Assembly: GCA_964497535.1 (NCBI GenBank)
Contig: CAZCCG010000001.1
Coordinates: forward strand, 66,688-130,687
Length of the DNA: 64,000 nucleotides
Reading direction: 5' to 3'
DNA from: an uncultured Gammaproteobacteria bacterium
GTDB lineage: Bacteria; Patescibacteriota; Microgenomatia; Levybacterales; UBA12049
Shown here: in pieces, positions 1-64,000 of the stretch
How positions within the stretch are numbered: the first letter of the stretch is position 1
Layout of the letters: every line of letters starts with the position of its first letter
Notes under the pieces: model-generated
What the model saw: the letters and a program-made list of their open reading frames with translations, nothing else
The model's database searches: none
Told to the model about the DNA's origin: nothing
Translations under genes and position numbers: made by a program

Positions 1-444
1 AAACTCTTCCGCACCGATAGCCTCCCGCGCCACCGCCTGGCCTTCGCACATGGCAGTATAGGAGATGCGGGTTTCCGCAGCTAATCCGGTAAGACCACCG
101 ACTCCTAGTGCAGCGGCACTCACGCCGCTGAATTGGTTACCAACCTGAGTCTGCTGGATACCGATCCAGCTGGTCTGGTTGGCAAAACTCAAGGGCTGAC
201 CGGCGTATTGGGGACCACTCTGCCCGTAGCCGAGCTGAGACCCCAACATCTGAGGTGATACTGGACCCGTCTGCTGCAGCGGAGCCGGGTTAGTAGCCGT
301 ATGGTGAGCAGCTCCCAAGACCGGCAAAGCCGCCCGTGCACCTTCCGCAGCGCAAATCGCATGCGCCTCGTCCGACGCAAACGCGCTGGACGGAATGACA
401 CAGCCAAGAATGAGGACTAACAACGCTACTGTTCTACCACGCAT
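1..444 (-). CDS. Partial secreted protein with signal peptide; the 3-prime end lies outside the window. GC-rich (about 60%), unlike the neighbouring DNA.
   Basis: Continuous open frame on the minus strand from an ATG (reverse complement of 442-444) to the window edge, 148 codons with no stop. N-terminus MRGRTVALLVLILGCVIPSSAFA looks like a signal or lipoprotein leader. AGGAG lies 8 nt upstream of the ATG. Not in the supplied ORF track because it runs off the edge. Confidence 0.45.
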   Translation of the reverse strand, partial: MRGRTVALLVLILGCVIPSSAFASDEAHAICAAEGARAALPVLGAAHHTATNPAPLQQTGPVSPQMLGSQLGYGQSGPQYAGQPLSFANQTSWIGIQQTQVGNQFSGVSAAALGVGGLTGLAAETRISYTAMCEGQAVAREAIGAEEF

Positions 445-572
445 CTGAAAACTCCTACTTTGCTATTTCTAAGCTCTGCGTGCCACGCGCCAAACCTCTA
501 CGCTACTTCCCGCGTTTCACCTCCCAGTAATAATAAGTGATCAACTCAAGTTATCCAGCTTGAACGTCCCGT

Positions 573-601
573 AGTATAACATAGACATCTTTATCTGTCA
601 A
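573..601 (-). promoter_or_regulatory. Consensus sigma70-type promoter (TTGACA, 17-nt spacer, TATACT) for the GC-rich edge gene; about 130-nt leader.
   Basis: Minus-strand reading: TTGACA gataaagatgtctatgt TATACT. Exact hexamers and 17-nt spacing seen directly in the sequence. Confidence 0.5.
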
Positions 602-861
602 CTATTTTAGACGACAAATATCGATATCTTGCTACGGAATCGATTGTTAGGATATCAAAAAACAGCAAAACGTCAATATAATTCAACAATATCTTATAGT
701 TGCGCTTTTTATGAGGCTGATATATAATGTATCTGTCGTATAAAGAAATATACACTAATACATAAATCCTAAATAACAAATACTAAGCACTAAACAATAT
801 CGAAATGCAAATGCTCGAAATTCAAAACATACATAGTTTAGAAATTGGGATTTAACCTTTT

Positions 862-1617
862 ATGACTACTACCGAAGCACTCCAACAATTAGGCCTTTCT
901 CAACACGAAGCGGAAGTATATCTGTGTTTGTTACAGAATGGACCACTCTCACCTACCGACATTGCCCACAAAACCGGTATCAAACGTCCCAATGTCTATG
1001 CTATTGCCCAAACCCTGGAGCAAAAAGGACTTCTCTACTATCAATTGGTAAATAAGCGCAAACTTCTGACCGCCGCAGACCCCGAAAATATCCAAGACTT
1101 GGTCAAGCAAAAACTTGACCTGGCGACCTCCCTGCTCCCTCATCTCAAATCTATCGATACTACAGGCGGATTTAAAGCCAATATTACCTTTTATCAGGGA
1201 CGCAAAGCCATGCAGGAAATGATGAATCATGCTCTTACTATGAAGAAAAAGGAGTTCTGCGGCTTGTGGCCGGCCACCGATATGAATAAAATTCTAGGGA
1301 AAAAGTTTGTCGAAGACTTTATCGCAATACGAATTAAGAAGAATATAAATCTGCGCACCCTTCAAGACGCATCAAAAGAAAGCTTTTATGATGAAGAGGT
1401 CAAAACCGAAAAGGGACGCAACCTGACCCATTTTGCCTATGTGCCCGACAAATATACCTTTTCTCTCGGTATGGGTATTTATGATGATACGGTGGCATTT
1501 TATTCTTCCAAGAAAGAAAGCTATGGGTTTTTGGTCAAAAGCAAAGAATTTGCAGAGGTAATCCGGATGTTTTACGACAACCTCTGGGATCACAGCGGGA
1601 AGTTGAAGAAAGATTAG
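862..1617 (+). CDS. TrmB-family transcriptional regulator (N-terminal wHTH), paralog 1 of 3.
   Basis: N-terminal LGLSxxEAxVYLxLLxxGPxSPTDIAxxTGIKRPNVY motif typical of the TrmB HTH. 251 aa. Paralogous to the ORFs at 2455 and 4360. Confidence 0.75.
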   Translation: MTTTEALQQLGLSQHEAEVYLCLLQNGPLSPTDIAHKTGIKRPNVYAIAQTLEQKGLLYYQLVNKRKLLTAADPENIQDLVKQKLDLATSLLPHLKSIDTTGGFKANITFYQGRKAMQEMMNHALTMKKKEFCGLWPATDMNKILGKKFVEDFIAIRIKKNINLRTLQDASKESFYDEEVKTEKGRNLTHFAYVPDKYTFSLGMGIYDDTVAFYSSKKESYGFLVKSKEFAEVIRMFYDNLWDHSGKLKKD

Positions 1618-2318
1618 GATTTTATACCTATACGAAAAGGATTAAAGTTTGTTGTACTATCATATATATCTACTCCCTCAACTCTTTTTAAATGATTGAC
1701 TATCAAATATGTAACAGGAGTAACAACTATCTCATAGGCCACCTTCACCCAGTAGATATTCCAAGCTACCGTAAGCAAAAGTGAGTTTGGGATCACTCCA
1801 TAAAAAGCCACAACCATCACTACTACGGTATCAATTCCCTCTCCCACAATAGTTGAGCTTATTGTCCGAGTCCATAGATATTTACCCTGCGTTTTGACTT
1901 TCATTTTAGCCAAAACAAAAGAGTTAGCAAACTCTCCGACCCAATATGCTACTAAACTTCCGATAACCAACCTCGGAACAAATCCTAAAACAGTAGAATA
2001 AGCCTGATTATGTTCAAAGCCCGGGGCCGGGGGCAAAATACTTACTATCCCATATACAACAGCCATTAGCACAGAACACAAAAAGCCAATCCAGATCACT
2101 CTTCTTGACCTTTTAAATCCATAGACCTCGGTTAAAACATCACCAAAGATATAACTGACCGGAAATAAGAGTATGCCGGCACTCAGAGCAAGTGGTCCAA
2201 AACTGGCAATCTTACCAGCAGTCGTTTGAGTAATCAAAAGTACTGCCACAAAAATAGCAGTAATGAGATCATAATATTTAAAATTCCGGGGAAGCTCCGG
2301 TTGCGATAGCTTTTTCAT
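1614..2318 (-). CDS. yhhQ: Queuosine-precursor transporter, YhhQ/DUF165 (VUT) family membrane protein.
   Basis: Multi-TM protein of 234 aa carrying the LFPxSYIFGDVLTEVYG motif characteristic of YhhQ. Confidence 0.7.
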   Translation of the reverse strand: MKKLSQPELPRNFKYYDLITAIFVAVLLITQTTAGKIASFGPLALSAGILLFPVSYIFGDVLTEVYGFKRSRRVIWIGFLCSVLMAVVYGIVSILPPAPGFEHNQAYSTVLGFVPRLVIGSLVAYWVGEFANSFVLAKMKVKTQGKYLWTRTISSTIVGEGIDTVVVMVVAFYGVIPNSLLLTVAWNIYWVKVAYEIVVTPVTYLIVNHLKRVEGVDIYDSTTNFNPFRIGIKS

Positions 2319-2454
2319 AAAATCATTATAGGATAAAACTCGTCGCTGTAGCCTTTTTCCTTAAATTTAATAGAAATTCGCTCATTCTAGGCTTGAATGA
2401 CTGAGTAATTTGTGTATCCTTTGAGAATACAAATATGGTATAATACCGCTACCT

Positions 2455-3216
2455 ATGACTATCAATGATGCATTAGAACAGATTGGGCTTACCCAAAGGG
2501 AATCTTTAATCTATATACACCTGTTAAAATACGGACCCTCTTCCCCTACAGAAATTGCCACTCAAACTTCTATCAAAAGACCAAATGTCTATGATGCAAT
2601 TAAATCCTTAGAAAAACAGGGATTGATCAAATACCACTTAGTCAGCAAAAGAAAGCTGATTGCACCAGAACCAGTAGAAAAAATTGAAGAGTTAGTCACG
2701 CACAGGCTCCACTTGGTCCAAAACTTAATTCCTAGCCTCAAAAGCATCAATCAAGAAGGGACTTTTAAAAGTACTATCACTTTCTATCAGGGTAAAAGAG
2801 CCATGGTTAACCTGCTCAAGGAAGTTTTATCTATGAAAGGCGGAGAATTATTGGGACTGTGGTCATCCCAAGACATGGATAGAATTCTGGATAAAAAAAC
2901 CATCCTCAGCTTTATCAGAACACGAGAAAAAAAAGGTATTAAAGCCAGAGTCTTGCATCATATGAAGAAAGAGGATTTAAAAGAGTATGGAGAAGAATTA
3001 GCCTCAGAAAGAGACTCTAAGATTACTCAAATAGGGTATGTCCCGGATAACGCTCTCTTCACGTTATCTATGTTAATTTACGATGATAGCGTTTCTTTCT
3101 TCTCCTCAAAAAAAGAAAGTTATGGGTTTAAAGTAGAAAGTAGAGAGTATGCAGAGCTTCAAAGAATGCTATTTGAAAACCTCTGGCAAAATTCCGGAAA
3201 GTTAAAACAAGAATAA
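2455..3216 (+). CDS. TrmB-family transcriptional regulator, paralog 2.
   Basis: Same N-terminal HTH motif (LGLTQRESLIYIHLLKYGPSSPTEIATQTSIKRPNVY). 253 aa. Collinear similarity to the 862 ORF along its full length. Confidence 0.75.
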   Translation: MTINDALEQIGLTQRESLIYIHLLKYGPSSPTEIATQTSIKRPNVYDAIKSLEKQGLIKYHLVSKRKLIAPEPVEKIEELVTHRLHLVQNLIPSLKSINQEGTFKSTITFYQGKRAMVNLLKEVLSMKGGELLGLWSSQDMDRILDKKTILSFIRTREKKGIKARVLHHMKKEDLKEYGEELASERDSKITQIGYVPDNALFTLSMLIYDDSVSFFSSKKESYGFKVESREYAELQRMLFENLWQNSGKLKQE

Positions 3217-3234
3217 TTTAGCCATGAAAAAGAG

Positions 3235-3262
3235 GCGGTTGGATTTCTCCTCCCGCCCCTGT
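3235..3262. terminator. Bidirectional intrinsic terminator between convergent genes.
   Basis: GC hairpin ggcgg..ccgcc(cc) flanked by a T-run on the plus strand (gcgtttt) and a T-run on the minus strand (ctcttttt). Confidence 0.5.
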
Positions 3263-3268
3263 TGCGTT

Positions 3269-3637
3269 TTAACGTCCGCCGACTTGACTTATCTCTTTTT
3301 CCTCAACCTCCTTTTCCGTAATGAATACGGCCACCATCCCCAGCAGGTAGACTGGAGTAAGGATCCCCTCCACTCCCGCTAGGCTCGAGGGGATGACCTC
3401 CTGAGTCACTAGGTACCAAAAGAGACACTGGAGTATCACCCCTGTGACACTCCAAATACTGCACTTCAACCAGTAGTGTGTCCACTTCTGGTTGACCTGC
3501 TCCTTCTTCTCATCGGGAGCACAGAATGTGCAGAAGATACCCCGTCCAGGAACCAGTTTTACCTGCCCCGCAATCAGAAGCTGCTGACACCGCCCGCAAA
3601 CTTTTTGAGCTTGCACGGGTCGACTCATTGCAGACAT
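3269..3637 (-). CDS. Hypothetical small membrane protein with CxxC..CxxC zinc-ribbon-like N-terminus.
   Basis: 122-aa ORF. CGRC and CTFC pairs are followed by a hydrophobic segment. Lies in a locally GC-enriched patch. Confidence 0.4.
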   Translation of the reverse strand: MSAMSRPVQAQKVCGRCQQLLIAGQVKLVPGRGIFCTFCAPDEKKEQVNQKWTHYWLKCSIWSVTGVILQCLFWYLVTQEVIPSSLAGVEGILTPVYLLGMVAVFITEKEVEEKEISQVGGR

Positions 3638-3713
3638 GATGGACTCCTTCTGAGTAATGAGTGGGGCGGTCAGCTTACGCCTCCCGCCCCTGACGTTGGA
3701 AACTCCCGGTTAC

Positions 3714-4058
3714 CTAGTACTTCTTGAACCAAAAACCTCGCCGAAGTTCGCTGGGATCCTGGATCCCAACGCTGATGATGGTGAGAAGAATGGCCGCAAC
3801 GATGCTGCCAATCTCCCCAATGACCGCTTGAGCAAGAAACTCCAGGTCCTTCTGACCCAGACCCTGGACCAGGCCGAACAAACTGAGTACCCAGTACCCA
3901 ACAGATAGAGCCAGAAACATCCCGATAAGGATGACGCTCAGAAGCGCCATCATCCCGAGAACGAGAGAGATGGCCAGAGCCACCTCTCGGATAGCCTTGA
4001 GAACGAACGACATTTCTTTCTCCTCTTCCGCTCTTGCGGCACTATATCTCAGCCTCAT
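3714..4058 (-). CDS. Hypothetical small membrane protein.
   Basis: 114-aa ORF with two predicted TM helices. Same strand and GC-enriched patch as the 3269 ORF. Confidence 0.4.
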   Translation of the reverse strand: MRLRYSAARAEEEKEMSFVLKAIREVALAISLVLGMMALLSVILIGMFLALSVGYWVLSLFGLVQGLGQKDLEFLAQAVIGEIGSIVAAILLTIISVGIQDPSELRRGFWFKKY

Positions 4059-4359
4059 TTACCCTCGGCCCTGTGCCGGAGGTTTAAAGCTGCCCCCAAT
4101 ACCACTCTGAGATTGCTTCACCCTGAGCGTAGTAGAAGGGCTCGCAATGACAAGAAATGACCTTGAGGGCAGCCTCAACGACTGGCTATAAGTAGGTTCA
4201 AGTTAGCTTCAGTTGTAAAAGAACGCTTGGGTTGAAGCTTCGGCTTCCCGCTTAATAGTGAAGAGAAGCATTCAATGTCCTGTAGTATATCATAAGATCC
4301 TTAATTTGTCAAGTTTTTCCGACGACAAATTTGATGTTCGTGTGTGCTACAATAGATAT

Positions 4360-5112
4360 ATGGACCCATCCGTTATCGCACAGCTTCAAAGCCTCAATTT
4401 CTCGGTAAACGAGGCTACGGTGTATACAGCACTTCTGGAGATAGGACAAACCTCTGCCGGGGAGATAATCAAAAAGACAGGGCTTCATCGGAGCGTGGTG
4501 TATGAGACTCTCGATAAGCTTATAGCAAGAAAACTGGTTTTTAAGCTTGAGAAGCAAAAGATTGCTTTTTACCAAGCAACAGACCCCTCAAGACTCTTGC
4601 AAAACATAAAATCCCAAGAAGAGATAGCCATGGAGCTGATCCCAAAACTCACTAATTTTATAGATACAAAGCTTCCGGAGATAACTATTTATGAAGGCTT
4701 AGAATCATATAGAGCGTTTTGGCTCGCCTTTTATGCCAGGGTGGAACCTGGATCAACAGACTATATTGCAGGATCAATTGGGTCATATTGGCAAGAACTG
4801 TTAGGAATAAGAACTATCGAAAAGATATTGCAAATTCAGGTGGAACGAAAGATCAAGTGGAAAGCTTTGATGTTCTCAAAAGACCCTATTGAGATGGAAT
4901 GGTTCCAGAGGTCTCCTGAGTTATATGAATGTCGGCTCATTAATAAGAACGGCCCAGCCGAAGGAAATTATAATATTACCAGTGAAGGAACTGTTCTTCT
5001 CCACTCAGCCACAGAACCCATGATTATTGAAATAAAAAATCCGACACTATTTCGAGTGTTTCAAAACATCTTTGATACAATGTGGGATATAGCCAAACCA
5101 CTCAACCCTTAA
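4360..5112 (+). CDS. TrmB-family transcriptional regulator, paralog 3 (start moved to an internal Met).
   Basis: Alignment to paralogs 1 and 2 begins at MDPSVIAQLQSLNFSVNEATVYTALLEIGQTSAGEII. The upstream 34 codons in the ORF track are probably not translated. Confidence 0.65.
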   Translation: MDPSVIAQLQSLNFSVNEATVYTALLEIGQTSAGEIIKKTGLHRSVVYETLDKLIARKLVFKLEKQKIAFYQATDPSRLLQNIKSQEEIAMELIPKLTNFIDTKLPEITIYEGLESYRAFWLAFYARVEPGSTDYIAGSIGSYWQELLGIRTIEKILQIQVERKIKWKALMFSKDPIEMEWFQRSPELYECRLINKNGPAEGNYNITSEGTVLLHSATEPMIIEIKNPTLFRVFQNIFDTMWDIAKPLNP

Positions 5113-6206
5113 CTTTGAAGTACTTCAATACCGGGGAGTTTTTCACCGCTTAAAAACGCAAGCATAGCACCACCACCGGTTGAGACAAAACTAAATTTAT
5201 CCAGTAATCCTATTTGTTGCAAAAAGCCCAGCGTATCTCCTCCCCCAACTACACTATATGCCCCGCTTTCTACAATTCCTTTTGCAATTATTTCACTTCC
5301 CTGACGTGATGCTTCCACTTCTGTTTTACCCACTGGTCCATTCCATACCACTGTCTGTCCGAGTTGAATAATTTGTACAAAGTTCTCTGCATCACTTTGG
5401 GTAAGATCTGTTTTGTCAGCAGTCAAATCAGCCACCAGAAGCGCTGATTTTCTCCCTACTACCTTTTCATGTTGGACTTTCAGAAGCGTTTTTATCTCTT
5501 CGGCAATCTTACCGCCAACCAATACATAATCTGCCAACTGATGCATCTTCTCAACCAATGGCAGTTTGGTCTCTATCTTTGCACCACCAATCAGAACTAC
5601 CAACGGCCTTTTGGGATCATCCAGAATACCTGACAATACTTCTATTTCTTTTTGTAGATGGAGTCCCGCAAAATGAGGGAGAAGTTTGGCAACCCCAACC
5701 AAAGATGCATGATTACGATGGGAGACGGCAAATGCATCATTTACATACACATCTGCCAAGTAGGCAAGTTTTTTCGCAAATGCCGGCTCATTTTTCTCCT
5801 CCTCTTCAAAAAAACGAATGTTATCCAATATGACCAGTTGATCCGACAATGTCCATGCCCAGAATCCGTTTACCTGTTCGTATTGGAAAGTGGAAATTGG
5901 AAATTGGAAATTTCTTTGGAACCATTTCGCCACCGGTTCCAAAGAATACTTGGGATCATTACCGACCGGTCGACCCAAATGGCCAACAATCCGTACCTGT
6001 GCATTGTTTTTGAGAAGAAATTCAAGTGTCGGTAATGAAGCAACCAACCTTGAATCGTCAGTGATTTCCCATGATTCACTTGTCCTGAGCGGAATCGAAG
6101 AATGATTCATAATTCTTGATTCTTTTAGGGGAACATCCAAATCCAACCGAAGCAATACTCGTTTATCTTTTACGCTATCAGGAGTCAGAAACGGAAGTTG
6201 AAGCAT
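5109..6206 (-). CDS. pgk: Phosphoglycerate kinase.
   Basis: Full-length PGK signature blocks seen by eye: HLGRP, FEEEEKN region, LENxRF-like, GGGDT...GGGA. 365 aa. Confidence 0.9.
   Translation of the reverse strand: MLQLPFLTPDSVKDKRVLLRLDLDVPLKESRIMNHSSIPLRTSESWEITDDSRLVASLPTLEFLLKNNAQVRIVGHLGRPVGNDPKYSLEPVAKWFQRNFQFPISTFQYEQVNGFWAWTLSDQLVILDNIRFFEEEEKNEPAFAKKLAYLADVYVNDAFAVSHRNHASLVGVAKLLPHFAGLHLQKEIEVLSGILDDPKRPLVVLIGGAKIETKLPLVEKMHQLADYVLVGGKIAEEIKTLLKVQHEKVVGRKSALLVADLTADKTDLTQSDAENFVQIIQLGQTVVWNGPVGKTEVEASRQGSEIIAKGIVESGAYSVVGGGDTLGFLQQIGLLDKFSFVSTGGGAMLAFLSGEKLPGIEVLQS
5891..5912. repeat. (GGAAATT)3 simple repeat embedded in the pgk CDS; an identical 22-mer recurs at 14776-14797.
   Basis: tggaaattggaaattggaaatt read directly; in frame it encodes NFQFPI. 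Confidence 0.9.
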
Positions 6207-6287
6207 ACTGTTAGCGTATCATATGAAATATTAAATATGAAACATGAAATATATTTGCTCTTTAATATTTATTATTTGATATAAGTA

Positions 6288-7355
6288 TTAGTCACTGAAT
6301 TCTTGAGAGAACATTTCTCCATAAATTCCTCCATCCATAACTCCTACCCCCAGTTTTTTAAAATTGGGTGAAAGGATATTTGCTTTGTGTCCCGGGCTAT
6401 CCATAAATCCCTTCATTGCTAAATCTACACTGGGTGCCAGGGCAATATTCTCTCCTGCCGAACCATAGCCAATACCTGCTTCTTTCATACGATCAAATGG
6501 TGATAACCCCTCAGGGGTAATATGGGAAAAATACCCTCGCTGCAACATATCCTGTGAATGTCCCCGGGCAACTTCTTGAAGTACCGAACTAAAGACCACC
6601 GGTTCAAGACCATGCGCTGTACGTTCTTTATTGACCATATCAAACATCGTATACTCTGCCGCTTCATCGGAAGTTGAATTCTCAACTGTAAAATTGAGTT
6701 TGACCGACTCTTCTCCTTCAGGTTTGACTGTGAGAAAACTCAATGTATCATTAACAGCTCCTCCAAATACCTGATCAAGATTTTGCTCAAACCCTTGCGT
6801 ATTTGCCACCAGCTTACTCCCAAACGTTGAAGAAGTAACTGATTTTTTGATAAATGGCGATACCGGCAATGTCACCAAGAGGGTGAGGAAAAAAGCAAGC
6901 AGGATAAGTGCTGAAATAACACCGGGAATGACCCCGAATATATGATTTATGGTATCCAAATACGCACCAAATATACTTTCTCCCTGTTCGCGGCTGTGTT
7001 TTTGATGGCGCAAAATGGCATGATACACGACTTTCCGTAGTAAAACGGCAGCCGCAAATTCACCCACACTAGCAGAGAGAAAAAATCCGATTGCATTGGC
7101 AAACCCATGAGGAATTCCAAACACCCGAGTCAAACCATCTCCTACGGTATTATAAAGTTTGATACCAATGATAAAAGAAAAAACAAAACTCAGAAGATCC
7201 AGAAAAGCGATGACAAAACCAACCATAATGCCTTCAACAGCATAAAAAAGGATGACTATAATAACCAGAATATCAAGCCAATTCAGGCCATAGAATGAGA
7301 AGACAAGATGCGTGGAGATCCAGGACAAAATCGGCTGTGTGTATGACTGAAACAT
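6288..7355 (-). CDS. Membrane protein fusion: N-terminal CvpA-like TM domain plus C-terminal CAP/SCP (YkwD-like) domain.
   Basis: Four or five TM helices at the N-terminus. C-terminus carries the GHSQDMLQRGYFSH...SPGHKANILSPNFKKLGVGV CAP-domain motifs. Confidence 0.55.
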   Translation of the reverse strand: MFQSYTQPILSWISTHLVFSFYGLNWLDILVIIVILFYAVEGIMVGFVIAFLDLLSFVFSFIIGIKLYNTVGDGLTRVFGIPHGFANAIGFFLSASVGEFAAAVLLRKVVYHAILRHQKHSREQGESIFGAYLDTINHIFGVIPGVISALILLAFFLTLLVTLPVSPFIKKSVTSSTFGSKLVANTQGFEQNLDQVFGGAVNDTLSFLTVKPEGEESVKLNFTVENSTSDEAAEYTMFDMVNKERTAHGLEPVVFSSVLQEVARGHSQDMLQRGYFSHITPEGLSPFDRMKEAGIGYGSAGENIALAPSVDLAMKGFMDSPGHKANILSPNFKKLGVGVMDGGIYGEMFSQEFSD

Positions 7356-7407
7356 AGGACGAGCAAAGAAGTTGCTATAGCTTCTTATGAAATGATATCA
7401 TATAGCA

Positions 7408-9555
7408 ATGAATTTTATGCGTAGGGTACCCAAAGCCCGCATGATTGCCACGTTGGTTGTTTTGGTGGCGGCTATAGTATTTATCTATATCGCACTGTTA
7501 AAGGATCTCCCCTCTCCAACCCAGCTGGGCAGTACGACACTTCCCCAATCAACCCAAATCTTTGATCGAAATGGCACGCTCCTCTATACCATCTATGGTA
7601 ATAAGAATCAAACCTTTGTGCCGCTTTCCCAAATTCCAAAAAATTTGCAAAATGCGACGATTGCCATTGAAGATAAAGACTTTTATAATCATGGTGCCAT
7701 TGATATACGAGGGATTACCCGAGCATTTTATTCAACGATCTTTCATAAACAAGTCCAGGGCGGATCAACATTGACACAACAATTGGTCAAAAACGGTCTC
7801 CTCACCCAAGAACAGACTTTACCTCGAAAGATGAAGGAAATCATCTTGGCATACGCGACAGAGTTGCTCTATTCTAAAAACAGAATCCTGGAAATGTACC
7901 TCAATCAATCTCCCTACGGAGGAACTGCCTGGGGAGCTGAAGCTGCCTCCCTCACCTATTTTGGCAAACACGTCAAAGAGCTAGATTTGGCACAAAGCGC
8001 CCTCTTGGCAGGGTTGCCTGAATCTCCGACAACCCTCTCTCCGCAAGGTACTCATCCAGAACTTGCCAAAAAACGTCAGGAATTAGTCCTGGAAGATATG
8101 TATGACCAAAAATACATAACCAAAAGCCAATACGACCAGGCTGTTAAGGAAGAGCTCCACTATAAAAAACTGGATAATACCATCAAAGCTCCTCACTTTG
8201 TCCTCTTTATTAAAGACTTACTGGTAAAACGCTATGGAGAACGTTTGGCGGAAAGCGGTGGACTCAAAGTCATAACCAGCCTCGATCTAAAAACCCAGGA
8301 TATGGTACAAAACGTCGTAGCAACAGAAGTAGATGATCTAAAAAACTACCATGTATCAAATGGCGCAGCGCTCGTAACAAATCCCGGAACCGGCGAAATT
8401 CTGGCAATGGTGGGAAGCAAAAACTATTTCGATACGGATGCTGATGGCAACGTCAATGTAACGATCGCGCTTCGCCAACCGGGCTCATCCATCAAACCGA
8501 TCAACTATGCAGTAGGACTCATAAAGGGTTATACAGCAGCCACACCCTTTATCGACCAACCAATGTGTGTCCCCAGTGGTGACGGCACTAAATATTGTCC
8601 TCAAAATTATGACGGGAAATTCCATGGAGTGGTACAAATGCGGTTTGCTCTGGGTAACTCGCTCAATATCCCGGCTGTTAAGATGCTCAAAGCCAATGGG
8701 ATTCAGGCCATGATTGCAACAGCCTCAGCTATGGGAATTTCAACCTTTAGCCAAAACCCGAGCCGCTATGGACTCTCCCTCACGCTGGGAGGCGGAGAGG
8801 TTACAATGATTGATATGGCAACGGCCTTTGGAGTATTTGCCAATGGCGGGTATCGCATGGATCTACACCCCATCCTCAAAGTCACCAATAACGAAGGAAA
8901 GATACTGGAAGAATATGTTCCTCCCACGAGTCCTATTTTTGGCAAAAAAGTATTTGATCCCGGGGTTGCATATATTATTACCCAGATACTTTCAGACAAT
9001 AACGCCAGACTTTTGGAGTTTGGCCCATCCTCAGAGCTGAAAATTGGAAAACAATCGGTAGCGGTAAAGACTGGAACGACCAATGATTTTCGTGATAACT
9101 GGACCATTGGCTATACTCCAAATCTCCTGGTAGCTGCGTGGGTGGGAAACAACGATAATACCCCCATGAGTGGTTTGGTGTCAGGTATTACCGGAGCAGC
9201 TCCAATTTGGCACCAGATTATGGTCAATATGCTCAAAACCACGTCATTCCAAAGTCCTCGCAAACCAGATAATGTGGTTGGGAAATATGTCTGTTCGGAT
9301 TCGGGACTCTTGCCGCAGGCTGAAGGATCCGCCGACCGCTGTCCAACACGCTTTGAATATTTCATCAAGGGAAAAGAGCCAAAGAAAGGTGATCCAGGTA
9401 TGCAAAATGTGCTGATTGATAAATCTACCAATGATTTGGCAAAACCGGGACAAACAGACAATGTCGAGTATCGGCCGGAACGAATTATTACCGACCCGAC
9501 CGGAGATTCTTACTGTGTCACCTGCGCCCATCCCCAACCGTCTCCAAAACCGTAA
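7408..9555 (+). CDS. Class A penicillin-binding protein (PBP1A-type, GT51 transglycosylase plus transpeptidase).
   Basis: GT51 motifs EDKDFYNHGAIDIRG, GGSTLTQQ and RKxKE. Transpeptidase motifs SSIK (SxxK), SLN and KTGT. N-terminal TM anchor. Confidence 0.9.
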   Translation: MNFMRRVPKARMIATLVVLVAAIVFIYIALLKDLPSPTQLGSTTLPQSTQIFDRNGTLLYTIYGNKNQTFVPLSQIPKNLQNATIAIEDKDFYNHGAIDIRGITRAFYSTIFHKQVQGGSTLTQQLVKNGLLTQEQTLPRKMKEIILAYATELLYSKNRILEMYLNQSPYGGTAWGAEAASLTYFGKHVKELDLAQSALLAGLPESPTTLSPQGTHPELAKKRQELVLEDMYDQKYITKSQYDQAVKEELHYKKLDNTIKAPHFVLFIKDLLVKRYGERLAESGGLKVITSLDLKTQDMVQNVVATEVDDLKNYHVSNGAALVTNPGTGEILAMVGSKNYFDTDADGNVNVTIALRQPGSSIKPINYAVGLIKGYTAATPFIDQPMCVPSGDGTKYCPQNYDGKFHGVVQMRFALGNSLNIPAVKMLKANGIQAMIATASAMGISTFSQNPSRYGLSLTLGGGEVTMIDMATAFGVFANGGYRMDLHPILKVTNNEGKILEEYVPPTSPIFGKKVFDPGVAYIITQILSDNNARLLEFGPSSELKIGKQSVAVKTGTTNDFRDNWTIGYTPNLLVAAWVGNNDNTPMSGLVSGITGAAPIWHQIMVNMLKTTSFQSPRKPDNVVGKYVCSDSGLLPQAEGSADRCPTRFEYFIKGKEPKKGDPGMQNVLIDKSTNDLAKPGQTDNVEYRPERIITDPTGDSYCVTCAHPQPSPKP

Positions 9556-9806
9556 GAGTATCAGGGGGAGAAACGAATAAAGTAGAAGAAGGTAGAAAAA
9601 AGTAAAATCAACTTTCAGCGTGGTTTTGCGTATGGTTCTGCTTCGTTCAGCGTTAAAACCTATCACCTATGATTCATCGTTACGAAACTACAACAAAACA
9701 CCAAAAAGTGAACAAAAGTTACTAACATTTCACCATTTTGCCTCTTTTCAACCAAACGTGCCTATAGTATAATCCAGGCAGTCCTTTATTCCCTGCCTTT
9801 TTTCGT

Positions 9807-12098
9807 ATGAAAATACTTACAGATTTTGTTGTGGCCATTTTACTGGTTTTTATAAAAATTGGTGATGGAGTGCTCTTTTTACTCCGTGGAATCCGTCACA
9901 TACTCGGAGCAATCATCACAGCCCCCCTTCGTCTCTTCAAAAAACCCCTCAAGCCACAAAGAGGACGTCCCCGTAAAGTGAATCCCGGTAAAGTCACCGT
10001 AGTCTGGCAATACAAAAAAAACGAACCTAAAAAACTGAAAAAATCGACTCCCTTTTTCCTTCTTCCCTTTGTCACCAAAATGAAATACTTCGTCTTTGGA
10101 GGTATTTTTTCATTTCTTTTTATCTTTATTCCTGTCCTTGTTATGATCTTCCTCCAAGACTTACCCAGTCCCCGGGAATTGACGCTACGCCAGATTCCTC
10201 AAACTACTAAAATCTATGATCGAAACGACGTGTTGCTCTATCAAATTTACGCATCACAAAACAGAACCATTGTTCCACTCTCAGATATTCCTCTCAACCT
10301 CCAAAATGCTACCATTGCCATTGAAGATAAAGATTTTTACAAACATCCCGGATTTGATGTCTCAGGTATAGCTCGTTCTTTTATTCAGGATGTCACCGGA
10401 AAAGATTTTCAGGGAGGATCCACGATTACTCAGCAGCTAATCAAATCAGCCCTCCTCTCCCCTGAAACCACTGTCTCTCGTAAGTTAAAAGAAGTAGTAT
10501 TGGCATTTGGTGCAGAACGTATTTACAGTAAAAAACAGCTTCTTGAAATGTACTTTAACCAGATCCCCTACGGTGGCACTGCATGGGGAGCCGAAGCAGC
10601 AGCACAAATTTATTTTGATAAAGACGTCAAAGATCTGGATCTGGCAGAGAGTGCATTCTTAGCAGGAATACCCAAAGCTCCCACCGTTTACTCACCGTTT
10701 GGGTCTAACCCAACGCTTTGGAAAATCCGCCAAAAAGATGTACTGGCTCGTATGGTAGAGCTGGGATACGCAACGCGCGAACAAGCCAAGCAAGCAGCTG
10801 CGGAAGAACTTCATTTTAGAAGCCAGCAAATCCCCATCCGAGCACCACATTTTGTTATGTATATCAAAGATTTACTGGTACAAAAGTATGGACTTCCGAT
10901 TGTAGAACGGGGAGGGCTGACCGTCAAAACTTCGCTAGATCTATCTTTGCAGGATAAGGTGCAGCAAATTGTCTCCAATGAGGTAACTCAAGATTCAGGG
11001 TTATTAATCTCAAATGGAGCCGCATTGGTGACAGATCCGAAAAATGGAGACATCCTGGCAATGGTAGGAAGCCGCGATTATTCCTATCCGGGCTTTGGAG
11101 CAGTCAACTTAACGACTTCACTTCGCCAACCTGGTTCTTCCATTAAAATGATTACCTATGCCACAGCTCTTTCACGAGGTTATACTGCGGCAACTATCCT
11201 GGATGATGTCCCAACTTCCTTCCCTGATGGTACCAATACATATGCTCCCGTAAATTATGATGGCAAGTTCCATGGACGAGTCCCCCTTCGCATCGCTTTT
11301 GCCAATTCCTTTAATATTCCTGCAGTTCGCGTCCTCAATCAGGTAGGAATTGGAAACATGGTACAAATGGCACGCGATATGGGAATTACCACATGGGATG
11401 ACCCCAGTAGATTTGGACTATCCTTAACACTGGGTGGAGGAGAAGTAAAAATGATTGATATGGCCACAGCCTATGGCGTTGTTGCCAATGGTGGATATCG
11501 AGTAGATATTAATCCATTACTTAAAATCACCGATTCTAAAGGAACAGTTCTGGAAGAGAAAACCAAAGAGGAGCAAGATCCACCTGTGGCAAAAAATAAC
11601 CCGGCTGCTCGAAAAGTCCTGGATGAAGGTGTCGCCTTTATTATCTCAGACATTTTGGCAGATAATAATGCCAGAACACTCGAATTTGGTCCCAACTCTC
11701 CGCTAAAAGTTCCCAATCACTTTGTTTCGGTTAAAACAGGTACCACCGACTGGAAACGGGATAACTGGACTATTGGATTTACTCCTAATTATCTCACCGC
11801 AGTCTGGGTGGGCAATAATGACAATACCCCCATGAGCCAAAGCCTGGCATCAGGTATTACCGGAGCAGCTCCAATCTGGAATAAGATCATGACAACTGTC
11901 CTGCCAAATGCAGCAGACGAAAAACCCATTCCTCCTTCATATGTTGTACAGAAATATTGCTTTGGCAAAGCGGAATACTTTGTACGAGGGACTGAAAATT
12001 CTGTGAACTGCGCACCAATTCCCGTCAATCCCGGAACACCTGCACCGGGCGCGCAAAATCCTCCTTACGCCGCATACGATCGAAAGCCGAGAATGTAA
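9807..12098 (+). CDS. Class A penicillin-binding protein, paralog 2. The true start may be the internal Met at 10080; the upstream 91 codons encode a basic, AT-hook-like extension.
   Basis: Same GT51 and transpeptidase motifs (EDKDFYKHPGFDVSG, GGSTITQQ, SSIK, KTGTT). Alignment to paralog 1 starts at MKYFVFGG. Confidence 0.85.
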   Translation: MKILTDFVVAILLVFIKIGDGVLFLLRGIRHILGAIITAPLRLFKKPLKPQRGRPRKVNPGKVTVVWQYKKNEPKKLKKSTPFFLLPFVTKMKYFVFGGIFSFLFIFIPVLVMIFLQDLPSPRELTLRQIPQTTKIYDRNDVLLYQIYASQNRTIVPLSDIPLNLQNATIAIEDKDFYKHPGFDVSGIARSFIQDVTGKDFQGGSTITQQLIKSALLSPETTVSRKLKEVVLAFGAERIYSKKQLLEMYFNQIPYGGTAWGAEAAAQIYFDKDVKDLDLAESAFLAGIPKAPTVYSPFGSNPTLWKIRQKDVLARMVELGYATREQAKQAAAEELHFRSQQIPIRAPHFVMYIKDLLVQKYGLPIVERGGLTVKTSLDLSLQDKVQQIVSNEVTQDSGLLISNGAALVTDPKNGDILAMVGSRDYSYPGFGAVNLTTSLRQPGSSIKMITYATALSRGYTAATILDDVPTSFPDGTNTYAPVNYDGKFHGRVPLRIAFANSFNIPAVRVLNQVGIGNMVQMARDMGITTWDDPSRFGLSLTLGGGEVKMIDMATAYGVVANGGYRVDINPLLKITDSKGTVLEEKTKEEQDPPVAKNNPAARKVLDEGVAFIISDILADNNARTLEFGPNSPLKVPNHFVSVKTGTTDWKRDNWTIGFTPNYLTAVWVGNNDNTPMSQSLASGITGAAPIWNKIMTTVLPNAADEKPIPPSYVVQKYCFGKAEYFVRGTENSVNCAPIPVNPGTPAPGAQNPPYAAYDRKPRM

Positions 12099-12254
12099 TC
12101 TTTGATACCAATATCTTTAAGTCAAAAGGTAAAAGGAAAAATTCAAAATTACAATTTAAAATTAAAAAGTGACCAAACTTTTAAATTTTGACTTGAACTT
12201 TTAACCTTTGATTTTTGATTTTTAAATTACTCGAGTTAGCAGTGTATTAGTAGG

Positions 12255-12902
12255 CTAAATTTCCAATGTCTTCTGGAGGAATTCATATTGCTTGTGAGGA
12301 TCTGCTCCAAATAAAAAGCTGGTTGTCACAAATCGTGTCGCTCCGGCTGCGCGTGCCTCAAGTATTGTTTTGTCATTGATACCCCCATCAACTTCAATCG
12401 ACAGCAATTCATGTCGCTCATGAATCTTTTTTACTTTCTCCAAACGGTCTGGCATAAAAGGAGGCCCTGAAAACCCCACTTTCTCTGATGTATAGACGAG
12501 AATCGTATCTAAATCTTCATACGAAACTTCTATCCGTTCCAGAGGCGTCGGGCCATCCAGTGCCAGACCGACCGCCCCATAGCGTTGTGCTTGTGCTACA
12601 AAGGCTGTCTGATCAGGCATTTTCTCCACGTGTCCAATGAACCGTTGAAATCCTGCCTGGGCGAATGACTCAATATACTGCAGGGGATTTTCAACCATCA
12701 TATGTACTTCCAAAAAAAAGTCGTGGCTATATTTTTCAAACGGCTTGGGAAAGGTAAATGTGGTATTGGGAGCAAATTTGCCATCCAGAAGATCAATATG
12801 AAGAGTATGGGCAAACGGCTTGACCAACTCAACTTTCCGTTCAATATCCTCCCATTCCTTTTCCAGTATTCCTGGTATGATTTGTAATTCTAGTGTGTCC
12901 AT
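12255..12902 (-). CDS. rpe: Ribulose-phosphate 3-epimerase.
   Basis: HIDLLDGKFAPN and VDGGIN motifs. 215 aa. Confidence 0.85.
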   Translation of the reverse strand: MDTLELQIIPGILEKEWEDIERKVELVKPFAHTLHIDLLDGKFAPNTTFTFPKPFEKYSHDFFLEVHMMVENPLQYIESFAQAGFQRFIGHVEKMPDQTAFVAQAQRYGAVGLALDGPTPLERIEVSYEDLDTILVYTSEKVGFSGPPFMPDRLEKVKKIHERHELLSIEVDGGINDKTILEARAAGATRFVTTSFLFGADPHKQYEFLQKTLEI

Positions 12903-13012
12903 AAATCAATTTTAAGTTTTCAATTTTCAATTTTCATTCAATTATAAATGTTTCAAGCATTAAATATTTATAATTAAGATTTCATTTCAAATTTTAAATT
13001 TCGAATTTTAAA

Positions 13013-13519
13013 TTAAGATCGCTTTTCGATCTGTTTGATCTTATCTACTCGTCTTTTATGTCGCTCTTCACCGGGGAATGGTTCTTTCAGCCACAGCTCC
13101 ACAGCTTTGAGGGCATCCTCTTCCTTCAAAATCTTTGCTCCCAAGGAAAGCATATTGGCATTATTGTGTTCTCGAGTAAGCTTGATCATCTCAAATGGAT
13201 CATGGCTCGTACGTCCACTTATATCTACATTATGAACGGGAACAACTGGCGTGTAAAATAATGCGCATCGTATATTCCCAAACTTATTCGCAACCATGGC
13301 TTCTCCCTGTCCAGAACTTCCAAATACAATTCCCCGTGAATCTTCCGGATCCTTGGAAACTGATTCTGCTGCCTTACTGATAAAATCAGGATAATCATCA
13401 TTTTTATCAAAGGTAAATGCACCACAATCCACGACATCATATCTCTTTTTTTGTAAAAAAGCTTTTACCTTTTCTTTCAAGTCGAACCCGGCATGATCTG
13501 TTCCTAAATAAACTTTCAT
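13013..13519 (-). CDS. rpiB: Ribose-5-phosphate isomerase B (RpiB/LacAB family).
   Basis: GTDHAGF, GSSGQGEAMVANK and RCAL motifs. 168 aa. Confidence 0.85.
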   Translation of the reverse strand: MKVYLGTDHAGFDLKEKVKAFLQKKRYDVVDCGAFTFDKNDDYPDFISKAAESVSKDPEDSRGIVFGSSGQGEAMVANKFGNIRCALFYTPVVPVHNVDISGRTSHDPFEMIKLTREHNNANMLSLGAKILKEEDALKAVELWLKEPFPGEERHKRRVDKIKQIEKRS

Positions 13520-13553
13520 ATATTTGATCTTTAATTTTTGCTATTTGATACCT

Positions 13554-14336
13554 CTATGAGAAAATGATCTCTTTCAACTTCTTCGTGATTTCAAGCGGAT
13601 TCTTGTGTTGCCAGATGTTGCGTCCGACTGCCATTCCGATGGCACCAGATTCCATGATACTGTACGCCAATTTATAGAACTCTTCCTCCTGCGCTTTTGA
13701 TCCACCGGAGACAACAACCTTTGTTTTTCCTGCTGCTTCAACTGCCCATTTCAATGCTTCCAAACTTCCCGGATATTGGATTTTGACGATGTCGGCACCC
13801 AGTTCCATACCCAATCTTGCACCGTAAGCAGTCAGCTCTTTTTTTCCCTCCGGTGTCTTCCATTTTTCATCAATGGCCTTTCCCCGAGGGTACATCCATG
13901 CCAAAACCGGAATGTTGTTTCGGTGCGCCTCCTCAACAATTCTACCAAGTTCTGATGTCATTTTGTCCTCATGCTCACTACCAACATATACCGTATATCC
14001 TACTCCTAATGCCCCGTAAGAAAGTGCTTCTTCCACAGTACAAAGAAGGGGTGAAAATGGATCAATCTGTGTCACCAGATTTGTCTTGCCGTTGAGTTTT
14101 ACAATCAGAGGAATTCGGTCTTCAATCGGCCCTGCCCACTGTGCTGCCTTATAATATTTCTCCGAAATTCCTTTCTGGAAGATGATTGCGTTATATGCTC
14201 CCTCAACTCCTATTTTGAGAATATACCCCGGATCAATATTCTCATCATTAAAATCAGTGGGACCATGCTCCAACCCCTGATCATATGCCAGAAACAACGC
14301 TTTCCCATTGGTTGTAAGTTTGTCCAAATTAACCAT
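13554..14336 (-). CDS. Class I fructose-bisphosphate aldolase (archaeal-type DhnA/FbaB family).
   Basis: 260-aa TIM-barrel aldolase pattern with KLNG lysine-containing block and VKIQYPG; family call from motif memory. Confidence 0.7.
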   Translation of the reverse strand: MVNLDKLTTNGKALFLAYDQGLEHGPTDFNDENIDPGYILKIGVEGAYNAIIFQKGISEKYYKAAQWAGPIEDRIPLIVKLNGKTNLVTQIDPFSPLLCTVEEALSYGALGVGYTVYVGSEHEDKMTSELGRIVEEAHRNNIPVLAWMYPRGKAIDEKWKTPEGKKELTAYGARLGMELGADIVKIQYPGSLEALKWAVEAAGKTKVVVSGGSKAQEEEFYKLAYSIMESGAIGMAVGRNIWQHKNPLEITKKLKEIIFS

Positions 14337-14406
14337 ATCTATACTCTAACTGAATTATGAGTCATGAATCAAGAATTATGCAACCTTATCCCCATAATTC
14401 ATAATC

Positions 14407-15405
14407 CTAAAAACTTTCCGCCTGAAATTGCGGATGGCTCTTGAGTTTCTTCTCAATCTCTTCATCTGACAAGAGTCCTTTTTGAGCACCAATGTGTTCG
14501 ACTACGGAAGCAGCATTTACTGCCCCCCACTGTCCGGACACTTCAAATGAATTTCCCCGGATCACTGACCCCAAAAATCCCGATGCATAGGCATCACCGG
14601 CACCGGTACGCTCAATACAAGTATCCGGAAATAATCCCACATGGAACGATTGCTGACCATCATATACATACGAGCCTTTTAACCCATCTGTAACTACCAC
14701 AATCTTTGCTCCCATCTCATGCAATTTCTGCAGCAATTGTTTTATATCTTCAGATTCCCCTTGTTCTTTGGGAATTGGAAATTGGAAATTGGAAATTATC
14801 ATAGCTTCTTCTTTGTTGACAAAAAGAATATCTGTCTGTTCAATCACCTTGGAAACCATTTCTCCCATCATTTGCAACTGATAGGTACCAGGGTTAAATG
14901 CCAACTTTATATTCTGACTCTTTTTATACGCAAGTGCTTTTTCATACGGAGCTTCCCACTCTTGCCCCAGGCTGGTGAGGTACATCCAAGCAGAGGTTAC
15001 TCCTTCAAAATGGAAGTTATGAGCACGTTTTACATGCTCAACAAAAAGGGTGCGTTCTCCTTTAAAATTGATACCGATTGCAAATGACGACTGTGCCCCT
15101 TTTGTTTTGATGAGAAGTTCTTCCGATACCAGCTCTTTTGCAAGCCCATTGGTAATTTTCAGTGAAAATTCATCATCCCCAAGTTCTGCAATTAATGCAG
15201 TCCTGAGTCCAATTCGAGCCAGGCCTACGGAGACATTACAAGCATTCCCGCCGAGCAAGAACTCAGCACTCTCGACATGGATTTTTTGTCCATGCTTAAA
15301 ACACAGCTCTCCTGTAGTTTCATCAAGACGCGCATGGGTATCATGGATTGTGAGAAACGAGTCAATAATAGCATTGCCGACAGTAATGCAATCAAAAGAA
15401 GACAT
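14407..15405 (-). CDS. PfkB-family carbohydrate kinase (ribokinase/phosphofructokinase-B-like); start moved to the internal Met MSSFDCITVGN.
   Basis: N-terminal GG glycine motif and C-terminal DTxGAGDAYASGFL PfkB signature. Confidence 0.75.
   Translation of the reverse strand: MSSFDCITVGNAIIDSFLTIHDTHARLDETTGELCFKHGQKIHVESAEFLLGGNACNVSVGLARIGLRTALIAELGDDEFSLKITNGLAKELVSEELLIKTKGAQSSFAIGINFKGERTLFVEHVKRAHNFHFEGVTSAWMYLTSLGQEWEAPYEKALAYKKSQNIKLAFNPGTYQLQMMGEMVSKVIEQTDILFVNKEEAMIISNFQFPIPKEQGESEDIKQLLQKLHEMGAKIVVVTDGLKGSYVYDGQQSFHVGLFPDTCIERTGAGDAYASGFLGSVIRGNSFEVSGQWGAVNAASVVEHIGAQKGLLSDEEIEKKLKSHPQFQAESF
14776..14797. repeat. Second copy of the (GGAAATT)3 22-mer, embedded in the PfkB kinase CDS.
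   Basis: Identical 22 nt to 5891-5912; again encodes NFQFPI on the minus strand. Confidence 0.9.
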
Positions 15406-15495
15406 ACCATTATCATACACGAAGGAGCGTAAAACGAAAAGCGAAAAATGCAAAACAACCACTTATTTTACGTTTTGCTCTTTTAGCTTTACGCT

Positions 15496-16107
15496 TTATT
15501 TCCCGACGATTATTACGGCATCTGTAGAGCCGGTGGATAGGGTGGCTGAGGTCGAACCAACAGTATATTTTGAAGATAAATCAGATTTGAGAATTGTCAG
15601 ATATTTTGCTGCCGCCGGTTTTAACTGAATTACAATATTTTGATACTCATAATTATCTGCATTCCCGGTACCTGAAACCGTATAGCCTAAGCCTTTGAGA
15701 TAATCTGCCATCGTTGATGCAACACCGGCAGTACCACTTCCATTGAGAACCGTAATCGTTACTGCCCTACGGCCGCTTGAATCGGTTGGTTTTACTGCTG
15801 TTTGAGTCGGAGTTGGTTGCCGCACTGCTCGACCGGTAGGAGACAACTGAGCATCAGGGGTAGCGGTCGGCTCAAAAGTCGGAGTAGGCATTTCTGTCGG
15901 AGTAGGAGTAATCACCGCTTTTTTTTCAGATTCTTTTTGAGAATTAAAGTACCAGTTCACTGCAAAGAGTCCTGCTGCGGCAAGGAGAAAAACAGCAATG
16001 AGCAAACCAATAAGTGGACGAAATTTTCTCTGCCTCCTTCGGCTATTAATCTGATTTTGCTCGAAATGAAACCCTGCCTCTTCCATACTGCCCAGAATAT
16101 AGCACAT
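15496..16107 (-). CDS. LytR_C (LytR/CpsA/Psr C-terminal) domain protein with N-terminal TM anchor and Pro/Thr-rich linker.
   Basis: TM helix LIGLLIAVFLLAAAGLFAV, PT-rich linker, then the VTITVLNGSGTAGVASTMADYLKGLGYTV...VIIVGK pattern typical of LytR_C. Confidence 0.55.
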   Translation of the reverse strand: MCYILGSMEEAGFHFEQNQINSRRRQRKFRPLIGLLIAVFLLAAAGLFAVNWYFNSQKESEKKAVITPTPTEMPTPTFEPTATPDAQLSPTGRAVRQPTPTQTAVKPTDSSGRRAVTITVLNGSGTAGVASTMADYLKGLGYTVSGTGNADNYEYQNIVIQLKPAAAKYLTILKSDLSSKYTVGSTSATLSTGSTDAVIIVGK

Positions 16108-16230
16108 CTGCCTACCAGATTCAATGCACCCTATGAAGACGGGATATTAATTATAATAGTTATAAGCGTTATAATTTTTATAACTATTATAACCTGCACT
16201 CCCGTATGTCATGCTATAATACTTGTGTCC

Positions 16231-17925
16231 ATGAAGAAACTGCTCTCGTTCCTATTTTTATTGATCATTGGCATGTGTTCCCTGATTCTCTGCGTCCCTC
16301 AAAGTAACGCTGATGCAATTGATGATTTACAAAAACAAATCAACGACCTTACCTCATCACTCAATCAATCCAAAGCCGCTACTGCACCACTTGAATCTCA
16401 ATTAGTAGCCATGCAAAAACAAATCACTGATATCAAAGCAAATATTGGCGCTATTGAAGATGACATTGCTCAAAAGAAAAAAGACATTGATGAAGGATAC
16501 AAAACCCTTGAAAAACAGCAGCAGATGCTGGGACATGCCATTCGTAACTATTACGTGAAAGAATATTATAATACTCCCCTTCTTACTTTTTTCTCTAACT
16601 CTTCCGCACAAGAAATAACCCAGGCGCTGGCATACCAACGTGCCAGGACAGACGAAGATAAATTGATTATCACCAACTTAGCTCTCTCAATCCAGGATCT
16701 GGAAACAAAAAAGAAGAATTTAGAAAGTGAAGAATCACGACTTCTTGTTATTAAAACATCATTAGACGCACAATCAAAAAAGATGGATGATATTGTCCAA
16801 GGAGCAAAAGCATATCAGGCAAAATTAAGCACTCAAATTGCACAACTGTCTGCCCAACAACAATCATTGATTGCGGCAAAACAAGCCAGTTTAAATATCC
16901 CTCAAAGTGCCTACTCAGGCCAGGGACGATCCTGTGTTGATGACCGAAGCGTTGATCCCGGTTTTTCTCCGGCATTGGCGTTCTTCTCCTATGGTGTTCC
17001 CAACCGTGTTGGACTGAATCAATATGGTGCATGGGGGCGGGCTAAAGCAGGAGAAAACGTAGACCAGATCCTCCAAGATTACTATCCCGGGTTAACCCTG
17101 AAAAAAGATTATGATAGCGGAGCAACAATCAATGTTGATGGCAACGGAACAATGAATATAGAGGACTACACAAAACGAATTTATGAAGTGCCCAATGCGT
17201 GGGGAGATGATGGTGGACAAGAAGCATTAAAAGCACAAGCAGTAGCTGCCCGTTCGTATGGGCTGGCACACAAAAATGGTATCTGTACCACTGAAAGTTG
17301 TCAGGTGTTTAAGCCAGGAGGAACCAAAGGAGGCAATTGGGACGCTGCGGTTGAGGCAACCAAAGGCTGGGTATTGGTTGATGGCAGCGGCAATCCAGTA
17401 AGTACCCAATATTCATCAACTCATGGAGGATTTATCATCAATATTCCGAAATTTGACGGGTCAGGTGGTAATCCAGGCAGCTTTGCAGAACTCAATGAAC
17501 GAGCATATGACAAAATGTCCCCCTGGTTTTATTGTGACTGGGGATCACGACCCGCCTATAACAAAACAGCCTGGCTCAAAGGAGAAGAGGTTGCGGATAT
17601 TGTAAATATTATCATGCTTGCAAAAAATGATAGTAGTCTGGGTGAACATTTTTACCAAACGGATAATCCGCCAGCAGGGAAAGATGTATGGGGACCCGAC
17701 CGCGTACGGTCAGAACTTCGTTCCCGAGGGGGCAATCCTTTTAATTCAATAACAGGAGTTTCGGTAAACGCTGATTTCGGATCAGGAAAAGTAACAAATA
17801 TTACCCTGTCCGGAGATGCGGGAAGTCAGACATTCAGCGGACAGGAATTCAAAGATTGGTTTAACCTTCGTGCTCCTGCCAATGTACAGATTGTCGGCCC
17901 GTTGTATAATGTAGAAAAGCGATAA
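16231..17925 (+). CDS. Secreted coiled-coil protein with C-terminal SpoIID/LytB domain (peptidoglycan hydrolase enhancer-like).
   Basis: Signal peptide MKKLLSFLFLLIIGMCSL, long coiled-coil, then AQAVAARSYGL and CTTESCQVF motifs of SpoIID. Start is the in-frame Met at 16231. Confidence 0.65.
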   Translation: MKKLLSFLFLLIIGMCSLILCVPQSNADAIDDLQKQINDLTSSLNQSKAATAPLESQLVAMQKQITDIKANIGAIEDDIAQKKKDIDEGYKTLEKQQQMLGHAIRNYYVKEYYNTPLLTFFSNSSAQEITQALAYQRARTDEDKLIITNLALSIQDLETKKKNLESEESRLLVIKTSLDAQSKKMDDIVQGAKAYQAKLSTQIAQLSAQQQSLIAAKQASLNIPQSAYSGQGRSCVDDRSVDPGFSPALAFFSYGVPNRVGLNQYGAWGRAKAGENVDQILQDYYPGLTLKKDYDSGATINVDGNGTMNIEDYTKRIYEVPNAWGDDGGQEALKAQAVAARSYGLAHKNGICTTESCQVFKPGGTKGGNWDAAVEATKGWVLVDGSGNPVSTQYSSTHGGFIINIPKFDGSGGNPGSFAELNERAYDKMSPWFYCDWGSRPAYNKTAWLKGEEVADIVNIIMLAKNDSSLGEHFYQTDNPPAGKDVWGPDRVRSELRSRGGNPFNSITGVSVNADFGSGKVTNITLSGDAGSQTFSGQEFKDWFNLRAPANVQIVGPLYNVEKR

Positions 17926-17984
17926 GCTTAAGCTGAGTCTCAATTTTATTTTGACTTTTGCATTTTAACTTTTAAATTTCGTTT

Positions 17985-18734
17985 ATGCCTGATTTATTTA
18001 TACCAAAACCTACACAACAGAGTGATGAGCCCGCCCAGTCGCAAGAGACGCCGGTTTCCGTACCTGCACCTGCTCCCTATGAAGACCCTCAACCGATAGA
18101 AGCTCAATCCGCTCAGACTTCCGGCGAACCTTTTGGGGAAGATATTCCCGGCACACAGAAACCTCCTCACAATCATCCATTTGCCTCGTACTGTGACCAT
18201 CCCTCAAGCATATGGTTTGATACACAGGAACCGGATGAAATAATACTTTTATTACTACGGAAACATATCGTAACAAATATTCCCTGGATTCTCAGTGCTG
18301 TAGCCCTGCTTCTTATTCCGCCGCTTCTGTTCTGGTTTGCTACAGCACAATCGTTCTCCCTGGAATTTTTCGCACTGCTTCCCTCACAATATATCACCAT
18401 AATAGTTCTATTTTATTACCTTATTATGATAGGATTTATCTTGGTCTGTTTTATTACCTGGTATTATACGGTTTGCCTTGTAACACAAAAAAAGGTGGTT
18501 GATATTGATTATTCGGATGTTATTTACCACAATGTTGCCGCAACCAAGATGAATCTGGTCCAGGATGTTGATTACACACAATCGGGTGCCATAAGATCCA
18601 TGTTTAATTATGGGGATGTATTTATTCAGACAGCCAGCAAAAGCCCGAATTTTGACTTTCTGGCAGTACCCAATCCCACGCGAGTAGCACAGATTATTGA
18701 AGGTTTAATTGGCAAACCAGCATCTAATTCATAA
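17985..18734 (+). CDS. Hypothetical membrane protein (Pro-rich N-terminus, bacterial PH-like C-terminal region).
   Basis: 249-aa ORF with two TM helices; no firm family call. Confidence 0.4.
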   Translation: MPDLFIPKPTQQSDEPAQSQETPVSVPAPAPYEDPQPIEAQSAQTSGEPFGEDIPGTQKPPHNHPFASYCDHPSSIWFDTQEPDEIILLLLRKHIVTNIPWILSAVALLLIPPLLFWFATAQSFSLEFFALLPSQYITIIVLFYYLIMIGFILVCFITWYYTVCLVTQKKVVDIDYSDVIYHNVAATKMNLVQDVDYTQSGAIRSMFNYGDVFIQTASKSPNFDFLAVPNPTRVAQIIEGLIGKPASNS

Positions 18735-18955
18735 CTATGTCATTTCTTGCAAATCTTTTTATTTTTCTCAAAATCGGCATTTTGTTGTTGCTTTTCTTAT
18801 ATGCTGCTTTTTCTTTCGTAGTCCTGAATCAATGCCATAGAATGAACCACGTGATACGGGAAAATTACTCATCAAATGTAGTATTTATAACATGTGCTGT
18901 TCATCTTTTTCTTGCTATTTCCCTTTTTCTCCTGGCAGTTGCTATACTATAAGAA

Positions 18956-20665
18956 GTGCCAGAGCTGCAACTCTCATCAGCCAAGATTGTTTCAACCCCT
19001 ACCCCAGCCGCATGGTCACAGATTTATAATGCTGGTAAGTTTTTTGTTGTTGTCACCCTTACTCAGGAAACCGCGCAGGATGATGAGCTCGGGCAACTGG
19101 GGAAAAAGCTCCTCAATGCTATTGAAAGTGAGTATTTTCCGTTGGAAACAAAAACGCTTGCCAATATAAAATTGGCTCTCAAAACTGCACTTGAGCAAGT
19201 CCCTTCCCCTGTTACTGTCAGCTTACAAGCTGCCTCTTTTACTGATGATGTGCTATATGTCTTTGCAAAAGGCCAGGGAAGCATAATACTGTGTCGCCAA
19301 AAAACACTGGGAGTACTGTTAAAAGACCCCGCAGAATTAACTGCAGCATCGGGCAAAGTGCAAGGAGATGATTTATTTATTCTGCAGACACATACCTTTG
19401 GACAGCGTATCTCCCCTCATGCATTGCAAAATGCCGAAACTACCAATCCCTCGGAACTGGTAGAAATATTTAGTCCAAAAATCCACGAACATCAGGAAGC
19501 AACCGCTACGGGACTATTTATCAAAATCCAAGAATCCCCTGTACCTCTTGTGCAAGATTCCGAAGTAATTATGGAATCTGAGGAACCTTTACTTCCCCAA
19601 CCGCTGCCTGAAGAAGAAATCCTGCCTCAATCCTCCCATATCTCTTCCACTCATCGTTTTGCTCGTATGAAATTACCAATTCCCAACCTTACTCTCCCAC
19701 GACTCATTATGCTAAGTGTTGCTATTGCGCTTCTAATTATCCTGGTCATTAGTATCACTGCCACCATCCAAAGCAAAAAAGACCAGCAGAATCATGCGTT
19801 ATTTGAAAGCATTTATCCTCCCGCCCAAAAGAAATATGAAGAAGGGCAGGCACTTATATCTCTCAATAAAAATCTAGCTCGCGAGGATTTCCTGACCGCC
19901 AAAAAAATTCTGGATGAAAAAAAATCCGGGCTGATCCCCGGATCTTCGGAAGAACAACAAGTCACGCAACTTCTGGGCAAAATTAATGCGGTAGCCCAGG
20001 ATGCCTCAGGACAACAGACAGTAGAACCTCAAAAAGCCGCTGCTACCTCCAGCCCGCTTCTTTCTCTCCAGATAAAAACGCCCGGAGGGCTCGTAGCTGG
20101 TGAAGATACTACCCTCTATAGCATTACTTCTTCGGAAATTAAGAGTGAGAGTGGAAAATCGCTGGTAAAAAATAGTGACACATGGAAATCAACAAAAGGC
20201 TTTGGGGTATTCGGAGGAAATTTTTATGTACTTGATCCCAAGGGGAATCAACTGATCAAACTGGTTGCCGCAGGAAGTGACTATGCCAACTCAACCTATT
20301 TTGGATCCGGAATATCCCCGAGTCTTGCGTCTGCCACATCGCTTGGAATTGACGGATCGATCTATATTCTCTTTTCAGATGGATTGATTCAGAAGTTTAC
20401 CAAAGGAAAACCTGATTCTTTTAGCATCAACGGCCTGGATAAACCCTTTTCCAAACCAACACAACTGGTAACCAGCCCCGAAATGGATATTTATATTTTG
20501 GATAAAGGAAACAATCGCGTGGTAGTATTGCAGAAAAATGGGACGTTTAGTTCTCAATATGTCGCTCCGCTTCTAAAAGATGCTGACGCCATTGACGTAC
20601 AGGAGAAGAATAAAGTGATCTATATCCTCAAGGGAAAAGATATCTACCAGATACCTCTGAAGTAA
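18956..20665 (+). CDS. Hypothetical protein with central TM helix and C-terminal beta-propeller/NHL-like repeats; start uncertain.
   Basis: 569-aa ORF. TM segment LIMLSVAIALLIILVISI. C-terminal GNNRVVVL and repeated hydrophobic-beta patterns. Confidence 0.4.
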   Translation: MPELQLSSAKIVSTPTPAAWSQIYNAGKFFVVVTLTQETAQDDELGQLGKKLLNAIESEYFPLETKTLANIKLALKTALEQVPSPVTVSLQAASFTDDVLYVFAKGQGSIILCRQKTLGVLLKDPAELTAASGKVQGDDLFILQTHTFGQRISPHALQNAETTNPSELVEIFSPKIHEHQEATATGLFIKIQESPVPLVQDSEVIMESEEPLLPQPLPEEEILPQSSHISSTHRFARMKLPIPNLTLPRLIMLSVAIALLIILVISITATIQSKKDQQNHALFESIYPPAQKKYEEGQALISLNKNLAREDFLTAKKILDEKKSGLIPGSSEEQQVTQLLGKINAVAQDASGQQTVEPQKAAATSSPLLSLQIKTPGGLVAGEDTTLYSITSSEIKSESGKSLVKNSDTWKSTKGFGVFGGNFYVLDPKGNQLIKLVAAGSDYANSTYFGSGISPSLASATSLGIDGSIYILFSDGLIQKFTKGKPDSFSINGLDKPFSKPTQLVTSPEMDIYILDKGNNRVVVLQKNGTFSSQYVAPLLKDADAIDVQEKNKVIYILKGKDIYQIPLK

Positions 20666-20689
20666 AGAAATTTCTATATCAATTATGGC

Positions 20690-20746
20690 TAGTTTTACTA
20701 AAAAGGGTATTGTTTAGAATCTCGGCCGAGACTTTGACAATACCCT
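20690..20746 (-). terminator. Intrinsic terminator for the minus-strand transcription unit (long perfect hairpin plus U-run).
   Basis: aagggtattgt...acaataccctt encloses the ctcggccgag palindrome; on the minus strand it is followed by ttttt. Confidence 0.5.
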
Positions 20747-20944
20747 TATAAGGTTCCTTTGGTGATCCTCCACTCTAACAAAAAGTGAGTCTTATCACAA
20801 GACAAATTTATCAAGAGCTTTAAATGAATTCAATACCATTCTGTGTCATAACTCAATGTCAAAATATACTCTTACGCTTTTCTTACATGTTTAGCTTCAG
20901 TTTTTCGGTGTGTCAATTGCTGAAGAAAAGTTGGATATCTGAAA

Positions 20945-21259
20945 CTATTTCTCAATTAAATGCTTGTTTCTGAAGCCCCAGCCGGATGTTGTTTTCAGAT
21001 AATCCTCAAACTTCACTGCTAGATTTTTAGTAGTAAAAGCAGCATAAAATACCAATTTGAATGGTCGCAAGTTTTTAGTAGAAGTGACTGTTCCATCTTT
21101 ATGAGCTTGAATACGATTTTTTAAGTTATCGGAAAAACCATGATAGTAGCTCTTATCTTTCAGTTGGAGAATGTAGACATAATACACGAGGTAATTGTAG
21201 CAAAAACAAAAAAGTCCCCCTTCGCTAAAGCTACGGTAGGGACACTCTTCGCAAGCCAA
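20945..21259 (-). CDS. GIY-YIG nuclease family protein (UPF0213/YhbQ-like small standalone). The real start is probably the internal GTG, because the annotated N-terminus overlaps the ncRNA terminator.
   Basis: YYVYILQ...YHGFSDNLKNRIQAHKDG...KLVFYAAFTTKNLAVKFEDYLK matches the GIY-YIG core. Confidence 0.55.
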   Translation of the reverse strand: MACEECPYRSFSEGGLFCFCYNYLVYYVYILQLKDKSYYHGFSDNLKNRIQAHKDGTVTSTKNLRPFKLVFYAAFTTKNLAVKFEDYLKTTSGWGFRNKHLIEK

Positions 21260-21750
21260 TCTGAAACTTAATTCTTGTTAACGAAGTGTGGCTTGCCACT
21301 TCGTAGCCCTGATTTATCAGGGCGAAGAGTGGAGATGTCCGAGAGTGACCCGGAGTGCAAAAAAGTAATTAAAAAACGTGTACAAGCGTAGTCGATTTTT
21401 TAAGTGTCGCTTTGTACGATTCCAATCGACAGGATTTACAAAGCCAAGGTTTTAAATAAGCTCCATAAGGACAAAACCAAAGATCCCTATAAGTTCTCCC
21501 AACTTAGTTTGTGCTCATAAAATCCCGTTGAGAAAAGATTCTATGAACAGGTCTTAGGCTGCCATCGCGTAAGCGAAGGAAGACTGACCCGAAAGAGCTC
21601 CCAGCTCTGCAAGAGTTGCCTCTCGCATCGCAATGAGTCTTTCTCTCATGCTTAATTTAGCATTTATTATTTAATAGTGTTTTACGACTACTTATCAAAG
21701 TCGGCTTGCGTCTTTTCAATGTTCTTTAGTGTCGAATCAATGCATCCCCC
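21201..21750 (-). ncRNA. ssrA: Structured ncRNA immediately downstream of smpB; candidate tmRNA (ssrA) with a non-canonical or unrecognised 3-prime tRNA-like half.
   Basis: 5-prime end GGGGGAUGCAUUGAUUCGACAC resembles the tmRNA 5-prime consensus GGGG..GAUUCGAC. An in-frame tag-like reading frame ends ...SFAYAMAA-stop at plus-strand 21554. Multiple nested hairpins and a terminal GC hairpin plus U-run end at 21201-21243. Canonical GGUUCGAAUCC T-arm and CCA were not found. Confidence 0.3.
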
Positions 21751-21796
21751 TACGCCAAGGCTTCTTTTAAGCTTTTGCGAAGGCGAATATCGATTC

Positions 21797-22243
21797 TTAA
21801 CGTGCGCGGTTTCTTTTGAGTTCCTCCTGGACTTCTCGTTCTATGTCCTTTCTCTTGAGGGACTCTTTCTTTTGAAACTGCTTTTTCCCCTTTCCCAGAG
21901 CCAGTTCTACTTTTATAAGATGATGCTTATTATACAACGAAACAGGCACGATTGTCAAGCCCGCCCCATCCAATTTAGCCTTGATTTTGAGAATTTCCTT
22001 TTTATGCATGAGCAGTTTTCGTGTCCGTTTTTCGTCATATTCATCGGTTCTCATGAATTTATAGGGGAAAATCTTGGCATTGACCAAATATGCCTCACTT
22101 CCGATGAGCCTGGCAAAACTACCGGTCAGGTCTGCGTGGCCTTCCCGTATCGCTTTTACCTCTCCACCATTGAGCTTGATCCCAGCCTCAAACCGGTCAA
22201 GCAGTTGATAATCATAAAATGCCCGCTTGTTCGTAATCTTCAT
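21797..22243 (-). CDS. smpB: SsrA-binding protein SmpB.
   Basis: 148 aa. GEVKAIREG, SFARLIG and LLMHKKEI motifs typical of SmpB. Confidence 0.9.
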   Translation of the reverse strand: MKITNKRAFYDYQLLDRFEAGIKLNGGEVKAIREGHADLTGSFARLIGSEAYLVNAKIFPYKFMRTDEYDEKRTRKLLMHKKEILKIKAKLDGAGLTIVPVSLYNKHHLIKVELALGKGKKQFQKKESLKRKDIEREVQEELKRNRAR

Positions 22244-22326
22244 ATGGTCATAATACTGGAAGTTTGGAAAAAAGTAAATTCAAGGTGTTAAAATTAGCCT
22301 CGTTTTGTGATAGAATGAAAATGCAA

Positions 22327-22398
22327 GCCAGGGTAGCTCAATGGCGGAGCACAGCATTCATAACGCTGAGGTTGTGGGTTCGATCCCCACCCCTGGTA
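22327..22398 (+). tRNA. tRNA with CAT anticodon (Met elongator, or Ile2 if lysidinylated).
   Basis: Cloverleaf folded by hand. Acceptor gccaggg/ccctggt with G1-U72. Anticodon loop ttCATaa. T-loop ttcgatc. CCA not encoded. Confidence 0.75.
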
Positions 22399-22399
22399 C

Positions 22400-23083
22400 T
22401 CAACCCTTAAATAAAGTTACTCCCCATACTTGTTTTGCGCCGTTTCGCTTCAGCACCTTCGCAGCTTCTTTAAGCGTGGAGCCGGTTGTTACCAAATCGT
22501 CTAGCAAAAAAATGATTTTCCCCTGCACGTCCCCTCTCACCCCAAAAGCATTTTTCATATTTTCTACCCGTTGCTTTTTATCCAAAGAGAATTGGGAATG
22601 GGTATTTTTTACCCGTATCAATGATTGTTCCACGGGGAGAGAAAGTTTTTTGGATAATCCTTGCGCCAGAAGCTGGGCATGGTTATATCCCCTTCTTCTC
22701 TGCCGATTGGAATGAAGCGGTATAGGAACCATGAAAACTTTCGGCCGATTTAAGAGCGTAGTAAATAGTTCTTTCTGAATAATCCCTTCATACAGTAAAT
22801 CAACCAGAACAGTATGTAAATCCGACAGATATGGTTTGTATTTAAAATTGTAAAGGAGTTTGTGGGCTACTGTGGAATAGTAAAGACTCGTGAAGACCCC
22901 ATCAATATTATACTTTGATATACATCCCGGATGAGTCAGGCCATCACTACTGGCACGCTCACACACGAGGCATTTGGAGACAAAATCAAAAGAAAGATAA
23001 GAAAAACAATCGGGGCACAGGTACGAACCGAATTTTTTGCAGGAAACACAGAATTTTGGAAAAAGCACATCCAGAATTCCCAC
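22400..23083 (-). CDS. comF: ComF-family protein (competence-associated phosphoribosyltransferase-like, ComFC).
   Basis: N-terminal Cys-rich zinc-finger (CVSCKKFGSYLCPDC...CLVC). C-terminal PRTase motif IFLLDDLVTTGSTL. Confidence 0.75.
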   Translation of the reverse strand: MGILDVLFPKFCVSCKKFGSYLCPDCFSYLSFDFVSKCLVCERASSDGLTHPGCISKYNIDGVFTSLYYSTVAHKLLYNFKYKPYLSDLHTVLVDLLYEGIIQKELFTTLLNRPKVFMVPIPLHSNRQRRRGYNHAQLLAQGLSKKLSLPVEQSLIRVKNTHSQFSLDKKQRVENMKNAFGVRGDVQGKIIFLLDDLVTTGSTLKEAAKVLKRNGAKQVWGVTLFKG

Positions 23084-23135
23084 CCTATGAGTGTAGCAAA
23101 TAAAAGCTATAAGATGATATAATCAAGCCTATCGA

Positions 23136-23222
23136 GGAGGAGTCGCATAGTTGGTCCATTGCGAGGGGTTGCTAACCCCTTGAGCCGCAAGGCTCGCGCA
23201 GGTTCGAATCCTGTCTCCTCCG
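23136..23222 (+). tRNA. tRNA-Ser (GCT anticodon).
   Basis: Acceptor ggaggag/ctcctcc. Anticodon loop ttGCTaa. Long variable arm gagccgcaaggctcgc. T-loop ttcgaat. Confidence 0.8.
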
Positions 23223-23266
23223 CAATAACTATACCCTATACGCTATAAAACTAAACGCTAGTTTAA

Positions 23267-23353
23267 GGAGAGATCGCATAGTGGACGAGTGCAGCGGTCT
23301 TGAAAACCGCCAGGGGTGCAAGCTCCTCGTGGGTTCGAATCCCACTCTCTCCG
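23267..23353 (+). tRNA. tRNA-Ser (TGA anticodon).
   Basis: Acceptor ggagaga/tctctcc. Anticodon loop ctTGAaa. Long variable arm. T-loop ttcgaat. Confidence 0.8.
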
Positions 23354-23393
23354 CAAATTGACTAAAGGAGCTAAATCATTTACAGTTAACTAT

Positions 23394-24107
23394 ATGGCTG
23401 CCCAAGACGATACAACAACACCTCCAGGTGAACAACACTATTTACCCAAAGAACCGCTTGATCTTCCTCGTGAAGAACTTGATTTACCCCGGCCGCCTCT
23501 GGATTTACCCAAAGAACCTGAGGAAATTACAGCTCATGTTACTCTTCCACCCCAACAACCACAAAATCAACATCACACTTCTGATGAGCACCGTTCTTCC
23601 TACTATGAAGTAAAGACTCTTTTGTCCTGGCATGCACCCGGCAGGCCGTTTCAACAACATACCAGACAATATTATATGAGCATACTCTTGATTGTCCTTT
23701 TATTAGAAGTTATTTCTTTTCTTTTCGCTCAATATCCCCTTATGGCACTGATTGCTTCTTTTGGATTTGTCATATTTGCGCTCTCAAGCGTTCCTCCTCA
23801 CAATATCCTGTATCGTATCAGCAACGAAGGCATAACTATTGAAGATTACTCCTATATCTGGGAGGAACTGTATGACTTTTATTTCAAACGCAGAGGTAAT
23901 ATAGACGTCCTGCATCTGCGAACCCGTGCATTTTTGCCGGGGGAAATTACCATAACATTAGGAGAAATTACGAAAGATCATATCAGATCGGTCCTGCTTC
24001 CCTATCTTCCCTATCGGGAGTTTGTAAAGCCTTCACTTCTTGAAAAAGGGGGGGATTGGCTGGTGAAAACATTCCCTCTGGAAAAACCTATTCATCACAA
24101 TAGCTAA
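23394..24107 (+). CDS. Hypothetical membrane protein with N-terminal PxxLDLP repeats.
   Basis: The ORF in the track starts inside the tRNA-Ser; the in-frame Met at 23394 is the more plausible start. Three LDLP repeats and two TM helices. Confidence 0.4.
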   Translation: MAAQDDTTTPPGEQHYLPKEPLDLPREELDLPRPPLDLPKEPEEITAHVTLPPQQPQNQHHTSDEHRSSYYEVKTLLSWHAPGRPFQQHTRQYYMSILLIVLLLEVISFLFAQYPLMALIASFGFVIFALSSVPPHNILYRISNEGITIEDYSYIWEELYDFYFKRRGNIDVLHLRTRAFLPGEITITLGEITKDHIRSVLLPYLPYREFVKPSLLEKGGDWLVKTFPLEKPIHHNS

Positions 24108-24153
24108 TTTGCTTCAGATATAAGAATACGCTAAAATACACTGGTGCTAACGA

Positions 24154-24229
24154 GTCCTCGTAGCTTAATGGATAGAGCATTGGATTGCGGATCCAAAGGT
24201 TGGGCGTTCGAGTCGCCCCGGGGACGCCA
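24154..24229 (+). tRNA. tRNA-Arg (GCG anticodon) with encoded CCA.
   Basis: Acceptor gtcctcg/cggggac. D-stem gctt/gagc. Anticodon stem ttgga/tccaa with loop ttGCGga. T-loop ttcgagt. CCA present. Confidence 0.65.
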
Positions 24230-24249
24230 GTTCCGTTTCACTATAGTCT

Positions 24250-25458
24250 ATGTTCAAGAAATTTTTTCTTGATTTTCTTTACTCTCAATATAATCGGGTT
24301 TTCGCCGGACAGAAAAATTACCACGATAGGATAAAAAAGAATTATAGCCTTCAATATATAAAACTTACCAATACTCTTCTGGCAAAAGACTTGGAGAAAC
24401 AGAGTACTTCCCATGGAGGATTCCTCAGCTTTGCCGATTATCTTACTACCGAACAATATGGAATGCATGGATATCACTCCCACGCATCGCATCATGGAGA
24501 AACAGGCATACACTTCAGATGGCCAAAGGCACTAGCATCACTGCTTGCACAACATGCTATCAAAGACATTATTGAATTTGGGCCGGGAGATGGGAGTCTT
24601 GCAGCCACAACGATGAGAGAAGCACACAAACTACACCTCTTTCCATCATGGACCGGCATTGAAATCAATTCACAACTGCAGGAAAAGATACGGAAAAGAT
24701 TTAAAAAAGAAAAAGTGAAAAATAGTTTCCAAGTTGTACCGTCTTTGAAGCAAGTACCATTCCAAAACCAAAAACTCGTTATTTTCCCTTATAGCCTTGA
24801 TAGTTTAGCACCTGAAATACTCATAAATACCACTGCTTCAATTGCTTTTCCTAATAAATTGATCGGTGTTACTGTTCAAAATAGTATGCTAAAGGAAATT
24901 CCGTTGGACCAACTATCGCAACTGTCTCTTGCAAAGGGGAAAGTATATACGACAGAGGGATTATCTTTTGATTTTAGTTCATGGAAACTATATCCAGGAC
25001 AACGGATATATGCACCTATCCAAGCATTCTCAACACTCTATTCTATTACAAAAAAGGTCCCGAAAGGATCTATTATTGTTATCATCGATGAATTCCGCCC
25101 TCCCCCCCAACCTCAAGAGAGAGATCACTTTGGACTACTTCGGGATCTCCATTTATTCAAGAGGGACGCATTCGACCTGGAGAAAGCATACAAAACTGCT
25201 GGAGATAACCTCTGGTATCATCCTTTTTATTTTGTGGATTATTACTCATTTCTGAACCAATTAGGTTTTAACCAAATTATCTTTGATAAAGAACAAAAGC
25301 TTGCCAGAATTCTGGCGGGTGATTCATGGACTACAAAAAATCGATTCTATCTAACATATGCTCTGATTACCGATTCCAAAAAAAAGGATCCTCCGAAGCA
25401 TTTTACGATCCCCTTTCCCTCACAAGGTGATAATATTCCTAAACCAGACCACCCATGA
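24250..25458 (+). CDS. Putative class I SAM-dependent methyltransferase, MidA/DUF185 (NDUFAF7-like) family.
   Basis: 402 aa. IIEFGPGDGSLA nucleotide-binding motif resembles the ELGPGRGTL block of the MidA family; family call from memory. Confidence 0.45.
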   Translation: MFKKFFLDFLYSQYNRVFAGQKNYHDRIKKNYSLQYIKLTNTLLAKDLEKQSTSHGGFLSFADYLTTEQYGMHGYHSHASHHGETGIHFRWPKALASLLAQHAIKDIIEFGPGDGSLAATTMREAHKLHLFPSWTGIEINSQLQEKIRKRFKKEKVKNSFQVVPSLKQVPFQNQKLVIFPYSLDSLAPEILINTTASIAFPNKLIGVTVQNSMLKEIPLDQLSQLSLAKGKVYTTEGLSFDFSSWKLYPGQRIYAPIQAFSTLYSITKKVPKGSIIVIIDEFRPPPQPQERDHFGLLRDLHLFKRDAFDLEKAYKTAGDNLWYHPFYFVDYYSFLNQLGFNQIIFDKEQKLARILAGDSWTTKNRFYLTYALITDSKKKDPPKHFTIPFPSQGDNIPKPDHP

Positions 25459-25479
25459 TATACTTCCTTGTAGGCTGAT

Positions 25480-25565
25480 GGAGGTGTGTCCGAGTGGTTT
25501 AAGGAGATAGTTTCGAAAACTATTGGGGCGAAAGTCCCTCAGAGGTTCGAATCCTCTCACCTCCG
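25480..25565 (+). tRNA. tRNA-Ser (CGA anticodon).
   Basis: Acceptor ggaggtg/cacctcc. Anticodon loop ttCGAaa. Long variable arm ggggcgaaagtccctc. T-loop ttcgaat. Confidence 0.8.
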
Positions 25566-25639
25566 CAACGTACAAAATCAGAGATTTTTACGTTGAGCCA
25601 TTAACTAAACGCTATACGCTATTAACTATACGCTCATTT

Positions 25640-25713
25640 GTCTTCGTAGTTCAGTTGGATAGAACGTCAGGTTCCGAACCTGAAGGTCGGAGGTTCGAGT
25701 CCTCTCGGAGACG
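25640..25713 (+). tRNA. tRNA-Arg (CCG anticodon).
   Basis: Acceptor gtcttcg/cggagac. Anticodon stem tcagg/cctga with loop ttCCGaa. T-loop ttcgagt. Confidence 0.8.
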
Positions 25714-25727
25714 CTAAGGTTCAACTT

Positions 25728-25760
25728 GCCCTCGTAGCTTTAACGAAGGGGGGTTCTTCT
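25728..25760 (+). terminator. Intrinsic terminator after the tRNA array; member of a recurring hairpin family (also at 21205-21243).
   Basis: gccctcgtagctttaacgaaggggg hairpin followed by gttcttct. Confidence 0.45.
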
Positions 25761-25810
25761 CAGGAGTACTCAAGCTTTGGCAGGCGGGGAGTCCTCTCGG
25801 AGATGCAAAA

Positions 25811-26935
25811 TTAACGCCCTCCGGCGCCCTTCATTTGCACAGCTTGTGCCTGAGTAACCATAATTCCTCCTTCAAGCATTGACAAACCGGCTAATTCTAA
25901 GATGGATTTCCAATCTATTTTCTTCCCTTTATTCAATTGGTCAACTACTGTTTCCATTGCTTTATTGGTTGCTGCTAGTGAGCTTTTAAGCGAATCTATT
26001 TGTTCTTTTAGTTCTTTTATTTGCTGTTGCTCTGGCGTTAAAGGAGCTTCTACTGATGTTTCTCCTTCTTGTGTTTGATCATTTTGCGCTCCCTCTTGCT
26101 GACCGTTGTTATTTACTGCAGGCTCTTGCGCCCCAGCTGCGGCTGTTTCTGCTCCATCTGTTGCTGGCTGTGCATCTGGATCTGTTATTACAGCTTCTCC
26201 TGCAGCGGATTGGGATCCTGCTTCCTGTGCTCGAGCATGATCAACTGCTGCCTGGACATATTCCCGAGTTGCATCATCCATTTGCCAGTTATTGTCTGCA
26301 TGAAGTTTAGCCATTACATCATCTACGTTTGTAGATCCGGAAATATCAATATTTAGATTACGCAATTCATTATATGCGCCTGCTCTTCGTGCAGCTTGTG
26401 CTTGTTCTGCGGCAGGATCAACTGTAGTATCCGGCCGGGCAGCTCCATCAGAAGCTTCTGTACCTGCGGCCGCAGCGGGTCTTACCCCTGATTCTGCTGC
26501 ACCTGTAGTGTTCTGTTCTCCCGGTCTCGGTTCTTCTGTTGAACCAGGAGCAGTCGGTCGTATACCAGGAGGTGTCTCTGTACTTACTCCGGCTTGATCG
26601 GTTCCTTCTGCAGGTCGTGGTGGCTCTGCCGCACCCGATGTTGCTGGCCGCTCAGCACCTGCGGCAGGTGTTCTAACTTCATCTACCATACCTGCTCTGG
26701 TATTGTCTGCGCCTGATGCCTGTGGTCCTTCTACTTTTACTCCTTTAGCACCCCACGCATTGCCTCCTTCTCCTCTAAATAACCCTTTGAAACCCTCTGC
26801 TCCTCGTCCTACTAACCCACGAATCCCACGGGCTGCTGCCTGGTTACGGGCGGAATCAACACCAGGCCTCGCTGCATCTGGTCTGACTGAGGAGCGGGCT
26901 GCTTCTTGCTGTGGTACGGGCGTTTCTGCTGCCAT
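25811..26935 (-). CDS. Hypothetical intrinsically disordered Ala/Pro/Gly/Thr-rich protein with C-terminal coiled-coil.
   Basis: 374-aa ORF of strongly biased low-complexity composition; the C-terminal 60 aa are predicted helical (QQQIKELKEQIDSLKSSL). Confidence 0.45.
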   Translation of the reverse strand: MAAETPVPQQEAARSSVRPDAARPGVDSARNQAAARGIRGLVGRGAEGFKGLFRGEGGNAWGAKGVKVEGPQASGADNTRAGMVDEVRTPAAGAERPATSGAAEPPRPAEGTDQAGVSTETPPGIRPTAPGSTEEPRPGEQNTTGAAESGVRPAAAAGTEASDGAARPDTTVDPAAEQAQAARRAGAYNELRNLNIDISGSTNVDDVMAKLHADNNWQMDDATREYVQAAVDHARAQEAGSQSAAGEAVITDPDAQPATDGAETAAAGAQEPAVNNNGQQEGAQNDQTQEGETSVEAPLTPEQQQIKELKEQIDSLKSSLAATNKAMETVVDQLNKGKKIDWKSILELAGLSMLEGGIMVTQAQAVQMKGAGGR

Positions 26936-26937
26936 AG

Positions 26938-27291
26938 TTATTGAGTCCCTTTCTGCATATCTTTTGCGATTGTTATTGCATGTTCGATATTGCCTTTACT
27001 AATCGCATTGCGCATTTTTATAAGCACTCGTTGTCGTTCGACTTCCTGCGTTTCATCTAGCTTTTCAACATAGACTTCTTGTGCCTCAGGATATATTTTT
27101 GCCAATTCTTTCAGCTTGTCAAGTAAATCCTGATGGTCTACGACCGGCAACATAGCCAGAAAACTCTGTGCCAGTTCTTTCGCTTTATCCGGATCAGTTT
27201 TGTTCTCTTCCAAATGCTTTGCTATTAACTCCAGCAATTCATTTGCCACCGTATCTACTTCTTGTTGGATATCCATATCACAACCAATCAT
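26938..27291 (-). CDS. Hypothetical acidic all-helical protein, translationally coupled to the 25811 gene.
   Basis: 117-aa ORF ending 2 nt before the next start on the same strand. Confidence 0.4.
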   Translation of the reverse strand: MIGCDMDIQQEVDTVANELLELIAKHLEENKTDPDKAKELAQSFLAMLPVVDHQDLLDKLKELAKIYPEAQEVYVEKLDETQEVERQRVLIKMRNAISKGNIEHAITIAKDMQKGTQ

Positions 27292-27383
27292 TACATACTA
27301 TAACCTTTTCTGTCAATAAATGCGCCAGAATAGACCATTACAAAACTTGTATCGACAATCCCTCTAAAGTACAATGAACATAT

Positions 27384-27848
27384 ATGAAATTTGAATTTTC
27401 AGCCGGGGGCATCGTGTATAAACGCCAAACTATGCAGAACCATACGCAAAACAACGCGGAAGATATTTTGATATTGGTTGCTCAGCATTCCGGGCATCAT
27501 GGATGGGTTTTTCCCAAAGGCCATATTGGAGATACTATACAAGGAGAGAAGAAAGAAGAGACAGCGGTGCGGGAAGTTGAAGAAGAAACTGGTGTTTTGG
27601 CAAAAATTGTTGAACCTCTTCCCCCGGTTACTTATTGGTACGTACTGAAGAAAGAAAAAATTAAAAAAACAGTATATTATTTCCTCATGAAATATCTCTC
27701 CGTGGATTCGAGCAAAAAAGATGAGGAAATGGAGCAGGTTGAATGGCTGCCAATTGACGAGGTAGAAAATCGATTAACATATCCCTCAGATAAGGACGTG
27801 TGGCAGGAAGCAAAGAAACATCTTGAGAGCATAACGAAAAGCGTTTAG
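27384..27848 (+). CDS. NUDIX hydrolase.
   Basis: Nudix box GEKKEETAVREVEEETGV; 154 aa. Confidence 0.8.
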   Translation: MKFEFSAGGIVYKRQTMQNHTQNNAEDILILVAQHSGHHGWVFPKGHIGDTIQGEKKEETAVREVEEETGVLAKIVEPLPPVTYWYVLKKEKIKKTVYYFLMKYLSVDSSKKDEEMEQVEWLPIDEVENRLTYPSDKDVWQEAKKHLESITKSV

Positions 27849-27872
27849 TTAGTAGCGTATAGGGTATAGTTG

Positions 27873-27956
27873 CGGAGGAGACAGGATTCGAACCTGCGAG
27901 AGCTTTCGCTCGTACGCTTTCCAAGCGTATGCACTGGGCCACTATGCGACTCCTCC
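27873..27956 (-). tRNA. tRNA-Ser (GGA anticodon).
   Basis: Minus-strand cloverleaf. Acceptor ggaggag/ctcctcc. Anticodon loop ctTGGAaa, read as GGA. Long variable arm. T-loop ttcgaat. Confidence 0.75.
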
Positions 27957-28100
27957 AGTGTCGTTTATTATAACCTACGATCCTTCCTCTGTCTAACACC
28001 CTCATTCTCAGAGTGGTTCCGCGTACTGTTCTGCATAGTTTAGCGGCATACTCAACTTGACATATTCTCAGAAATCGTTCACACTATATCAGCGATTCTT

Positions 28101-29696
28101 ATGCGTTGTTCTGCCCGTTTTTTCACAAAATTACTCCTTTGTATTTGCGCGACCGTAGTATTTTATTTTTTGTATCCTGGAATTGATGCTTATGCTCAAG
28201 CACCATCAGTGGATCAAACCCAACAACCGCTAGTCCAAACAACAAACCCAACAAACTCCTATACTATTCCGCAGACCAATCCCGATGTTCCCCACAACCT
28301 TCATACCTGGACCCAAACAGTAATGATTGAAGTGATGTCAGCAATGACATGCCAACTTACCGGAGTTGACCCAACAACGAGAGAAGGAAAGTGTCTGGGA
28401 ATGGATCCAAAGACACAAAAAATTGGTTTTGTAGAAAGTGGCGGAGGAGCAATAGGAATGATGGGAACGATGATAGCCCAACTCTATACTCCCCCGATTC
28501 ATTTGTATGAATATACAGACTATATGGCAAGTAACTTTGGCATTGCCAAGCCTGCCTATGCCCAACAGCAACCTTGTGATCCTATTCATGGTTATGGTTT
28601 CTGCGGGATATCACCTCTTCTGAGTATCTGGACTGCATTTCGCAATATTGTATATCTTATCTTTACGCTTCTTTTTATTCTGGTAGGGCTGGGAATTATG
28701 CTTCGAATAAAAATTGACCCACGAGCTGTTATGTCGATTGAGAACCAAATACCACGGTTGGTAATGGGGCTGATTGTTATTACATTTTCTTTTGCTATTG
28801 TCGGATTTCTCATTGATATGATGTATGTTATTATCTATGTCATTTTTAACATTTTAAGTGATTCCAGTGTCGTTAACCCTGATACTGCCCATAAGATTGC
28901 TCAAGCACAGAAAACATTTCAGGGAGATAACCCCATTGGATTCATGAATAATATCATCGGTCTGAGAGAAGTTGTAGCTAACTCTTCTGGTGCAGTCAAA
29001 GATCTGGTTCAGAATATGTTTTATCAACGCCCCAATAATGGGAATATTTTTCTTCTCAGCGGCGTTGCAGATTTCTGGGATAATGCTCGCAATGCAGGAG
29101 GGTGGTTTCTGGGAGCGTTCTTTAGCATCCTTTCTTTTTTGATTATTGGAGCAGCAGTACTCTGGGCTATGTTCCGTCTCTGGTTTGCACTCCTGGCTGC
29201 CTATATTTTTCTGCTCGTGGATATTGTCTTAGCTCCTTTTTGGATAATATTTAGTGCATTCCCAGGATCCCCAGCTAACTTTGAAACCTGGATTCGAGAT
29301 GTATTATCTAACTTGATATCATTTATTGTGGTCATTGCCATGTTTATGCTTGGACAAGTCTTTATTGATACGTTCAACAGAGCCGGTGGACAATTATTTG
29401 TCCCCCCCCTCATCGGCAACCCAAATCCTGATGGGACAGGCAGTGCTCTTGCTGCACTCATAGGTCTGGGTATTATTTTAGTCACTCACAAAGCAGTAGA
29501 AATTGCAAAAGACCTTATAAAAGCTCCCACATTCAAATATACCTCCGCTATTGGTGAAGCGCTTACGGTGGGAGCTGCAGGACCCGGTAGATTTACCAAA
29601 CATATGGGAGAACACTTAACTCATGAAAACAAGGGTGGTATGTGGATGTATAAAGGAGGAGCCGTTGCTTCAGTAGGAAGATTCTTTGGGTTCTAG
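28101..29696 (+). CDS. Polytopic membrane protein with signal peptide; possibly VirB6/TrbL-like (inference from topology and locus).
   Basis: 531 aa. Cleavable leader, Cys-containing periplasmic stretch, then at least six TM helices. Confidence 0.45.
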   Translation: MRCSARFFTKLLLCICATVVFYFLYPGIDAYAQAPSVDQTQQPLVQTTNPTNSYTIPQTNPDVPHNLHTWTQTVMIEVMSAMTCQLTGVDPTTREGKCLGMDPKTQKIGFVESGGGAIGMMGTMIAQLYTPPIHLYEYTDYMASNFGIAKPAYAQQQPCDPIHGYGFCGISPLLSIWTAFRNIVYLIFTLLFILVGLGIMLRIKIDPRAVMSIENQIPRLVMGLIVITFSFAIVGFLIDMMYVIIYVIFNILSDSSVVNPDTAHKIAQAQKTFQGDNPIGFMNNIIGLREVVANSSGAVKDLVQNMFYQRPNNGNIFLLSGVADFWDNARNAGGWFLGAFFSILSFLIIGAAVLWAMFRLWFALLAAYIFLLVDIVLAPFWIIFSAFPGSPANFETWIRDVLSNLISFIVVIAMFMLGQVFIDTFNRAGGQLFVPPLIGNPNPDGTGSALAALIGLGIILVTHKAVEIAKDLIKAPTFKYTSAIGEALTVGAAGPGRFTKHMGEHLTHENKGGMWMYKGGAVASVGRFFGF

Positions 29697-29697
29697 G

Positions 29698-32600
29698 TTA
29701 AGCCGCTAATTTCTTGACTCCGCCGCCAAAATCCATAATACGGACTATTTCGGCACCGCCGAATGTCAGAAGCAGAAGCATAATTACCAACATTCTCCGT
29801 TGTACAAAATGCTTCGGTGAAGCTCGTAGCTCGTCTCTCAAACCAAACCATGAGGATTCAACGCTCTCAATCTGATGATGACGTTCTTGTTCCAGCAATC
29901 TTTCCTGTTCCTCTTGGCTCAAGTAGAGACGATTTCCTGTCTGAGGATCAAAAAGGGGTTTCCCATTTGCATCATGTCTTGTCTTCTGATCCTCTGTGAG
30001 TTCTACAACTCTGGCTTGTTTTATCAGCTTATTCCTATATTCATCCAATATATGCATGGTCGCTTCCATATCCAGATTTTCTGCTTGTGGACCATATATT
30101 TTCTCTATTTGAGTCAATATTCCTCTCATGGGTAATTCTTTAATACCCAACGCGTCTGCCCATGCCGGAATCCGACGCAATTTAATGTCTGTTCCCATCG
30201 TATATTTCAATACGTTTATTCTTCCATCCGGCCCGTTATAAGCAGAAGAAAGCTCGGCAACATCTTCTGCAGCGGTATACCGCTTTTCCATAGCCTCAAC
30301 ACGAATCACCCCATTGAGCAACTTTTCTCCTGCTTCATCAGCAACTTTTGTATCATTCCACATACGCCGCAAGCCGTCTCCACCAGCCTCTGTAGAAAGC
30401 TGTTGAGAAAGAGGGACATATTTCCCAACCGTTTTTTTATTTCCATCCTCATCAACATACGTAAGCTCGGTTTTCTCCAGTTCTTCCAGGAAAGCGTCAT
30501 CAACTACGAGGGTACGAAAATAAGTATCAGTAAAACGATAATCATCAATAAGCATATCTCTTGTTTTTTGATCGGAAGCAAATCCTTTTATTCTCCTAAA
30601 CATTTCAACTAATTGTGCTGCTCTTAATCTTCCTTGTTCAAGATCCATTGAACCATTGTCTTTTGGTGCCAATGCTTTTGCTACATCTTCCGTATATTCC
30701 CCAAAACCCTGACTCAAATCCAATTGCTCAAATTTCTGATACCCACGTCTTCGCACCATTTGTATGACCTTTCCATATTCTTCTTTGAAACGATCATACC
30801 GATATTCTGCCAAGGTTCGTTCATCGCGCGCACTTTGAGGTGTCCCTTTGCCTTTCCCAGGTTCATCCAGAGAATCGAATAGCTCATCCTCTACTAAGCT
30901 TCTAAATGACCCTTCATCCTTCGCTCTTTCTCGAAATAACTTCAATACTTCTTCCGGTCGATACTGTGCGATTTTTTGCCATATTGCATCTGCTTCGGGA
31001 ACAACTTCCTTTCTTACTTTTTTATGAGTATGATGATCTTCTTCCTCAATAATATGTTTTCTACTGGCGGTTTTTAACCGAAAGAATAATGCAAAATCTT
31101 CAGCTGTTTGTCCTCGGGCATTTTTACCTTCTGTCTCCTGAAATCGATCACGGAATCTACTCTGCATTGAATCTAAAATAGCTTCAATCCTCCAGCCGGA
31201 AGATAAAATATCCGGAGGAGCAATAAAATCTCTAAATTTTCTGGTTCCCAACTCAAGCATTTGTTCTCTTGTAAGAGAGACATTTATCCCTTGTTCCCGC
31301 TGGGCCTCTACCCAATCATTTGCCATATCCAGCTTAATTGCATCAACATATTGACGTTGATCCGCAGTAACAATACCCCATTTCTCATAATTAAATTCCT
31401 CTTCGTTATAGATTTTAAGCGGCCCGATAGGGTCGGTTCTATATACTTTTGTGGGGCTCAGCTCTCTTTTGCCGCGGGCTGCAATGACAGCTTGCCGTTG
31501 AGACCCAACTAATACATCATATGCTGAGCGCACCACACGAGTAATTTTTGCATAGGTATTGTATACTTCGGTTATTGTAGCTCTTTCATCTTGAGAAATG
31601 ATGGCCCTTCCATGCTCATCTGTTGTTGCACGCTGGAATTCTTTATCAGACATTTTAGCAAGTTCAAAATAAGTATAAGGTCTTCCAGAAGAAGAAATAA
31701 TACTCTGCTGAAAACGTTCTTCATCCAAAGAACCAAACTTCCCTACTCCCCGCTGTGTTAATTGAAATTGTTCTTCTATTACGTCTCCTTGCAGTTTGTA
31801 AATAAGATCATTTGTCACGTTCTTTCTTTGTTGCTTCAGTCTCATATCATCCAATGCCTCATGCAGCCTTCCGGCTATATCCCCGACTAAATTTTCTTCA
31901 ATACTCATGCTATAGAGTAACCCATGCATACCCACTTGGCTGGCTGCAGACTGCACCTGTTCTATGCTGCGGCCTCCCATGACACTTCGAAGCTTAATCA
32001 TATTGATCCGTGAATTAAAATGTCGTGTAAATTCCTCAGCGTCGGCTCGATTGTATTTGCTCAAAAATCTGGAACCGGTAGAAAAAGACTGCATGAGACT
32101 TTGCATAAAGGGAGAGTCTAACTCTTGGTTTTCCCTTACATTCATATATAACAGATCGAATTGTTGATCCAACCAACCAATCGGATTTGTCAACAGTTCA
32201 TCCATATCCCGATCATCCAGGAGTGAAAGACGGTAGCTCTCTTTCGTCCTCGCATCTAACCGGGTTCTTTCCCCCCGTAAACGAGGGCGCCCCATGAATG
32301 AATTAAGCATATCTGCCGCTTCTTCTGCAGTAACCCCTCTTAAGGCCATTATTTGTTTGATTTGTATGAGTTGAATGTCATCAAGAAGCTTTGCCTGATC
32401 AGACGGATCTATAATACCCTCTTCAGTCTCAGCATTGATACGATCACGTTCTTCTCTCAGTGATTTTTCGGTAAGTTTTCCATCCTCTCCTAGTTTCTTG
32501 AGACGGCTGGCAAAATAATGTCCCCGGTTACCGGGTTCGTAATTACCTAGATCTAAATCTTCAGTAACAGTCCTTGCAAAGGCATCTGCACTCTCTGTAC

Positions 32601-33303
32601 CTCTTTGTCGATTACCGGTTTGATTTTCATCTGTTCCACCTCTATTTGCTGCTCCGGGTCCTCCCCCTTCCCCTTTCAAACCTTTTTCTTCAAGCTCCTG
32701 CGCCGCTTCTATTCCTATTTGCACCAAATCTATCAGCTCAGTTTCAGGAATTTTCTCACCGGCATCTTCTCTCTCCATTTGGTTTTCCTGACGCCTTAAT
32801 AGTTCCCCAAACACCGAAGACCCATACTGTTGCAAATCAGAAGCTAACCCTTCTACTGCTGCAAATACTTCATGCTGGTCTCTCCCATCGAGTTCTCTTT
32901 CCAACTCTTGTCTTCTTTGTCTTCCGAAGACGATTTCTCCTCGATACGCATCTTTTAATTCTTCATTATTCCATCGGTCAAGAGGTTTTACATCAATACG
33001 TTCTTGTTGGTTACGGGCAAAATTTCGAGCCTGAACATCTCGAATCTTGAGGATTGGATCTTGGGGTGGCTGTGTCTCCATTGGACGAGCAGCTTCAACT
33101 GCCGGCCGGAACCCTCCGAGTACTTCTGATGCACTGGGGCCATTATCTATCATAAATAATACTTCACTTTTAGCATACGGTCTGGGAGCTTCGGTTGTCA
33201 ACCGTGGAGCCTGATTTCTAGGCTCAAAAAGGGTACGAGCACCAAATGTGCTGGTCCGTGCCTGTTCAGAAACTGATGGTGTAAAAGTTAATCCTTCTTT
33301 CAT
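29698..33303 (-). CDS. Giant hypothetical protein (1201 aa), largely helical/charged with a C-terminal TM anchor.
   Basis: Single uninterrupted ORF. C-terminus MLVIMLLLLTFGGAEIVRIM is hydrophobic. No recognisable catalytic motif. Confidence 0.5.
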   Translation of the reverse strand: MKEGLTFTPSVSEQARTSTFGARTLFEPRNQAPRLTTEAPRPYAKSEVLFMIDNGPSASEVLGGFRPAVEAARPMETQPPQDPILKIRDVQARNFARNQQERIDVKPLDRWNNEELKDAYRGEIVFGRQRRQELERELDGRDQHEVFAAVEGLASDLQQYGSSVFGELLRRQENQMEREDAGEKIPETELIDLVQIGIEAAQELEEKGLKGEGGGPGAANRGGTDENQTGNRQRGTESADAFARTVTEDLDLGNYEPGNRGHYFASRLKKLGEDGKLTEKSLREERDRINAETEEGIIDPSDQAKLLDDIQLIQIKQIMALRGVTAEEAADMLNSFMGRPRLRGERTRLDARTKESYRLSLLDDRDMDELLTNPIGWLDQQFDLLYMNVRENQELDSPFMQSLMQSFSTGSRFLSKYNRADAEEFTRHFNSRINMIKLRSVMGGRSIEQVQSAASQVGMHGLLYSMSIEENLVGDIAGRLHEALDDMRLKQQRKNVTNDLIYKLQGDVIEEQFQLTQRGVGKFGSLDEERFQQSIISSSGRPYTYFELAKMSDKEFQRATTDEHGRAIISQDERATITEVYNTYAKITRVVRSAYDVLVGSQRQAVIAARGKRELSPTKVYRTDPIGPLKIYNEEEFNYEKWGIVTADQRQYVDAIKLDMANDWVEAQREQGINVSLTREQMLELGTRKFRDFIAPPDILSSGWRIEAILDSMQSRFRDRFQETEGKNARGQTAEDFALFFRLKTASRKHIIEEEDHHTHKKVRKEVVPEADAIWQKIAQYRPEEVLKLFRERAKDEGSFRSLVEDELFDSLDEPGKGKGTPQSARDERTLAEYRYDRFKEEYGKVIQMVRRRGYQKFEQLDLSQGFGEYTEDVAKALAPKDNGSMDLEQGRLRAAQLVEMFRRIKGFASDQKTRDMLIDDYRFTDTYFRTLVVDDAFLEELEKTELTYVDEDGNKKTVGKYVPLSQQLSTEAGGDGLRRMWNDTKVADEAGEKLLNGVIRVEAMEKRYTAAEDVAELSSAYNGPDGRINVLKYTMGTDIKLRRIPAWADALGIKELPMRGILTQIEKIYGPQAENLDMEATMHILDEYRNKLIKQARVVELTEDQKTRHDANGKPLFDPQTGNRLYLSQEEQERLLEQERHHQIESVESSWFGLRDELRASPKHFVQRRMLVIMLLLLTFGGAEIVRIMDFGGGVKKLAA

Positions 33304-33411
33304 ACCCGCAGTTTAACCGATGCAGCCTCATCAAGCTTGATATTGAGATTACAGCCAGCTCACAAAAGCCTGATATTTATTATTTAAAATGTATGATTTA
33401 TAATTGACGGG

Positions 33412-33777
33412 ATGAAGCCAGCTGACTTAGCGAAGAGACTAAAAACATTCGCGCTAACAGTATTAAAACTTGTTAAAATGCTGCCTAAAACAGAAGAAAA
33501 TAGGATATATGGGAGACAAGTAATACGCTCTTCATCATCTATAGGTGCTAACTATGCTGAGGCGCTGTGCGCTTTTACCTCTCCAGACTTTCTGCATGAC
33601 ATGAATAAATGTAGAAAAGAATCGAATGAAAGTGTATACTGGCTTGAGTTAATCTTTGAAGCAAATCCTGATTTCCAAGTTGTAATGACTGATTTAATTG
33701 ATGAAAGTAGACAACTATTGAAGATTTTTATGAGTTCTGTAAAAACTGCTAAAGAAAATCAAAAAAATAAAAAATAG
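33412..33777 (+). CDS. Four-helix-bundle protein of the 23S-rRNA-intervening-sequence / Avd-like family (TIGR02436-like), copy 1.
   Basis: QVIRSSSSIGANYAEA motif and YWLELI block; 121 aa. Confidence 0.7.
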   Translation: MKPADLAKRLKTFALTVLKLVKMLPKTEENRIYGRQVIRSSSSIGANYAEALCAFTSPDFLHDMNKCRKESNESVYWLELIFEANPDFQVVMTDLIDESRQLLKIFMSSVKTAKENQKNKK

Positions 33778-33807
33778 CTTTTCATAATAATAAATATTAA
33801 ATAATAA

Positions 33808-35166
33808 ATGCTAGATAAGACGACTCCTACTCATTTTGAATCTCTCTACCCTGTTGACTCACGCTCTGCTGAGCTTGAAAAGATAGTAACCTTTATTAAA
33901 GAAGGCAATTCCTGTCAAATCGTATCGTTACCCGGAGTCGGACGGGCCAACTTATTGGGATTTCTTGCCTATAATAAGGCTATAAAGGAGAAGCACCTAA
34001 GGGAAACCCTCAAATGGTTTCATTTTGTAGTCGTTAATTTCTCAGAAGTCCGCAAAAAGTCGCTCTTTGATGTGACGAAGTTTTTATTCCTGGCACTGGT
34101 TGACTCCTTACAAGAACGTGGCCTCACGCAGGAGTATGAGAAGGCAAGTACCATTTTTAAAGAATCTCTTAATTTTAACGATGAAGTCGTCTTGTTTGGA
34201 GGTCTGAAAAAGACAATAGATCTGTTGGCTATAGAGAAAGAGCTGACAGTTGTTTTTTTGTTTGACCGGTTTGAGTCATATATCCCCCAGCTGTCCGAAG
34301 ATTTCTTTACGAACCTGAGGATTTTGCGCAATCGTGCGAAATATCGTTTTTCTGTTGTGTTGACACTCAATCGTCCGCTTGAAGATAGTATCGATCCGGC
34401 TGTATTTGCAGACTTTCATGAATTTCTGGCAGGACATACCATTTATCTGCCACTTGTAGACGAACAGGGAATCATGTTTCGAATCGCCTATATCCAAAAA
34501 GTTACCGGTAAAACACTGGATAAAAAGCTCCTGGACAAAGTACTTGAGCTTACTGCAAAACACGGGAAGCTTACCCGCATCTCGGTTGAGATATTAACCA
34601 ATGGAGATCATGCAGATGTAACAGCAGAAACAGTTGAGAATTTCCTCCTCTCTCAAAAGACAATCCGAGGAGTCTTATATGAAATATGGAATGCCCTTAC
34701 CCCAGCAGAACAAACCCATTTGGAAAAGGCTCTTTTTGGAAAAGACACCTACGATGAACATACCCAGTATTTAGAACATGTAGGACTCATAAAAAACGAG
34801 AAAATTATCATTCCCCTCTTTGCCGCATTTGTAGAATCCCAAAAACAGAACACTTCAACACAAAAAGAGGAACATATCTCTTTTGATGCAATGACCAATG
34901 ATATTACAAAAGGGAAATTAGTGCTAACTGACAAACTGACAACTGCAGAATATCGGCTCCTGCAATACCTTTTGGAGAACTCGGACAAAATTCTTGCGCG
35001 GGAAGAAGTAATTACTGCGGTATGGCAGGATAAATCAACAGCCGGAGTCACCGACCAGGCGCTGGACCAGCTCATTTTTCGAATCCGTAAAAAAATCGAG
35101 GATGACCCCAATAACCCACAGCATCTCCAGACGGTAAAAGGGCGGGGATTTCGCTTCCTCCCCTAG
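33808..35166 (+). CDS. Transcriptional regulator: N-terminal NTPase-like domain plus C-terminal OmpR/PhoB-type winged-helix DNA-binding domain.
   Basis: C-terminus LTTAEYRLLQYLLENSDKILAREEVITAVWQD...DQLIFRIRKKIEDDPNNPQHLQTVKGRGFRF is a textbook trans_reg_C domain. N-terminal SLPGVGRANLLGF is P-loop-like. Confidence 0.65.
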   Translation: MLDKTTPTHFESLYPVDSRSAELEKIVTFIKEGNSCQIVSLPGVGRANLLGFLAYNKAIKEKHLRETLKWFHFVVVNFSEVRKKSLFDVTKFLFLALVDSLQERGLTQEYEKASTIFKESLNFNDEVVLFGGLKKTIDLLAIEKELTVVFLFDRFESYIPQLSEDFFTNLRILRNRAKYRFSVVLTLNRPLEDSIDPAVFADFHEFLAGHTIYLPLVDEQGIMFRIAYIQKVTGKTLDKKLLDKVLELTAKHGKLTRISVEILTNGDHADVTAETVENFLLSQKTIRGVLYEIWNALTPAEQTHLEKALFGKDTYDEHTQYLEHVGLIKNEKIIIPLFAAFVESQKQNTSTQKEEHISFDAMTNDITKGKLVLTDKLTTAEYRLLQYLLENSDKILAREEVITAVWQDKSTAGVTDQALDQLIFRIRKKIEDDPNNPQHLQTVKGRGFRFLP

Positions 35167-35206
35167 ACTTGCAATTTTCTCATAATTTAAGTTACGATCA
35201 ATCTAT

Positions 35207-36685
35207 ATGAACTATTTGAGACTCTTTTTGAGCGTTCTTCTCTTGCTTTCTTTTCCCATCAAAGCCTACGCCGATAACGCAGTTACTATGACCTATAAAC
35301 CCTCTCCTCTTTTTGCCAATAGCCCGGCTGTCAATTTCACCTTTCAGACCTCACCAGACAATCCCATCTTTACAGTAAAACCGCAATCGGGATATAACAC
35401 CTATACGCTTGCATTATGGAGACCCGGAGCTGACGCGAGCAATATTAAAGAACTAACCTTTTATTATCATGTAACAGCAACTCAATCAGCTTCTTTAGGC
35501 AATATGTTAGAAACTGGAGATTTTGATTTGCAAAAAAAATATGAAGCCTCAACCAATGCCACGGTTTGTGATAATATTTTCAGCTGTCTGGGTACCGCGC
35601 TTATTCCCGGAGGAGGATATCTTGTCGGATATCAAATTGCCAAAGATATTACCGGTAATAAGGTCATTCCCATTCAAATGAATACTCCTGGATATTGGAC
35701 ATTAAAATTATATCGAGAACAATTTCAACCAAAAACTGAAGACAAACAAAAAGATGATCCAAAAACAGGACTCATGTATGTCGACCAACCAAAATTTAAT
35801 ACGCTTATTCCCCTCTATGAAGGAGGATATCGAGTCTATCCTATCTGTGATGAAACGAAAGGATGTATCGCTTTAAGAATTTCCCCTTCTCAAATTAAAA
35901 ATGGCCAACCGTATGATCTCTATATTATTAATGCTATTCCCGGCCAAACGTATACCGTCTGGTATATGAAAAATGGAGTAACTGATGCATCAGCAATACG
36001 ATCAGCGAAGCCCAATATGGACATTATGAAGCCGGGAACTTTTGGTGATATTGCTCCTGATGGAACTCCTTATCCCATCGGCACACTTACAAAGATTGGC
36101 TCACAAGCTAAATCACCGTTCAGTGATATAAAGAATAATATTCTTTGTGTTTCTGCTGTAGGAACAGCACTTGACAGCTTTAGCACGAACCAGCTGACCT
36201 GTGATTTCTGGTTTAACCTCAATGATGTCCTGCGAAATGCCAGTGATCCAAATACTGCAGATGATGTCAATTATACCGTCCTCAGTAACCAACCCGGCCT
36301 GCCTCATCCTGATGAACCTCTTATCGATGAGAGTAGCTTTAAGAAAAAGACTACCCCTCCTCCCTGTTCTAAAGATAAAGATGCCTTCCAGAATGGATTA
36401 TGCGCACGATTTGATACGGCTATTGGGCCAATTGATACCACGCCAATGGGCTTTGTAAAGAGTGTATTTGGAATATTATTGTCACTTGCGGGAGTCATTG
36501 CCCTTATTATCATCATCTATTCCGGTTATTTGCTTATCATGTCCCAGGGAAATCCGGAAAAGATACAAGGAGCAAAAGATTCCATAACTTCTGCAATAGT
36601 CGGGCTTTTATTTATGATCTTTTCAATTATTATTATGCAATTTATTGGCGTAAACATCCTCCAACTCCCGGGATTTGGCAAATAA
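35207..36685 (+). CDS. Secreted protein with large extracellular domain and C-terminal TrbC/VirB2-like T4SS pilin module.
   Basis: Signal peptide. C-terminal LLSLAGVIALIIIIYSGYLLIMSQGNPEKIQGAKDSITSAIVGLLFMIFSIIIM matches the pilin pattern of the downstream small pilins. Confidence 0.55.
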   Translation: MNYLRLFLSVLLLLSFPIKAYADNAVTMTYKPSPLFANSPAVNFTFQTSPDNPIFTVKPQSGYNTYTLALWRPGADASNIKELTFYYHVTATQSASLGNMLETGDFDLQKKYEASTNATVCDNIFSCLGTALIPGGGYLVGYQIAKDITGNKVIPIQMNTPGYWTLKLYREQFQPKTEDKQKDDPKTGLMYVDQPKFNTLIPLYEGGYRVYPICDETKGCIALRISPSQIKNGQPYDLYIINAIPGQTYTVWYMKNGVTDASAIRSAKPNMDIMKPGTFGDIAPDGTPYPIGTLTKIGSQAKSPFSDIKNNILCVSAVGTALDSFSTNQLTCDFWFNLNDVLRNASDPNTADDVNYTVLSNQPGLPHPDEPLIDESSFKKKTTPPPCSKDKDAFQNGLCARFDTAIGPIDTTPMGFVKSVFGILLSLAGVIALIIIIYSGYLLIMSQGNPEKIQGAKDSITSAIVGLLFMIFSIIIMQFIGVNILQLPGFGK

Positions 36686-36711
36686 GATAAGCGTAAAGTG
36701 TAAAACGAAAA

Positions 36712-37086
36712 ATGCAAAGTAATAATGCTAAAGCAAAGCCGGAATTAAAGCAGCGAGCCTACATATACGCATTAGATATTATTCAATTTATTGATACCCT
36801 TGATAAAAAAGATTTCACTGTTCAAATCCTTGCCAAACAGTTATTGAGAAGTGCTACAAGTATTGGAGCCAACATTATTGAAGCTCAAGCTGGAAGCTCT
36901 AAAAAGGATTTTACGAATTTTTTTTCATATGCTTTAAAGTCTGCAAATGAAAGTAAATTCTGGTTAGGGCTCCTTCGAGATTCCCAGAAAGCAAATAAAG
37001 AAACTGTTAACAACCTGCTTCAAGAGACTTCCGAACTATCAAATATTTTAGGGTCAAGTATCTTAACGCTGAAGGGGAAACATTAA
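36712..37086 (+). CDS. Four-helix-bundle / Avd-like protein, copy 2.
   Basis: QLLRSATSIGANIIEAQAG and FWLGLL motifs; 124 aa. Confidence 0.7.
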   Translation: MQSNNAKAKPELKQRAYIYALDIIQFIDTLDKKDFTVQILAKQLLRSATSIGANIIEAQAGSSKKDFTNFFSYALKSANESKFWLGLLRDSQKANKETVNNLLQETSELSNILGSSILTLKGKH

Positions 37087-37157
37087 TTTGTTATTGTTTT
37101 TCACTTTTCACTTTTAATTTTACGCTTTCATGTTGTATACTATAATAAATTCACATA

Positions 37158-37490
37158 ATGAATCACTTACTCGCTCTTAGCATCAATGGACAACAAGTCC
37201 AGACTCCTGGAGGACTTCAGAATACCAGTAATGTAACTATTTCCTCTCTCATTTTTTTTGGAATTAATATGCTCATTTTTGCCGCTATTGCCTTGGCATC
37301 AATATTTTTGGTGGTATCAGGTGTGCAATGGATTATGTCAGGAGGAGATAAGCAAAAAATTGAATCAGCCCGAAAAAGAATTACACTGATTGTCACAGGG
37401 CTGATTATTGTTTTGGGAGCAGTACTGATACTCAACCTGGTAGGAGGAGTTTTTGGTATTAATTTCATGCAGGTACAGTTTCCCTCTTGA
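37158..37490 (+). CDS. TrbC/VirB2-like T4SS pilin.
   Basis: 110 aa. Two TM helices flank GVQWIMSGGDKQKIESARKRI. Confidence 0.6.
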   Translation: MNHLLALSINGQQVQTPGGLQNTSNVTISSLIFFGINMLIFAAIALASIFLVVSGVQWIMSGGDKQKIESARKRITLIVTGLIIVLGAVLILNLVGGVFGINFMQVQFPS

Positions 37491-37511
37491 CAAACTAAAG
37501 AAAAACTTACT

Positions 37512-37949
37512 ATGATAACTTTAATGAGAGTAAAACAGTCTATCGGTCTTATTGGTGGTACTATTGCATCATTAGCTTTTGTTCCACAAGCGTTTGCGCA
37601 GGCTCCATCTGACCCTAATTCTATTTGTCCACAGGATTCTGTATTTTTCAAACTATGTACCCAGGTTGGAGGATTGTCTTTGGGAAATATTGTTGGGAAA
37701 GTCATCAGTCTGTTATTGGTAGTAGCAGTTGTGGTCGCTCTTATCTTCCTGGTCTGGGGCGGCATCAAATGGATCATGTCAGGCGGAGATAAAGCAGGTG
37801 TTGAAGGCGCACGAAATCAAATTATCGCAGCAGTTGTCGGTCTGATTGTAGCATTTGCTGCTTATATCATCTTGAACTTTGTATTAGGGCTCTTCGGACT
37901 CGGAGCAGCCAATGCCATTGTCCTTCCTACCCTCATCCCCAATCCATAA
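37512..37949 (+). CDS. TrbC/VirB2-like T4SS pilin.
   Basis: 145 aa. Signal peptide. Two TM helices flank GGIKWIMSGGDKAGVEGARNQI. Confidence 0.6.
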   Translation: MITLMRVKQSIGLIGGTIASLAFVPQAFAQAPSDPNSICPQDSVFFKLCTQVGGLSLGNIVGKVISLLLVVAVVVALIFLVWGGIKWIMSGGDKAGVEGARNQIIAAVVGLIVAFAAYIILNFVLGLFGLGAANAIVLPTLIPNP

Positions 37950-38004
37950 AGATCTCTCCCCTTGTTATTGTTTTTATCACATCAACTTGTTACTATAATT
38001 ATAT

Positions 38005-38322
38005 ATGTGGGATAGCTGTGCGCCAAATGGAGTTGCAACAATACAATGTATTCCGGTTCTTATCAAACTTCTTATTAATGCTGCCTTTAGTTTTGTCGGG
38101 ATAACGGCACTTTTTTTCATCATCTGGTCCGGAGTTCAATTGGTGACAGCCTCAGGAGAGGATCCAAAACAAGTTGAAGGAGCACGAAAAACTCTGACAT
38201 TTGCTATTGTTGGACTTATTGTCGTTCTTATGTCATTTTTTGTAGTCAACTTTGTAGCCTTTGTCAGTGGAACTCCCTGTATTGCGCAATTTGATACCTT
38301 TACTCTCGGCAGCTGCCAGTAA
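38005..38322 (+). CDS. TrbC/VirB2-like T4SS pilin.
   Basis: 105 aa. SGVQLVTASGEDPKQVEGARKTL lies between two TM helices. Confidence 0.55.
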   Translation: MWDSCAPNGVATIQCIPVLIKLLINAAFSFVGITALFFIIWSGVQLVTASGEDPKQVEGARKTLTFAIVGLIVVLMSFFVVNFVAFVSGTPCIAQFDTFTLGSCQ

Positions 38323-38363
38323 TGATGAATTCCAAATTTATAATATCCAATTTCTAATTTCAA

Positions 38364-38735
38364 ATGGATCGTAAAAATTATGATATTCATGAACGTATAT
38401 TTAACTTTATTGTAGCTGGTATAGAATTTCTTAATAAACTCCCAAAGACTCCCACTAACCTCATCATTATTAATCAATTAAGCCGGTCAATTACTTCAAT
38501 GGGAGCAAATGACCAGGAAGCCGATGGTGCTCTCACGAAAAAAGATTTTATCCACGGCTTTACTGTCGTCAGAAAAGAAGGAAAAGAATCAGTATTCTGG
38601 TTTAGGCTTATTGGTAAAACAAATAAATCATTCTTTGAAGAGACTTCCCCTTTAATTAAGGAAGGGCATGAGATTGTAGCAATTATAAGTGCTATTATTA
38701 AAAATGCTTCAAATAGCAATAAAGAAAGAAAATAA
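38364..38735 (+). CDS. Four-helix-bundle / Avd-like protein, copy 3.
   Basis: QLSRSITSMGANDQEADGA and FWFRLI motifs; 123 aa. Confidence 0.65.
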   Translation: MDRKNYDIHERIFNFIVAGIEFLNKLPKTPTNLIIINQLSRSITSMGANDQEADGALTKKDFIHGFTVVRKEGKESVFWFRLIGKTNKSFFEETSPLIKEGHEIVAIISAIIKNASNSNKERK

Positions 38736-38803
38736 CCTAAATCTTAATTGGAAATTTGATATTTGAAATTACAAATTTTAAATTTATCGCCTCTATTCCT
38801 ATA

Positions 38804-39484
38804 TTAGGATCGAGGTTTACGTTGTACTATCTTTGTTAATCCAATTACTACCGCATCAATTCCTAATGGAATCAATAACAATATGCTTGCCTGTTTGAGA
38901 AACTCCATGGTGTGGTCAGAAAATAGTGCAGTGATCCAGGAGGACGGAATCCGAAAACCCGATATAAAAAATGCTGTACCAATCAAAAGCAGCGCTAAGG
39001 CAAATTCTACGGTTCCCTCCACATCTTTGCTGCTTGAAAACATCGTATTACCAATTTCAAAAACGATATAAAACAGAAGAATAATATTCCACGGAGCGGG
39101 AACAAGCTGTTGTGTTGGGAAGAGAAAATAAAATGAAGCAGCCAGAAGCAGGATAAATCCTACCAGAATCGGCGCGACACCAATCAGCGCACGGCGAAAC
39201 GGATCACACTGAGCAATCTGTACACTCCCCAACTTCACACTCTCCCCTCGCACTTGAGGAATAAATTCTATTTCACCAGTACGAACAAATAAAAGATTTG
39301 CTGTCAGGTAATGCGCGAGCTCATGGATGACAACACCGGGAAGAAACAGAAATGCCAATGCATATACTGACCCTACATGACTGTGGCTTATCCGCCAAAA
39401 AATAGTACTTAATGATTTTGAGAGGATGCGGGACAAGAAAAAAAGCGCCAACAACTCACCAATAAGTATTCCAATGAAATGCAT
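38804..39484 (-). CDS. Polytopic membrane protein with HExxH motif (putative intramembrane or membrane-embedded zinc metalloprotease).
   Basis: VVIHELAHYLTA lies within a TM region; 226 aa with about six TM helices. Confidence 0.45.
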   Translation of the reverse strand: MHFIGILIGELLALFFLSRILSKSLSTIFWRISHSHVGSVYALAFLFLPGVVIHELAHYLTANLLFVRTGEIEFIPQVRGESVKLGSVQIAQCDPFRRALIGVAPILVGFILLLAASFYFLFPTQQLVPAPWNIILLFYIVFEIGNTMFSSSKDVEGTVEFALALLLIGTAFFISGFRIPSSWITALFSDHTMEFLKQASILLLIPLGIDAVVIGLTKIVQRKPRS

Positions 39485-39563
39485 ACCTATTAGTATAGAA
39501 TCCTCTCATCGAGAAAACAATGTCGGCTTGATTCCCTATGCTGCTTTATATTACTATTGACGT

Positions 39564-42398
39564 ATGCCAACAATCGAACAAGTAAGACCTCCCATCCAGG
39601 AAGTAGAACCCACTATAGAAACTCCTTCCGAACATAGAGCGTTGGTAGGATTTCAAGCACGGGTGCTCCTGGGAAATGAGGCATTAGATCCGAATAATCA
39701 TGTCGAGACAATAACCCCTGAGGCATTAGGAACCTTTGCCGGACGTAATTATGACATGTTGCAAGATGCTTCACAGAGAGAACGGCACTCATTTTGGCAG
39801 GAGACTCCTCATGAGACTCACCAAGCCCAAAAAGACGCGTGGGCAACCACATTTGCGGAAACAATTGCTTCTTCTCAACCCTTTTTCGAAACTGAAAAAG
39901 GACAACAGTGGATAGCAACACTGTCTCAGTTTGGCGTCACCAGTGCTTCCCCATCCACAGAGGAAATACATCACATATATGATTTGTATTTCTCATCCGA
40001 TTCCGATACGCCGGCACTCAAACAATTTGTCGGCAGAGTAATTGATACTTATACGGAAAATGGAACCCTTAACTATGCACGGCTCAAAACTGATTTGCCT
40101 GCCGTAGAATGGTTTTCCAATATTTTTGGCCATACCTCTTCGGAAGTCATCGGGCAAATGATTGATGCTGAGGCAAAACTAATTCAAAATCCCCAAACAA
40201 TTATTCAAGAAGCTTCCCAACTCACTCAGAATGGACAACCACGAAGTCGAATAAATGATTTAGAAGAACGGGAAGAAGAGTTACTTATATTCCTCACCGG
40301 CTCGTCTACTTCCTCTCAAACCCACGAGGATGTTGAGGAACCATATGCGGAACAAACTCCAGCAGAGGAACCAAACCAGACTGATATAGAAGCTGAAGCA
40401 ATACCTCTGGGACCACGTAGTGATTCAAGAAATGGACATGACGCAGACTCACTCAGAGAACCAGCACGAGGTGAATCTGATCACCCAGATACAGAACCTG
40501 CCGAAAAATCACACGAGGATGCAATCCCACCCCAACCTCTTGCACAACTCGGAACCGCAACAGGGGCAGAAACACACGAAACTGCAGAAGCAGCTCTCCT
40601 ACCTTACGCCGAAAAGCTTGCCGACTTATATATATCTCTGGGTATTAAAGATAAAGGCTATAAAGATATATTTGCAATCGGTATCCAGCACCTTACCACA
40701 GATACGCCAAGAGCTGATCAACAGAAAATGTTGAAAATATTACGTGATACTGCTATGGACATGGAACACTATTATGCTTCGGAACAGCAAGACCCCGATC
40801 AAGTTGAGAAAGCTACAAAAATGGCACGTGTCATTCGAAAACTCCTCAAATCATCCTCCAATCTTTCAGAAGAGGCACTCGAAACTGCATTTGCTGATAC
40901 CCCGCCCACTCCAGAGCAAAAACCCAAGCCGTTTCGACTCCGCCTACACCGTGAGGGAGTAGAAAATGATGCATTAAGAATAGTAATAGGAGGAAAAGAT
41001 GATATGCCGGAACCAGATATTGCACTTACGCCATACGCGCAGGACTTGAAAAACTTGCTTGATACCGGATGGATGCCTCGTTCTGCTGAAAGCCAGATGC
41101 TCACACCGCTTGTGGATTCTATTCGTAAGGGGATGCCTCTTGAGGAACAGCTCCTGCGCTATACCCAAATTCATACTGTTATATCAAGCATAGAAGAATC
41201 ACTTCGGGAATCCTCTCCGCCTACCGAGTGGCATATGACGCAGGTTGTCGAGATGAAAAATCTTGTTGAGGGATATATACAGGATATTCGAGAAATGAAG
41301 GGTAAACCCAGAGAAATAGCAACCACACATCCAGAACTAATTGCACCAGCCCAAGGAATTGGACAAATTGCCGAAGGTCTTGACCCTACCTATAGAGATC
41401 GTCTGAACAGTCTGTTAGAAGGCTTAACGGAACAATCATCTACAGAAGAGCGAGAACGTATTTTTGAAGAAATTCTTCATGTCACTTCTCTCTGGGATAA
41501 GAATTTTACCAATATGCAAAACTATAGAGATGAAGACAGTAAAGAATTTACTGCAGCAGGGCAGCAAAAAGCAGTTGCTCATAGAATTAGACAAGCAGCA
41601 GAAACAGCTCTGGAAGGGTTACGGCACGGACAAGCTGAACCATCAGAAGCAGTCGTGGCAGGTGAACCAGGACGAGAAGCACAACCGCAACTGCTTGCTT
41701 CCGGGGAATCTATTCAGGCGATCCTTGATACATTTAGACCCAGTGATGATAGGTTTTACCATGATAAGATACAATCAATATCACGACATTTAACAGCAGG
41801 CATTCAGGGGCATCCTACTCAACAAGCATTTTTCCTGCATGAAATCCATGCTATCACTGAGGAGATGGAAGGATTTTTTCAGGAAAATGCCAGAAGAAAA
41901 CCTGAATTTTCTCTGGCTCAGATAGAAAAAGCCCGGGCAATACGAGCAGCAGTAGAACAAGCACAGAGACAACTGAGACAAGAACAAGAAAACCACGAGG
42001 AACAAGCAGCATCTGATACTCCTACGCTGGAACCGTCGCAAATACATACAGCGGTAACAGACAGAGCCGGAGAAGACGAACCAATCCTTACTCTTGATGC
42101 AATACGAAAGGGAGACACAGTAGAAGAAGAACACTCATCAGAACCGCCGCCCCCTCCTCCATTACCTGTTGTTGAAGATGCTACTGACGAGGAGACAGAA
42201 CATATTGATGAAGAGGTAGAACTTAAGCATTCCCCTGATACCGATCCAGATGAAGAAATGGCAGAAGATTCTGAGTGGGAGGATGATCAACAACCGCAGC
42301 GGGGAAAAAATAAGGGAAGAAGTTTTATGAGGAATGGAAAACCACTAGACAAACGCAATGCCAGACGCGCTCGAGAACAGCAACGCCAATGGAATTAA
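39564..42398 (+). CDS. Large acidic hypothetical protein (944 aa), low-complexity, with C-terminal basic tail.
   Basis: Single ORF with high Glu/Asp/Gln content; no catalytic motifs seen. Confidence 0.45.
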   Translation: MPTIEQVRPPIQEVEPTIETPSEHRALVGFQARVLLGNEALDPNNHVETITPEALGTFAGRNYDMLQDASQRERHSFWQETPHETHQAQKDAWATTFAETIASSQPFFETEKGQQWIATLSQFGVTSASPSTEEIHHIYDLYFSSDSDTPALKQFVGRVIDTYTENGTLNYARLKTDLPAVEWFSNIFGHTSSEVIGQMIDAEAKLIQNPQTIIQEASQLTQNGQPRSRINDLEEREEELLIFLTGSSTSSQTHEDVEEPYAEQTPAEEPNQTDIEAEAIPLGPRSDSRNGHDADSLREPARGESDHPDTEPAEKSHEDAIPPQPLAQLGTATGAETHETAEAALLPYAEKLADLYISLGIKDKGYKDIFAIGIQHLTTDTPRADQQKMLKILRDTAMDMEHYYASEQQDPDQVEKATKMARVIRKLLKSSSNLSEEALETAFADTPPTPEQKPKPFRLRLHREGVENDALRIVIGGKDDMPEPDIALTPYAQDLKNLLDTGWMPRSAESQMLTPLVDSIRKGMPLEEQLLRYTQIHTVISSIEESLRESSPPTEWHMTQVVEMKNLVEGYIQDIREMKGKPREIATTHPELIAPAQGIGQIAEGLDPTYRDRLNSLLEGLTEQSSTEERERIFEEILHVTSLWDKNFTNMQNYRDEDSKEFTAAGQQKAVAHRIRQAAETALEGLRHGQAEPSEAVVAGEPGREAQPQLLASGESIQAILDTFRPSDDRFYHDKIQSISRHLTAGIQGHPTQQAFFLHEIHAITEEMEGFFQENARRKPEFSLAQIEKARAIRAAVEQAQRQLRQEQENHEEQAASDTPTLEPSQIHTAVTDRAGEDEPILTLDAIRKGDTVEEEHSSEPPPPPPLPVVEDATDEETEHIDEEVELKHSPDTDPDEEMAEDSEWEDDQQPQRGKNKGRSFMRNGKPLDKRNARRAREQQRQWN

Positions 42399-42477
42399 AA
42401 ACTCAACCGTAATCTCCTCTCCTCTTGACTTCTTATGAAATATATTGTCATACTTACTGTTGAAGGAGGTGATTGGA

Positions 42478-42861
42478 ATGCAAGATCAAACACAACAAAT
42501 TCCACCGGAAGTGAAATCTTTTCTTGAAGGTATCTTACAGGATGCCAATATGGTGACGTTGGATGACCAAATGAAAGAAGAGATGGTCAAAGAACTCTAT
42601 GTACGGCTGGATAACTTTATCACAGCAGCGATTGTCGATCATATGCCTGCTGACAAAGTTGAAGAATTTATCAAAATGAACGAGGAAAAAAAGTCCAAAG
42701 AGGACGTTGAAAAATTTGTTAAAGAAGTCATGCCAAATGCCCAAGAGGTATTTACCAATGCTTTCATGGAATTTCGTGATCTGTATTTAGGAGGAGTTGC
42801 TGCAAAACGGAATGAACCGGAAGCTGCAAACACAACCGTTCCATCTTCTTCTAAGAACTAA
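42478..42861 (+). CDS. Small acidic helical protein, partner of the downstream giant protein (paralog of the ORF at 48473).
   Basis: RBS aaggagg before the ATG at 42478. IPPEVKSFLEGILQDANMVTLDD...FIKMNEEKKS...MPNAQEVF aligns with the 48473 protein. Confidence 0.55.
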   Translation: MQDQTQQIPPEVKSFLEGILQDANMVTLDDQMKEEMVKELYVRLDNFITAAIVDHMPADKVEEFIKMNEEKKSKEDVEKFVKEVMPNAQEVFTNAFMEFRDLYLGGVAAKRNEPEAANTTVPSSSKN

Positions 42862-42866
42862 CTACC

Positions 42867-45800
42867 ATGGCAGAAATCAACCAACCAGGTGGTCCTGAAG
42901 TACGATATAATCCTGAAAGAACAGATTCTCGTGAAGCAGTTGTTCATGCTGCACGGGTTGGATTTGATGAATTTAATAAACAAGCGAGAACACTTGAAGC
43001 AAAAAAAACTGATGAACTTACTCCAAAGGAACGCCAATTTCTTCGTGACCGCAATGTTTTCAAAAGTGGTATTGATGAAACGATAGACCACAAAGACGCC
43101 AATGGTAACCCAGCTGCGCGAGATAGCATTCCAACCGACTTTGAAAATAGAGAAAATCCGCAAGGCCCACAATTTCGACAATATGAAGGGATTCCTGTCG
43201 GAAGAGTAATTGGGTTCCTCCACGAGAAAATTGGGGCATTAGAAGCAGACCCCGCTAGCGACAAAATGTACATTGCAGAACTCAAACAATCCTATGATGT
43301 TTTGAGAAGAAATACTAAGGCATATTCTGAAAGGAGAAGTGTCTCAAATGGAAAGTTTTTCAGTCGCGTCGAAGAAGAGGCACGGAGAATTGCTCAAGAT
43401 CCTTTAGTAGCAACCCATGACCAAAATGGCAACTCTGATCTGGTAGCAAATTACTATTATGCGCTCAATGAGATTCGAACCAGACAGGAACTGATATTCC
43501 CCAAAAATAAAAACGTAGTACTCCCCCCTGAGGAACCTGATACAAAATTATTGCCGCCAGGACAACGACCGGCAGAATTACCTCCGGGGAATCATCCCCC
43601 AGAGCTTCCTCCTGGACAAAAACCAGGAGAACTAGGACCCGGTCAACATCCACCGGAACTTCCTCCGGGGGTACATCCTCCTGAATTACCCCCAGGCCAA
43701 AAACCTCCGGAACTACCACCCGGGCAGAAACCGCCGGAATTACCGCCGGGAGTTAAACCACCAGAATTACCACCTGGAGATCGTCCTCTAGAACTTCCGC
43801 CCGGTAGACCAACACCGGAAGATGTAGACCAGATCAGGCGTGATTTTGCTATTGTTAATCGCCACGCAGATGTAGAAAAGCGAGCACGAGAATACGCAGA
43901 GCAAAAAGTCCGTGAAGAATATAAAAAAGGCAGTTTCTTAAATCCCAAAGATATGTTCCGTAAAATAAAGCTTCGTGTCGGAGAAGAATATTACCGCCAA
44001 AAATATATCCAGGAAGCTCGCACGGCAATGCTTGCCAATAATAATTCATATATGGACATGGATGCAGCGACTCTCGGACTAACAGACGCAAAACATCGAA
44101 TAGATGAAGAACGTCAAGCAGGGACAGCAAAAGCAGAACAAGTAGCACTTCAAGCGCGGGAAAGAATCCAAGTAGGAGGAACTGAAGTCAAAGAAGCACA
44201 CGGCGCGCTTAAGGATGCGATTATGAAGGACATCATTCGTCCAGTTATTGAGGGCAAAATTACTGACCCAGCACAAGTACAAGATGTTATCAAGCAATTT
44301 GTAGAAGCAAATAATACTGATCCGGATGTCCAGGAAATATTTGGCAAAGACGCCACCCAGTATGGCAAACAGGCAGAATACTATGCGTCCAATTTGTTAG
44401 AAACAGGAGCATTGGTGAGAGAAGATGTAGCAGCTCATCGATATGCTATGGAGCAGATTGACGAAGTCGTGCATATCCAATTAGGTAATCCTTCATGGGC
44501 AGCGGAAACACAAGCTAATTTCAATACTGCTGACAAATTAATTGCAAGGCTTCAAAATGGACCATTGAGAGGATGGGCCGCAAATCCGGCAGCCATCGGG
44601 CTAGCAGCCTCTGCGGTAGGATTTTTTGGTACGAGATTACCCGGCAGAGTAGGACAAGCAGCTGGTGCAGTACCTGGTGTTGGAGTACTCATGGGAGCAG
44701 GATTTGCAGCACTTCGTCGCAACATGGATCTGAAACATGACATGGAAGCCCATCGTGTCGAACGTGCATATAACATGCAGGTTCCAAAAGATGCAAAACG
44801 GCGGGAAGCACTTGAGCAATTTGCCTATAAAACCGCTTCAGTGAATGAGTTACTCGAAGGAGGACAAGACAGAGAAGGAATGCTCGGCGGCGACTCACGG
44901 GGACTAAAAGAATTAGCTCAACTCAATCTATCTATTAATAATCCGAATACTCCAAACCCGGCAGAAACAGATCTACGAGCACTGATGAACCGGGAACATT
45001 TACTCCGTCGTATGTCAGAAGTCCAAGCGCGTCTGGATTTCTCCGCCCAGGAAAAAGTTGATTTGATAACATTTGAAACCCGCGAGCAGGTCGAACAAGG
45101 AAGACTGGAACTCATCAAAGGACTTGCCCAAGCTCGACTGGCATTGAAAAATGCCGGCATGGATGAAGATACCATGAAGGCAGACCTTGATCGGTACGGT
45201 AGTCAATGGACCAAATCATTTATACAGGACCGCGATCAAGAAAACAGAAAGTTTGCCAATTATCGAGTGAAAGAATCACTAAAAGCTGGCGCTTTTGCCG
45301 GCGCAATAGGATTGGGAGGAGTATTCGTCAGCCAGGAAGCTCTTGCCGGCGCAGGAAGAGTCATCGGCAAGCATGTGAATGATACGATACTTGAGCACGG
45401 CATCAAAGGCATCGGAGGAATCGCAGAAACTGTTAAATCCCATCTTCCAACACCAGGATCAGTACCTGCAGCTGTAGGAGCAGTGGCAGAAGCAGGAAGA
45501 AATACTCAACAGGCAATTGGATCTATTGACGTAACTCCAGGTGCGGTTGCAAATAAGGTTGGTGAGGTAGTAAATGGTATACGATCCACAGATATTCCCG
45601 GTGTTGTCTCAGGAGCAGCAGCTGAGGCAGGAAATAAAATTGGCAGTACGAATCCTGAACAAATACTCAGAAGCATGGGAGATTTCCTGACCGCAGAAGC
45701 ACCTGTTCCTTCCTCTTCTGAAATCCATGGATTAATCAGCGCAGACCTGCTCAAACAAGCATATGAAAATCCGCGTAATTTCCCAATTTTTGATGCAGCC

Positions 45801-48356
45801 GGGAACCATATTGCCTCATTTGCAGTCAGCCCTGATATTTCAGAGGACGGCGGACGAGCAGTAACACTTCTGAGTACCGCCCTAGATGCAGAAGGGAATA
45901 AAGTTCAACTCCCTACCCCGCCGATGTGGGTTGACCAGGATGCAAAAGGAGGATATCGTCTCATCGCATCAGGAGGAGAATATAATATGCCACAAGGACT
46001 GAAAGATGTAATCAAAACATTTGACCACCAGCGAAGTCCTCAACATGATCTGCGGGCATTGATGAGGCAAGCAGTTGACAGTTATTACGGCCGGGGAGGA
46101 CCAGATACTGTTATTGAAGGTCCGGATTCTATGCGGGGAATGCTCACTACAGAACATGGAGATATCCGGTATGACATCTCTCATGAAGGATATGACAAAT
46201 GGGCAAAAGTTGCAGCAGAAGCCGGAGATACCTTGCGTGATGGAGAAATTGGCAAGATGTCTATCCAGGATGCACTAACCGGACAACAAATACATGGGTT
46301 TGTAAATAAAGACAATATAGCCCGCTTCCCACTGGATCATTATGGTAATGAAGCTATTGGAATTGACCAGTGGAAAGCGATGGCACAAAAGCTTTCGGTT
46401 GACGGATGGATATTTCACGACAATACCGGTGCCGTAGTACAACCGCAGGATATTACTCCCCATATGGAACTGTTTGGTACACCCCCCGAAGCAACACAAT
46501 ATGTACCAAAAGATATTGTTGATGCACCGGTAGTCACAACTGCTTTTGCTCCTCGGAACCCGCTTGAAGCAATGGAACGGCCGGATGAGAAAAAGAAACC
46601 GGATGACCAAGAAGGGGAAACTCCACCCCCTGTTACAACCCCTCCATCAGGAGAAACGCCGACAGATCAAACACCTCCTACACCACCAGTCACGACGCCT
46701 CCCCCAGTTCCTCCGGGGGGAGATTCCACCGGAACAACGACTGAGGTAACAGTACCGACAAATACATCTACGGAAGTGGTCACAACCGGCCAGGATAAAA
46801 CAGGAGAAAAAACCCAAACACGTGTACCAATAGAAGAACTTCTTACCTATGAGCAAATGAAAGAGGCGGGATATACAGATGAAGAGATTCAAGAGCACGC
46901 ACAGAAAAAAGAAAAAACGCCCCCAACACAAGAGACAACTGAAACTACCATCCCCATATCCGAACAAGAACCACTCTATCGATATGAAGCAGCAGTGGCA
47001 ACCAAAGCATCTACCCAGCATCCGGATACCAATGAGGATACGGCAATTACCGATGGAGGAAAAGGAGTTATTGCAGTATTTGATGGGTCAGGAGGAAATA
47101 GTGCAAGTATACTGGGGAAAGAATCTTTTGAGACAGCTCTTGCAACACTTCCTCCTCGCGCTACCAGAGCTGAAATTGAAGCGGCAATGCAGGCCGGATG
47201 GAAAACCTCTCAAGAAAGAATCCAGGCAGATGAAGCGGCGAATCCGGATCACAAAGGAATGGCATCAACCGGTACTGTTGTAAAAATATTCATGGAGAAT
47301 GGCAAACGCTATGCCATGGTGCTACAAGCCGGCGACAGTAGAGGAAGTTTTGTACAGAAAGATGGGACGCTACGACAAGTCACGAAAGATGATGCCGCAA
47401 GACTCGGCAATGACAGCCAAATGCCCTCAATTGATGTCGTAGAAGTAACAGATAATGACGCATTCTTTATAACCACCACCAAAGGTGTCCATGAACAGTT
47501 TACTCCTGAGGAAATGGCTGCAACTGCAAAGGGACATAAATCTGCGCAAGAGTTAGTAAGAAGACTTGTTATGATAAAAGCGCTTGAAGCACGCAGAAAG
47601 AACATACCCATTCCTGACGATATGACAGCAGCGGCAATTAAATTGGAGGGTATAGATACTTCCAAAACAGGAAAAACTGAGGAAGAACAACAAAGGGAAC
47701 GAAGAGTAGAGCTAGGTAGTATAGTAGACATAATTCGGTCACTTAAAGAGAAGGGAGAAGCTACAACCAACCCGTTGTTCTTTACTGGAGCTAATGGTGA
47801 ATATGGGTGGGAAGAGGTTCGGATGGGATCTCCTGTTAAGGCAGATAGTGACCACGCCTTTCGCGGGTATCTCATGGTAGAACCAAATGACATTCCGCTA
47901 GCTATGCAGATTCTCCTCAAGAAAGCTCCTCAGCTGCTTGCCCAAGGTCAAGGAGTCGATGCCAAATTCTTACTGATGAAATTACCTCAATTCGCAGATG
48001 TCGCAGAACGAAATAAATATATCAATAATCGTGATAACTTGGCTAAGTATGAAGGCCTCACACCTGAAGATCCCCGCATTGCCCTATATGGAGATTCACA
48101 GGCAGCTATTGAAGCGATTTTGACAGTTCTGGCCGAGGATCCGCAGTGGCAAGATATTGAGCAACGAAGACTAGATGCGTTTGGAGGATCTGATCATACT
48201 CCCCGAAGACCCGGAACTAATGCCTTAGTACACAAGGGGAGAGAATATAGATCCTTAAACTATGGAAACATACGCGGGTATTCTGAAGATGAAGCTGCAG
48301 ATCCCGCCTGGAGAGATAAAAAAATCGGTGAACAGACCGTACCGTTAGCTTCGTAA
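42867..48356 (+). CDS. Giant protein (1829 aa): shared N-terminal region, 10 tandem ELPPGxxPP repeats, Gly-rich hydrophobic segments, C-terminal PP2C-like Ser/Thr phosphatase domain.
   Basis: PP2C motifs seen by eye near 47.0-47.6 kb: HPDTNED, VFDGSGGN, GMASTGTVV, QAGDSRGSF, VTKDD, VTDNDAFFITTTKGV. The N-terminal roughly 700 aa are collinear with the 48808 protein. Confidence 0.6.
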   Translation: MAEINQPGGPEVRYNPERTDSREAVVHAARVGFDEFNKQARTLEAKKTDELTPKERQFLRDRNVFKSGIDETIDHKDANGNPAARDSIPTDFENRENPQGPQFRQYEGIPVGRVIGFLHEKIGALEADPASDKMYIAELKQSYDVLRRNTKAYSERRSVSNGKFFSRVEEEARRIAQDPLVATHDQNGNSDLVANYYYALNEIRTRQELIFPKNKNVVLPPEEPDTKLLPPGQRPAELPPGNHPPELPPGQKPGELGPGQHPPELPPGVHPPELPPGQKPPELPPGQKPPELPPGVKPPELPPGDRPLELPPGRPTPEDVDQIRRDFAIVNRHADVEKRAREYAEQKVREEYKKGSFLNPKDMFRKIKLRVGEEYYRQKYIQEARTAMLANNNSYMDMDAATLGLTDAKHRIDEERQAGTAKAEQVALQARERIQVGGTEVKEAHGALKDAIMKDIIRPVIEGKITDPAQVQDVIKQFVEANNTDPDVQEIFGKDATQYGKQAEYYASNLLETGALVREDVAAHRYAMEQIDEVVHIQLGNPSWAAETQANFNTADKLIARLQNGPLRGWAANPAAIGLAASAVGFFGTRLPGRVGQAAGAVPGVGVLMGAGFAALRRNMDLKHDMEAHRVERAYNMQVPKDAKRREALEQFAYKTASVNELLEGGQDREGMLGGDSRGLKELAQLNLSINNPNTPNPAETDLRALMNREHLLRRMSEVQARLDFSAQEKVDLITFETREQVEQGRLELIKGLAQARLALKNAGMDEDTMKADLDRYGSQWTKSFIQDRDQENRKFANYRVKESLKAGAFAGAIGLGGVFVSQEALAGAGRVIGKHVNDTILEHGIKGIGGIAETVKSHLPTPGSVPAAVGAVAEAGRNTQQAIGSIDVTPGAVANKVGEVVNGIRSTDIPGVVSGAAAEAGNKIGSTNPEQILRSMGDFLTAEAPVPSSSEIHGLISADLLKQAYENPRNFPIFDAAGNHIASFAVSPDISEDGGRAVTLLSTALDAEGNKVQLPTPPMWVDQDAKGGYRLIASGGEYNMPQGLKDVIKTFDHQRSPQHDLRALMRQAVDSYYGRGGPDTVIEGPDSMRGMLTTEHGDIRYDISHEGYDKWAKVAAEAGDTLRDGEIGKMSIQDALTGQQIHGFVNKDNIARFPLDHYGNEAIGIDQWKAMAQKLSVDGWIFHDNTGAVVQPQDITPHMELFGTPPEATQYVPKDIVDAPVVTTAFAPRNPLEAMERPDEKKKPDDQEGETPPPVTTPPSGETPTDQTPPTPPVTTPPPVPPGGDSTGTTTEVTVPTNTSTEVVTTGQDKTGEKTQTRVPIEELLTYEQMKEAGYTDEEIQEHAQKKEKTPPTQETTETTIPISEQEPLYRYEAAVATKASTQHPDTNEDTAITDGGKGVIAVFDGSGGNSASILGKESFETALATLPPRATRAEIEAAMQAGWKTSQERIQADEAANPDHKGMASTGTVVKIFMENGKRYAMVLQAGDSRGSFVQKDGTLRQVTKDDAARLGNDSQMPSIDVVEVTDNDAFFITTTKGVHEQFTPEEMAATAKGHKSAQELVRRLVMIKALEARRKNIPIPDDMTAAAIKLEGIDTSKTGKTEEEQQRERRVELGSIVDIIRSLKEKGEATTNPLFFTGANGEYGWEEVRMGSPVKADSDHAFRGYLMVEPNDIPLAMQILLKKAPQLLAQGQGVDAKFLLMKLPQFADVAERNKYINNRDNLAKYEGLTPEDPRIALYGDSQAAIEAILTVLAEDPQWQDIEQRRLDAFGGSDHTPRRPGTNALVHKGREYRSLNYGNIRGYSEDEAADPAWRDKKIGEQTVPLAS
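43549..43812 (+). repeat. 27-nt tandem repeat (about 10 units) encoding (E/L)LPPGxxPP inside the 1829-aa protein.
   Basis: Periodic ccggaacttcctccggg variants read directly; the protein shows PPGQRPAELPPGNHPPELPPGQKPGEL continuing to PPGRPTPE. Confidence 0.85.
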
Positions 48357-48472
48357 TATAGTGTTTATCAGCTCCTCATAAGCTAACTATAAGCCAGCTA
48401 TTATTGACATACGTGGTACCACCTGTAATACTTGAATAGGCAAAGGTGGTGATTTTTGTGGATGAACAAACA

Positions 48473-48799
48473 ATGAAAATTCCGAAAGAAATTCGAGACT
48501 ATTTGGAAAATCTGCTGAAAGATGCGCAGATGACTCCGCTGGATGAGGAAATGCACGAAGAAATGATTATGCAGCTCTATCGTCGACTCGATACCTTTCT
48601 CAATGCAACCATTATGAATCACCTTCCTCCAAAGCATATGGACGCATTTATAAAGATCAATGAGGAAAAGAAGTCTCAGGCAGAAATTGAGCAATTCTTA
48701 AAAGAAAACATGCCCAATGCTCAAGACGTTTTTGCACAAGCGTTTGTTGATTTTAGAAAAACCTATCTGGGAGATTCAAAATCAAAAGATAGTAACTAA
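48473..48799 (+). CDS. Small acidic helical protein, partner of the downstream giant protein (paralog of the ORF at 42478).
   Basis: RBS aggtgg before the ATG at 48473. IPKEIRDYLENLLKDAQMTPLDE...FIKINEEKKS...MPNAQDVF. Confidence 0.55.
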   Translation: MKIPKEIRDYLENLLKDAQMTPLDEEMHEEMIMQLYRRLDTFLNATIMNHLPPKHMDAFIKINEEKKSQAEIEQFLKENMPNAQDVFAQAFVDFRKTYLGDSKSKDSN

Positions 48800-48807
48800 T
48801 ACAACCT

Positions 48808-51800
48808 ATGCCAGACATAACAGCACCTGATCGACTGCCCCCCGCACCGGTCCATCAAGCAGATCGGAATATTGTTCGTGGCCCAAACCGACCCTTACCT
48901 CCCGCACCAATCCGTCAGGAAGATAGAGAAAGTGACCACAGAGAAGACCACCAAACAGTAACCAATAATCATGATAACGGCCAGCCACAAGATGAAAAAA
49001 TTCGAGTTAACATTATCAATACTCAAGAAGAAGCAAGTAAAGCAGGGAAAGAACGTGCTGAAGAGCGCAAGAATGAGATCCTCCGACATCCTCCCGGATG
49101 GAGTATTGTTAATTGGGCACGACGCATTGGTATGCGATGGATTGAAGGTGGTTGGGTCAGTATTCAAAAAGACCGATATATGGAAGTTATGCGCCGAAAT
49201 GGCTCAACACTTCTCACTACGGATATGGCACGGGGAGCAGCAGCTATTACCCAAGCCGAGAGAGCACAACATCAACAAAAACAAGAAGCTGTTATTGAAC
49301 GGTTTCAAAGCCGTAATGAAACAGATCTTGCAAACAGAGGAGAACTCAAACGTACACTTGATCGACCAGAAAACCAAGAAGTACGCAATTTGATTGTCAA
49401 TGAAATCCTCAGGCCTATTACAAATGGTACTGTTACCAATCCCGATCAAGTACAGGCACAGCTCGCCCAATTTGTTCTCAACCATATTGACAATCCTCTC
49501 GTCCGAGAATTCTTTGGTGCCGAAGCAAACATGTTTGGCGATCGTGCACAGTTCTTTGCAACTGATTTGTTCGAAACAGGTCAACGAGTCAAGATAAAGA
49601 TGGAGCAGGAGAATAAAAGCCTAGGCGATTTAGATCATCTTATTGAAGTCACCGTCGGACTTGCCAAAGGAGGAGCAATGACGGATACCCGTGGAAATAT
49701 AGACCAGTGGGTTGCAGCGGCAAAACGGCGACAAGCAAATATACTTGCAAGCGGAGCACAGGGACTAGGATTCCATGGAATTATTTCCAATCCTGCTGTT
49801 GTCGGTATTGCAGGAAGCTTGGCTGCGCAAGGGTTGCTACGAGGGGCAGGAGCAGCAGGACGAGCATTGGATCTTCCGTCCCTAGGTGTTGGCTCTTTAA
49901 TGGCAGGAGTAGCAGCTGGTGTCAGAGCTCGAAGCGAATTCCGCGCTGACCGGGCAATGAGTCAAGTACAACGTGTTGCATATGGACAAACGCCGGAAGC
50001 AAATGCGAGAAAACATCAGGAGTTGGCCAGATTTGATTACCAAACAGTACAAGCGGAAGAGCTCCTGCGAGGCGGAGGAACAGACTCTATTAGCGGTGTC
50101 CCCCGTAGAAGTTTTGATGACCTGTTGACAGCAGACTTAACCCTTGAAGCGAATAGAACCCAGGTCTTCAGCCGTATCGCAGAAATCGACAGCCGGATTG
50201 AGTACGGCAATATGAACAATGTAGATCTGATTTCCTATTCCGGTAAAGATGTTATGGAACGCCAACGAATGCAGATGGATCAGGAAATTGCACGAGCCCG
50301 AATTACTCTCAGACGAACAGGCCTGTCTAACACAGAAATTGATAGCGAAATTGACCGACTCAAAACTGAGGCAAACAGAAGACTCATACAAAATAGAGAA
50401 GCCCAAGATCAGCAATTCGAACAAGCACGGATGCGCTATGCCCTCAGACAAGGTGGTCAAGCAGCATTGTTTGGAGCTGTCTTTGGACTTGCATCCCAAG
50501 AAGGAGTTGCTCTTGCTTCTCGAGCTGCATCTCATATAGCAGATAATGTCCCAATTGCCGGGGGATTGAAAAATATTGGCCTCTTTCGACAAACCGGAAG
50601 TACTATTGCAGAAATTCCCTGGAACAAAGTTATGGAGGCAACCGGACATGATAACCTCAGAACTGATATTTCGATAGCCTCTTTGGGACTCAACCTCAAT
50701 AAAGTCCAGGAACTCTATCAGCATCCGGGAAATATGGATTTCCAAATGCCTGATGGGTCACACTATACCCTGGCAGTTGGAGATAGTTACCAGGCAAGTC
50801 TTCTCGACGCAGCAGGAAATCGTGTTCCCACCGGGCCGCTTGAAATCACTCAGGAAGGACATGTTATTTCCTGGGGACCAGTTCCTGACCAACTCAAATC
50901 AACGCTCAAAGATACGTTGGGCTGGACCATCAATGAAAATGTACCCAACCCCGATTATGATTTGGCAAAGGGAGTAACCCGCTGGATGGAAGCTGTCCAG
51001 AATGGCAATGCGGAACACATCACCGGTATCCATGGCAACATGATCTACGACTTGCAACCGGATGGACAGATGTCGGTAACCCTCAATCCGACAACTGACA
51101 ATGTGATGATCCATGGATTTGGCACCATGACCGATGGCAAAGGAATGATTGATGTTGATCCGACATTCAATGGCAATGCAGAGGCATTTGCCAATCATGG
51201 TGATCTGATCCGCAACGAATTGGGGGCAGCCGGATTTCAGGTAGATGTCGAAACTATTCCGGGGCATGATGAGACTGTTGATATTGCAGATTATCTGCGA
51301 GAGAAGGGCGAACTCTCCCCAACCATGAGAGAACTCTGGCATGATAACCAAACTCCCATGCGGTTTGTAAATGGCCGTTGGATCGGCGCAGACGGTAAAG
51401 AATTACAACTCTACCATCACGTCAAAGATGTAGGTCCAGTGACACCACAACAAGCACTAAGCCACATCAAAGAGCAGATCCCTCCCCAGATGCTTCGTAA
51501 CCCGCATGTGCAACAATTAATGCAGGAATTACAAAAACCAGGGACACTGCAAAGTCTTACTCCTGAGAAAGTACAACAACTGGTTGGACAACTTCCTCCC
51601 GAAATGCAAAAAACTCCTCAAGTACAAGCCGCAGTTGAGGAATTCAATAAAGTATTCCAGACCAAACAACGGGTCGTTGAAGTAGACTTTGCTAAAATGG
51701 TCAGCCAATTCCAACGAGGAGTGTGGCGCAATTGGGATTATTCTGTTGATAATCAATATAACCGTGTGGTCAATGACATTGTTGCGCAGCCGGATGGCAC

Positions 51801-53505
51801 ACGACTCTATAGAAATTTTGAAGTGATGATCACCCCCAATAAAGCCCTGGATTCAGCCAGACAAGCAGTGGTATTTAGCCTGGACAAACATCCAGAACTA
51901 CTTACAGGCAAACTCGACTTTGACGTCAATTCCGAAGAGGCAAAGATGTTCTTCCAACTTGATGAAAATGGGAATCCCATTGCCAATAGTTTTGGTCCGC
52001 AAAATTATCAAAAAGCTGCATTTATAGAAATTGCGCATATGCAACCAAATGGTTTGAGAACTATTCTCGCAACGTCACAGGGACCGGGCATTGATCAGTG
52101 GCATCACAAAACTCCCGATCATCAGATATTCCATGTCACTCCCCCTTCTTCAACAGAACTCATCCCGCCGGAAGCTCCCCTTCCCGGAGATACACCGTGG
52201 CTTGTCACTCCCGGCCGCACTCCGAGACATCCGTTGGAAAGAACAACCCCAGGGTTACCTCCTATAGAACCCCCAGTTAGAGAACGGTACCCGGGACTAC
52301 CAACATACGAAGGCAACTTTCCCCCTGGTAGTCGCATGAAGAATATTTTAAGAAGAAAAAACCAAGGAAGGATAGAACCGGGAAGAATTCAAGTAAATGA
52401 TAGTGAAGGTCAACGAGCACTCCAGGAAGCTAAAGACGCATTTGGACAAGCAGATAGTATTTATTTTGTTCTAGGAGGCGCTATTGGTGATTCTGTTATT
52501 GCCACCGCATATTTACGAGGAATCGAAGAAGCTCTCCGACAACAAGGCAGGAATACTCCAATAACAATTATTGCGAATCAAGATTATGGAAATCTATTTG
52601 ATGGCCTTGCCAGAGGAAATGTTAGTATCATAAAAGCCCCCCGAGGAACGGGATTGTCCACTGCTGAAAGAAACATTGCAACCGCTGCATCATCATCTCC
52701 CTTAATTATTGATTTTGAACATTATAGAGACGAAAATCCAGCTATTACAAAAGACCTACTTACAGGGACAACAACGATAAGCAATTTACTTGGCCCTTCT
52801 ATTGAACTCTATAATAATAATACCGATAGGGAAAGAAGATATAGCCATGTTATCGAAGATCTATTTTCTTTAAACAAAGATTCCATTCCACCTCAGGAAG
52901 CACGGCCATCTATTCCGCCGCCTGCAAATAAGGATAGGCTCTACCAAGCTGTTGCTCAACGATGTGGAATCGATATGAATAACCAAAACCAAATTGGAAT
53001 TGTCGTTGAAGGATCACGAGCAGGCAAACGATATAGTTTGGACAACTGGACACAAGTTATTTCTGAAATATCTGCACAAAAGCCTGGATATCAGTTCAAT
53101 ATACTTTATAACGCAAATAATCCACAATCAGGCTATGGGAGAGTAGATATTGAACGGGCTATTGCGCGTGCCGGGCTTACGAATGTGCACATAATTGAAG
53201 CTAACCTAGAAGAATCGGTTTCTCTTATGGATAAACAAAAATTAGTATTGTCTAATGATACCGGCTTTGCCCACGTTGCAGCGTCGATTGAAAATGGACC
53301 AAAAGCAGTGACAATCTTTACTCCGAAGAATTTTCCACCAGTCTTCTGGGTATCGAGTGATAGACAAATCCCTGTTATGATATCCTCCACTCAGGAAGCT
53401 AGACTCCCGGATGTAGACATCAATGTAGATGATGAGAGACAAAAACTCATTAATAAAATCCCTCCACGACAAGTAGCACAAGCAGCTATTACTCAGCTCC
53501 CTTAA
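48808..53505 (+). CDS. Giant protein (1565 aa): N-terminal region paralogous to the 42867 protein, C-terminal GT9 (heptosyltransferase-like) glycosyltransferase-fold domain.
   Basis: GT9-like blocks near 52.4-53.4 kb: YFVLGGAIGDSVIATAYLRGI, GKRYSLDNWTQVI, LVLSNDTGFAHVAASIENGPKAVTIFTP. N-terminal blocks (NPDQVQ, LFETG, Gly-rich segments) align with the 42867 protein. Confidence 0.6.
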   Translation: MPDITAPDRLPPAPVHQADRNIVRGPNRPLPPAPIRQEDRESDHREDHQTVTNNHDNGQPQDEKIRVNIINTQEEASKAGKERAEERKNEILRHPPGWSIVNWARRIGMRWIEGGWVSIQKDRYMEVMRRNGSTLLTTDMARGAAAITQAERAQHQQKQEAVIERFQSRNETDLANRGELKRTLDRPENQEVRNLIVNEILRPITNGTVTNPDQVQAQLAQFVLNHIDNPLVREFFGAEANMFGDRAQFFATDLFETGQRVKIKMEQENKSLGDLDHLIEVTVGLAKGGAMTDTRGNIDQWVAAAKRRQANILASGAQGLGFHGIISNPAVVGIAGSLAAQGLLRGAGAAGRALDLPSLGVGSLMAGVAAGVRARSEFRADRAMSQVQRVAYGQTPEANARKHQELARFDYQTVQAEELLRGGGTDSISGVPRRSFDDLLTADLTLEANRTQVFSRIAEIDSRIEYGNMNNVDLISYSGKDVMERQRMQMDQEIARARITLRRTGLSNTEIDSEIDRLKTEANRRLIQNREAQDQQFEQARMRYALRQGGQAALFGAVFGLASQEGVALASRAASHIADNVPIAGGLKNIGLFRQTGSTIAEIPWNKVMEATGHDNLRTDISIASLGLNLNKVQELYQHPGNMDFQMPDGSHYTLAVGDSYQASLLDAAGNRVPTGPLEITQEGHVISWGPVPDQLKSTLKDTLGWTINENVPNPDYDLAKGVTRWMEAVQNGNAEHITGIHGNMIYDLQPDGQMSVTLNPTTDNVMIHGFGTMTDGKGMIDVDPTFNGNAEAFANHGDLIRNELGAAGFQVDVETIPGHDETVDIADYLREKGELSPTMRELWHDNQTPMRFVNGRWIGADGKELQLYHHVKDVGPVTPQQALSHIKEQIPPQMLRNPHVQQLMQELQKPGTLQSLTPEKVQQLVGQLPPEMQKTPQVQAAVEEFNKVFQTKQRVVEVDFAKMVSQFQRGVWRNWDYSVDNQYNRVVNDIVAQPDGTRLYRNFEVMITPNKALDSARQAVVFSLDKHPELLTGKLDFDVNSEEAKMFFQLDENGNPIANSFGPQNYQKAAFIEIAHMQPNGLRTILATSQGPGIDQWHHKTPDHQIFHVTPPSSTELIPPEAPLPGDTPWLVTPGRTPRHPLERTTPGLPPIEPPVRERYPGLPTYEGNFPPGSRMKNILRRKNQGRIEPGRIQVNDSEGQRALQEAKDAFGQADSIYFVLGGAIGDSVIATAYLRGIEEALRQQGRNTPITIIANQDYGNLFDGLARGNVSIIKAPRGTGLSTAERNIATAASSSPLIIDFEHYRDENPAITKDLLTGTTTISNLLGPSIELYNNNTDRERRYSHVIEDLFSLNKDSIPPQEARPSIPPPANKDRLYQAVAQRCGIDMNNQNQIGIVVEGSRAGKRYSLDNWTQVISEISAQKPGYQFNILYNANNPQSGYGRVDIERAIARAGLTNVHIIEANLEESVSLMDKQKLVLSNDTGFAHVAASIENGPKAVTIFTPKNFPPVFWVSSDRQIPVMISSTQEARLPDVDINVDDERQKLINKIPPRQVAQAAITQLP

Positions 53506-53561
53506 CCCCATCCTATAAGTTCTTACAAACATTTTGTTAGGCATTTGTTATCCTATAGTGC

Positions 53562-53590
53562 TTGACTTTGAGGCTATTTCATGGTATACT
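53562..53590 (+). promoter_or_regulatory. Consensus sigma70-type promoter (TTGACT, 17-nt spacer, TATACT) driving the GC-rich cassette gene.
   Basis: TTGACT at 53562-53567, exact 17-nt spacer, TATACT at 53585-53590. About 105-nt GC-rich leader with AAGGAG at 53685-53690. Confidence 0.55.
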
Positions 53591-53699
53591 ACCCCTGCAT
53601 TCTGGACAAGTAGAGGCAAATCTCAAGTGCCGAACGCTTGTCCCCAGTGCGCACGCACGTTTCAGCAGAGGGGGACAACCCCAGAAGGAGCAGACTCAA

Positions 53700-54140
53700 A
53701 TGCCTCAGCAGCACGGCAGGCAACGCGGCATTCGCGAGCGCGTCGGAGAGGTCCTATTGGGGCCCGAAGGCACCCGCCGCAACCAGCCCCATGCGCAGGC
53801 GGCAGAGCCTCTGACCCAGCAAGCCCAGACGGCCACGCCCGTGGGGCCACGCTTCGACGGGCACACGCTCATCGGGGCGACCCTGCTCAAGCTCGGCCGC
53901 GGCAGCGGCCACGACGGCTACCTCCTCCGCCTCTTGGCGGACGGCAAGGCCGCCGAGGCTCCCGAGTGGGAGCCGAATAACGCCTGGGAGGCCAGCTGGA
54001 AACTCGACGAGCAGGGCAACCTGCACGTCACGGCCAACGGGGTCACCACCTCGGTCTCGCCCAAGCGCGCGGGCATCCCGCGCCGGTACGAGGCCAGACA
54101 GGACGAGACGCCTTACAGCGTCTACATCCTGAGCGACTAG
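53700..54140 (+). CDS. Hypothetical protein encoded by a compositionally foreign gene (65-75% GC, GC3-rich codons).
   Basis: ATG at 53700 preceded 9 nt upstream by AAGGAG; 147 codons; stop at 54138. The supplied ORF starts further upstream, but the upstream codons overlap the promoter. Confidence 0.5.
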   Translation: MPQQHGRQRGIRERVGEVLLGPEGTRRNQPHAQAAEPLTQQAQTATPVGPRFDGHTLIGATLLKLGRGSGHDGYLLRLLADGKAAEAPEWEPNNAWEASWKLDEQGNLHVTANGVTTSVSPKRAGIPRRYEARQDETPYSVYILSD

Positions 54141-54158
54141 TTCAGGAACGTGCCCCAT

Positions 54159-54200
54159 GGGGCGGCTCGCGCAGCATTGCGCAGCCGCCCCTTTTTCTTT
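54159..54200 (+). terminator. Strong intrinsic terminator of the GC-rich cassette gene.
   Basis: ggggcggctcgcgcagcattgcgcagccgcccc hairpin followed by tttttcttt. Confidence 0.7.
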
Positions 54201-54400
54201 GTTATAGGACTTTTCACAGAAAACCCCTTTTTTATACCCCTTTGACCTACTTTGATAACCTTGCAATAGGATTTTTCACGTTATACACTAATTGAGACTC
54301 TTCTATAGGGTTTATATTCTATGGTGGGGTCTCAACTGTCCATCTTCAACGCATCTGTTTGAAACTGGATATTTGAAACAAGTATTCATTTCTATTTATT

Positions 54401-55735
54401 ATGGAGCAACATCCTATCCCTCAAGACGTTACCGGATTTCAATTCCGCCTCATTGGAGACATGACAATCAAGCAATTTGCCTATGTCGCAGCCGGTGTTA
54501 TCTTGGCGTATCTGTGCTTTAATCTTCCTCTTTCACCGCTCATAAAAATACCCTTGGCTCTTTTGATTGGAGGCTTTGGTGCGGCGTTGGCATTTGTTCC
54601 CATTGAAGGACGACCATTGGATGTTATGGTAACTCATTTTGTCAAAGCGTTATTCACCCCCACTCAGTATACCTATCAAAAAGTAGGAGGCAAACTCTCA
54701 ATGACCTCGGTACATATGGTTACGCCCCAAAAGACAATGGTTGCAGTCCACACTGCTCCCGAATGGAAACAACAAAGATCTGATGATTCCCGAAAAAAGT
54801 TGCAGATGTATTTACAACAACTTCCCCATGCAACCCAAAATAAGCTTGATCAAAAAGAGCAAGTATTCTTTGAGTCGATGGCTCATGGATTTACTCAGCT
54901 CCCTTCTGTCCCCCAGCCAGCAATGCCGCAGCAACCGTCTGAGGGAAAACAGCAAGGATCTGGCACGTATTTTGTATCGGTCACAGGAGATCAACCGCAA
55001 GAGCAACCTCAACCACAGGCGCAACCGCCGGTTCCCGCGCCTGTTCCAACTCCCCCTCAACAGGCAGATGACACAAAAAATGAACAGGCACTTATTGCAC
55101 AAGAACAGGCAATTCAACAGGCATTAGCCGAAGCCAAAAAACAGGAGGAATTACAAGTAGAAGCACACCAAGAGACTGCTCAAACCCATGAGAAAGTGAA
55201 TGAACTTGAGGGACAACTCAATGAAGTTATGGTACAAAAACAAAAATTGGAAGAGCAACTATTGAGACTGCAAAAAAAACTTGATACTACCCATCCCCAG
55301 GTCTTTACGCCAAGCACTGCAACGGTGCAGCCCCAAGAACAACCTGCTCAAACGCAAAATGTACGCAGAATTCCCCGTGGTATGGAGACAAAAGTAGGAA
55401 CTCCTATGACTCCTGATGTGCCAAATATTATTCTGGGGATCATTAAGGATCCCCGAGGCAATGTGCTTCCTGGTATTTTGGTGGAAGTGAAAGATGCCGA
55501 GGGAAATCCGGTTCGGGCATTTAAAACCAACCAGCTGGGACAATTCGCATCTGCTACCCCGCTTCTCAATGGTACCTATACCATTGAATTTGAAGACTCT
55601 ACAGAAAAGAATACATTTGCTACAATTCAATTAGAGGCAATCGGAGCAATCATGGAACCGATTGAAGTAATATCCAATGACAAACGGGAAGATTTGAGAA
55701 AATCACTGTTTGGAAAACCAGGAGAAAAAGTTTAA
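54401..55735 (+). CDS. T4SS-associated membrane protein: VirB3/PrgI-like N-terminus, Gln/Pro-rich coiled-coil, C-terminal carboxypeptidase-regulatory-like beta-sandwich.
   Basis: N-terminal hairpin TM pair (AYVAAGVILAYLCF, LALLIGGFGAALAFV) as in VirB3/PrgI. C-terminal IILGIIKDPRGNVLPGILVEVKD...GTYTIEFE resembles the CarbopepD_reg fold. Confidence 0.45.
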   Translation: MEQHPIPQDVTGFQFRLIGDMTIKQFAYVAAGVILAYLCFNLPLSPLIKIPLALLIGGFGAALAFVPIEGRPLDVMVTHFVKALFTPTQYTYQKVGGKLSMTSVHMVTPQKTMVAVHTAPEWKQQRSDDSRKKLQMYLQQLPHATQNKLDQKEQVFFESMAHGFTQLPSVPQPAMPQQPSEGKQQGSGTYFVSVTGDQPQEQPQPQAQPPVPAPVPTPPQQADDTKNEQALIAQEQAIQQALAEAKKQEELQVEAHQETAQTHEKVNELEGQLNEVMVQKQKLEEQLLRLQKKLDTTHPQVFTPSTATVQPQEQPAQTQNVRRIPRGMETKVGTPMTPDVPNIILGIIKDPRGNVLPGILVEVKDAEGNPVRAFKTNQLGQFASATPLLNGTYTIEFEDSTEKNTFATIQLEAIGAIMEPIEVISNDKREDLRKSLFGKPGEKV

Positions 55736-55764
55736 AGATTAAAGTGTAAAACTTTTCATTACAT

Positions 55765-56433
55765 ATGGCCAATACTGCCCAGAAAGTCAAATCATCAACT
55801 CAAAAGTTTACTGAAATCATCGGCATTGATGAGGAAATTGTATTGATGGAAGGAGGCAATGCCTGCCTGATTATTGAAATTACCGCATCAAATTTTGCCC
55901 TTCTTTCCCAAGCAGAACAGCAGGCAAAAATCTTTTCCTACGCGTCACTTCTCAATTCCCTGTCATTCCCTATCCAAATCGTCGTTAAGAACAAACAGGT
56001 CGATATCACTTCATATCTCAAGCTTTTGGATTCCCAAGCGCAGAGCACAAAAAATGAAATGCTTTCCTTGCATATCCAACTGTATCGTGATTTTGTACAG
56101 GATTTGGTGAAAGTAAATACCGTGTTGGACAAAAAGTTTTATGTTGTTATCCCCTATTCCTATTTGGAAAAAGGGGTTACGGGAGCAGCCACAACCTCAA
56201 CCAAAAAAGGGGTTGTCCAAAAAACATTTGTTGACGATGCCAGAAAAAACCTCAAACTCAAAGCCGATGCAATTCAGGCGCAACTTGCCAGATTGGGACT
56301 TCCGGCAACAACCCTTGGGAAAGAAGAATTAATCAAACTCTTCTATGGCATTTTCAACCAGGATTTGACAGAAACTTCCCAAATCTCAGATGATATTAAA
56401 GCACCGGTTATTAAAGCAGCACAAAAAACATAA
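55765..56433 (+). CDS. VirB4 N-terminal-domain-like protein (separate ORF, stop 1 nt before the VirB4 start).
   Basis: EIIGIDEEIVLMEGGNACLIIEITASNFALLSQAEQQAKIFSYASLLNSLSFPIQIVVKN resembles the N-terminal block of Gram-positive conjugative VirB4 homologs (recalled from memory). Confidence 0.4.
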   Translation: MANTAQKVKSSTQKFTEIIGIDEEIVLMEGGNACLIIEITASNFALLSQAEQQAKIFSYASLLNSLSFPIQIVVKNKQVDITSYLKLLDSQAQSTKNEMLSLHIQLYRDFVQDLVKVNTVLDKKFYVVIPYSYLEKGVTGAATTSTKKGVVQKTFVDDARKNLKLKADAIQAQLARLGLPATTLGKEELIKLFYGIFNQDLTETSQISDDIKAPVIKAAQKT

Positions 56434-56434
56434 T

Positions 56435-58657
56435 ATGAAATTATCATTTGGTAAAAAGGCACAACAACCAACACCAGCACCGGTTACACCTGCAGGAGGA
56501 AAACCACAGCAACCTAAGGCTGCTGCTCCGGTAAAAAAGGTCACTCCCCCCACGGGATATGTCTCTCTGGAACATTTAGAAAAAGGGATGATTTCCCTGG
56601 CAGATCTATTGGCCCCTTCTTCTGTTGAGGTTGATTTTCGCTATATCCGAGTCGGAGATAAATATTACCGGACATTTTTTGTCGTTGGGTATCCCCGCTA
56701 TGTATCGGCCAACTGGTTACAACCACTGATTGATTTTGACCATACCCTGGATATTTCCATGTTTATTTACCCTACTTCTTCAGCTGATGTACTCTCGGAT
56801 TTACGACGAAAAATTGCGGAAATGGAAGCAACTATTTCATCTGAATCTGAGCAGGGAAAAGTTGTAGATCCCAAAGTTACGGCAGCATTGCAAGATGCTC
56901 TCTCTCTTCAGGAAGAACTGGCAAAAGGAGTAGAACGATTTTTTCAATTCAGCCTGTATGTTACTGTCTCTGCAGAGGATATTACCAAACTTGATGAAGC
57001 TTCAAAGGTACTCCAAACAACACTCGCCTCAATCCTTCTGTTGGCAAAGACAGCAACACTTCAGATGGAGGAAGGCTTTAAGACAACGCTTCCTATTGGC
57101 CAGGACCGGCTCTTTTTGACACGTAACATGGATACCACGTCCCTTGCTTCAACCTTTCCCTTTACGTCTGCCACATTAACCCAAGACAAAGGAGTCATGT
57201 ATGGAATTAACGAACAAAATGGCTCGCTCATCATTTTTGACCGGTTTTCTCTTGAAAATGCCAATGAAGTAGTGTTGGGTAAATCCGGTGCGGGAAAATC
57301 ATTTCTCATCAAGCTTGAGATTATGCGGCAGTTTATGTTTGGCACCGATGTTATTGTCGTTGATCCTGAAGGGGAATATGGCAAACTGGCTGCCACCCTA
57401 GGAGGGGAAGAAGTCGCTTTCACCCCCTCCTCTCCTGTCAAGATTAACCCATTTGATCTTTCAGGACTCTATGAAGAAGGTGAAAATGAATTGGGGCTCA
57501 AAATTCTGTCATTACATGCATTACTTCGTATCGTTTTGGGCAACCTGGATGCCTCTCAAGATGCTATTTTGGATCGCGCCCTGGTTGAGACATACAAGCA
57601 ACGCGGTATTACCGCAGACCCAACAACCCAGAAAAGTGAACCTCCCCTTATGGAAGATTTATATAAAACCCTTTTGGGAACCGAGAATCCAACGGCAAAA
57701 GAACTCGCGCTGCGGCTGGAGAAATTTATTAAAGGCAGCTTGAGCGGTATTTTCAACCAACAATCCAACTTTAATCTGAGTAACCCTCTCACTATATTCT
57801 CGATCAAAGCTCTGGAAGATGAGCTGCGTCCGATTGCCATGCATATTATTCTGGATTTTGTCTGGACCAAAGTACGCAAGACCCTGAAAAAACGGCTTCT
57901 GATCCTGGATGAGGCGTGGTATATGATGAAATATGAAGACTCTGCCAGCTTTGTCTATGGCATTGCAAAACGGGCACGCAAATATTACCTGGGACTCACC
58001 ACTGCCACGCAAGATGTAGAAGATTTCCTTTCAACCGATTACGGCAAAGCGGTTCTGTCAAATTCCTCAATTCAAATGCTTCTGAAGCAAGGGACAACTG
58101 AGGTTGATATGATTTCCAAAACATTTTATCTTTCAGAGGGAGAGAAAGAACTCCTCTTAACAGCAGATGTGGGAGAAGGACTCTTTTTTGCAGGAAGAAA
58201 CCATGTACCCATCAAAGTTGTTGCAGCACCCTTTGAAAATACTATTATTACGTCAAATCCGGAAGAAGTCATGAAGAACCTGGCGCAACAACAAGCAGTC
58301 CCGCAAGGGCTGACAAATATGATGGCGGCACCGCAAGAACCGGCAGCACCCGCAGACCCCAGTTTGCCTCCAGTCTTCCATCCAAATGCAGTTGCCAATG
58401 CCGTTTCTAATCGTCCGACACCGGCTGCTCCCGCAAAACCTGATCCGCTTGATCCATTTGAAAAAGTCTCACCGGTCAAAATAGAGACTCCTGCTGCGCC
58501 TGTTGCTCCGACGACAACACAATCTCCTATTCCCCCAACTCAACCTTCTATACCACCAGCTGCTGCTCCAGTCATAACCCAAACGCCAACAGCTCCTCCA
58601 TCCCAAATACCTACACCTGGGGTACAATCTCCTGCGCCAACCCCTCCCCGACCATAG
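56435..58657 (+). CDS. virB4: VirB4/TrbE/CagE-family type IV secretion ATPase.
   Basis: Walker A VVLGKSGAGKSF, Walker B LLILDEAWYM, and N-terminal VirB4 block FRYIRVGDKYYRTFFVVGYPRYV. Low-complexity Pro/Ala-rich N- and C-terminal tails. Confidence 0.8.
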   Translation: MKLSFGKKAQQPTPAPVTPAGGKPQQPKAAAPVKKVTPPTGYVSLEHLEKGMISLADLLAPSSVEVDFRYIRVGDKYYRTFFVVGYPRYVSANWLQPLIDFDHTLDISMFIYPTSSADVLSDLRRKIAEMEATISSESEQGKVVDPKVTAALQDALSLQEELAKGVERFFQFSLYVTVSAEDITKLDEASKVLQTTLASILLLAKTATLQMEEGFKTTLPIGQDRLFLTRNMDTTSLASTFPFTSATLTQDKGVMYGINEQNGSLIIFDRFSLENANEVVLGKSGAGKSFLIKLEIMRQFMFGTDVIVVDPEGEYGKLAATLGGEEVAFTPSSPVKINPFDLSGLYEEGENELGLKILSLHALLRIVLGNLDASQDAILDRALVETYKQRGITADPTTQKSEPPLMEDLYKTLLGTENPTAKELALRLEKFIKGSLSGIFNQQSNFNLSNPLTIFSIKALEDELRPIAMHIILDFVWTKVRKTLKKRLLILDEAWYMMKYEDSASFVYGIAKRARKYYLGLTTATQDVEDFLSTDYGKAVLSNSSIQMLLKQGTTEVDMISKTFYLSEGEKELLLTADVGEGLFFAGRNHVPIKVVAAPFENTIITSNPEEVMKNLAQQQAVPQGLTNMMAAPQEPAAPADPSLPPVFHPNAVANAVSNRPTPAAPAKPDPLDPFEKVSPVKIETPAAPVAPTTTQSPIPPTQPSIPPAAAPVITQTPTAPPSQIPTPGVQSPAPTPPRP

Positions 58658-58767
58658 AGTATATAGTATTTAATTTGGGGACATTGAAAATCATATATTG
58701 GAAATTTGAAATCCGCCTGCCTGTGCTATGATTAAGGTATACTGCGACTCTGTCGTTTGTTCTGCCT

Positions 58768-61700
58768 ATGCCGGTCCAAGAAAAACTGCCTACTGTCAAT
58801 CAAGCATTCCATTACTTTCCCCAAGACCACCTCTCGGCGGAGTTAAAAGATATTCTTTCTAAAGTTGCTAACTTTACCGCACCCCAATGGGAAACCTATA
58901 AATCTCAGAACCCAAATATATCCCCCTCTGTTTCAAGTAAAATTACCCAAACCCTTGCCGCATATGAAACTGTTTTTACCACTGCGGAGCAACCGCCCGA
59001 CAGATCTCAGGAACCGGAAAAGAAACAAGGAGCACAGACTTCCTCATCAATGCATAACCAGCCTCACGAACATCAAGCAAAATACATTGACGAGGACCAC
59101 CGTTATTTGGAATTAGCCGGAGAGAATCAGTCCGGATTTGAAAAAACTCTGGAAAAAAAGTATGGGAAAGACTGGAAAAAGAATAACCAAGCCAAACTTG
59201 AGCTTGATCGCTATATCAATGGCCAGACATTCCCTGTCGATAAAAATACCAAATCATTGAAAAGTGAAACGCTCAAACAGTTCTATAAGGAACACAAGCA
59301 AAAACGGCATGAGCTGCAAAAAAAAGTGAAAGCTACCGAACAACAATTGGAAAAATTAAAAGTTTCCAGGAAAAACCCCCTTGTCAAATTCGTCCAGTTC
59401 AAATCCAAAACAAACCAATTAAAAAAAGAAAGAGATGCACTTAAAAACCACATCGATACCCTCAAGCACTATCATGAAAATGAACGACAACGAATACATG
59501 AGCATTCTTCAGACGATGTAAATGTACAGCAAACGCATGCCAGTATTGAAAAAAACAGACGGAAAATTCTTCGTAAATCACAAAAACAACAACAGGCTAT
59601 AGAAAAGCAGAAGGAAGAAATCCGAACTCAAATAGAAGAAACCATCAAACAAAAAAATCAAGAAAGCAATGGGACTGATACCAAACAGTTTGAAGCAGAT
59701 GAAAGACAGAAGGCGGAACACCAAATTCAATCGTTGGAACAAAAGCAAGAACAGACCAGAGAGCAAGCAGCGAAACGAATACAAGCACGAGAAGAAAAAC
59801 AGTGGGAAAAGTTCGTTAAAAAACATCCAGAAAAGACACGTACCTATGCACTCCCACCAGAAAAAGCAACTGATCAGGATATTGCACTTTCCCGATCAAT
59901 ATTTCAAGCCAAACAACGGGTAGATGCATCAGAAGAACAAAAAAAACGACGAGGTACACAACCACAAATAACGACGACGACCCAGGTGAATACAACCCAT
60001 ACAATTACCCGGGCAGATCATCCTCAAACACTTTTGGCTACACCAATCCATCCTCATCAAAAAGCTGGGGAGGAGACAGAAGAACAACGAGGACAACGAA
60101 CAGGACGAAGAATAACCTGGAAAGATCGGTTCCTTGGTAAGGAATCTCATGCCCCTTCTGGCCTGTATGGTGGGCGGTACGGCGCGGCTGGAAAACGTAT
60201 CTCTATATCAAAAGCACCACGGTTAAATATGGGACGATTACGTGGACGCGTTTCCTCTCTTGGTGCCTCGTTTAGCTCACGATTTATGCCTCAAAATTCA
60301 GAACCACAACAAGAACAAAGAGAGTTACCATTTCAACTCCCTAATTTAATCAATACAGGCAACGATATATATAACACTGCGCAGAATGTCAAATCAGCAG
60401 TGCAAATGGCACAAAAAGCTGCCCAAGCTGCCAGAGCTGTTCAAATTGCAATTGCTGCCGCAAACCCTATTACATGGATTGTTATAGGCATTATTTTAGG
60501 CCTGTGTCTGTTAGTAATTATTATCATTATTATTTTTGGCGGAGGTACGATGCCGCAAGACACCCTGCAACAAAACCAACAAACACTAAGCGGACCTCCA
60601 ACGGGTACAAATAATCCTACTATTCCCGGCCTAATCTACTCGAAAACCGGGCCTATTTCAGTTGATAATGGTTCACAAATAACCTATACAGTCTCTGTAG
60701 CCTATACCGGCACCGATGATACGGTTACAGTCATCGATACCCTTCCTCCGAAAACAAAGTTTATATCTGCAAGCGGAAATCCTGATTTTATACGGCGCGA
60801 CGGAAGTGATCCAACCAGTGAAATTACCGGTGTGTCCTGGAATCTTAGCAAACAGAATAATTCTCAAACACTCTCAACAACGGCCGAAGAATCAAGCTCT
60901 CAGTTTCCGCAGGATATATATAGAAGCTATGGTTTCCCCACTCCCACTACTCCGGAAACCATGTCTACACAGGTCTTACAAAATTATAAAAATTATCTCC
61001 AACCCAACGTACAAAAAGCAGGAGCGGCAACCGGTGTTGATCCGGCAATCATCACAATGTGGGCGTGGCTTGAAACCGGTATAAATTCCTATGCGAGCAA
61101 TTGCAATGATCTGATAAAAAATAATCCCAACTATTACTGTGATCACGGATTGTGGCAAGTAGGCTATGGAATTCAAGTATATGATCATCTCAAAAACCTG
61201 ACAGAAGCGTTTAACGCAATGCATGCAGGAGAAACCGTACAAAGTGTAGGACAAAAGGTTATTGACGGCTCAGCTACCCGTGGCATAGGAGGAGCCATTA
61301 CTCAACCTTCTGCTGTCTTTCCCGATATCTCAATCAATGAATTGGTACAAAAAGCACAGCAGGGAGATAAGGATGCTCGAATGTATGCGGCAATTCTTAT
61401 GAAAGATGATGGAATTGGTGCATACCTCATCGGTAAAACGTTCAAGGGTATTATCGGACCTAACCTTGCCAAGACAATGCAGGGATGGAGCAGTAGTTAT
61501 TATGATCCGCAAAAGATAGTAAATTATATTGCCGGAGTCTATCAAGCGGGTATTTCCGCCTCCGCTTCCTCAGAACCCGCACGATCATATTCTTTTACGC
61601 TGGTCTTGGAACCAACAGAAAACGATATCTATGTTACCAACACGCTGCGCGCAACGGCAAACGGACAATCTTTAGTTACTCCCCCCTCAGGAGGAGTCAA

Positions 61701-62127
61701 AAGCGGAAATGCATGTACCGAACCCTATGAAGGAACCGGTTATTGTTCTGTTGAGTATCTCAAGCAGTTTTTTGGAGATAATGCCATCAAAGCATCTTTG
61801 ATCTGTCAAGCCGAAAGCGGAAGCAATCCTTTTGCCAAAAATGAGACATGCAGTACCAATGATTATAGTGTGGGTTTATTCCAAATTAACTTAATTGCCC
61901 ATTGCCCTGGTGCATTCTCAGGACAGTTCTGTTCACGAACAGTTATTAATGAAACGAAGAAAAATGAGTGTGAACGAAAATATAAAGATAATCCTGAGGA
62001 AAATATTAAGTATGCAGCAGGACTTTCCAAAAATGGTGCTGATTGGACTCAGTGGGGTACGTGGCTTCATGGAGCCGGCGGAAAACCTGCGGTAAAAACC
62101 ATTCTCACTCAATGTGGTATACAATAA
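58768..62127 (+). CDS. Giant membrane protein (1119 aa): N-terminal coiled-coil, one TM helix, C-terminal lytic-transglycosylase (Slt/VirB1-like) domain.
   Basis: TM ITWIVIGIILGLCLLVIIIIIIFGG. Slt motifs ICQAESGSNP and YSVGLFQINL near 61.8-61.9 kb. Confidence 0.55.
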   Translation: MPVQEKLPTVNQAFHYFPQDHLSAELKDILSKVANFTAPQWETYKSQNPNISPSVSSKITQTLAAYETVFTTAEQPPDRSQEPEKKQGAQTSSSMHNQPHEHQAKYIDEDHRYLELAGENQSGFEKTLEKKYGKDWKKNNQAKLELDRYINGQTFPVDKNTKSLKSETLKQFYKEHKQKRHELQKKVKATEQQLEKLKVSRKNPLVKFVQFKSKTNQLKKERDALKNHIDTLKHYHENERQRIHEHSSDDVNVQQTHASIEKNRRKILRKSQKQQQAIEKQKEEIRTQIEETIKQKNQESNGTDTKQFEADERQKAEHQIQSLEQKQEQTREQAAKRIQAREEKQWEKFVKKHPEKTRTYALPPEKATDQDIALSRSIFQAKQRVDASEEQKKRRGTQPQITTTTQVNTTHTITRADHPQTLLATPIHPHQKAGEETEEQRGQRTGRRITWKDRFLGKESHAPSGLYGGRYGAAGKRISISKAPRLNMGRLRGRVSSLGASFSSRFMPQNSEPQQEQRELPFQLPNLINTGNDIYNTAQNVKSAVQMAQKAAQAARAVQIAIAAANPITWIVIGIILGLCLLVIIIIIIFGGGTMPQDTLQQNQQTLSGPPTGTNNPTIPGLIYSKTGPISVDNGSQITYTVSVAYTGTDDTVTVIDTLPPKTKFISASGNPDFIRRDGSDPTSEITGVSWNLSKQNNSQTLSTTAEESSSQFPQDIYRSYGFPTPTTPETMSTQVLQNYKNYLQPNVQKAGAATGVDPAIITMWAWLETGINSYASNCNDLIKNNPNYYCDHGLWQVGYGIQVYDHLKNLTEAFNAMHAGETVQSVGQKVIDGSATRGIGGAITQPSAVFPDISINELVQKAQQGDKDARMYAAILMKDDGIGAYLIGKTFKGIIGPNLAKTMQGWSSSYYDPQKIVNYIAGVYQAGISASASSEPARSYSFTLVLEPTENDIYVTNTLRATANGQSLVTPPSGGVKSGNACTEPYEGTGYCSVEYLKQFFGDNAIKASLICQAESGSNPFAKNETCSTNDYSVGLFQINLIAHCPGAFSGQFCSRTVINETKKNECERKYKDNPEENIKYAAGLSKNGADWTQWGTWLHGAGGKPAVKTILTQCGIQ

Positions 62128-62131
62128 TATT

Positions 62132-62608
62132 ATGCAACTAAGAAAATTTTTATTTGTTACTCTGGCCGGATTGGCAATAATAATTGCAATCGCAATCTTT
62201 ATTAAATCGACCATTCCTCCAAAAATAAATGATCAGTCTCCTGAAAAAATCATTGTAGCAACACCGGCTCCTACCATACCTCAAACGCAAGTAATCGAAA
62301 TATCCGGCATACCGGTAAATAATTTTTATAAAAATGCTGCCGAAGTGAACTTAAATACCGATGCTCTTATAACAGAAACCAGTTCATATCAAATTGCCTA
62401 TCTGGCAAAATTTGGAGAATTTCTTATAACTGTGCTTGGTTCTCCTTTTCCACAGGCGCGGGCGACAGCCGAACAGGCATTTATTTCAAAGCTTGGTATT
62501 ACTAAAGAACAGGCATGCCAACTCACCGTATTTGTAAGTACTCCTTCCTATGCAAATCCCGACTATTCCGGACAGAAATATAACTTGTCCTTCTGTACAA
62601 GTCAATAA
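62132..62608 (+). CDS. Hypothetical N-terminally anchored protein.
   Basis: ORF with TM FLFVTLAGLAIIIAIAIFI; start taken as the Met right after the upstream stop. Confidence 0.35.
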   Translation: MQLRKFLFVTLAGLAIIIAIAIFIKSTIPPKINDQSPEKIIVATPAPTIPQTQVIEISGIPVNNFYKNAAEVNLNTDALITETSSYQIAYLAKFGEFLITVLGSPFPQARATAEQAFISKLGITKEQACQLTVFVSTPSYANPDYSGQKYNLSFCTSQ

Positions 62609-62609
62609 T

Positions 62610-63314
62610 ATGTCAATATACAAAAGTTATCTCTTTACCCTGCTACTCTTTCTGATATCTCTCAGTTACTTACCTTTTGTATATGCACAGGATGCTACGG
62701 TAAAAACAAAAGTAGGAAACCCCTCGGAAGATGTAAACTCAACTGAATGTAACTCACCATTGCCATCAGGAGATATCCAACAATCTATCAAAGATCAGTT
62801 TGGTATCACCATGAATGGCTTTGACCAAACGCATTTACAATGGGCTTGGGAAAAATTCTGCGGAAGTGCCAATACGAAGTTCAACCAACTCGTAAAAGGG
62901 AGTACCATTGAGGCCATTGCCGGACTCTCCCAACAAATTGGATGTTTTAAGGGGACAAGCGTCCAACTGGGACAATATCAACCAAAAGCACTTTTTCAAT
63001 TTATTTTAACCCATGAATTGGGACATGTGATTCGAAATTGCCACCCAAGAAATATAATTTTATATTCCAAACATATTGAAGCATATAACTCTGAGGGTGC
63101 AGTAAGTTATTATGGAGGCCATGCTGCTGCCTGTACTGGTTCTGATAACTTATCTGAAGATTATGCAGATATGATTGCTTATTATGTTAATCCGGAAGCT
63201 GGTATTGCAACAGTAAAATGTGCTCCTAATGCTACTCCACCGAATCCTTACTTTGTTGCAAAAGATAAACCGGCTCATCATAATGTAGTAAAGGGAGTAC
63301 TCGACAATCAATGA
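62610..63314 (+). CDS. Secreted HExxH zincin-like metalloprotease candidate.
   Basis: Signal peptide MSIYKSYLFTLLLFLISLSYLPFVYA and ILTHELGHVIRNCHP motif. Confidence 0.45.
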   Translation: MSIYKSYLFTLLLFLISLSYLPFVYAQDATVKTKVGNPSEDVNSTECNSPLPSGDIQQSIKDQFGITMNGFDQTHLQWAWEKFCGSANTKFNQLVKGSTIEAIAGLSQQIGCFKGTSVQLGQYQPKALFQFILTHELGHVIRNCHPRNIILYSKHIEAYNSEGAVSYYGGHAAACTGSDNLSEDYADMIAYYVNPEAGIATVKCAPNATPPNPYFVAKDKPAHHNVVKGVLDNQ

Positions 63315-63916
63315 TAAAACGAATATTTTTTATTAGTATCTGCTTATTTATAATTGTAAGTATAGTTATTGTTATAGTAATTCAACAGAATCAATCGAAT
63401 CATCAACAAACAAACATTCCATCTGCTAATAACACTGGCATTGATAGTGGTATCTCCAATATCATCAGCCCGCTCCAAAAATTTCCGATTGGTGCCAAAA
63501 ATAACCACTTGGATTCTGTTCCGGGTTTTAAAGATAAACAGACTCTTCCTGATGGAAGTGTTCAGTATGACTATGAATCCCCTCTTTCAATCCGTCCAAA
63601 TATAATTATCACGAAAGATGACTCCATCATTTACGAAAGAGAACTTACTCCGGAACAACCTTCAGAGAAAGGTTATGCAATAATTTCAGATTATCTCAAT
63701 AGATTCGGGCAACCGGATGTAATTGTTCAAGGTTCACATTTTTATGATTGGATGGCAAAAACATATATATATGCTCGAAGAGGATTCGCTTTTATAGGAA
63801 ACCCAAATACAGATGAGGTTTATGAATTTCAATTTTTTAAACCTATGTCAAGCGAAGATTATATAAAAAACTATGGAGAAGACTTAAATCCGAGTTCAGG
63901 ACCAAAACCAGAATGA
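63311..63916 (+). CDS. Hypothetical N-terminally anchored protein.
   Basis: 201-aa ORF with TM IFFISICLFIIVSIVIVIVI; overlaps the upstream stop by 4 nt (coupled). Confidence 0.35.
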   Translation: MIKRIFFISICLFIIVSIVIVIVIQQNQSNHQQTNIPSANNTGIDSGISNIISPLQKFPIGAKNNHLDSVPGFKDKQTLPDGSVQYDYESPLSIRPNIIITKDDSIIYERELTPEQPSEKGYAIISDYLNRFGQPDVIVQGSHFYDWMAKTYIYARRGFAFIGNPNTDEVYEFQFFKPMSSEDYIKNYGEDLNPSSGPKPE

Positions 63917-64000
63917 TACTATCGAGTTATTCTATACTTGCACTCTGATTGGCATGATAATGTGAAGATAGGAAGATTCTCCCTGTATTTTAAATACTCC

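Follow-up and report, generated by a model that had tools for sequence, protein, structure and literature searches.

In the 64,000-nucleotide stretch of DNA analysed here (the window), two gene pairs stand in tandem on the forward strand, each made up of a gene for a small protein followed by one for a giant protein. An earlier note on this DNA had described such pairs, and they are borne out, all the open reading frames being where that note had placed them. The first pair comprises partner 1 (42478-42861, 127 aa) and giant A (42867-48356, 1829 aa), and the second comprises partner 2 (48473-48799, 108 aa) and giant B (48808-53505, 1565 aa). The gap between the small gene and the giant is 5 nt in pair 1 and 8 nt in pair 2, and promoter-like sites are found ahead of partner 1 (42425-42454) and partner 2 (48404-48432). 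A third, acidic protein said to precede the pairs is also present (39564-42398, forward strand, 944 aa; 18.5% Asp plus Glu, net charge -82). It has no Pfam, NCBIfam or PADLOC match and no internal repeats detectable by BLAST, and it resembles neither the giants nor the open reading frames of other loci compared. The one exception is the sister locus, L019, which has a homologue with 46% identity at the equivalent place; the 944-aa protein is lineage-specific.

The pairs are flanked by pilin genes and a VirB4/VirB3/VirB1-like core, and Pfam and NCBIfam matches confirm what had been claimed for both. Upstream is an array of four VirB2-like pilin genes (35207-38322, forward strand; NCBIfam NF045849), whose products carry Sec-type signal peptides. 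Downstream is a core of PrgI/VirB3, TrsD/TraC-like, VirB4 and SLT/VirB1-like genes identified by Pfam (54401-62127, forward strand). A TrbL/VirB6 homologue lies at 28101-29696 on the forward strand (PF04610, E=1.9e-7), so the locus is already equipped with VirB6. No VirD4-type coupling protein was found in the 64-kb window, and none of the components matches a PADLOC anti-phage defence model. Head-to-head with the pair region is a gene for a polytopic membrane protein of 226 aa (38804-39484, reverse strand), with six strongly hydrophobic segments and an HExxH motif in the form HELAH. It matches Peptidase_M50 weakly (E=0.003, under the cut-off), and from its sequence it is a candidate site-2-protease-like (S2P-like) protein. 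A GC-rich open reading frame was also observed, with no Pfam, PADLOC or plasmid match.

The two giants share an all-helical module, located at 43851-45437 in giant A (aa 329-857) and at 49012-50610 in giant B (aa 69-601), both on the forward strand. The collinear N-terminal paralogy of about 700 aa that had been proposed holds in that the regions are paralogous (25% identity, E=2e-47), but the shared part spans about 530 aa and begins at unequal distances from the N-terminus. In giant A, the module is preceded by an N-terminal domain (aa 1-210) and a Pro-rich PPELPPG repeat (aa ~225-315), both absent from giant B, and is followed by a mid region, a PP2C-like domain and a lyase-like domain. In giant B, it is followed by two mid-region domains, common to 16-30 family members, and a GT9 domain. 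Three Gly/Ala-rich segments of the giant A module (aa 571-589, 598-616 and 804-827) are weakly hydrophobic, with module segments averaging 1.2-1.7 on the Kyte-Doolittle scale as against 2.2-3.7 for the true transmembrane helices of the locus. One module helix gives a weak Gly-zipper match in Pfam, and the module helices are probably glycine-zipper-like; an AF2 model of the module is helical, with low confidence. The N-termini of both giants lack a hydrophobic stretch of the kind found in Sec signal peptides, and the module is unrelated to the 1201-aa neighbour in the window. Reduced hydrophobicity of transmembrane segments is typical of translocated membrane effectors.

The PP2C-like domain that the earlier note had placed in giant A (47019-47666, forward strand, aa ~1385-1600) is supported by PF00481 with 27 bits against a cut-off of 20.3, although this match is restricted to profile positions 34-139 of 255, the N-terminal half. 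PstP in the PDB (1txo) is likewise matched over the N-terminal half (E=5e-9), and the match to NCBIfam Stp1 (E=5e-10) reaches 39 bits against an equivalog cut-off of 230, so the domain is not an equivalog of Stp1. In PPM phosphatases the metal-binding motifs are numbered I (ED), II (DGxGG), VIII (DG) and XI (DN/DD), and giant A does not carry the full set of these Asp motifs. The motifs NED, FDGSG and DDMT are kept, but in motif VIII TKG replaces SDG, with one metal-binding Asp changed to Lys; giant A reads TTTKGVHEQ where the family has TSDGVHDN, a sequence kept in ten other members. In comparison with family members, giant A also shows a deletion of about 55 aa in the flap and one of 4 aa after DGSG. 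The C-terminal half of the PstP reference sequence used for comparison is here assumed to be correct. The same degenerate state recurs in L019, at 80% identity, and the PP2C-like domain of giant A is probably without canonical activity, to judge by its motifs.

The last part of giant A (47703-48353, forward strand, aa ~1613-1829) has a phospho-Ser/Thr-lyase fold of the OspF/SpvC/HopA1 type, identified by fold comparison alone; the earlier note makes no mention of such a domain. No Pfam or PDB sequence match was obtained for it. The alignment of the domain shows invariant Lys, Arg, Tyr and Asp residues, and a Pfam search of lyase-bearing family members revealed no kinase domain. Elsewhere, this fold is found in secreted effectors and in lanthipeptide dehydratases. 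Identities to OspF/SpvC/HopAI1, HopA1 and the lyase domains of class III/V lanthipeptide synthetases (LanKC, LxmY) are 9-13%, with Foldseek TM-scores of just 0.3-0.4. The giant A domain further differs from the OspF-type lyases in being fused to a 1600-aa protein and in that the likely host is another bacterium.

The C-terminal domain of giant B (52405-53502, forward strand, aa ~1200-1565) had been likened to GT9 heptosyltransferases, and profile searches agree: PF01075 is matched with 37.7 bits (E=1.8e-9) against a gathering score of 22, and TIGR02193 and TIGR02195 are matched too. The scores for LPS heptosyltransferases I and II are 28 and 26 bits as against equivalog cut-offs of 185 and 135, and the domain is not an equivalog of either. 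Another family member, P0110, scores 46 bits for GT9. In an alignment of the GT9 domains of family members, IGD, GKRY..NW and SNDTGFAHVAA are invariant or near-invariant; IGD and GKRY..NW may correspond to D13 and K192 of HepI, and the NDTGxAHxAAA motif of the family profile aligns to WaaF (1psw). Giant B resembles WaaC/WaaF and TibC/Aah in its Pfam/TIGRFAM match and in the conserved NDxG-H-AAA nucleotide-sugar motif, and it differs from them in that its GT9 domain is fused to a giant and scores far below the equivalog cut-offs. Patescibacteria have been described as monoderms (PMC12857230), and LPS is accordingly predicted to be an unlikely acceptor for the giant B enzyme.

How widespread are such giants? 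An exhaustive HMMER profile search found at least 673 cluster representatives with the module at E<=1e-3, and 136 at E<=1e-30. Most members are 1200-2900 aa long (median 1782 aa), with the module at about aa 265-773. This is a large, previously undescribed family of Patescibacteria, and no published description of it was found in the literature. A member of 767 aa, P0060, was considered as a counterpart of SEML1_0161, which in S. epibionticum lies upstream of the DUF5663 genes SEML1_0162 and SEML1_0163, and rejected, being a contig-end fragment.

The pattern of a constant region with a swappable C-terminal enzyme, as proposed from the two giants of the window, is seen across the family. A giant consists of a constant N-terminal part of about 1200 aa, built around the helical module of about 530 aa, and of exchangeable enzyme cassettes. 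Clean replacement of the C-terminal tip is found between proteins that are 68-84% identical in the constant part: P0014 (GT9) and P0015 (GT2) share 68% identity over positions 1-1203 and are unrelated beyond, as are P0080 and P0076 after 74% identity over 1-1338. The nearest neighbour by module carries the same type of tip in just 27 of 87 cases. About 58 of 142 tips are glycosyltransferases, the most frequent kind. GT9 is found in 23 family representatives, PP2C in 10 and the lyase-like domain in six plus L007, while GT2 tips score above the cut-off in P0138 (33 bits) and more weakly in P0043, P0105 and P0015. Tandem tips of GT9 and PP2C occur in P0119, P0137 and P0021. In P0109 and P0112, PP2C lies N-terminal of the module, which is therefore not simply an N-terminal leader.

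What is the small protein encoded before each giant? Both partners match DUF5663 (PF18908) above its gathering score of 23.7 bits, partner 1 with 28.6 bits (E=2e-6) and partner 2 with 25.7 bits (E=2e-5). They are paralogous, as had been stated (51% identity, E=2e-41), and DUF5663 matches were also obtained for the partners in L015, L016, L018, L019 and the P0157 locus. The idea that the small protein is a cognate partner is upheld by a survey of 19 independent loci, found with an alignment of six close sequences: in 18 of them the giant is immediately preceded by a DUF5663 gene, one to one, and the spacing in the other loci checked is 0-13 nt or an overlap. No extra DUF5663 copies were found in the flanks of the loci or elsewhere in the 64-kb window. 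Partners are 55-65% identical to partner 1 across loci with GT9, GT2, PP2C, lyase or other tips; a partner that is homologous regardless of tip type is not an immunity protein. This option, one of two in the earlier note, is further contradicted by the upstream position and by the conservation of the partner between two species, which at 82-87% (87% for partner 1 and its L019 orthologue) is on par with that of VirB4 (86%). A chaperone or an adaptor would be a better description of the DUF5663 protein. Structure searches published by others (Wang 2023, Table S2) matched a DUF5663 protein of S. epibionticum, a cultivated Saccharibacterium, to the C-terminal domain of trigger factor and to LTXXQ chaperone folds of the Spy/CpxP-like kind.

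The physical link of the pairs to type IV secretion genes, first suggested by the window, is in view in 11 of the 19 independent loci. The conserved order is regulator, four pilins, HExxH membrane protein, DUF5663, giant, PrgI, TrsD and VirB4. A homologue of the HExxH protein adjoins the DUF5663-giant pair in 13 loci, and the pilin array is kept upstream in eight (seven with four pilins, and L014 with two in view). The PrgI-VirB4 core is kept downstream of the giant in L005-L009, L014, L015 and L019, with only a truncated PrgI visible at the contig end in L009. In at least seven independent loci with VirB4 identities of 52-74%, the pair is inserted between the pilins and PrgI-VirB4. In L002, L010 and L012, the HExxH protein is the sole adjacent element, and recG, rnc and rpsP follow the giant. 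The divergent members L016, L018 and the P0157 locus have no type IV secretion genes in their visible flanks; in L016 and the P0157 locus a gene for an APH-type kinase lies directly 3' of the giant.

Several known systems resemble the giants in part. The T6SS prePAAR effectors and their Eag (DUF1795) partners, for example Tse6-EagT6, are alike in the dedicated gene for a small partner, adjoining that of a large effector, in the exchangeable C-terminal enzymes, and in N-terminal Gly-rich, weakly hydrophobic helices that are thought to need shielding before they insert into the target membrane; it is the Eag chaperones that shield these helices. The secretion system differs, and no relation of sequence or fold is apparent. 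PAAR, Rhs and VgrG are absent from the surroundings of the giants, no immunity gene follows them, and their tips are not the usual toxins. The LXG toxins of Firmicutes (T7SSb) and their Lap partners share a monoderm context, upstream helical partner genes, a helical constant domain and variable tips. By contrast, the giants lack LXG/WXG100 domains, Esx genes and immunity genes, and their constant part, with its hydrophobic helices, is some five times the size. The X-Tfe/X-Tfi pairs of Xanthomonas and Stenotrophomonas are bacteria-targeting cargo of a type IV secretion system (T4SS), with modular enzyme domains and genes near the machine. X-Tfes depend on VirD4, carry a C-terminal XVIPCD signal and have a cognate downstream immunity protein, none of which is seen in this locus.

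The cargo of the T4SS in Patescibacteria has been stated to be unknown (PMC11665869, PMC10633639, PMC12857230, PMC12102498). Its role, too, is described as completely unknown in the first three of these papers. The system itself is conserved across Patescibacteria, and it is essential for epibiotic growth in the one species tested genetically. As candidates for what this T4SS handles, the two giants are the best to date. It is quite possible, if still short of probable, that they leave the cell as type IV secretion cargo and act on the host bacterium. Several observations speak against this: no VirD4-type coupling protein in the window, loci with no type IV secretion genes in their visible flanks, the PP2C domains N-terminal of the module in P0109 and P0112, DUF5663 genes away from the T4SS cluster in S. 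epibionticum, and the predominance of glycosyltransferase tips, which would equally fit a cis-acting role in surface or pilin glycosylation. Alongside the family, architecture, cassette swapping, partner pairing and synteny observed above, we infer a sequence of partner binding, export, membrane insertion and action on host targets. The small, acidic and helical DUF5663 protein would bind the module, keeping its semi-hydrophobic helices soluble and off the membrane of the producer. The complex would then be passed to the surrounding pilus-bearing T4SS and the giant exported into the host bacterium, where the module helices would insert into the membrane and the enzyme cassettes would work in the cytoplasm. 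Enzymes of the GT-B, GT-A, PP2C and lyase types require cytoplasmic substrates. Giant B might glycosylate a target in the host with a nucleotide-sugar that the host supplies, while the lyase-like domain of giant A might bind phospho-Ser/Thr proteins or irreversibly dephosphorylate them, with the degenerate PP2C perhaps a phospho-binding module alone. Processing of the giant may fall to the neighbouring HExxH membrane protein. The more detailed proposal, that DUF5663-giant pairs are Patescibacteria T4SS cargo whose module is a new export and insertion domain, kept soluble by a dedicated chaperone and possibly released by an S2P-like protease, and whose enzymes are injected into hosts, is more doubtful, while still worth entertaining.

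Alternatively, the giants might stay in the producer as cis-acting scaffolds, anchored by the module to the type IV machine or to the membrane. Their cassettes would then act on components that the cell itself exports; the variable VirB2-like pilins, for instance, could be glycosylated or dehydrated. This main alternative is on the whole unlikely, but it draws on several observations. The tightest linkage is with the pilin array and the HExxH protein and not with VirB4, GT2 and GT9 tips dominate, and the diversity of tips would parallel that of the hypervariable islands for pilin and flagellin glycosylation in other bacteria. The GT9-family BAHT enzymes TibC and Aah heptosylate secreted adhesins in the cytoplasm, which supports the same idea, and an APH-type kinase gene 3' of giants together with a HopA1-like fold recalls the LxmK/LxmY dehydratase pair (9dk1). 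Against this, housekeeping modification enzymes seldom require a small, dedicated partner that is translationally coupled, or a 500-aa module with semi-hydrophobic helices. Sec-type signal peptides are present on the pilins, which stay steady in number (four) and type while the tips vary, and several enzymes in tandem, or cassettes that are cleanly replaced, are seen more typically in effectors. It is less probable again that the giants belong to a membrane-associated modification system unrelated to secretion, as clients of a housekeeping DUF5663 chaperone, their adjacency to the T4SS being incidental in one lineage. The DUF5663 paralogues of S. epibionticum, SEML1_0162 and SEML1_0163, do lie a long way from the T4SS cluster, with infB, fmt and def as neighbours, and the divergent members have no visible T4SS neighbours. 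However, the place of the pair between the pilins and PrgI-VirB4 is conserved in at least seven independent loci, the pairing with the giant is one to one, and the 64-kb window has no spare DUF5663 copy.

A classical polymorphic toxin directed at competing bacteria, with the small protein neutralising the tip, would account for the small adjoining gene and for the variable C-terminal domain on a constant N-terminal region, which the giants do have. This reading is largely refuted and very improbable: the small gene lies upstream, is homologous across tips and is conserved like VirB4, no variable gene follows the tips, and no co-varying downstream immunity gene was found. Moreover, the tips are not the usual nucleases, deaminases, lipases or muramidases, and neither PADLOC nor toxin families gave a match. 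There is hardly more to be said for a structural channel subunit of the extended VirB6 type with a large hydrophilic extension. The giants do sit within a T4SS locus, and they resemble extended VirB6 and F-plasmid TraG as large proteins with a membrane-associated N-terminal and a variable hydrophilic C-terminal part. Two published points count in favour: VirB6 is rarely detected in Microgenomatia (PMC12102498), and the C-terminal domains of extended VirB6 and of F-type TraG vary (PMC12857230). Yet the locus has a separate, bona fide TrbL/VirB6 at 28101-29696, to which the module shows no homology (hhalign probability 0.2%), and the three weak segments of the module are too few and too weak beside the five or more of VirB6. 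Two divergent copies (25% identity) in one window, and enzyme tips, would be unexpected for a channel subunit.

If the giants are indeed cargo, ultra-small epibionts would be injecting exchangeable glycosyltransferases, and enzymes that erase phospho-Ser/Thr, into their bacterial hosts, and host glycosylation and phospho-signalling would be possible targets of these parasites. An effector-like family inside T4SS loci provides concrete candidates, and a partner, for pull-down, tagging, proteomics and enzyme assays. Part of the hypothesis can be tested genetically now, as the DUF5663 proteins of the cultivable S. epibionticum are essential or matter for fitness, SEML1_0162 being an essential one.

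The locus holds five open reading frames on the plus strand, as the earlier note had described: a 944-aa protein (39564-42398), a small protein of 127 aa (partner 1, 42478-42861), the 1829-aa giant A (42867-48356), a small protein of 108 aa (partner 2, 48473-48799), and the 1565-aa giant B (48808-53505). Consensus matching finds a promoter-like site with an extended -10 ahead of each small gene, and no terminator-like site on the plus strand between the genes. Both the pilin genes and the VirB4/VirB3/VirB1-like core said to flank the giants are found around the locus: TrbL/VirB6 (28101-29696), an OmpR-type regulator with four VirB2-like pilins, PrgI/VirB3, a TrsD/TraC-like protein, VirB4, and an SLT/VirB1-like protein. 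This is a Gram-positive-type T4SS locus, such as has been described in Patescibacteria. Its relatives stem from metagenome-assembled genomes of Patescibacteria, among them one named Candidatus Levyibacteriota.

What do the two giants have in common? Their N-terminal regions had been taken as paralogous over about 700 residues. The homology holds (25% identity, E=2e-47), but the common part is a module of about 530 aa (residues 329-855 of giant A and 69-596 of giant B); only giant A has an extra N-terminal domain (residues 1-210) and a PPELPPG repeat. A profile of the module, run exhaustively against 1.84 billion cluster representatives, matched 673 proteins (E<=1e-3), of which 355 reach E<=1e-10 and 136 reach E<=1e-30. 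Almost all of the 673 are 1200-2900 aa long, and in the best 150 of them the module lies at a median position of 265-773, with a median of 961 residues after it. It is well conserved (motifs NR..D..KRA.E.AE, NP..W.RK, YFATDLLE, NPA..GAA.SL, and VEQGRL), is predicted to be all-helical, and has no sequence relatives in Pfam, NCBIfam, PADLOC, or the PDB; an AlphaFold model from six sequences (pLDDT 53) was too poor for fold classification. Of its three Gly/Ala-rich segments, the first two form a hairpin with a conserved NP before and RR after it, and the third lies about 190 residues past the hairpin with basic residues ahead. Their Kyte-Doolittle averages are 1.2-1.7, against 2.2-3.7 for genuine membrane helices of the pilins, the SLT protein, and a polytopic HExxH protein of the same locus. 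One family member has a weak Gly-zipper Pfam match at this position.

The C-terminal tips differ. That of giant B, proposed to be GT9 heptosyltransferase-like, scores 37.7 bits against a cut-off of 22, and heptosyltransferase I and II models also match; scores against LPS heptosyltransferase equivalog models are far below their cut-offs. BLAST local segments show 34-50% identity to eleven other family representatives and 83% to the near-orthologue P0010. Across the family alignment three motifs are kept: an early IGD, a central GKRY..NW, and, towards the end, SNDTG.AH.AA, which aligns to the ADP-heptose-binding motif of WaaF. Judged by its profile matches, the tip is a GT9-family enzyme. The PP2C-like reading of giant A's tip stands as to profile matches (Pfam 27 bits versus a cut-off of 20.3; Stp1 E=5e-10; M. 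tuberculosis PstP structure E=5e-9), but its motifs are degenerate. Whereas other PP2C-bearing members keep the canonical NED, FDG(M/V)GG, GDSR, TSDGVHDN, and DDxSA, giant A has four residues deleted after DGSG, lacks the flap segment (some 55 residues), and has TTTKGVHEQ for TSDGVHDN, replacing a metal-binding Asp by Lys. The orthologue in L019, the locus of a sister species, is in the same degenerate state and 80% identical in this region. Taken with the motif losses, this points to a domain that is maintained but is unlikely to work as a canonical phosphatase.

When the last 350 aa of 142 family members were star-clustered, the result was a GT2 group of 35, a group of 19 short proteins without a recognisable enzyme, 15 GT9 tips including giant B, eight PP2C tips including giant A, and about 45 smaller groups or singletons. 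Support for GT2 is above the Pfam cut-off in P0138 (33 bits) and weaker in P0043 (sole match), P0105 (top match), and P0015 (second match). Domain-wise BLAST reveals mosaics, with the GT9 domain in 23 members and PP2C in 10. GT9 is followed by PP2C in P0119, P0137, and P0021, a pair that the window divides between two paralogues, and PP2C stands N-terminal of the module in P0109 and P0112. The idea of swappable tips is further borne out by relatives that are collinear up to a clean breakpoint and unrelated beyond: P0014 (GT9) and P0015 (GT2) share 68% identity over 1-1203 / 1-1174, P0080 and P0076 74% over 1-1338, and P0016 and P0017 52% over about 1290 residues. Tip type is decoupled from module relatedness. 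In only 27 of 87 cases do a member and its nearest module neighbour share a tip type, a figure in which 50%-identity clustering, by merging full-length-alike proteins, inflates the share of different tips; the clean breakpoints are real regardless. One locus (L011, 14450-16168) has a GT9-like gene standing alone (572 aa, 27% identity to the tip of giant B) after a giant that is itself GT9-tipped.

The two small proteins are paralogues, as proposed (51% identity, E=2e-41), and both score above the Pfam gathering threshold for DUF5663. A neighbourhood survey covered 19 independent loci, from seven GTDB genomes, six JGI metagenomes, and six individual look-ups that include the most divergent of the top 150 representatives. 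The notion of a cognate partner agrees with this survey, in which 18 of 19 loci have a DUF5663 gene as the giant's immediate upstream neighbour; the two genes are 5-8 nt apart in the window, and, where this was read elsewhere, 0-13 nt apart or overlapping. In the remaining locus, L006, the roughly 400 nt between giant and contig end contain no DUF5663 ORF. Neither the window nor the flanks have further copies of DUF5663. The 944-aa protein and two-pair layout recur, among the 19 loci, only in L019, where identity to the window is 87% and 82% for the partners, 86% for VirB4, 83% for the TrsD-like protein, 65% and 74% for the giants, 69% for PrgI, and 46% for the 944-aa protein. The cultivable Saccharibacterium S. 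epibionticum ML1 has two DUF5663 genes among SEML1_0161-0163, one essential and one with a growth defect; they follow closely on the essential gene of a 767-aa hypothetical protein (Wang et al. 2023, Tables S1/S2). A DUF5663 protein of this species was structurally matched to the trigger-factor C-terminal domain, DUF2059, and LTXXQ (Spy/CpxP-like) (Wang et al.), all of them chaperone-type helical domains.

The most faithful neighbour of the pair, ahead of VirB4, is the 226-aa HExxH protein (38804-39484, minus strand), a site-2-protease-like candidate whose Peptidase_M50 match is weak (E=0.003, under the cut-off). It is found in 13 of 19 loci, head-to-head with the pair; in L002, L010, and L012 no other gene of the T4SS locus accompanies the pair, and the giant is followed by housekeeping genes. 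T4SS genes (pilins, PrgI, TrsD-like or VirB4) can be seen in 11 of 19. The full order (regulator, four pilins, HExxH protein, DUF5663, giant, PrgI, TrsD, VirB4) is complete in L008 and L015, lacks only the regulator in L007, and is followed in L009, L014, and L019 as far as contigs or flanks reach. The conserved NP opening the first Gly-rich helix of the giant is reminiscent of the helix-breaking motifs that site-2 proteases need. Phospho-signalling enzymes recur around the family: kinase-fold genes of the APH/fructosamine-kinase type lie directly downstream of giants at two divergent loci (L016, 7181-11062; P0157 locus, 5629-6636), one of these genes encoding 1293 aa, and a PP2C_2 gene and a Pkinase gene adjoin the giant in L018 (6740-9825).

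How might the pairs work? Architecture, cassette exchange, one-to-one pairing, and synteny are plain from the sequences. The pairs also combine several features that fit exported, membrane-inserting effectors with dedicated chaperones. We infer, with a little less than even confidence, that the giants are T4SS cargo acting on the host bacterium. They are large and have no hydrophobic N-terminal stretch of the Sec-signal-peptide kind, and the pilus-forming T4SS locus around them contains no relaxase. The marginally hydrophobic glycine-zipper helices of the module would suit membrane insertion after export, the dedicated small acidic helical partner would fit a chaperone role, and the tips would need cytoplasmic substrates (nucleotide sugars, phosphoproteins). 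Site-2 proteases cleave within helices of membrane substrates; speculatively, the HExxH protein might cut the giant within its NP/Gly-rich helices. Established cases that compare with this are T6SS prePAAR effectors and their Eag chaperones, T3SS translocators, and LXG toxins paired with Lap proteins. In kind, the family would be a variation on 'polymorphic effector plus chaperone', and the principle is not wholly new.

Alternatively, the giants could be cis-acting scaffolds, their glycosyltransferase and lyase tips acting on pilins or the surface of the producing cell. We consider this possible but unlikely; the dominance of glycosyltransferase tips, the tighter link of the pair to pilins than to VirB4, and the APH-type kinase genes just downstream of some giants speak for it, and kinase genes with a HopA1-like lyase recall the LxmK/LxmY dehydratase. 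A client-chaperone system independent of secretion seems rather improbable; it would agree with the DUF5663 genes of S. epibionticum, which sit outside the T4SS, between infB and fmt/def and far from the T4SS cluster (Wang et al. 2023). The earlier note had also allowed for immunity proteins. An immunity protein is expected downstream of the tip and co-varying with it. The partner lies upstream and is 55-65% identical to partner 1 across loci whatever the tip, so it is not an immunity protein, and a toxin-immunity pair is very improbable. That the giants are extended forms of VirB6 is hardly credible, given that the window already has its own VirB6 and that hhalign assigns the module's match to it a probability of 0.2%.

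No mention of DUF5663 was found in the literature searched, a survey devoted to T4SS loci of Patescibacteria confines itself to components of the machine, without naming a substrate (PMC12102498), and reviews call the role of these systems unknown and effector delivery a speculation (PMC11665869, PMC10633639, PMC12857230). The giant family is therefore undescribed as far as could be checked, and it makes a recognised open question concretely testable.

Several neighbouring features deserve mention. A 1201-aa protein (29698-33303, minus strand) adjoining VirB6 has one TM helix only, at the C-terminus, matches no family, and may be another unrecognised T4SS-locus component; L011 has a homologue at the same place (BLAST E=7e-109), and L015 a 974-aa minus-strand gene matched by position only. 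Three paralogous genes of about 120 aa, of the 23S_rRNA_IVP (four-helix-bundle) type (33412-33777, 36712-37086, 38364-38735), are interleaved with the regulator and pilin genes, with homologues at varying positions in L004, L007, L008, and L019. The longest VirB4 ORF (56390-58657) overlaps the TrsD-like gene by 44 nt, and its exact product is absent from the protein collection; the true start probably lies further downstream. Upstream of the T4SS locus are a tmRNA gene (21327-21749, minus strand) with seven clustered tRNA genes (21327-27956), and two class A penicillin-binding proteins in tandem (7408-12098).

A 146-aa ORF (53700-54140, plus strand) lies within an island of 65-73% GC (53562-54200) in a genome of 43% GC; its GC3 is 0.88, against 0.33-0.38 in neighbouring genes. 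The ORF comes with a promoter-like site of its own (TTGACT-17-TATACT, extended -10) and a strong terminator hairpin, and has no match in Pfam, PADLOC, or plasmids. The same gene, likewise GC-rich, is at the same place in L019 (14857-15252), its C-terminal 95 or so residues roughly half identical by eye on alignment; the GC-richness has thus been maintained and does not reflect fresh transfer. Host-like codon usage, recurrent host-derived transfer, or RNA structure might account for it. The first 450 or so bases of the window (1-450) are also GC-rich (0.56-0.64 versus 0.43 overall). In L009, pilin array and HExxH protein are separated by a 2.4-kb island of 55-71% GC (5600-8000) with ORFs of 557 and 267 aa on its minus strand; the C-terminal part of the 267-aa ORF resembles the GC-rich ORF of the window (32% over 76 aa, pairwise E=3e-5).

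Follow-up and report, generated by a model that had tools for sequence, protein, structure and literature searches.

A self-contained single-gene cassette of about 0.65 kb was found in a 64-kb stretch, hereafter the window, of the chromosome of a tiny-celled, groundwater-type Levyibacteriota (CPR) bacterium, and its transcribed part is probably foreign, the product of a recent, moron-like horizontal acquisition. Recent acquisition had been proposed from a sequence-only reading of the same DNA, and it is supported by the absence of the island from 80 related loci, by a codon signature of about 72% GC and by a right junction placed at conserved sequence. The coding sequence would have had a long history in a genome of about 72% GC and would have entered the 43% GC Levyibacteriota chromosome so recently that drift to host composition has not begun, landing in a slot that has giant effector-like genes on one side and the T4SS promoter on the other. 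Transcription would proceed from a strong host-style promoter (53562-53590), the RNA would open with a 5' hairpin leader, AAGGAG would direct translation of a 146-aa cytoplasmic protein, and a terminator (54159-54200) would end the RNA 8 nt short of the T4SS regulatory region, so that the two units would stay separate. That the promoter and terminator are active, that the transfer was recent and which way it went are what we infer from the DNA. An unameliorated gene of the 72% GC type beside a T4SS would show directly that genes have flowed into a Levyibacteriota genome very recently, and the donor, if found in the same samples, could point to a partner organism.

Layout of the cassette and the adjoining T4SS promoter

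On the + strand, an AT-rich spacer (53506-53561, 37% GC) runs from the stop codon of a giant gene (1565 aa) to the cassette promoter, and nothing similar to it was found in the loci of the 80 relatives. The predicted promoter, TGGTATACTAC, is of the sigma-70 type, with TTGACT at 53562-53567, a 17-nt spacer and TATACT at 53585-53590; it was found as the sequence-only reading had described it, agreeing with the consensus at 10 of 12 positions and carrying a TG extended -10 as well. It is one of just 3 such sites observed in the 64 kb, against 0.13 expected. The exact TGNTATACTAC is present 3 times in the window, and variants lie upstream of native genes. Judged by its sequence, the cassette promoter is of the host's own style, native both in composition and in manner.

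A 5' leader of about 103 nt (53596-53699, + strand, 56% GC) opens with a 55-nt hairpin (53596-53651) of -22.8 kcal/mol, inside which sits the ggacaag/cttgtcc stem (53604-53610 and 53637-53643). The leader had been described as GC-rich and structured, and the stem does form, but the leader as a whole is not unusually stable, its fold giving z = -1.5 against shuffles, which is not significant. The Shine-Dalgarno sequence AAGGAG was confirmed at 53685-53690, 9 nt upstream of the ATG, and the MFE fold of the leader leaves most of it unpaired. A riboswitch or RNA thermometer was considered and rejected on this fold and on the Rfam search, in which neither leader nor island matched a family at gathering scores or at E<=10.

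The gene itself occupies 53700-54140 on the + strand and encodes 146 aa followed by a stop codon, as indicated by homology to a protein termed P0005 and by codon periodicity. The earlier length of 147 aa was thus one residue too long, while its picture of an Arg/Gly/Ala-rich product with codons ending in G or C holds for 130 of the 146 codons; the commonest residues are Gly, Ala, Leu, Arg and Pro. Downstream lies a predicted intrinsic terminator (54159-54200, + strand), in which GGGGCGGCT (54159-54167) pairs with AGCCGCCCC (54183-54191) around an inner stem GCGCA/TGCGC, and the T-run TTTTTCTTT (54192-54200) follows directly. The hairpin and T-run were thereby recovered, with the correction that the 14-bp G+C-rich stem carries one bulge. 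The stretch 54141-54205 that contains the terminator has an MFE of -31.6 kcal/mol; the terminator was missed by a consensus scanner because of that scanner's loop rule. The terminator would insulate the T4SS promoter downstream.

This native promoter region of the T4SS operon (54209-54289, + strand) lies outside the island and is conserved in relatives. It comprises a distal TTTTCAC box (54211-54217), the element TTGACCTACTTTGATAAC (54242-54259), a -35 TTGCAA (54261-54266), a proximal ATTTTTCAC box (54271-54279) inside the 17-nt spacer, and a -10 TACACT (54284-54289). The motif was found in 44 of 58 usable relatives, 37 of the 44 having the distal box too, and in 17 relatives the ATG of PrgI stands 6-10 nt downstream of the -10. 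As a by-product, many Levyibacteriota relatives are seen to share a T4SS promoter that is strongly conserved, carries two TTTTCAC boxes and is often leaderless.

The short repeats around the island fared unevenly. The 13/14 direct repeat was confirmed exactly, at 54204-54217 and 54266-54279, but it consists of the two TTTTCAC boxes of the T4SS promoter, which are present in island-free relatives, and miniature terminal inverted repeats are not supported; operators remain a plausible reading, though of the T4SS promoter instead of the island. The inverted motif TCCTATA starts at 53511 and 53551 rather than at 53513 and 53550, TATAGGA is present at 54203, and near 54266 the sequence is AATAGGA, which matches at 6/7 positions.

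Base composition and the encoded protein

The high-GC island of the earlier reading was reproduced, with 72-73% GC reached within 53.6-54.2 kb and 100-nt windows at 0.64-0.73 GC across 53650-54149. The 300-nt peak is 0.72, whereas the window as a whole has a mean of 0.429 (sd 0.051) and stays at or below 0.61 everywhere else in the 64 kb, so that the island is the sole such site in the window. Codon positions of the ORF (53700-54140) stand at GC1/2/3 of 0.712/0.507/0.890, compared with averages of 0.533/0.376/0.365 for 29 host genes, whose top GC3 is 0.478. Against the flanking genes, the cassette gene has 70% GC to their 43-46% and a GC3 of 0.89 to their 0.35-0.37. Over codons 51-146, GC3 rises to 0.93-0.96, and we know of no precedent for such a value in a native gene of a 43% GC genome. 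The amino-acid composition is shifted too, Gly, Ala, Arg and Pro making up 38% of the protein, and GC2 (0.51) is displaced as far as in a proteome of about 72% GC, so the shift extends beyond synonymous sites. By the Lawrence-Ochman regressions, GC1 and GC3 of the island each imply a genome of about 72% GC, and the host genes one of 43%; the regressions as used reproduce the expected values quoted in PMC2394748. Codon choice (CTC, GTC, CGC, GCC and GGC preferred) was considered as a marker of the donor clade and judged non-diagnostic. Along the transcript, GC is 56% in the leader and 63% in the 3' UTR, and the rise starts near the predicted transcription start at about 53597, which means that it tracks the transcript and not an arbitrary DNA breakpoint.

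Residues 1-50 of the protein are basic, Gln/Arg-rich and predicted to be disordered, and residues from about 51 to 146 are predicted by structure models to form an all-beta domain (pLDDT 54-56). No signal peptide is visible by eye, and the protein would be cytoplasmic. Sequence searches of Pfam, NCBIfam, PHROGs, PADLOC and the PDB with the 146-aa protein gave no family. Inh-type serralysin inhibitors are periplasmic. The inhibitors Inh, APRin and LupI (PDB 1smp_I, 2rn4_A and 6iy4_I) are small eight-stranded up-and-down beta-barrels, from which the island protein differs in its low-confidence model (pLDDT 56), in having no sequence-family match and in having no apparent signal peptide. The likeness is a hint at the level of the fold, because de novo and YceI-type barrels score about equally, and membership in the serralysin-inhibitor (Inh/AprI) family with periplasmic secretion was rejected. 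It may be suggested with low confidence that the all-beta domain works as a small barrel, of a protein-binding or inhibitor type, whose role is linked to the T4SS or to the giant proteins nearby.

An ORF of 170 aa on the - strand (53754-54266), called as the 134-aa gene P0001 in Logan assemblies, is an antisense shadow of the gene. It is not taken as real because its codon positions mirror the + frame (GC1 0.89 > GC3 0.71), and a protein search with it returned no relatives besides itself. The + strand and its frame are fixed by the homologue P0005, similar N-terminus included.

Relatives, the single homologue and donor searches

Absence from relatives was complete: 80 of 80 related T4SS loci have no GC island there and give no tblastn or blastn match to it. 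These loci are of the Levyibacteriota or Microgenomates type, mostly Levyibacteriota or Patescibacteria, and the closest relative compared has a VirB4 identity of 75-80%; with no close relative offering an empty site, the left border and the recency are drawn from composition alone. Just past the terminator, from 54209 on, the sequence is again similar to that of relatives, so the right junction lies 8 nt before conserved sequence. The T4SS promoter on the right is conserved among relatives, whereas the giant gene on the left varies. The cassette site, with giant genes to one side and the T4SS promoter to the other, is a variable slot that holds different accessory genes in different relatives. 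In locus L059 the slot contains a Doc/antitoxin-like pair, recognized by eye from ORF translations, and two other loci (L032 and L033) have an additional gene between the T4SS promoter and PrgI. GC-rich cassettes sought in the 80 relatives' loci turned out to be out-of-frame shadow ORFs only. The neighbours of the island encode VirB6, T4SS pilins, PrgI, a TraC-like protein, VirB4, a lytic transglycosylase and giant proteins. A phage family was not seen among them, and there was no PHROG match and none in phage collections.

P0005 is the only true homologue, with 36% identity over 80 aa (44 bits, E 1.7e-6 among 1.84 billion proteins). It is encoded in another low-GC CPR-type relative, represented by contigs L083-L089 of a Rifle-aquifer-type metagenome, and it resembles the island protein in length and N-terminus. 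Its locus (L083) repeats the layout, with TTGACT-17-TATAAT, a leader of about 150 nt whose 5' hairpin is similar, an AAGGAG and a hairpin + T terminator. Both cassettes are monocistronic, have GC above genome level and adjoin a related giant gene; the C-terminus of the giant beside P0005 is 45% identical to 47730-48341 of the window. The hairpin shape is common to two sequences only, and nucleotide similarity between the promoter and leader of the two cassettes is not above shuffles. The contexts differ, since P0005 has a RecG/NusB/RNase III block on one side and a convergent giant gene on the other, and its contig carries no T4SS; its cassette is also milder in GC (54% vs 70%). The GC3 of P0005 is 0.54, that of its genome about 0.30, and the genome GC implied by GC3 (51%) is lower than that implied by GC1 (58%), which fits an older, partly ameliorated import. 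No paralogue of the island protein was found in the 64-kb window or in L083.

No donor was found in 15 billion proteins, in 185,579 species genomes (one each), in JGI metagenomes, in IMG/VR, or among phages and plasmids. The protein-database searches were partly blind, because gene callers took the antisense ORF here and the real 146-aa protein is therefore missing from the 15-billion-protein collection; similar families may be under-counted through such miscalling. In word-indexed protein searches, neither the + ORF nor the antisense ORF nor a two-sequence profile retrieved anything beyond the query sequences themselves. Back-translated DNA scans of species-representative genomes, JGI metagenomes and IMG/VR, which detect near-exact peptides of 8-9 residues only, gave nothing new, and blastn and tblastn against phages and plasmids gave no match. 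A full HMMER search yielded 8 hits, 7 of which are giant Cna_B / Big_6 repeat proteins. Their whole-protein E-values come from the summing of many weak repeats; the best single stretch reaches 17.6 bits with an independent E far above 1, there is no Pfam hit, and the Ig-like match was rejected.

Among known systems, the phage moron (Hendrix/Juhala) is taken as defined by Cumby, Davidson and Maxwell (2012; PMC3594210). The island is like a moron as a single-gene unit by the T4SS promoter, probably an addition, with its own predicted promoter and terminator, by which it would be expressed apart from the flanking operon, and in a base composition that differs from that of the surrounding genes. 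It is unlike a moron in its location, a chromosomal T4SS neighbourhood conserved across 80 loci rather than a phage or prophage, in a GC jump of about 27 points, far above the usual, and in a cargo without known function. With the islets of Lawrence and Ochman (1997) it shares an atypical codon-position GC and a second member, P0005, that looks partly ameliorated; it differs in that no donor lineage is named, the sole relative is of the low-GC CPR type and the promoter looks native.

Competing origins

Of the competing explanations, the one that survives best, while still unlikely, is a native gene of a rare Levyibacteriota family in which selection, for instance on mRNA stability or structure, or a biased process, for instance skewed repair or conversion where transcription is very high, keeps GC high over the length of the transcript. 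The low-GC lineage of P0005, its same layout and its related giant neighbour are also what would be expected of a native lineage-specific gene, and the similar 5' hairpin, the elevated GC3 of P0005, the climb of GC only past a host-style promoter, the two further units of the window with the same promoter style and GC-elevated genes, and the failure of every database searched to provide a donor all speak for it. However, GC1 (0.71) and GC2 (0.51) are shifted and not synonymous sites alone, GC3 over codons 51-146 is extreme for a 43% GC genome, and 80 relatives are without the island at the locus. Furthermore, the island promoter resembles those of the two other units in the hexamers only, and the leader folds not significantly more stably than shuffles.

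A miniature mobile element with a target-site duplication, its inverted CCTATA motifs serving as ends or recombination sites, is improbable; its empty site would read ...GGCATTTGTTAT|AGGACTTTTCAC.... Such an element would account for an exact 8-nt direct repeat, TTTGTTAT at 53544-53551 and 54198-54205, which brackets the promoter-to-terminator segment, and for the placement of CCTATAR, which has 18 sites in the window, 4 of them within 53512-54309, two on the + strand to the left (53512 and 53552) and two on the - strand to the right. However, a shared 8-mer in two such short flanks is expected by chance in 4-6% of trials, and the inverted motifs are 7-8 nt only, the longest flanking pair being 14 nt with 79% complementarity, one of 31 such pairs in 1 kb. 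No second copy of the island, DGR-type or other, was found in the window, nor any transposase or integrase domain among the ORFs scanned there, and the 13/14 repeat is part of the T4SS promoter that relatives conserve.

Levyibacteriota belong to the CPR/Patescibacteria, uncultured bacteria for most of which no host is known. It is a long shot that the cassette suits a high-GC host cell and not the symbiont, either as a gene newly taken up from the physical host of this episymbiont by way of the neighbouring DNA-uptake or T4SS machinery or, more radically, as a T-DNA-like gene that the adjacent T4SS delivers and the host expresses; this would explain codons of about 72% GC beside a universal sigma-70 consensus promoter. 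If true, the cassette would be the molecular fingerprint of an otherwise unknown Levyibacteriota-host pairing.

The extreme compositional jump, and a contig (L002) that begins at 53542 near the left border, could suggest a chimera or contaminant in which a high-GC fragment was misjoined into a CPR contig. This is very improbable, as the island sequence is present in two further assemblies and is hence not a one-off chimera: L001, a 17.9-kb Logan contig of another run, is 100% identical over 44401-57417 with both junctions included, and L002, from a third assembly and another run, is 100% identical over 53542-57093 with the right junction included. The fragment is moreover an exact functional unit with a host-style promoter that ends 8 nt before conserved native sequence, P0005 has the same layout in a relative, and no border repeat is long enough to mislead a k-mer assembler. 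Hardly credible is a structured non-coding RNA with an incidental ORF, since the many internal inverted repeats, and the fact that local G+C peaks in AT-rich genomes are often RNA genes, are set against a strong three-base periodicity (0.71/0.51/0.89) typical of coding DNA, protein-level homology to P0005 despite very different nucleotide composition, a Shine-Dalgarno sequence at the right distance from the ATG and the negative Rfam search at gathering scores and at E<=10.

Elsewhere in the window, two other units show a milder pattern, with a strong promoter, a long leader, a GC-elevated family-less gene and a G+C hairpin terminator. Their genes have a GC3 of 0.59-0.67, their leaders are 48-49% GC, and their promoter style is that of the island; in a shuffle comparison, no significant similarity to the island promoter was found beyond the hexamers, and promoter and leader together were no more alike than shuffles. 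A ATTTGTCGTC box occurs in both units. As a further by-product, a small class of GC-elevated, strongly promoted cassettes is thus indicated in this Levyibacteriota genome.

The cassette and its gene

The feature preceding the T4SS core is genuine: one gene in a cassette with clean borders, running on the + strand from a promoter at 53562 to a terminator at 54200. The overall GC of the window is 42.9%, but across ~53600-54200 it rises to 0.64-0.73 in 100-nt windows, with a 300-nt maximum of 0.72, ~5.7 sd above the window mean; elsewhere in the 64 kb it never exceeds 0.61, so the island noticed by the sequence-only reading is unique in this stretch. The sole long + strand ORF (53700-54140) encodes 146 aa plus a stop codon rather than the 147 aa first counted, and the reported excess of G- or C-ending codons holds (130/146). 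Its GC1/GC2/GC3 are 0.712/0.507/0.890, with GC3 at 0.78 over the first 50 codons and 0.93-0.96 over the remainder, and Gly, Ala, Arg and Pro make up 38% of the protein residues. An antisense ORF of 170 aa overlaps the same DNA with mirrored codon positions, GC1 exceeding GC3, and was annotated by the Logan gene caller (134-aa P0001, window 53754-54158, - strand); a search with P0001 found no relatives besides itself. The + frame is the true gene and the antisense ORF is not, because the former shows the coding pattern of a G+C-rich genome, a Shine-Dalgarno sequence and a protein homologue.

All the expression elements listed earlier were found. The predicted promoter, the best match in the region, has TTGACT at 53562-53567 and, after 17 nt, TATACT at 53585-53590 preceded by an extended -10 TG; it is one of three TTGACW-N17-TAWAMT sites observed in the window against 0.13 expected. 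A predicted leader of ~103 nt and 56% GC lies upstream of 53700, in which a 55-nt 5' hairpin (53596-53651, -22.8 kcal/mol) contains the ggacaag/cttgtcc stem, and the Shine-Dalgarno AAGGAG (53685-53690) stands 9 nt upstream of the ATG. A terminator hairpin is predicted at 54159-54191, with TTTTTCTTT behind it; the sequence around it, 54141-54205, folds at -31.6 kcal/mol. The suggestion of a riboswitch or thermometer in the leader is without support, in that the whole-leader fold is not more stable than its shuffles (z = -1.5), the Shine-Dalgarno is left unsequestered, and the leader has no Rfam match even at E<=10.

Origin of the cassette

Implied genomic GC was obtained by putting codon-position GC through the Lawrence-Ochman regressions, which are reportedly GC1 = 0.615 GC + 26.9, GC2 = 0.270 GC + 26.7 and GC3 = 1.692 GC - 32.3. 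The equations as used regenerate the Salmonella expected values quoted in PMC2394748. The mean of 29 host genes (GC1/2/3 0.533/0.376/0.365) fits a 43% genome, whereas the island gene implies 72% by GC1 and 72% by GC3, so that the shift reaches beyond synonymous sites. The comparison with relatives covered 80 loci from a VirB4 protein search (best VirB4 identity 75-80%), with record titles that name many of them as Levyibacteriota, Microgenomates or Patescibacteria-group and mislabel many others. The gene order PrgI, TraC-like, VirB4 was kept across these loci. The island is absent from all of them: no similar GC peak stands at the corresponding place, tblastn with the island protein and blastn with its DNA gave no match, and a scan of the loci for ORFs with strongly raised GC3 returned out-of-frame shadows only. 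The likeliest reading, though far from certain, is that a rare gene was acquired horizontally, and very recently, from a source of ~72% GC. The gene would have evolved in such a genome and arrived too lately to ameliorate; a host-type promoter would express it, while the terminator would insulate the cassette from the conserved T4SS promoter directly downstream. In this it works like a phage moron, as defined in PMC3594210, but differs in not lying inside a phage.

Word-indexed protein searches with the island sequences found nothing, and the one true homologue emerged when 1.84 billion representatives were scanned in full with HMMER, which gave eight matches. Seven of these were giant Cna_B or Big_6 repeat proteins, whose E-values mislead because many negligible repeat matches are summed; their best single stretch reached at most 17.6 bits with an independent E far above 1, and they were discarded. 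The eighth, P0005 (140 aa), matches in a single stretch (44 bits, E 1.7e-6, 36% identity over 80 residues), shares the motifs RFDG, EPxxxWExxWK and VSPK and a similar N-terminus, and is a genuine homologue; family libraries recognised neither protein. P0005 was found on seven aquifer-type metagenome contigs, with an identical cassette in every fetched locus; its contig has 38.6% GC. Its organism is a relative, because the adjoining convergent giant gene resembles giants of the window (C-terminus 45% identical to 47730-48341) and of the related loci L059 and L008. The P0005 unit is built like the island, with TTGACT-17-TATAAT, AAGGAG, a hairpin plus T-run terminator and a leader of ~150 nt that opens in a hairpin likewise made of a 6-bp stem, a 2x2 internal loop and a 6-8-bp stem. 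Nucleotide similarity between the two promoter-leader stretches is not above chance. Its GC1/2/3 are 0.63/0.44/0.54 against ~0.48/0.33/0.30 in its neighbours, and its implied genomic GC is lower by GC3 (51%) than by GC1 (58%), the signature of a gene once G+C-rich and now partly ameliorated.

The claim of recent acquisition is supported by composition and by absence from relatives, but the promoter leaves it a rival, namely a native class of G+C-rich transcripts kept so by selection or bias. The exact extended -10 string TGNTATACTAC occurs three times in the window, in the island and in two other units on the - strand, with promoters at 601-573 and 4312-4284. The first unit (window 1-635) consists of a leader of 128 nt, AGGAG and a lipoprotein-like gene (171 aa, 60% GC) that overruns the window edge; the gene is whole in another assembly's contig, L090 (9035-9740), with a G+C hairpin at its end. 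The second (window 3217-4330) has a ~270-nt leader, two genes for small membrane proteins (53% GC, GC3 0.61-0.67), and terminators with GGGGCGG stems as in the island terminator. Genes of both units have GC3 of 0.59-0.67 against 0.365 in the host, with AGGAG and G+C hairpin terminators, and none has a Pfam or NCBIfam match. Their promoters are clearly homologous over a 65-nt module, ATTTGTCGTC-N8-TTGACA-N17-TATACTAC-R-GGAC... (alignment score 54 vs 17.8 +/- 2.4 in shuffles), and each has a divergent TrmB-family regulator gene. The island promoter resembles theirs in style only, and variants of the same -10 also stand upstream of ordinary genes and a tRNA; to judge from these motifs, the predicted promoter is native in style. 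This style, together with a GC rise that tracks the transcript in all three units, keeps the native class alive, but it is an unlikely account, leaving unexplained the island's donor-like GC1 and GC2 as well as its absence from the 80 relatives.

An assembly chimera is unlikely, because the junctions are identical in three assemblies and the functional unit is cleanly bounded: L001 (SRR9179560) matches window 44401-57417 with 100% identity across both junctions, and L002 (SRR9179563) matches 53542-57093, again at 100%, across the right one. Both are Logan contigs that also encode the PrgI-family neighbour, and they come from two further sequencing runs.

The Logan caller also chose an antisense ORF of 83 aa (L090 5730-5981) for the first gene of the second unit, the one at 4.3 kb. 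Antisense calls on G+C-rich genes leave the true proteins out of a large protein database, and may systematically hide homologues of such genes.

The T4SS promoter and the flanking repeats

By blastn, dozens of relatives have DNA ahead of PrgI that is 85-96% identical to ~54240-54294, although their PrgI-family proteins are only ~35-65% identical to the window's. The conserved T4SS promoter consists of a distal TTTTCAC box, then ~45-60 nt on TTGACCyAyTTTGATAATC, a -35 TTGCAA, a 17-nt spacer with ATTTTTCAC and a -10 TAyrCT; it was found in 44 of 58 relatives with usable sequence, with the distal box too in 37 of the 44. Aligned to relatives, the window's promoter region spans 54209-54289 (+ strand), with the distal box at 54211-54217, -35 at 54261-54266, proximal box at 54271-54279 and -10 at 54284-54289. 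In 17 relatives the -10 is followed at only 6-10 nt, most commonly 7, by the PrgI ATG, a distance that would imply a leaderless mRNA. In the window, ~110 extra nt (54290-54400) with a 17-nt inverted repeat (54292-54308 / 54319-54335) separate the -10 from the ATG at 54401, compared with only 7 nt in many relatives, and no Shine-Dalgarno is visible ahead of this ATG.

Similarity to relatives restarts at 54209, 8 nt past the terminator T-run, which places the right-hand limit of the foreign DNA at 54192-54208. On the other side, the flank at 53506-53600 has no match among relatives and the giant gene beside it is itself variable, so the left edge is set by composition alone.

The reading of the flanking repeats as transposon ends is wrong. 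The 13/14 direct repeat (54204-54217, 54266-54279) corresponds to the distal and proximal boxes of the T4SS promoter, and since both occur in the island-free relatives L032, L033, L004 and L008, mobile-element ends are ruled out; the boxes look like native operator-like sites, as the sequence-only reading had alternatively proposed, but of the T4SS promoter. The short flanking motifs of that reading exist, 1-4 nt from where they had been placed, the fourth 'tatagga' being AATAGGA. CCTATAR sites are clustered, 4 of the 18 in the window lying inside 53512-54309 (~800 nt), at 53512 and 53552 on the + strand and 54202 and 54303 on the - strand. An exact 8-nt direct repeat, TTTGTTAT (53544-53551 and 54198-54205), frames exactly the promoter-to-terminator unit, and such an 8-mer match arises by chance in 4-6% of trials (P about 0.05), so that the repeat taken by itself is within chance. 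The cassette ends show no convincing terminal inverted repeats, the window holds no further copy of the island, and no transposase or integrase was found among the ORFs scanned.

Neighbouring genes

The surroundings of the T4SS promoter are a variable accessory slot in relatives. In L059 a putative Doc toxin/antitoxin pair occupies the opposite strand between the promoter and a giant gene of 2290 aa, and another small gene lies between the promoter and PrgI (accessory genes at L059 6993-7630 and 7804-8181, read by eye from translations); L032 and L033 carry an additional gene between the promoter and PrgI. On the left there are two successive pairs (42445-48356 and 48446-53505), in each of which a giant protein comes after a small DUF5663 protein. 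A PP2C-like region is present in the giant of 1829 aa, and a GT9 glycosyltransferase domain at the C-terminus of the one of 1565 aa. The first giant's last ~200 aa are found again, at 45-48% identity, at the giant ends of L083, a P0005 contig (5913-8633), and of L059 (38-6910), where a kinase-like segment is apparent by eye.

More T4SS parts, a VirB6/TrbL-family protein and three T4SS-pilin-domain proteins, are encoded upstream, 16-26 kb away from the core operon (28101-29696, 35207-38322), interspersed with a Trans_reg_C-domain regulator gene (33808-35166). Elsewhere in this T4SS region there are three Pfam-confirmed genes for 23S-rRNA-IVP four-helix-bundle proteins (33412-33777, 36712-37086 and 38364-38735), and the stretch at 21.3-28.0 kb carries tmRNA together with seven tRNA genes.

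Follow-up and report, generated by a model that had tools for sequence, protein, structure and literature searches.

A probable Patescibacteria-type T4SS with an extended VirB3 homologue and an apparently split VirB4 in a Levybacteria-related bacterium

The T4SS of Patescibacteria is not new, and it originated from the conjugation machinery of monoderms (Wang 2023; Quinonero-Coronel 2025). The systems described derive from MPF_FATA, lie on the chromosome, mostly lack a relaxase and include TrsD, PrgI and VirB2 arrays (PMC12102498), and in S. epibionticum the T4SS is essential for epibiotic growth (PMC10633639). The region studied here, positions 54401-62127 of the window (the whole 64-kb stretch of DNA analysed, taken from a 393-kb contig), is in all probability the ATPase and cell-wall half of a chromosomal, relaxase-less, pilus-associated Patescibacteria T4SS, and it very likely belongs to the right-hand operon of such a system in a Microgenomatia bacterium related to Levybacteria, a placement made from homologues that bear the names Levybacteria or Microgenomates. 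The locus as a whole extends from VirB6 (28101) to at least 63916. Its left half holds, in order, VirB6, a tail-anchored protein of 1201 aa encoded on the minus strand, a winged-helix regulator and four VirB2-like pilins; its right half holds a variable slot, a PrgI/VirB3 fusion, TrsD, VirB4, a membrane-anchored lysozyme protein and, at the right end, three small anchored proteins, one of them a putative HExxH peptidase. The features are:

28101-29696, plus strand: VirB6/TrbL-like polytopic channel protein (Pfam TrbL, 31.5 bits, cut-off 25.9; TM segments)
33808-35166, plus strand: regulator with a C-terminal OmpR/PhoB-type winged helix (Pfam Trans_reg_C, 71.8 bits)
35207-36685, 37158-37490, 37512-37949 and 38005-38322, plus strand: four VirB2-like pilin genes (Pfam T4SS_pilin)
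39564-53505, plus strand: variable insertion with giant proteins of 944, 1829 and 1565 aa and a DUF5663 protein
54401-55735, plus strand: VirB3/PrgI-like membrane protein fusion, 444 aa (Pfam, AlphaFold2, Foldseek), with a TM hairpin and third helix at aa 1-95
55070-55291, plus strand: coiled-coil helix of the fusion (aa 224-297), after a Pro/Gln linker
55421-55732, plus strand: transthyretin/CnaB-like beta-sandwich of the fusion (aa 341-444)
55765-56433, plus strand: TrsD-like protein, stand-alone homologue of the VirB4 N-terminal part, 222 aa (NCBIfam)
56435-58657, plus strand: VirB4 ATPase, 740 aa (NF045971, Pfam P-loop_TraG), with a Pro/Ala-rich N-terminal tail (56435-56569), a core (aa 46-610) and a C-terminal tail (58265-58654)
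58768-62127, plus strand: bitopic cell-wall module, 1119 aa, with a predicted cytoplasmic K/E/Q-rich N-terminal region (aa 1-570)
60478-60534, plus strand: TM segment of the 1119-aa protein (aa 571-589)
60625-60897, plus strand: DUF11-like beta domain of the same protein
60913-61677, plus strand: its conserved middle domain (250 aa; aa 716-970)
61678-62124, plus strand: its c-type-lysozyme-like domain, with E1016 and D1032
62114-62608, plus strand: small protein with a membrane anchor at its N-terminus, its gene overlapping the stop codon of the 1119-aa gene
62550-63314, plus strand: secreted or anchored HExxH protein, putative metallopeptidase (motif THELGH)
63311-63916, plus strand: protein with an N-terminal membrane anchor, the last gene of the overlapping operon in the window

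What marks a VirB4-based T4SS is found here, namely an ATPase with intact Walker motifs together with VirB3-like and VirB6-like partners, and so are the traits of the Patescibacteria clade: a chromosomal position, TrsD beside VirB4, an array of VirB2 pilins and no relaxase nearby. With the system of S. epibionticum ML1 (SEML1_0006-0019) and those surveyed by Quinonero-Coronel et al. 2025, the locus shares this relaxase-less, chromosomal character, the set of PrgI/VirB3, TrsD, VirB4, VirB6 and divergent VirB2-like pilins, and the lysozyme and peptidase genes downstream of virB4; it differs in that its VirB3 carries a 350-aa extension of coiled-coil and beta-sandwich, and that the lysozyme forms the end of a 1119-aa bitopic protein. 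Among the Microgenomatia of the survey, VirB3 is mostly unlinked to VirB4 and VirB6 is scarce (PMC12102498), whereas in the Levybacteria-type loci compared here the genes of the PrgI fusion, TrsD and VirB4 are neighbours in all 80 related loci, with the gene order kept, and VirB6 was found within the 10-kb flank in 39 of them.

The MPF_FATA character shows in the best VirB4 model, CD1110 (CTn2 type), and in the Pfam match to PrgI. The monoderm systems of this type (pCF10 Prg/Pcf, pIP501 Tra, pGO1 Trs and CTn2 CD1110) have the same CD1110-family VirB4 and PrgI-type VirB3; pGO1 also has TrsD, PrgK and TraG are likewise membrane-anchored, multi-domain peptidoglycan hydrolases encoded after VirB4, and the outer-membrane core is absent from them as it is here. 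Profile searches of the window ORFs gave no VirB9 or VirB10 domain, and no VirB8-like component was identified. Unlike these systems, the present locus has no relaxase, T4CP or adhesin nearby, has VirB2-type pilins and is apparently fixed in the chromosome, and its hydrolase domain resembles c-type lysozymes, while theirs are SLT plus CHAP. The similarity to the VirB/Trw systems (A. tumefaciens VirB, R388) extends to VirB2-like pilins, the VirB3-VirB4 contact and VirB6, but the locus lacks VirB5, VirB7-11 and VirD4, its VirB4 is divided between two genes and the envelope is monoderm.

An initial annotation, made from the letters alone, had described the region as a compact, Gram-positive-style T4SS core with unusual fusions. 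All four ORFs that it named (54401, 55765, 56435 and 58768) are present on the plus strand, and Pfam and NCBIfam profile searches support the parts and the Gram-positive style of the core. The locus is not compact, however, as an insertion of giant proteins, 16 kb long, splits it; and the fusions are unusual only against textbook T4SSs because they are lineage-wide, the PrgI/beta-sandwich fusion being present in 381 species genomes. The fusions are thus typical of the lineage, and they seem to have gone undiscussed so far.

The 54401 protein had been read as a VirB3/PrgI-like hairpin joined to a Gln/Pro-rich coiled-coil and a carboxypeptidase-regulatory-like sandwich, and each of these parts was recovered. 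Pfam PrgI matches aa 5-92 with 35.2 bits (cut-off 27), and CarboxypepD_reg matches aa 344-400 with 29.5 bits (E 1e-6), slightly below its cut-off of 32.3. Structural modelling with AlphaFold2 gave the TM hairpin, a VirB3-type third helix, a helix of 74 residues (aa 224-297) and a beta-sandwich at pLDDT 80-88, for which Foldseek found CnaB, SdrD-B and transthyretin-like domains. The fusion has at least 1867 homologues, and its most conserved part is the sandwich, which at 71% identity across relatives is comparable to VirB4 (64-79%), in contrast to the pilins (31-60%). Sandwiches of the CnaB and transthyretin-like kinds mostly occur as extracellular domains, which counts against placing the extension in the cytoplasm; by analogy with canonical VirB3 topology, however, a cytoplasmic location is most likely. 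The termini of VirB3 proteins are cytoplasmic (PMC12857230).

Judged by profile coverage, VirB4 is split here in two genes, the TrsD-like one and VirB4 proper, whose products align one after the other, without overlap, to a single full-length VirB4 model (positions 98-233 and 293-893). The 55765 protein, annotated initially as a separate VirB4-N-domain-like protein, indeed matches positions 98-233 of the full-length NCBIfam model NF045975 (E 2e-10); its match to the TrsD/TraD model NF041427 is weak (21.7 bits against a cut-off of 200, E 1e-4), its precomputed Pfam assignment is PF26593 TraC-like, and its gene adjoins that of VirB4 in all 80 loci. VirB4 itself belongs to the CD1110 family (NF045971, 401 bits, cut-off 325); because this match covers model positions 176-735, the N-terminal part is absent from the protein. 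Pfam P-loop_TraG scores 94.9 bits, and the Walker A (GKSGAGKS at aa 282) and Walker B (LLILDE at aa 488) motifs are intact. The Pro/Ala-rich tails that had been proposed are real, Pro and Ala making up 33% and 43% of them as against 11% of the core, and the start at 56435 is also the one chosen by the gene caller.

For the 1119-aa protein, the earlier description as a coiled-coil ending in an Slt/VirB1-type lytic transglycosylase holds in part. The region at aa 100-400 contains 47.5% K/E/R/Q, and at aa 1003-1098 both SLT_3 (32.5 bits, cut-off 27) and SLT (23.5 bits, cut-off 21.3) pass their thresholds, yet the best profile alignment of the terminal domain is with c-type lysozymes (E 3.6e-6), with invariant columns for both catalytic residues, Glu (E1016) and Asp (D1032). 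The nearest solved relatives are likewise c-type lysozymes and not Slt/VirB1, while a VirB1 or family-1 lytic transglycosylase (GH23) is defined by an SLT fold with one catalytic Glu and no catalytic Asp. The domain is probably, on these alignments, a c-type-lysozyme-like muramidase, a hydrolase and functional analogue of VirB1. With a model of the C-terminal half, Foldseek returned canine lysozyme only, at E 0.5, so the lysozyme call rests on sequence profiles. The description had also overlooked the single TM segment, C-terminal of which all 10 Cys lie, the DUF11-like domain and the 250-aa middle domain. The latter had no match in a profile search against PDB sequences, was modelled by AlphaFold2 with low confidence (pLDDT 35-60), aligned to the lysozyme-domain profile with an hhalign probability of 0.3% and gave a lone, weak EmtA-like match (E 0.05).

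A bitopic protein follows VirB4 in 66 of 69 loci, and the genes after it recur too: a gene of the 62114 kind comes after that of the lysozyme protein in 5 related loci, homologues of the HExxH protein lie downstream of VirB4 in 6 and those of the 63311 protein in 12. Profile searches found no family for the 62114-62608 protein, and the HExxH protein matched neither a family nor PDB sequences; in relatives, its domain is fused behind the middle domain (BLASTP to one such protein, P0137, E 7e-21).

In the left half, the VirB6-like protein at 28101 and the four pilin genes of the initial annotation both stand, the former by its TrbL match and the latter by T4SS_pilin scores of 27.2, 23.8, 34.4 and 34.1 bits, three above the cut-off and one slightly under it. 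The pilin at 35207-36685 carries a large N-terminal domain. In 56-64 of 80 loci the pilin genes immediately precede the PrgI fusion (median gap 224 bp), and in 43 of 80 the regulator lies between VirB6 and the pilins. The pilin genes are interleaved with genes for PF05635 four-helix bundles; as these are Avd-like, a DGR acting on the pilins was considered and rejected, there being no TR/VR-type repeats in 28000-39600, and the window contains no reverse transcriptase domain.

As for function, we infer a non-conjugative exchange with a host cell; for Levybacteria, both this function and the transport direction are extrapolated from a single species of Saccharibacteria, and the sequence would be compatible with export or import. 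The VirB3-like hairpin would tether VirB4 to the membrane and VirB4, with TrsD supplying its N-terminal part in trans, would power the assembly of the VirB6 channel and a VirB2-type pilus, while breaching the wall, be it that of the cell itself or of the host, would fall to the HExxH protein and the bitopic lysozyme protein. The machine as a whole would be a conduit to the host cell for protein export or for the uptake of host macromolecules, with no transfer of plasmid DNA. The VirB3 extension may dock a conserved partner, be it VirB4/TrsD or a substrate, and could compensate for the absent coupling protein.

A narrower version of this explanation is that the machine is a dedicated effector injector, delivering the giants of the slot into the host through the pilus, which we hold possible though on the unlikely side. 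The giants sit between the pilins and the PrgI fusion, as do equivalent insertions in two further loci (L014 and L041), and they lack signal peptides; the two largest have in common a module of some 530 aa (E 5e-41), after which they end in different enzymes, a PstP-like PP2C phosphatase in one and a GT9 glycosyltransferase in the other, the layout of polymorphic effectors. The 1565-aa giant had no match among PDB sequences. Against delivery speak the presence of slot giants in only 3 of 64 loci, the lack of a known secretion signal or adaptor and the general abundance of giant proteins in these genomes. The giants were already seen as effector-like neighbours of the core; they do lie inside the T4SS locus, but the link is circumstantial, consisting of gene neighbourhood alone, and they are best called candidate cargo. 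That the VirB3 extension serves as a cytoplasmic substrate-docking platform of a T4SS without a coupling protein, and that the slot giants are the first cargo of any Patescibacteria T4SS to be identifiable, is a long shot.

We consider it unlikely that the locus encodes a machine for taking up DNA or RNA, comparable to the archaeal Ced or H. pylori ComB and importing host nucleic acids for a cell unable to make nucleotides. These systems share with it a VirB4-family ATPase, the absence of relaxase and coupling protein (a T4CP is lacking in ComB as well) and a possible role in import, and the locus contains a foreign high-GC gene; a 2026 preprint, moreover, describes a Patescibacteria parasite that acquires host RNA, with pilus-like tubes at the interface (10.64898/2026.06.21.733656). 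The similarity is remote, however, and at the level of VirB4 only: the CedB match (60 bits, E 1e-16) is far under the cut-off of 700 and is explained by homology among VirB4 proteins in general, no CedA- or CedA1-like partner was identified, and the operon revealed no nuclease or DNA-binding component. In S. epibionticum, deletion of comEC ends competence but keeps viability, and the T4SS is still essential (PMC12857230), which argues against DNA uptake via ComEC only and leaves other import unaffected.

Returning to the non-conjugative conduit, its chromosomal setting speaks for a role other than plasmid conjugation, as initially proposed, and the proposal gains from the conserved tRNA-Ser/Arg position, the gene order kept in 80 of 80 loci and the published record (PMC10633639, PMC12102498). 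VirB6, the left end of the locus, adjoins tRNA-Ser(GGA) at 27872-27956, and a tRNA-Ser/Arg cluster lies upstream of VirB6 in the window and in 13 of 15 loci checked, from divergent species; since these species have the cluster in common, the locus is, by this comparison, fixed in the chromosome and not a mobile element, constant neighbours and order being the pattern of vertical inheritance rather than insertion. The window also holds housekeeping genes, tmRNA and tRNAs. The reported lack of relaxase and coupling protein was reproduced, profile searches finding no relaxase or VirD4/T4CP domain in non-overlapping ORFs of at least 120 aa in the window; a second VirB4-like ATPase, a weak test for a coupling protein, was absent from the 80 related loci, though T4CP homologues are distant from virB4 in many Patescibacteria. 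That the locus is instead the mating-pair-formation module of an integrated conjugative element at tRNA-Ser, with relaxase and coupling protein beyond the 64 kb, is highly improbable: the CD1110 family was defined on a conjugative transposon, a tRNA-Ser gene abuts VirB6, the window covers only part of the contig and 109 relaxases exist among Patescibacteria genomes, but published surveys give only 15 cases of a relaxase near virB4 (PMC12102498), the window lacks integrase, relaxase and T4CP domains, the GC content of the locus is not distinct from its flanks, and tRNA cluster and gene order are constant across species.

At the level of the system, the locus contributes nothing new, but it defines a well-populated and clean variant (381 species). 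To our knowledge, the Patescibacteria T4SS is the sole T4SS known to be essential to its owner. The variant offers three handles, namely the conserved additional domain of VirB3, which may stand in for the coupling protein, the division of VirB4 between two genes, and a variable slot between pilins and VirB3 as the landing place of candidate cargo genes and of a foreign high-GC gene; these are concrete targets for the prediction of complex structures and, if a member of the Microgenomatia is cultivated, for experiments.

The high-GC gene, foreign in appearance, lies within the T4SS locus. Its ORF had no Pfam, phage or word-index match, and its single hit was to a plasmid, over 42 bp or 7% of the query (E 3e-4).

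The initial annotation was correct in describing the 54401 gene product as a VirB3/PrgI-like protein joined to a carboxypeptidase-regulatory-like beta-sandwich, but this architecture is no oddity of the present genome. All four open reading frames it had proposed for the T4SS core were recovered on the forward strand at the same coordinates, and are listed here with two neighbours.

Features of the T4SS core and its surroundings (window positions)
53700-54140, + strand: high-GC open reading frame, 146 aa, third codon position GC 89%
54401-55735, + strand: PrgI fusion, 444 aa, with Pfam PrgI and CarboxypepD_reg matches
55765-56433, + strand: TrsD-like protein, 222 aa, matching NF045975 positions 98-233
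56435-58657, + strand: VirB4, 740 aa, matching the CD1110-type VirB4 model
58768-62127, + strand: bitopic protein, 1119 aa, with SLT_3/SLT matches at its C-terminal end
62550-63314, + strand: HExxH-domain protein with its own gene, matching a relative's protein, P0137 (E 7e-21)

In the PrgI fusion, residues 5-92 score 35.2 bits against Pfam PrgI, over the curated cut-off of 27, and residues 344-400 match CarboxypepD_reg at 29.5 bits (E 1e-6), slightly under the cut-off of 32.3. An AlphaFold2 model built from 23 homologues has membrane helices at residues 23-40 and 46-64, a third helix at 73-85, disordered Pro/Gln linkers, a 74-residue helix at 224-297 and a beta-sandwich at 345-424 (pLDDT 80-88), the last resembling CnaB, SdrD-B, SpaA and transthyretin-like carboxypeptidase domains in Foldseek (E 1e-5 to 1e-3). 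The databases hold at least 1867 related proteins, of which the best 120 have both domains and are full-length in nearly all cases, and 381 species-representative genomes encode a relative; no reference to the fusion was found in the survey of Quinonero-Coronel et al. 2025 (PMC12102498). By analogy with canonical VirB3 topology, the extension beyond the VirB3 part would be cytoplasmic. The CnaB/transthyretin-like fold class is usually extracellular, however, which runs counter to such a placement. The sandwich is the most conserved part of the fusion (71% identity, against 64% in the PrgI domain and 21% in the linker); being about as conserved as VirB4 (64-79%), with the pilins less so (31-60%), it fits a machine-internal partner. 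VirB3 proteins are small (10-15 kDa) and have short cytoplasmic termini (2025 review, PMC12857230).

The next two genes look like a single VirB4 split in two, since their products match separate parts of the full-length VirB4 model NF045975. The protein at 55765, expected to resemble a VirB4 N-domain, indeed aligns to positions 98-233 (E 2e-10) and also matches TrsD/TraD weakly; that at 56435 covers positions 293-893, scores 401 bits against the CD1110-type VirB4 model (cut-off 325; alignment from model position 176) and has intact Walker A and Walker B motifs as well as the Pro/Ala-rich tails ascribed to it (Pro+Ala 33% and 43%, compared with 11% for the core). The order PrgI fusion, TrsD, VirB4 is kept in all 80 of the best related loci, and with spacings of at most 110 bp or overlaps, the genes from 54401 to 63916 form one operon-like unit.

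In 66 of 69 loci, the product of the gene immediately 3' of VirB4 is bitopic, its cytoplasmic part ranging from about 40 to 570 aa. The 1119-aa protein found there in the window lacks a signal peptide, and its sole very hydrophobic segment is at residues 571-589; the 570 residues ahead of it contain no Cys and are K/E/R/Q-rich (47.5% over residues 100-400), while all ten Cys lie past it, eight of them in the terminal domain. These features suggest that the N-terminal region is cytoplasmic and the C-terminal half extracellular, the latter consisting of a DUF11-like beta domain, a conserved but unassigned middle domain of 250 aa and a terminal lysozyme-like domain. The proposed Slt/VirB1-type ending holds insofar as this domain passes the cut-offs of both SLT_3 and SLT, but its profile matches c-type lysozymes (3cb7, E 3.6e-6; human lysozyme, E 8e-5) in an alignment that includes the catalytic Glu and the "DY-G-FQIN" Asp motif, and neither column varies among 13 homologues (E1016 and D1032 here). 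Judged by sequence, given that match and the invariant pair, 'muramidase-like functional analogue of VirB1' would suit it better than 'Slt-type lytic transglycosylase'. A word index returned only 33 homologues of the extracellular half, each covering at most 55% of it; in relatives, the middle domain is followed by either the lysozyme domain or an HExxH domain.

What had been read as a compact core is the right half of an insertion-split locus; compactness (about 14 kb) belongs to the canonical form in relatives. There, the order is VirB6, often a large minus-strand gene, a winged-helix regulator, four pilins, then PrgI fusion, TrsD and VirB4, with an M50-like membrane protein between pilins and PrgI fusion in some loci. 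The annotated VirB6/TrbL gene (28101) and the four T4SS_pilin genes (35207-38322) were confirmed. Between last pilin and PrgI fusion, the loci have a median gap of 224 bp, with 13 of 64 above 1.5 kb; the window's gap measures 16 kb and contains three giants (944, 1829 and 1565 aa) together with a DUF5663 gene and a high-GC island. Between VirB6 and the regulator, the minus strand encodes an acidic 1201-aa protein (29698-33303) without a family match, which looks tail-anchored as its sole hydrophobic segment is C-terminal (residues 1171-1189); recognisable homologues occupy the matching place in 8 loci, and a similarly sized gap is seen in many more. The likely locus regulator (33808-35166), 452 aa long and ending in an OmpR/PhoB-type winged helix after an unassigned N-terminal region, is kept within the locus in 43 of 80 cases, in varying orientation. 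Three divergent PF05635 four-helix-bundle paralogues ('23S rRNA intervening sequence protein'; 32-36% identity) at 33412-33777, 36712-37086 and 38364-38735 are interspersed with the regulator and pilin genes, and no DGR-type repeats were found around them (28000-39600). In 14 of 80 related loci, similar genes occupy intergenic slots; 17 of the 18 instances are on the plus strand, and three lie between PrgI and TrsD.

Mechanistically, VirB4 and TrsD, held by the VirB3-like hairpin, would supply energy to a channel of VirB6 and to a VirB2-type pilus. Peptidoglycan would be opened by the anchored lysozyme together with the HExxH protein, and the T4SS may link the cell with a host, either exporting proteins or importing macromolecules. 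An injector of effectors, its cargo being the giants encoded in the slot, is an attractive reading, though a circumstantial one: the giants at 42867-48356 (1829 aa) and 48808-53505 (1565 aa) are paralogous over a module of about 530 aa (24% identity, E 5e-41), followed by different enzyme domains, PP2C (like M. tuberculosis PstP) in one and glycosyltransferase family 9 in the other. Homologues of these two giants fill the matching slot in two related loci, L014 and L041, and the slot often has another recurrent insertion, a minus-strand pair of about 600-750 and 100-140 aa proteins, found in eight loci (L010, L039, L045, L049, L054, L056, L058 and L064). T4SS and pilus have been speculated to be a conduit for signals or uptake (PMC12857230), and tubular structures and host RNA acquisition are described at a parasite-host interface (2026 preprint, 10.64898/2026.06.21.733656); import of nucleic acid by this T4SS seems possible but less likely. 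An integrated conjugative element is unlikely, as the flanks are conserved and integrase, relaxase and T4CP are absent from the window, whose open reading frames of at least 120 aa contain, as initially reported, no relaxase or coupling-protein domain. Indeed, tRNA-Ser(GGA), tRNA-Ser(CGA) and tRNA-Arg(GCG) 5' of VirB6 recur in 13 of 15 related loci checked, so that the locus has a fixed chromosomal position across species, a strong argument against such an element. The tRNA cluster is partly syntenic across Levybacteria.

The reading of the T4SS as a dedicated, relaxase-less machine matches the published view, and the system itself is already in the literature; the novelty is in component-level detail. 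Southlakia epibionticum cannot grow as an epibiont without its T4SS, which has pilins but no recognisable relaxase or coupling protein (Wang et al. 2023, PMC10633639). Patescibacteria VirB4 proteins form a monophyletic clade related to MPF_FATA, with TrsD as commonest partner and PrgI/VirB3 and VirB6 also present; VirB2 genes occur in arrays of 2-11, above all in Microgenomatia and Saccharimonadia, relaxases are rare, and the systems are chromosomal (PMC12102498). That survey found VirB3 mostly unlinked to VirB4 and VirB6 scarce in Microgenomatia, whereas the Levybacteria-type loci here have both VirB3-VirB4 linkage (80 of 80) and VirB6 (39 of 80, within the 10-kb flank).

The window encodes phosphoglycerate kinase, enzymes of the pentose-phosphate pathway, two PBPs of class A and DUF5663, and has a tmRNA and seven tRNA genes (one for Met, four for Ser and two for Arg) at 21327-27956 just 5' of VirB6, a gene content typical of reduced Patescibacteria chromosomes. 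Every window protein that was looked up is present both on the 393,298-bp NCBI contig and in Logan assemblies of the single runs SRR9179560-63. PrgI fusion homologues carry the names Levybacteria, Levyibacteriota, Microgenomates or Patescibacteria, and the closest species-representative genome shows only 50% identity in this protein. Many third-party-assembled MAG records with a Levybacteria-type locus are titled 'uncultured Gammaproteobacteria bacterium', which looks like a mislabel in public databases.

Immediately 5' of the PrgI operon, the high-GC island (53600-54200; about 550 bp of 63-73% GC against 43% in the genome) seems to have been acquired recently from a Gram-positive organism of high GC content, and its source is possibly a clue to the host. 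Both junctions are the same in two independent per-run assemblies. Its open reading frame lies between a promoter-like site (53562-53590) and a GC-rich hairpin with T-run (54160-54200) and has only 8 relatives among 1.8 billion representatives, most of them long proteins with multiple repeats; Cna_B or Ig-like repeats are present in all three long ones scanned, and the best relative is an LPXTG-anchored surface protein. The gene callers annotated the island on the wrong strand.
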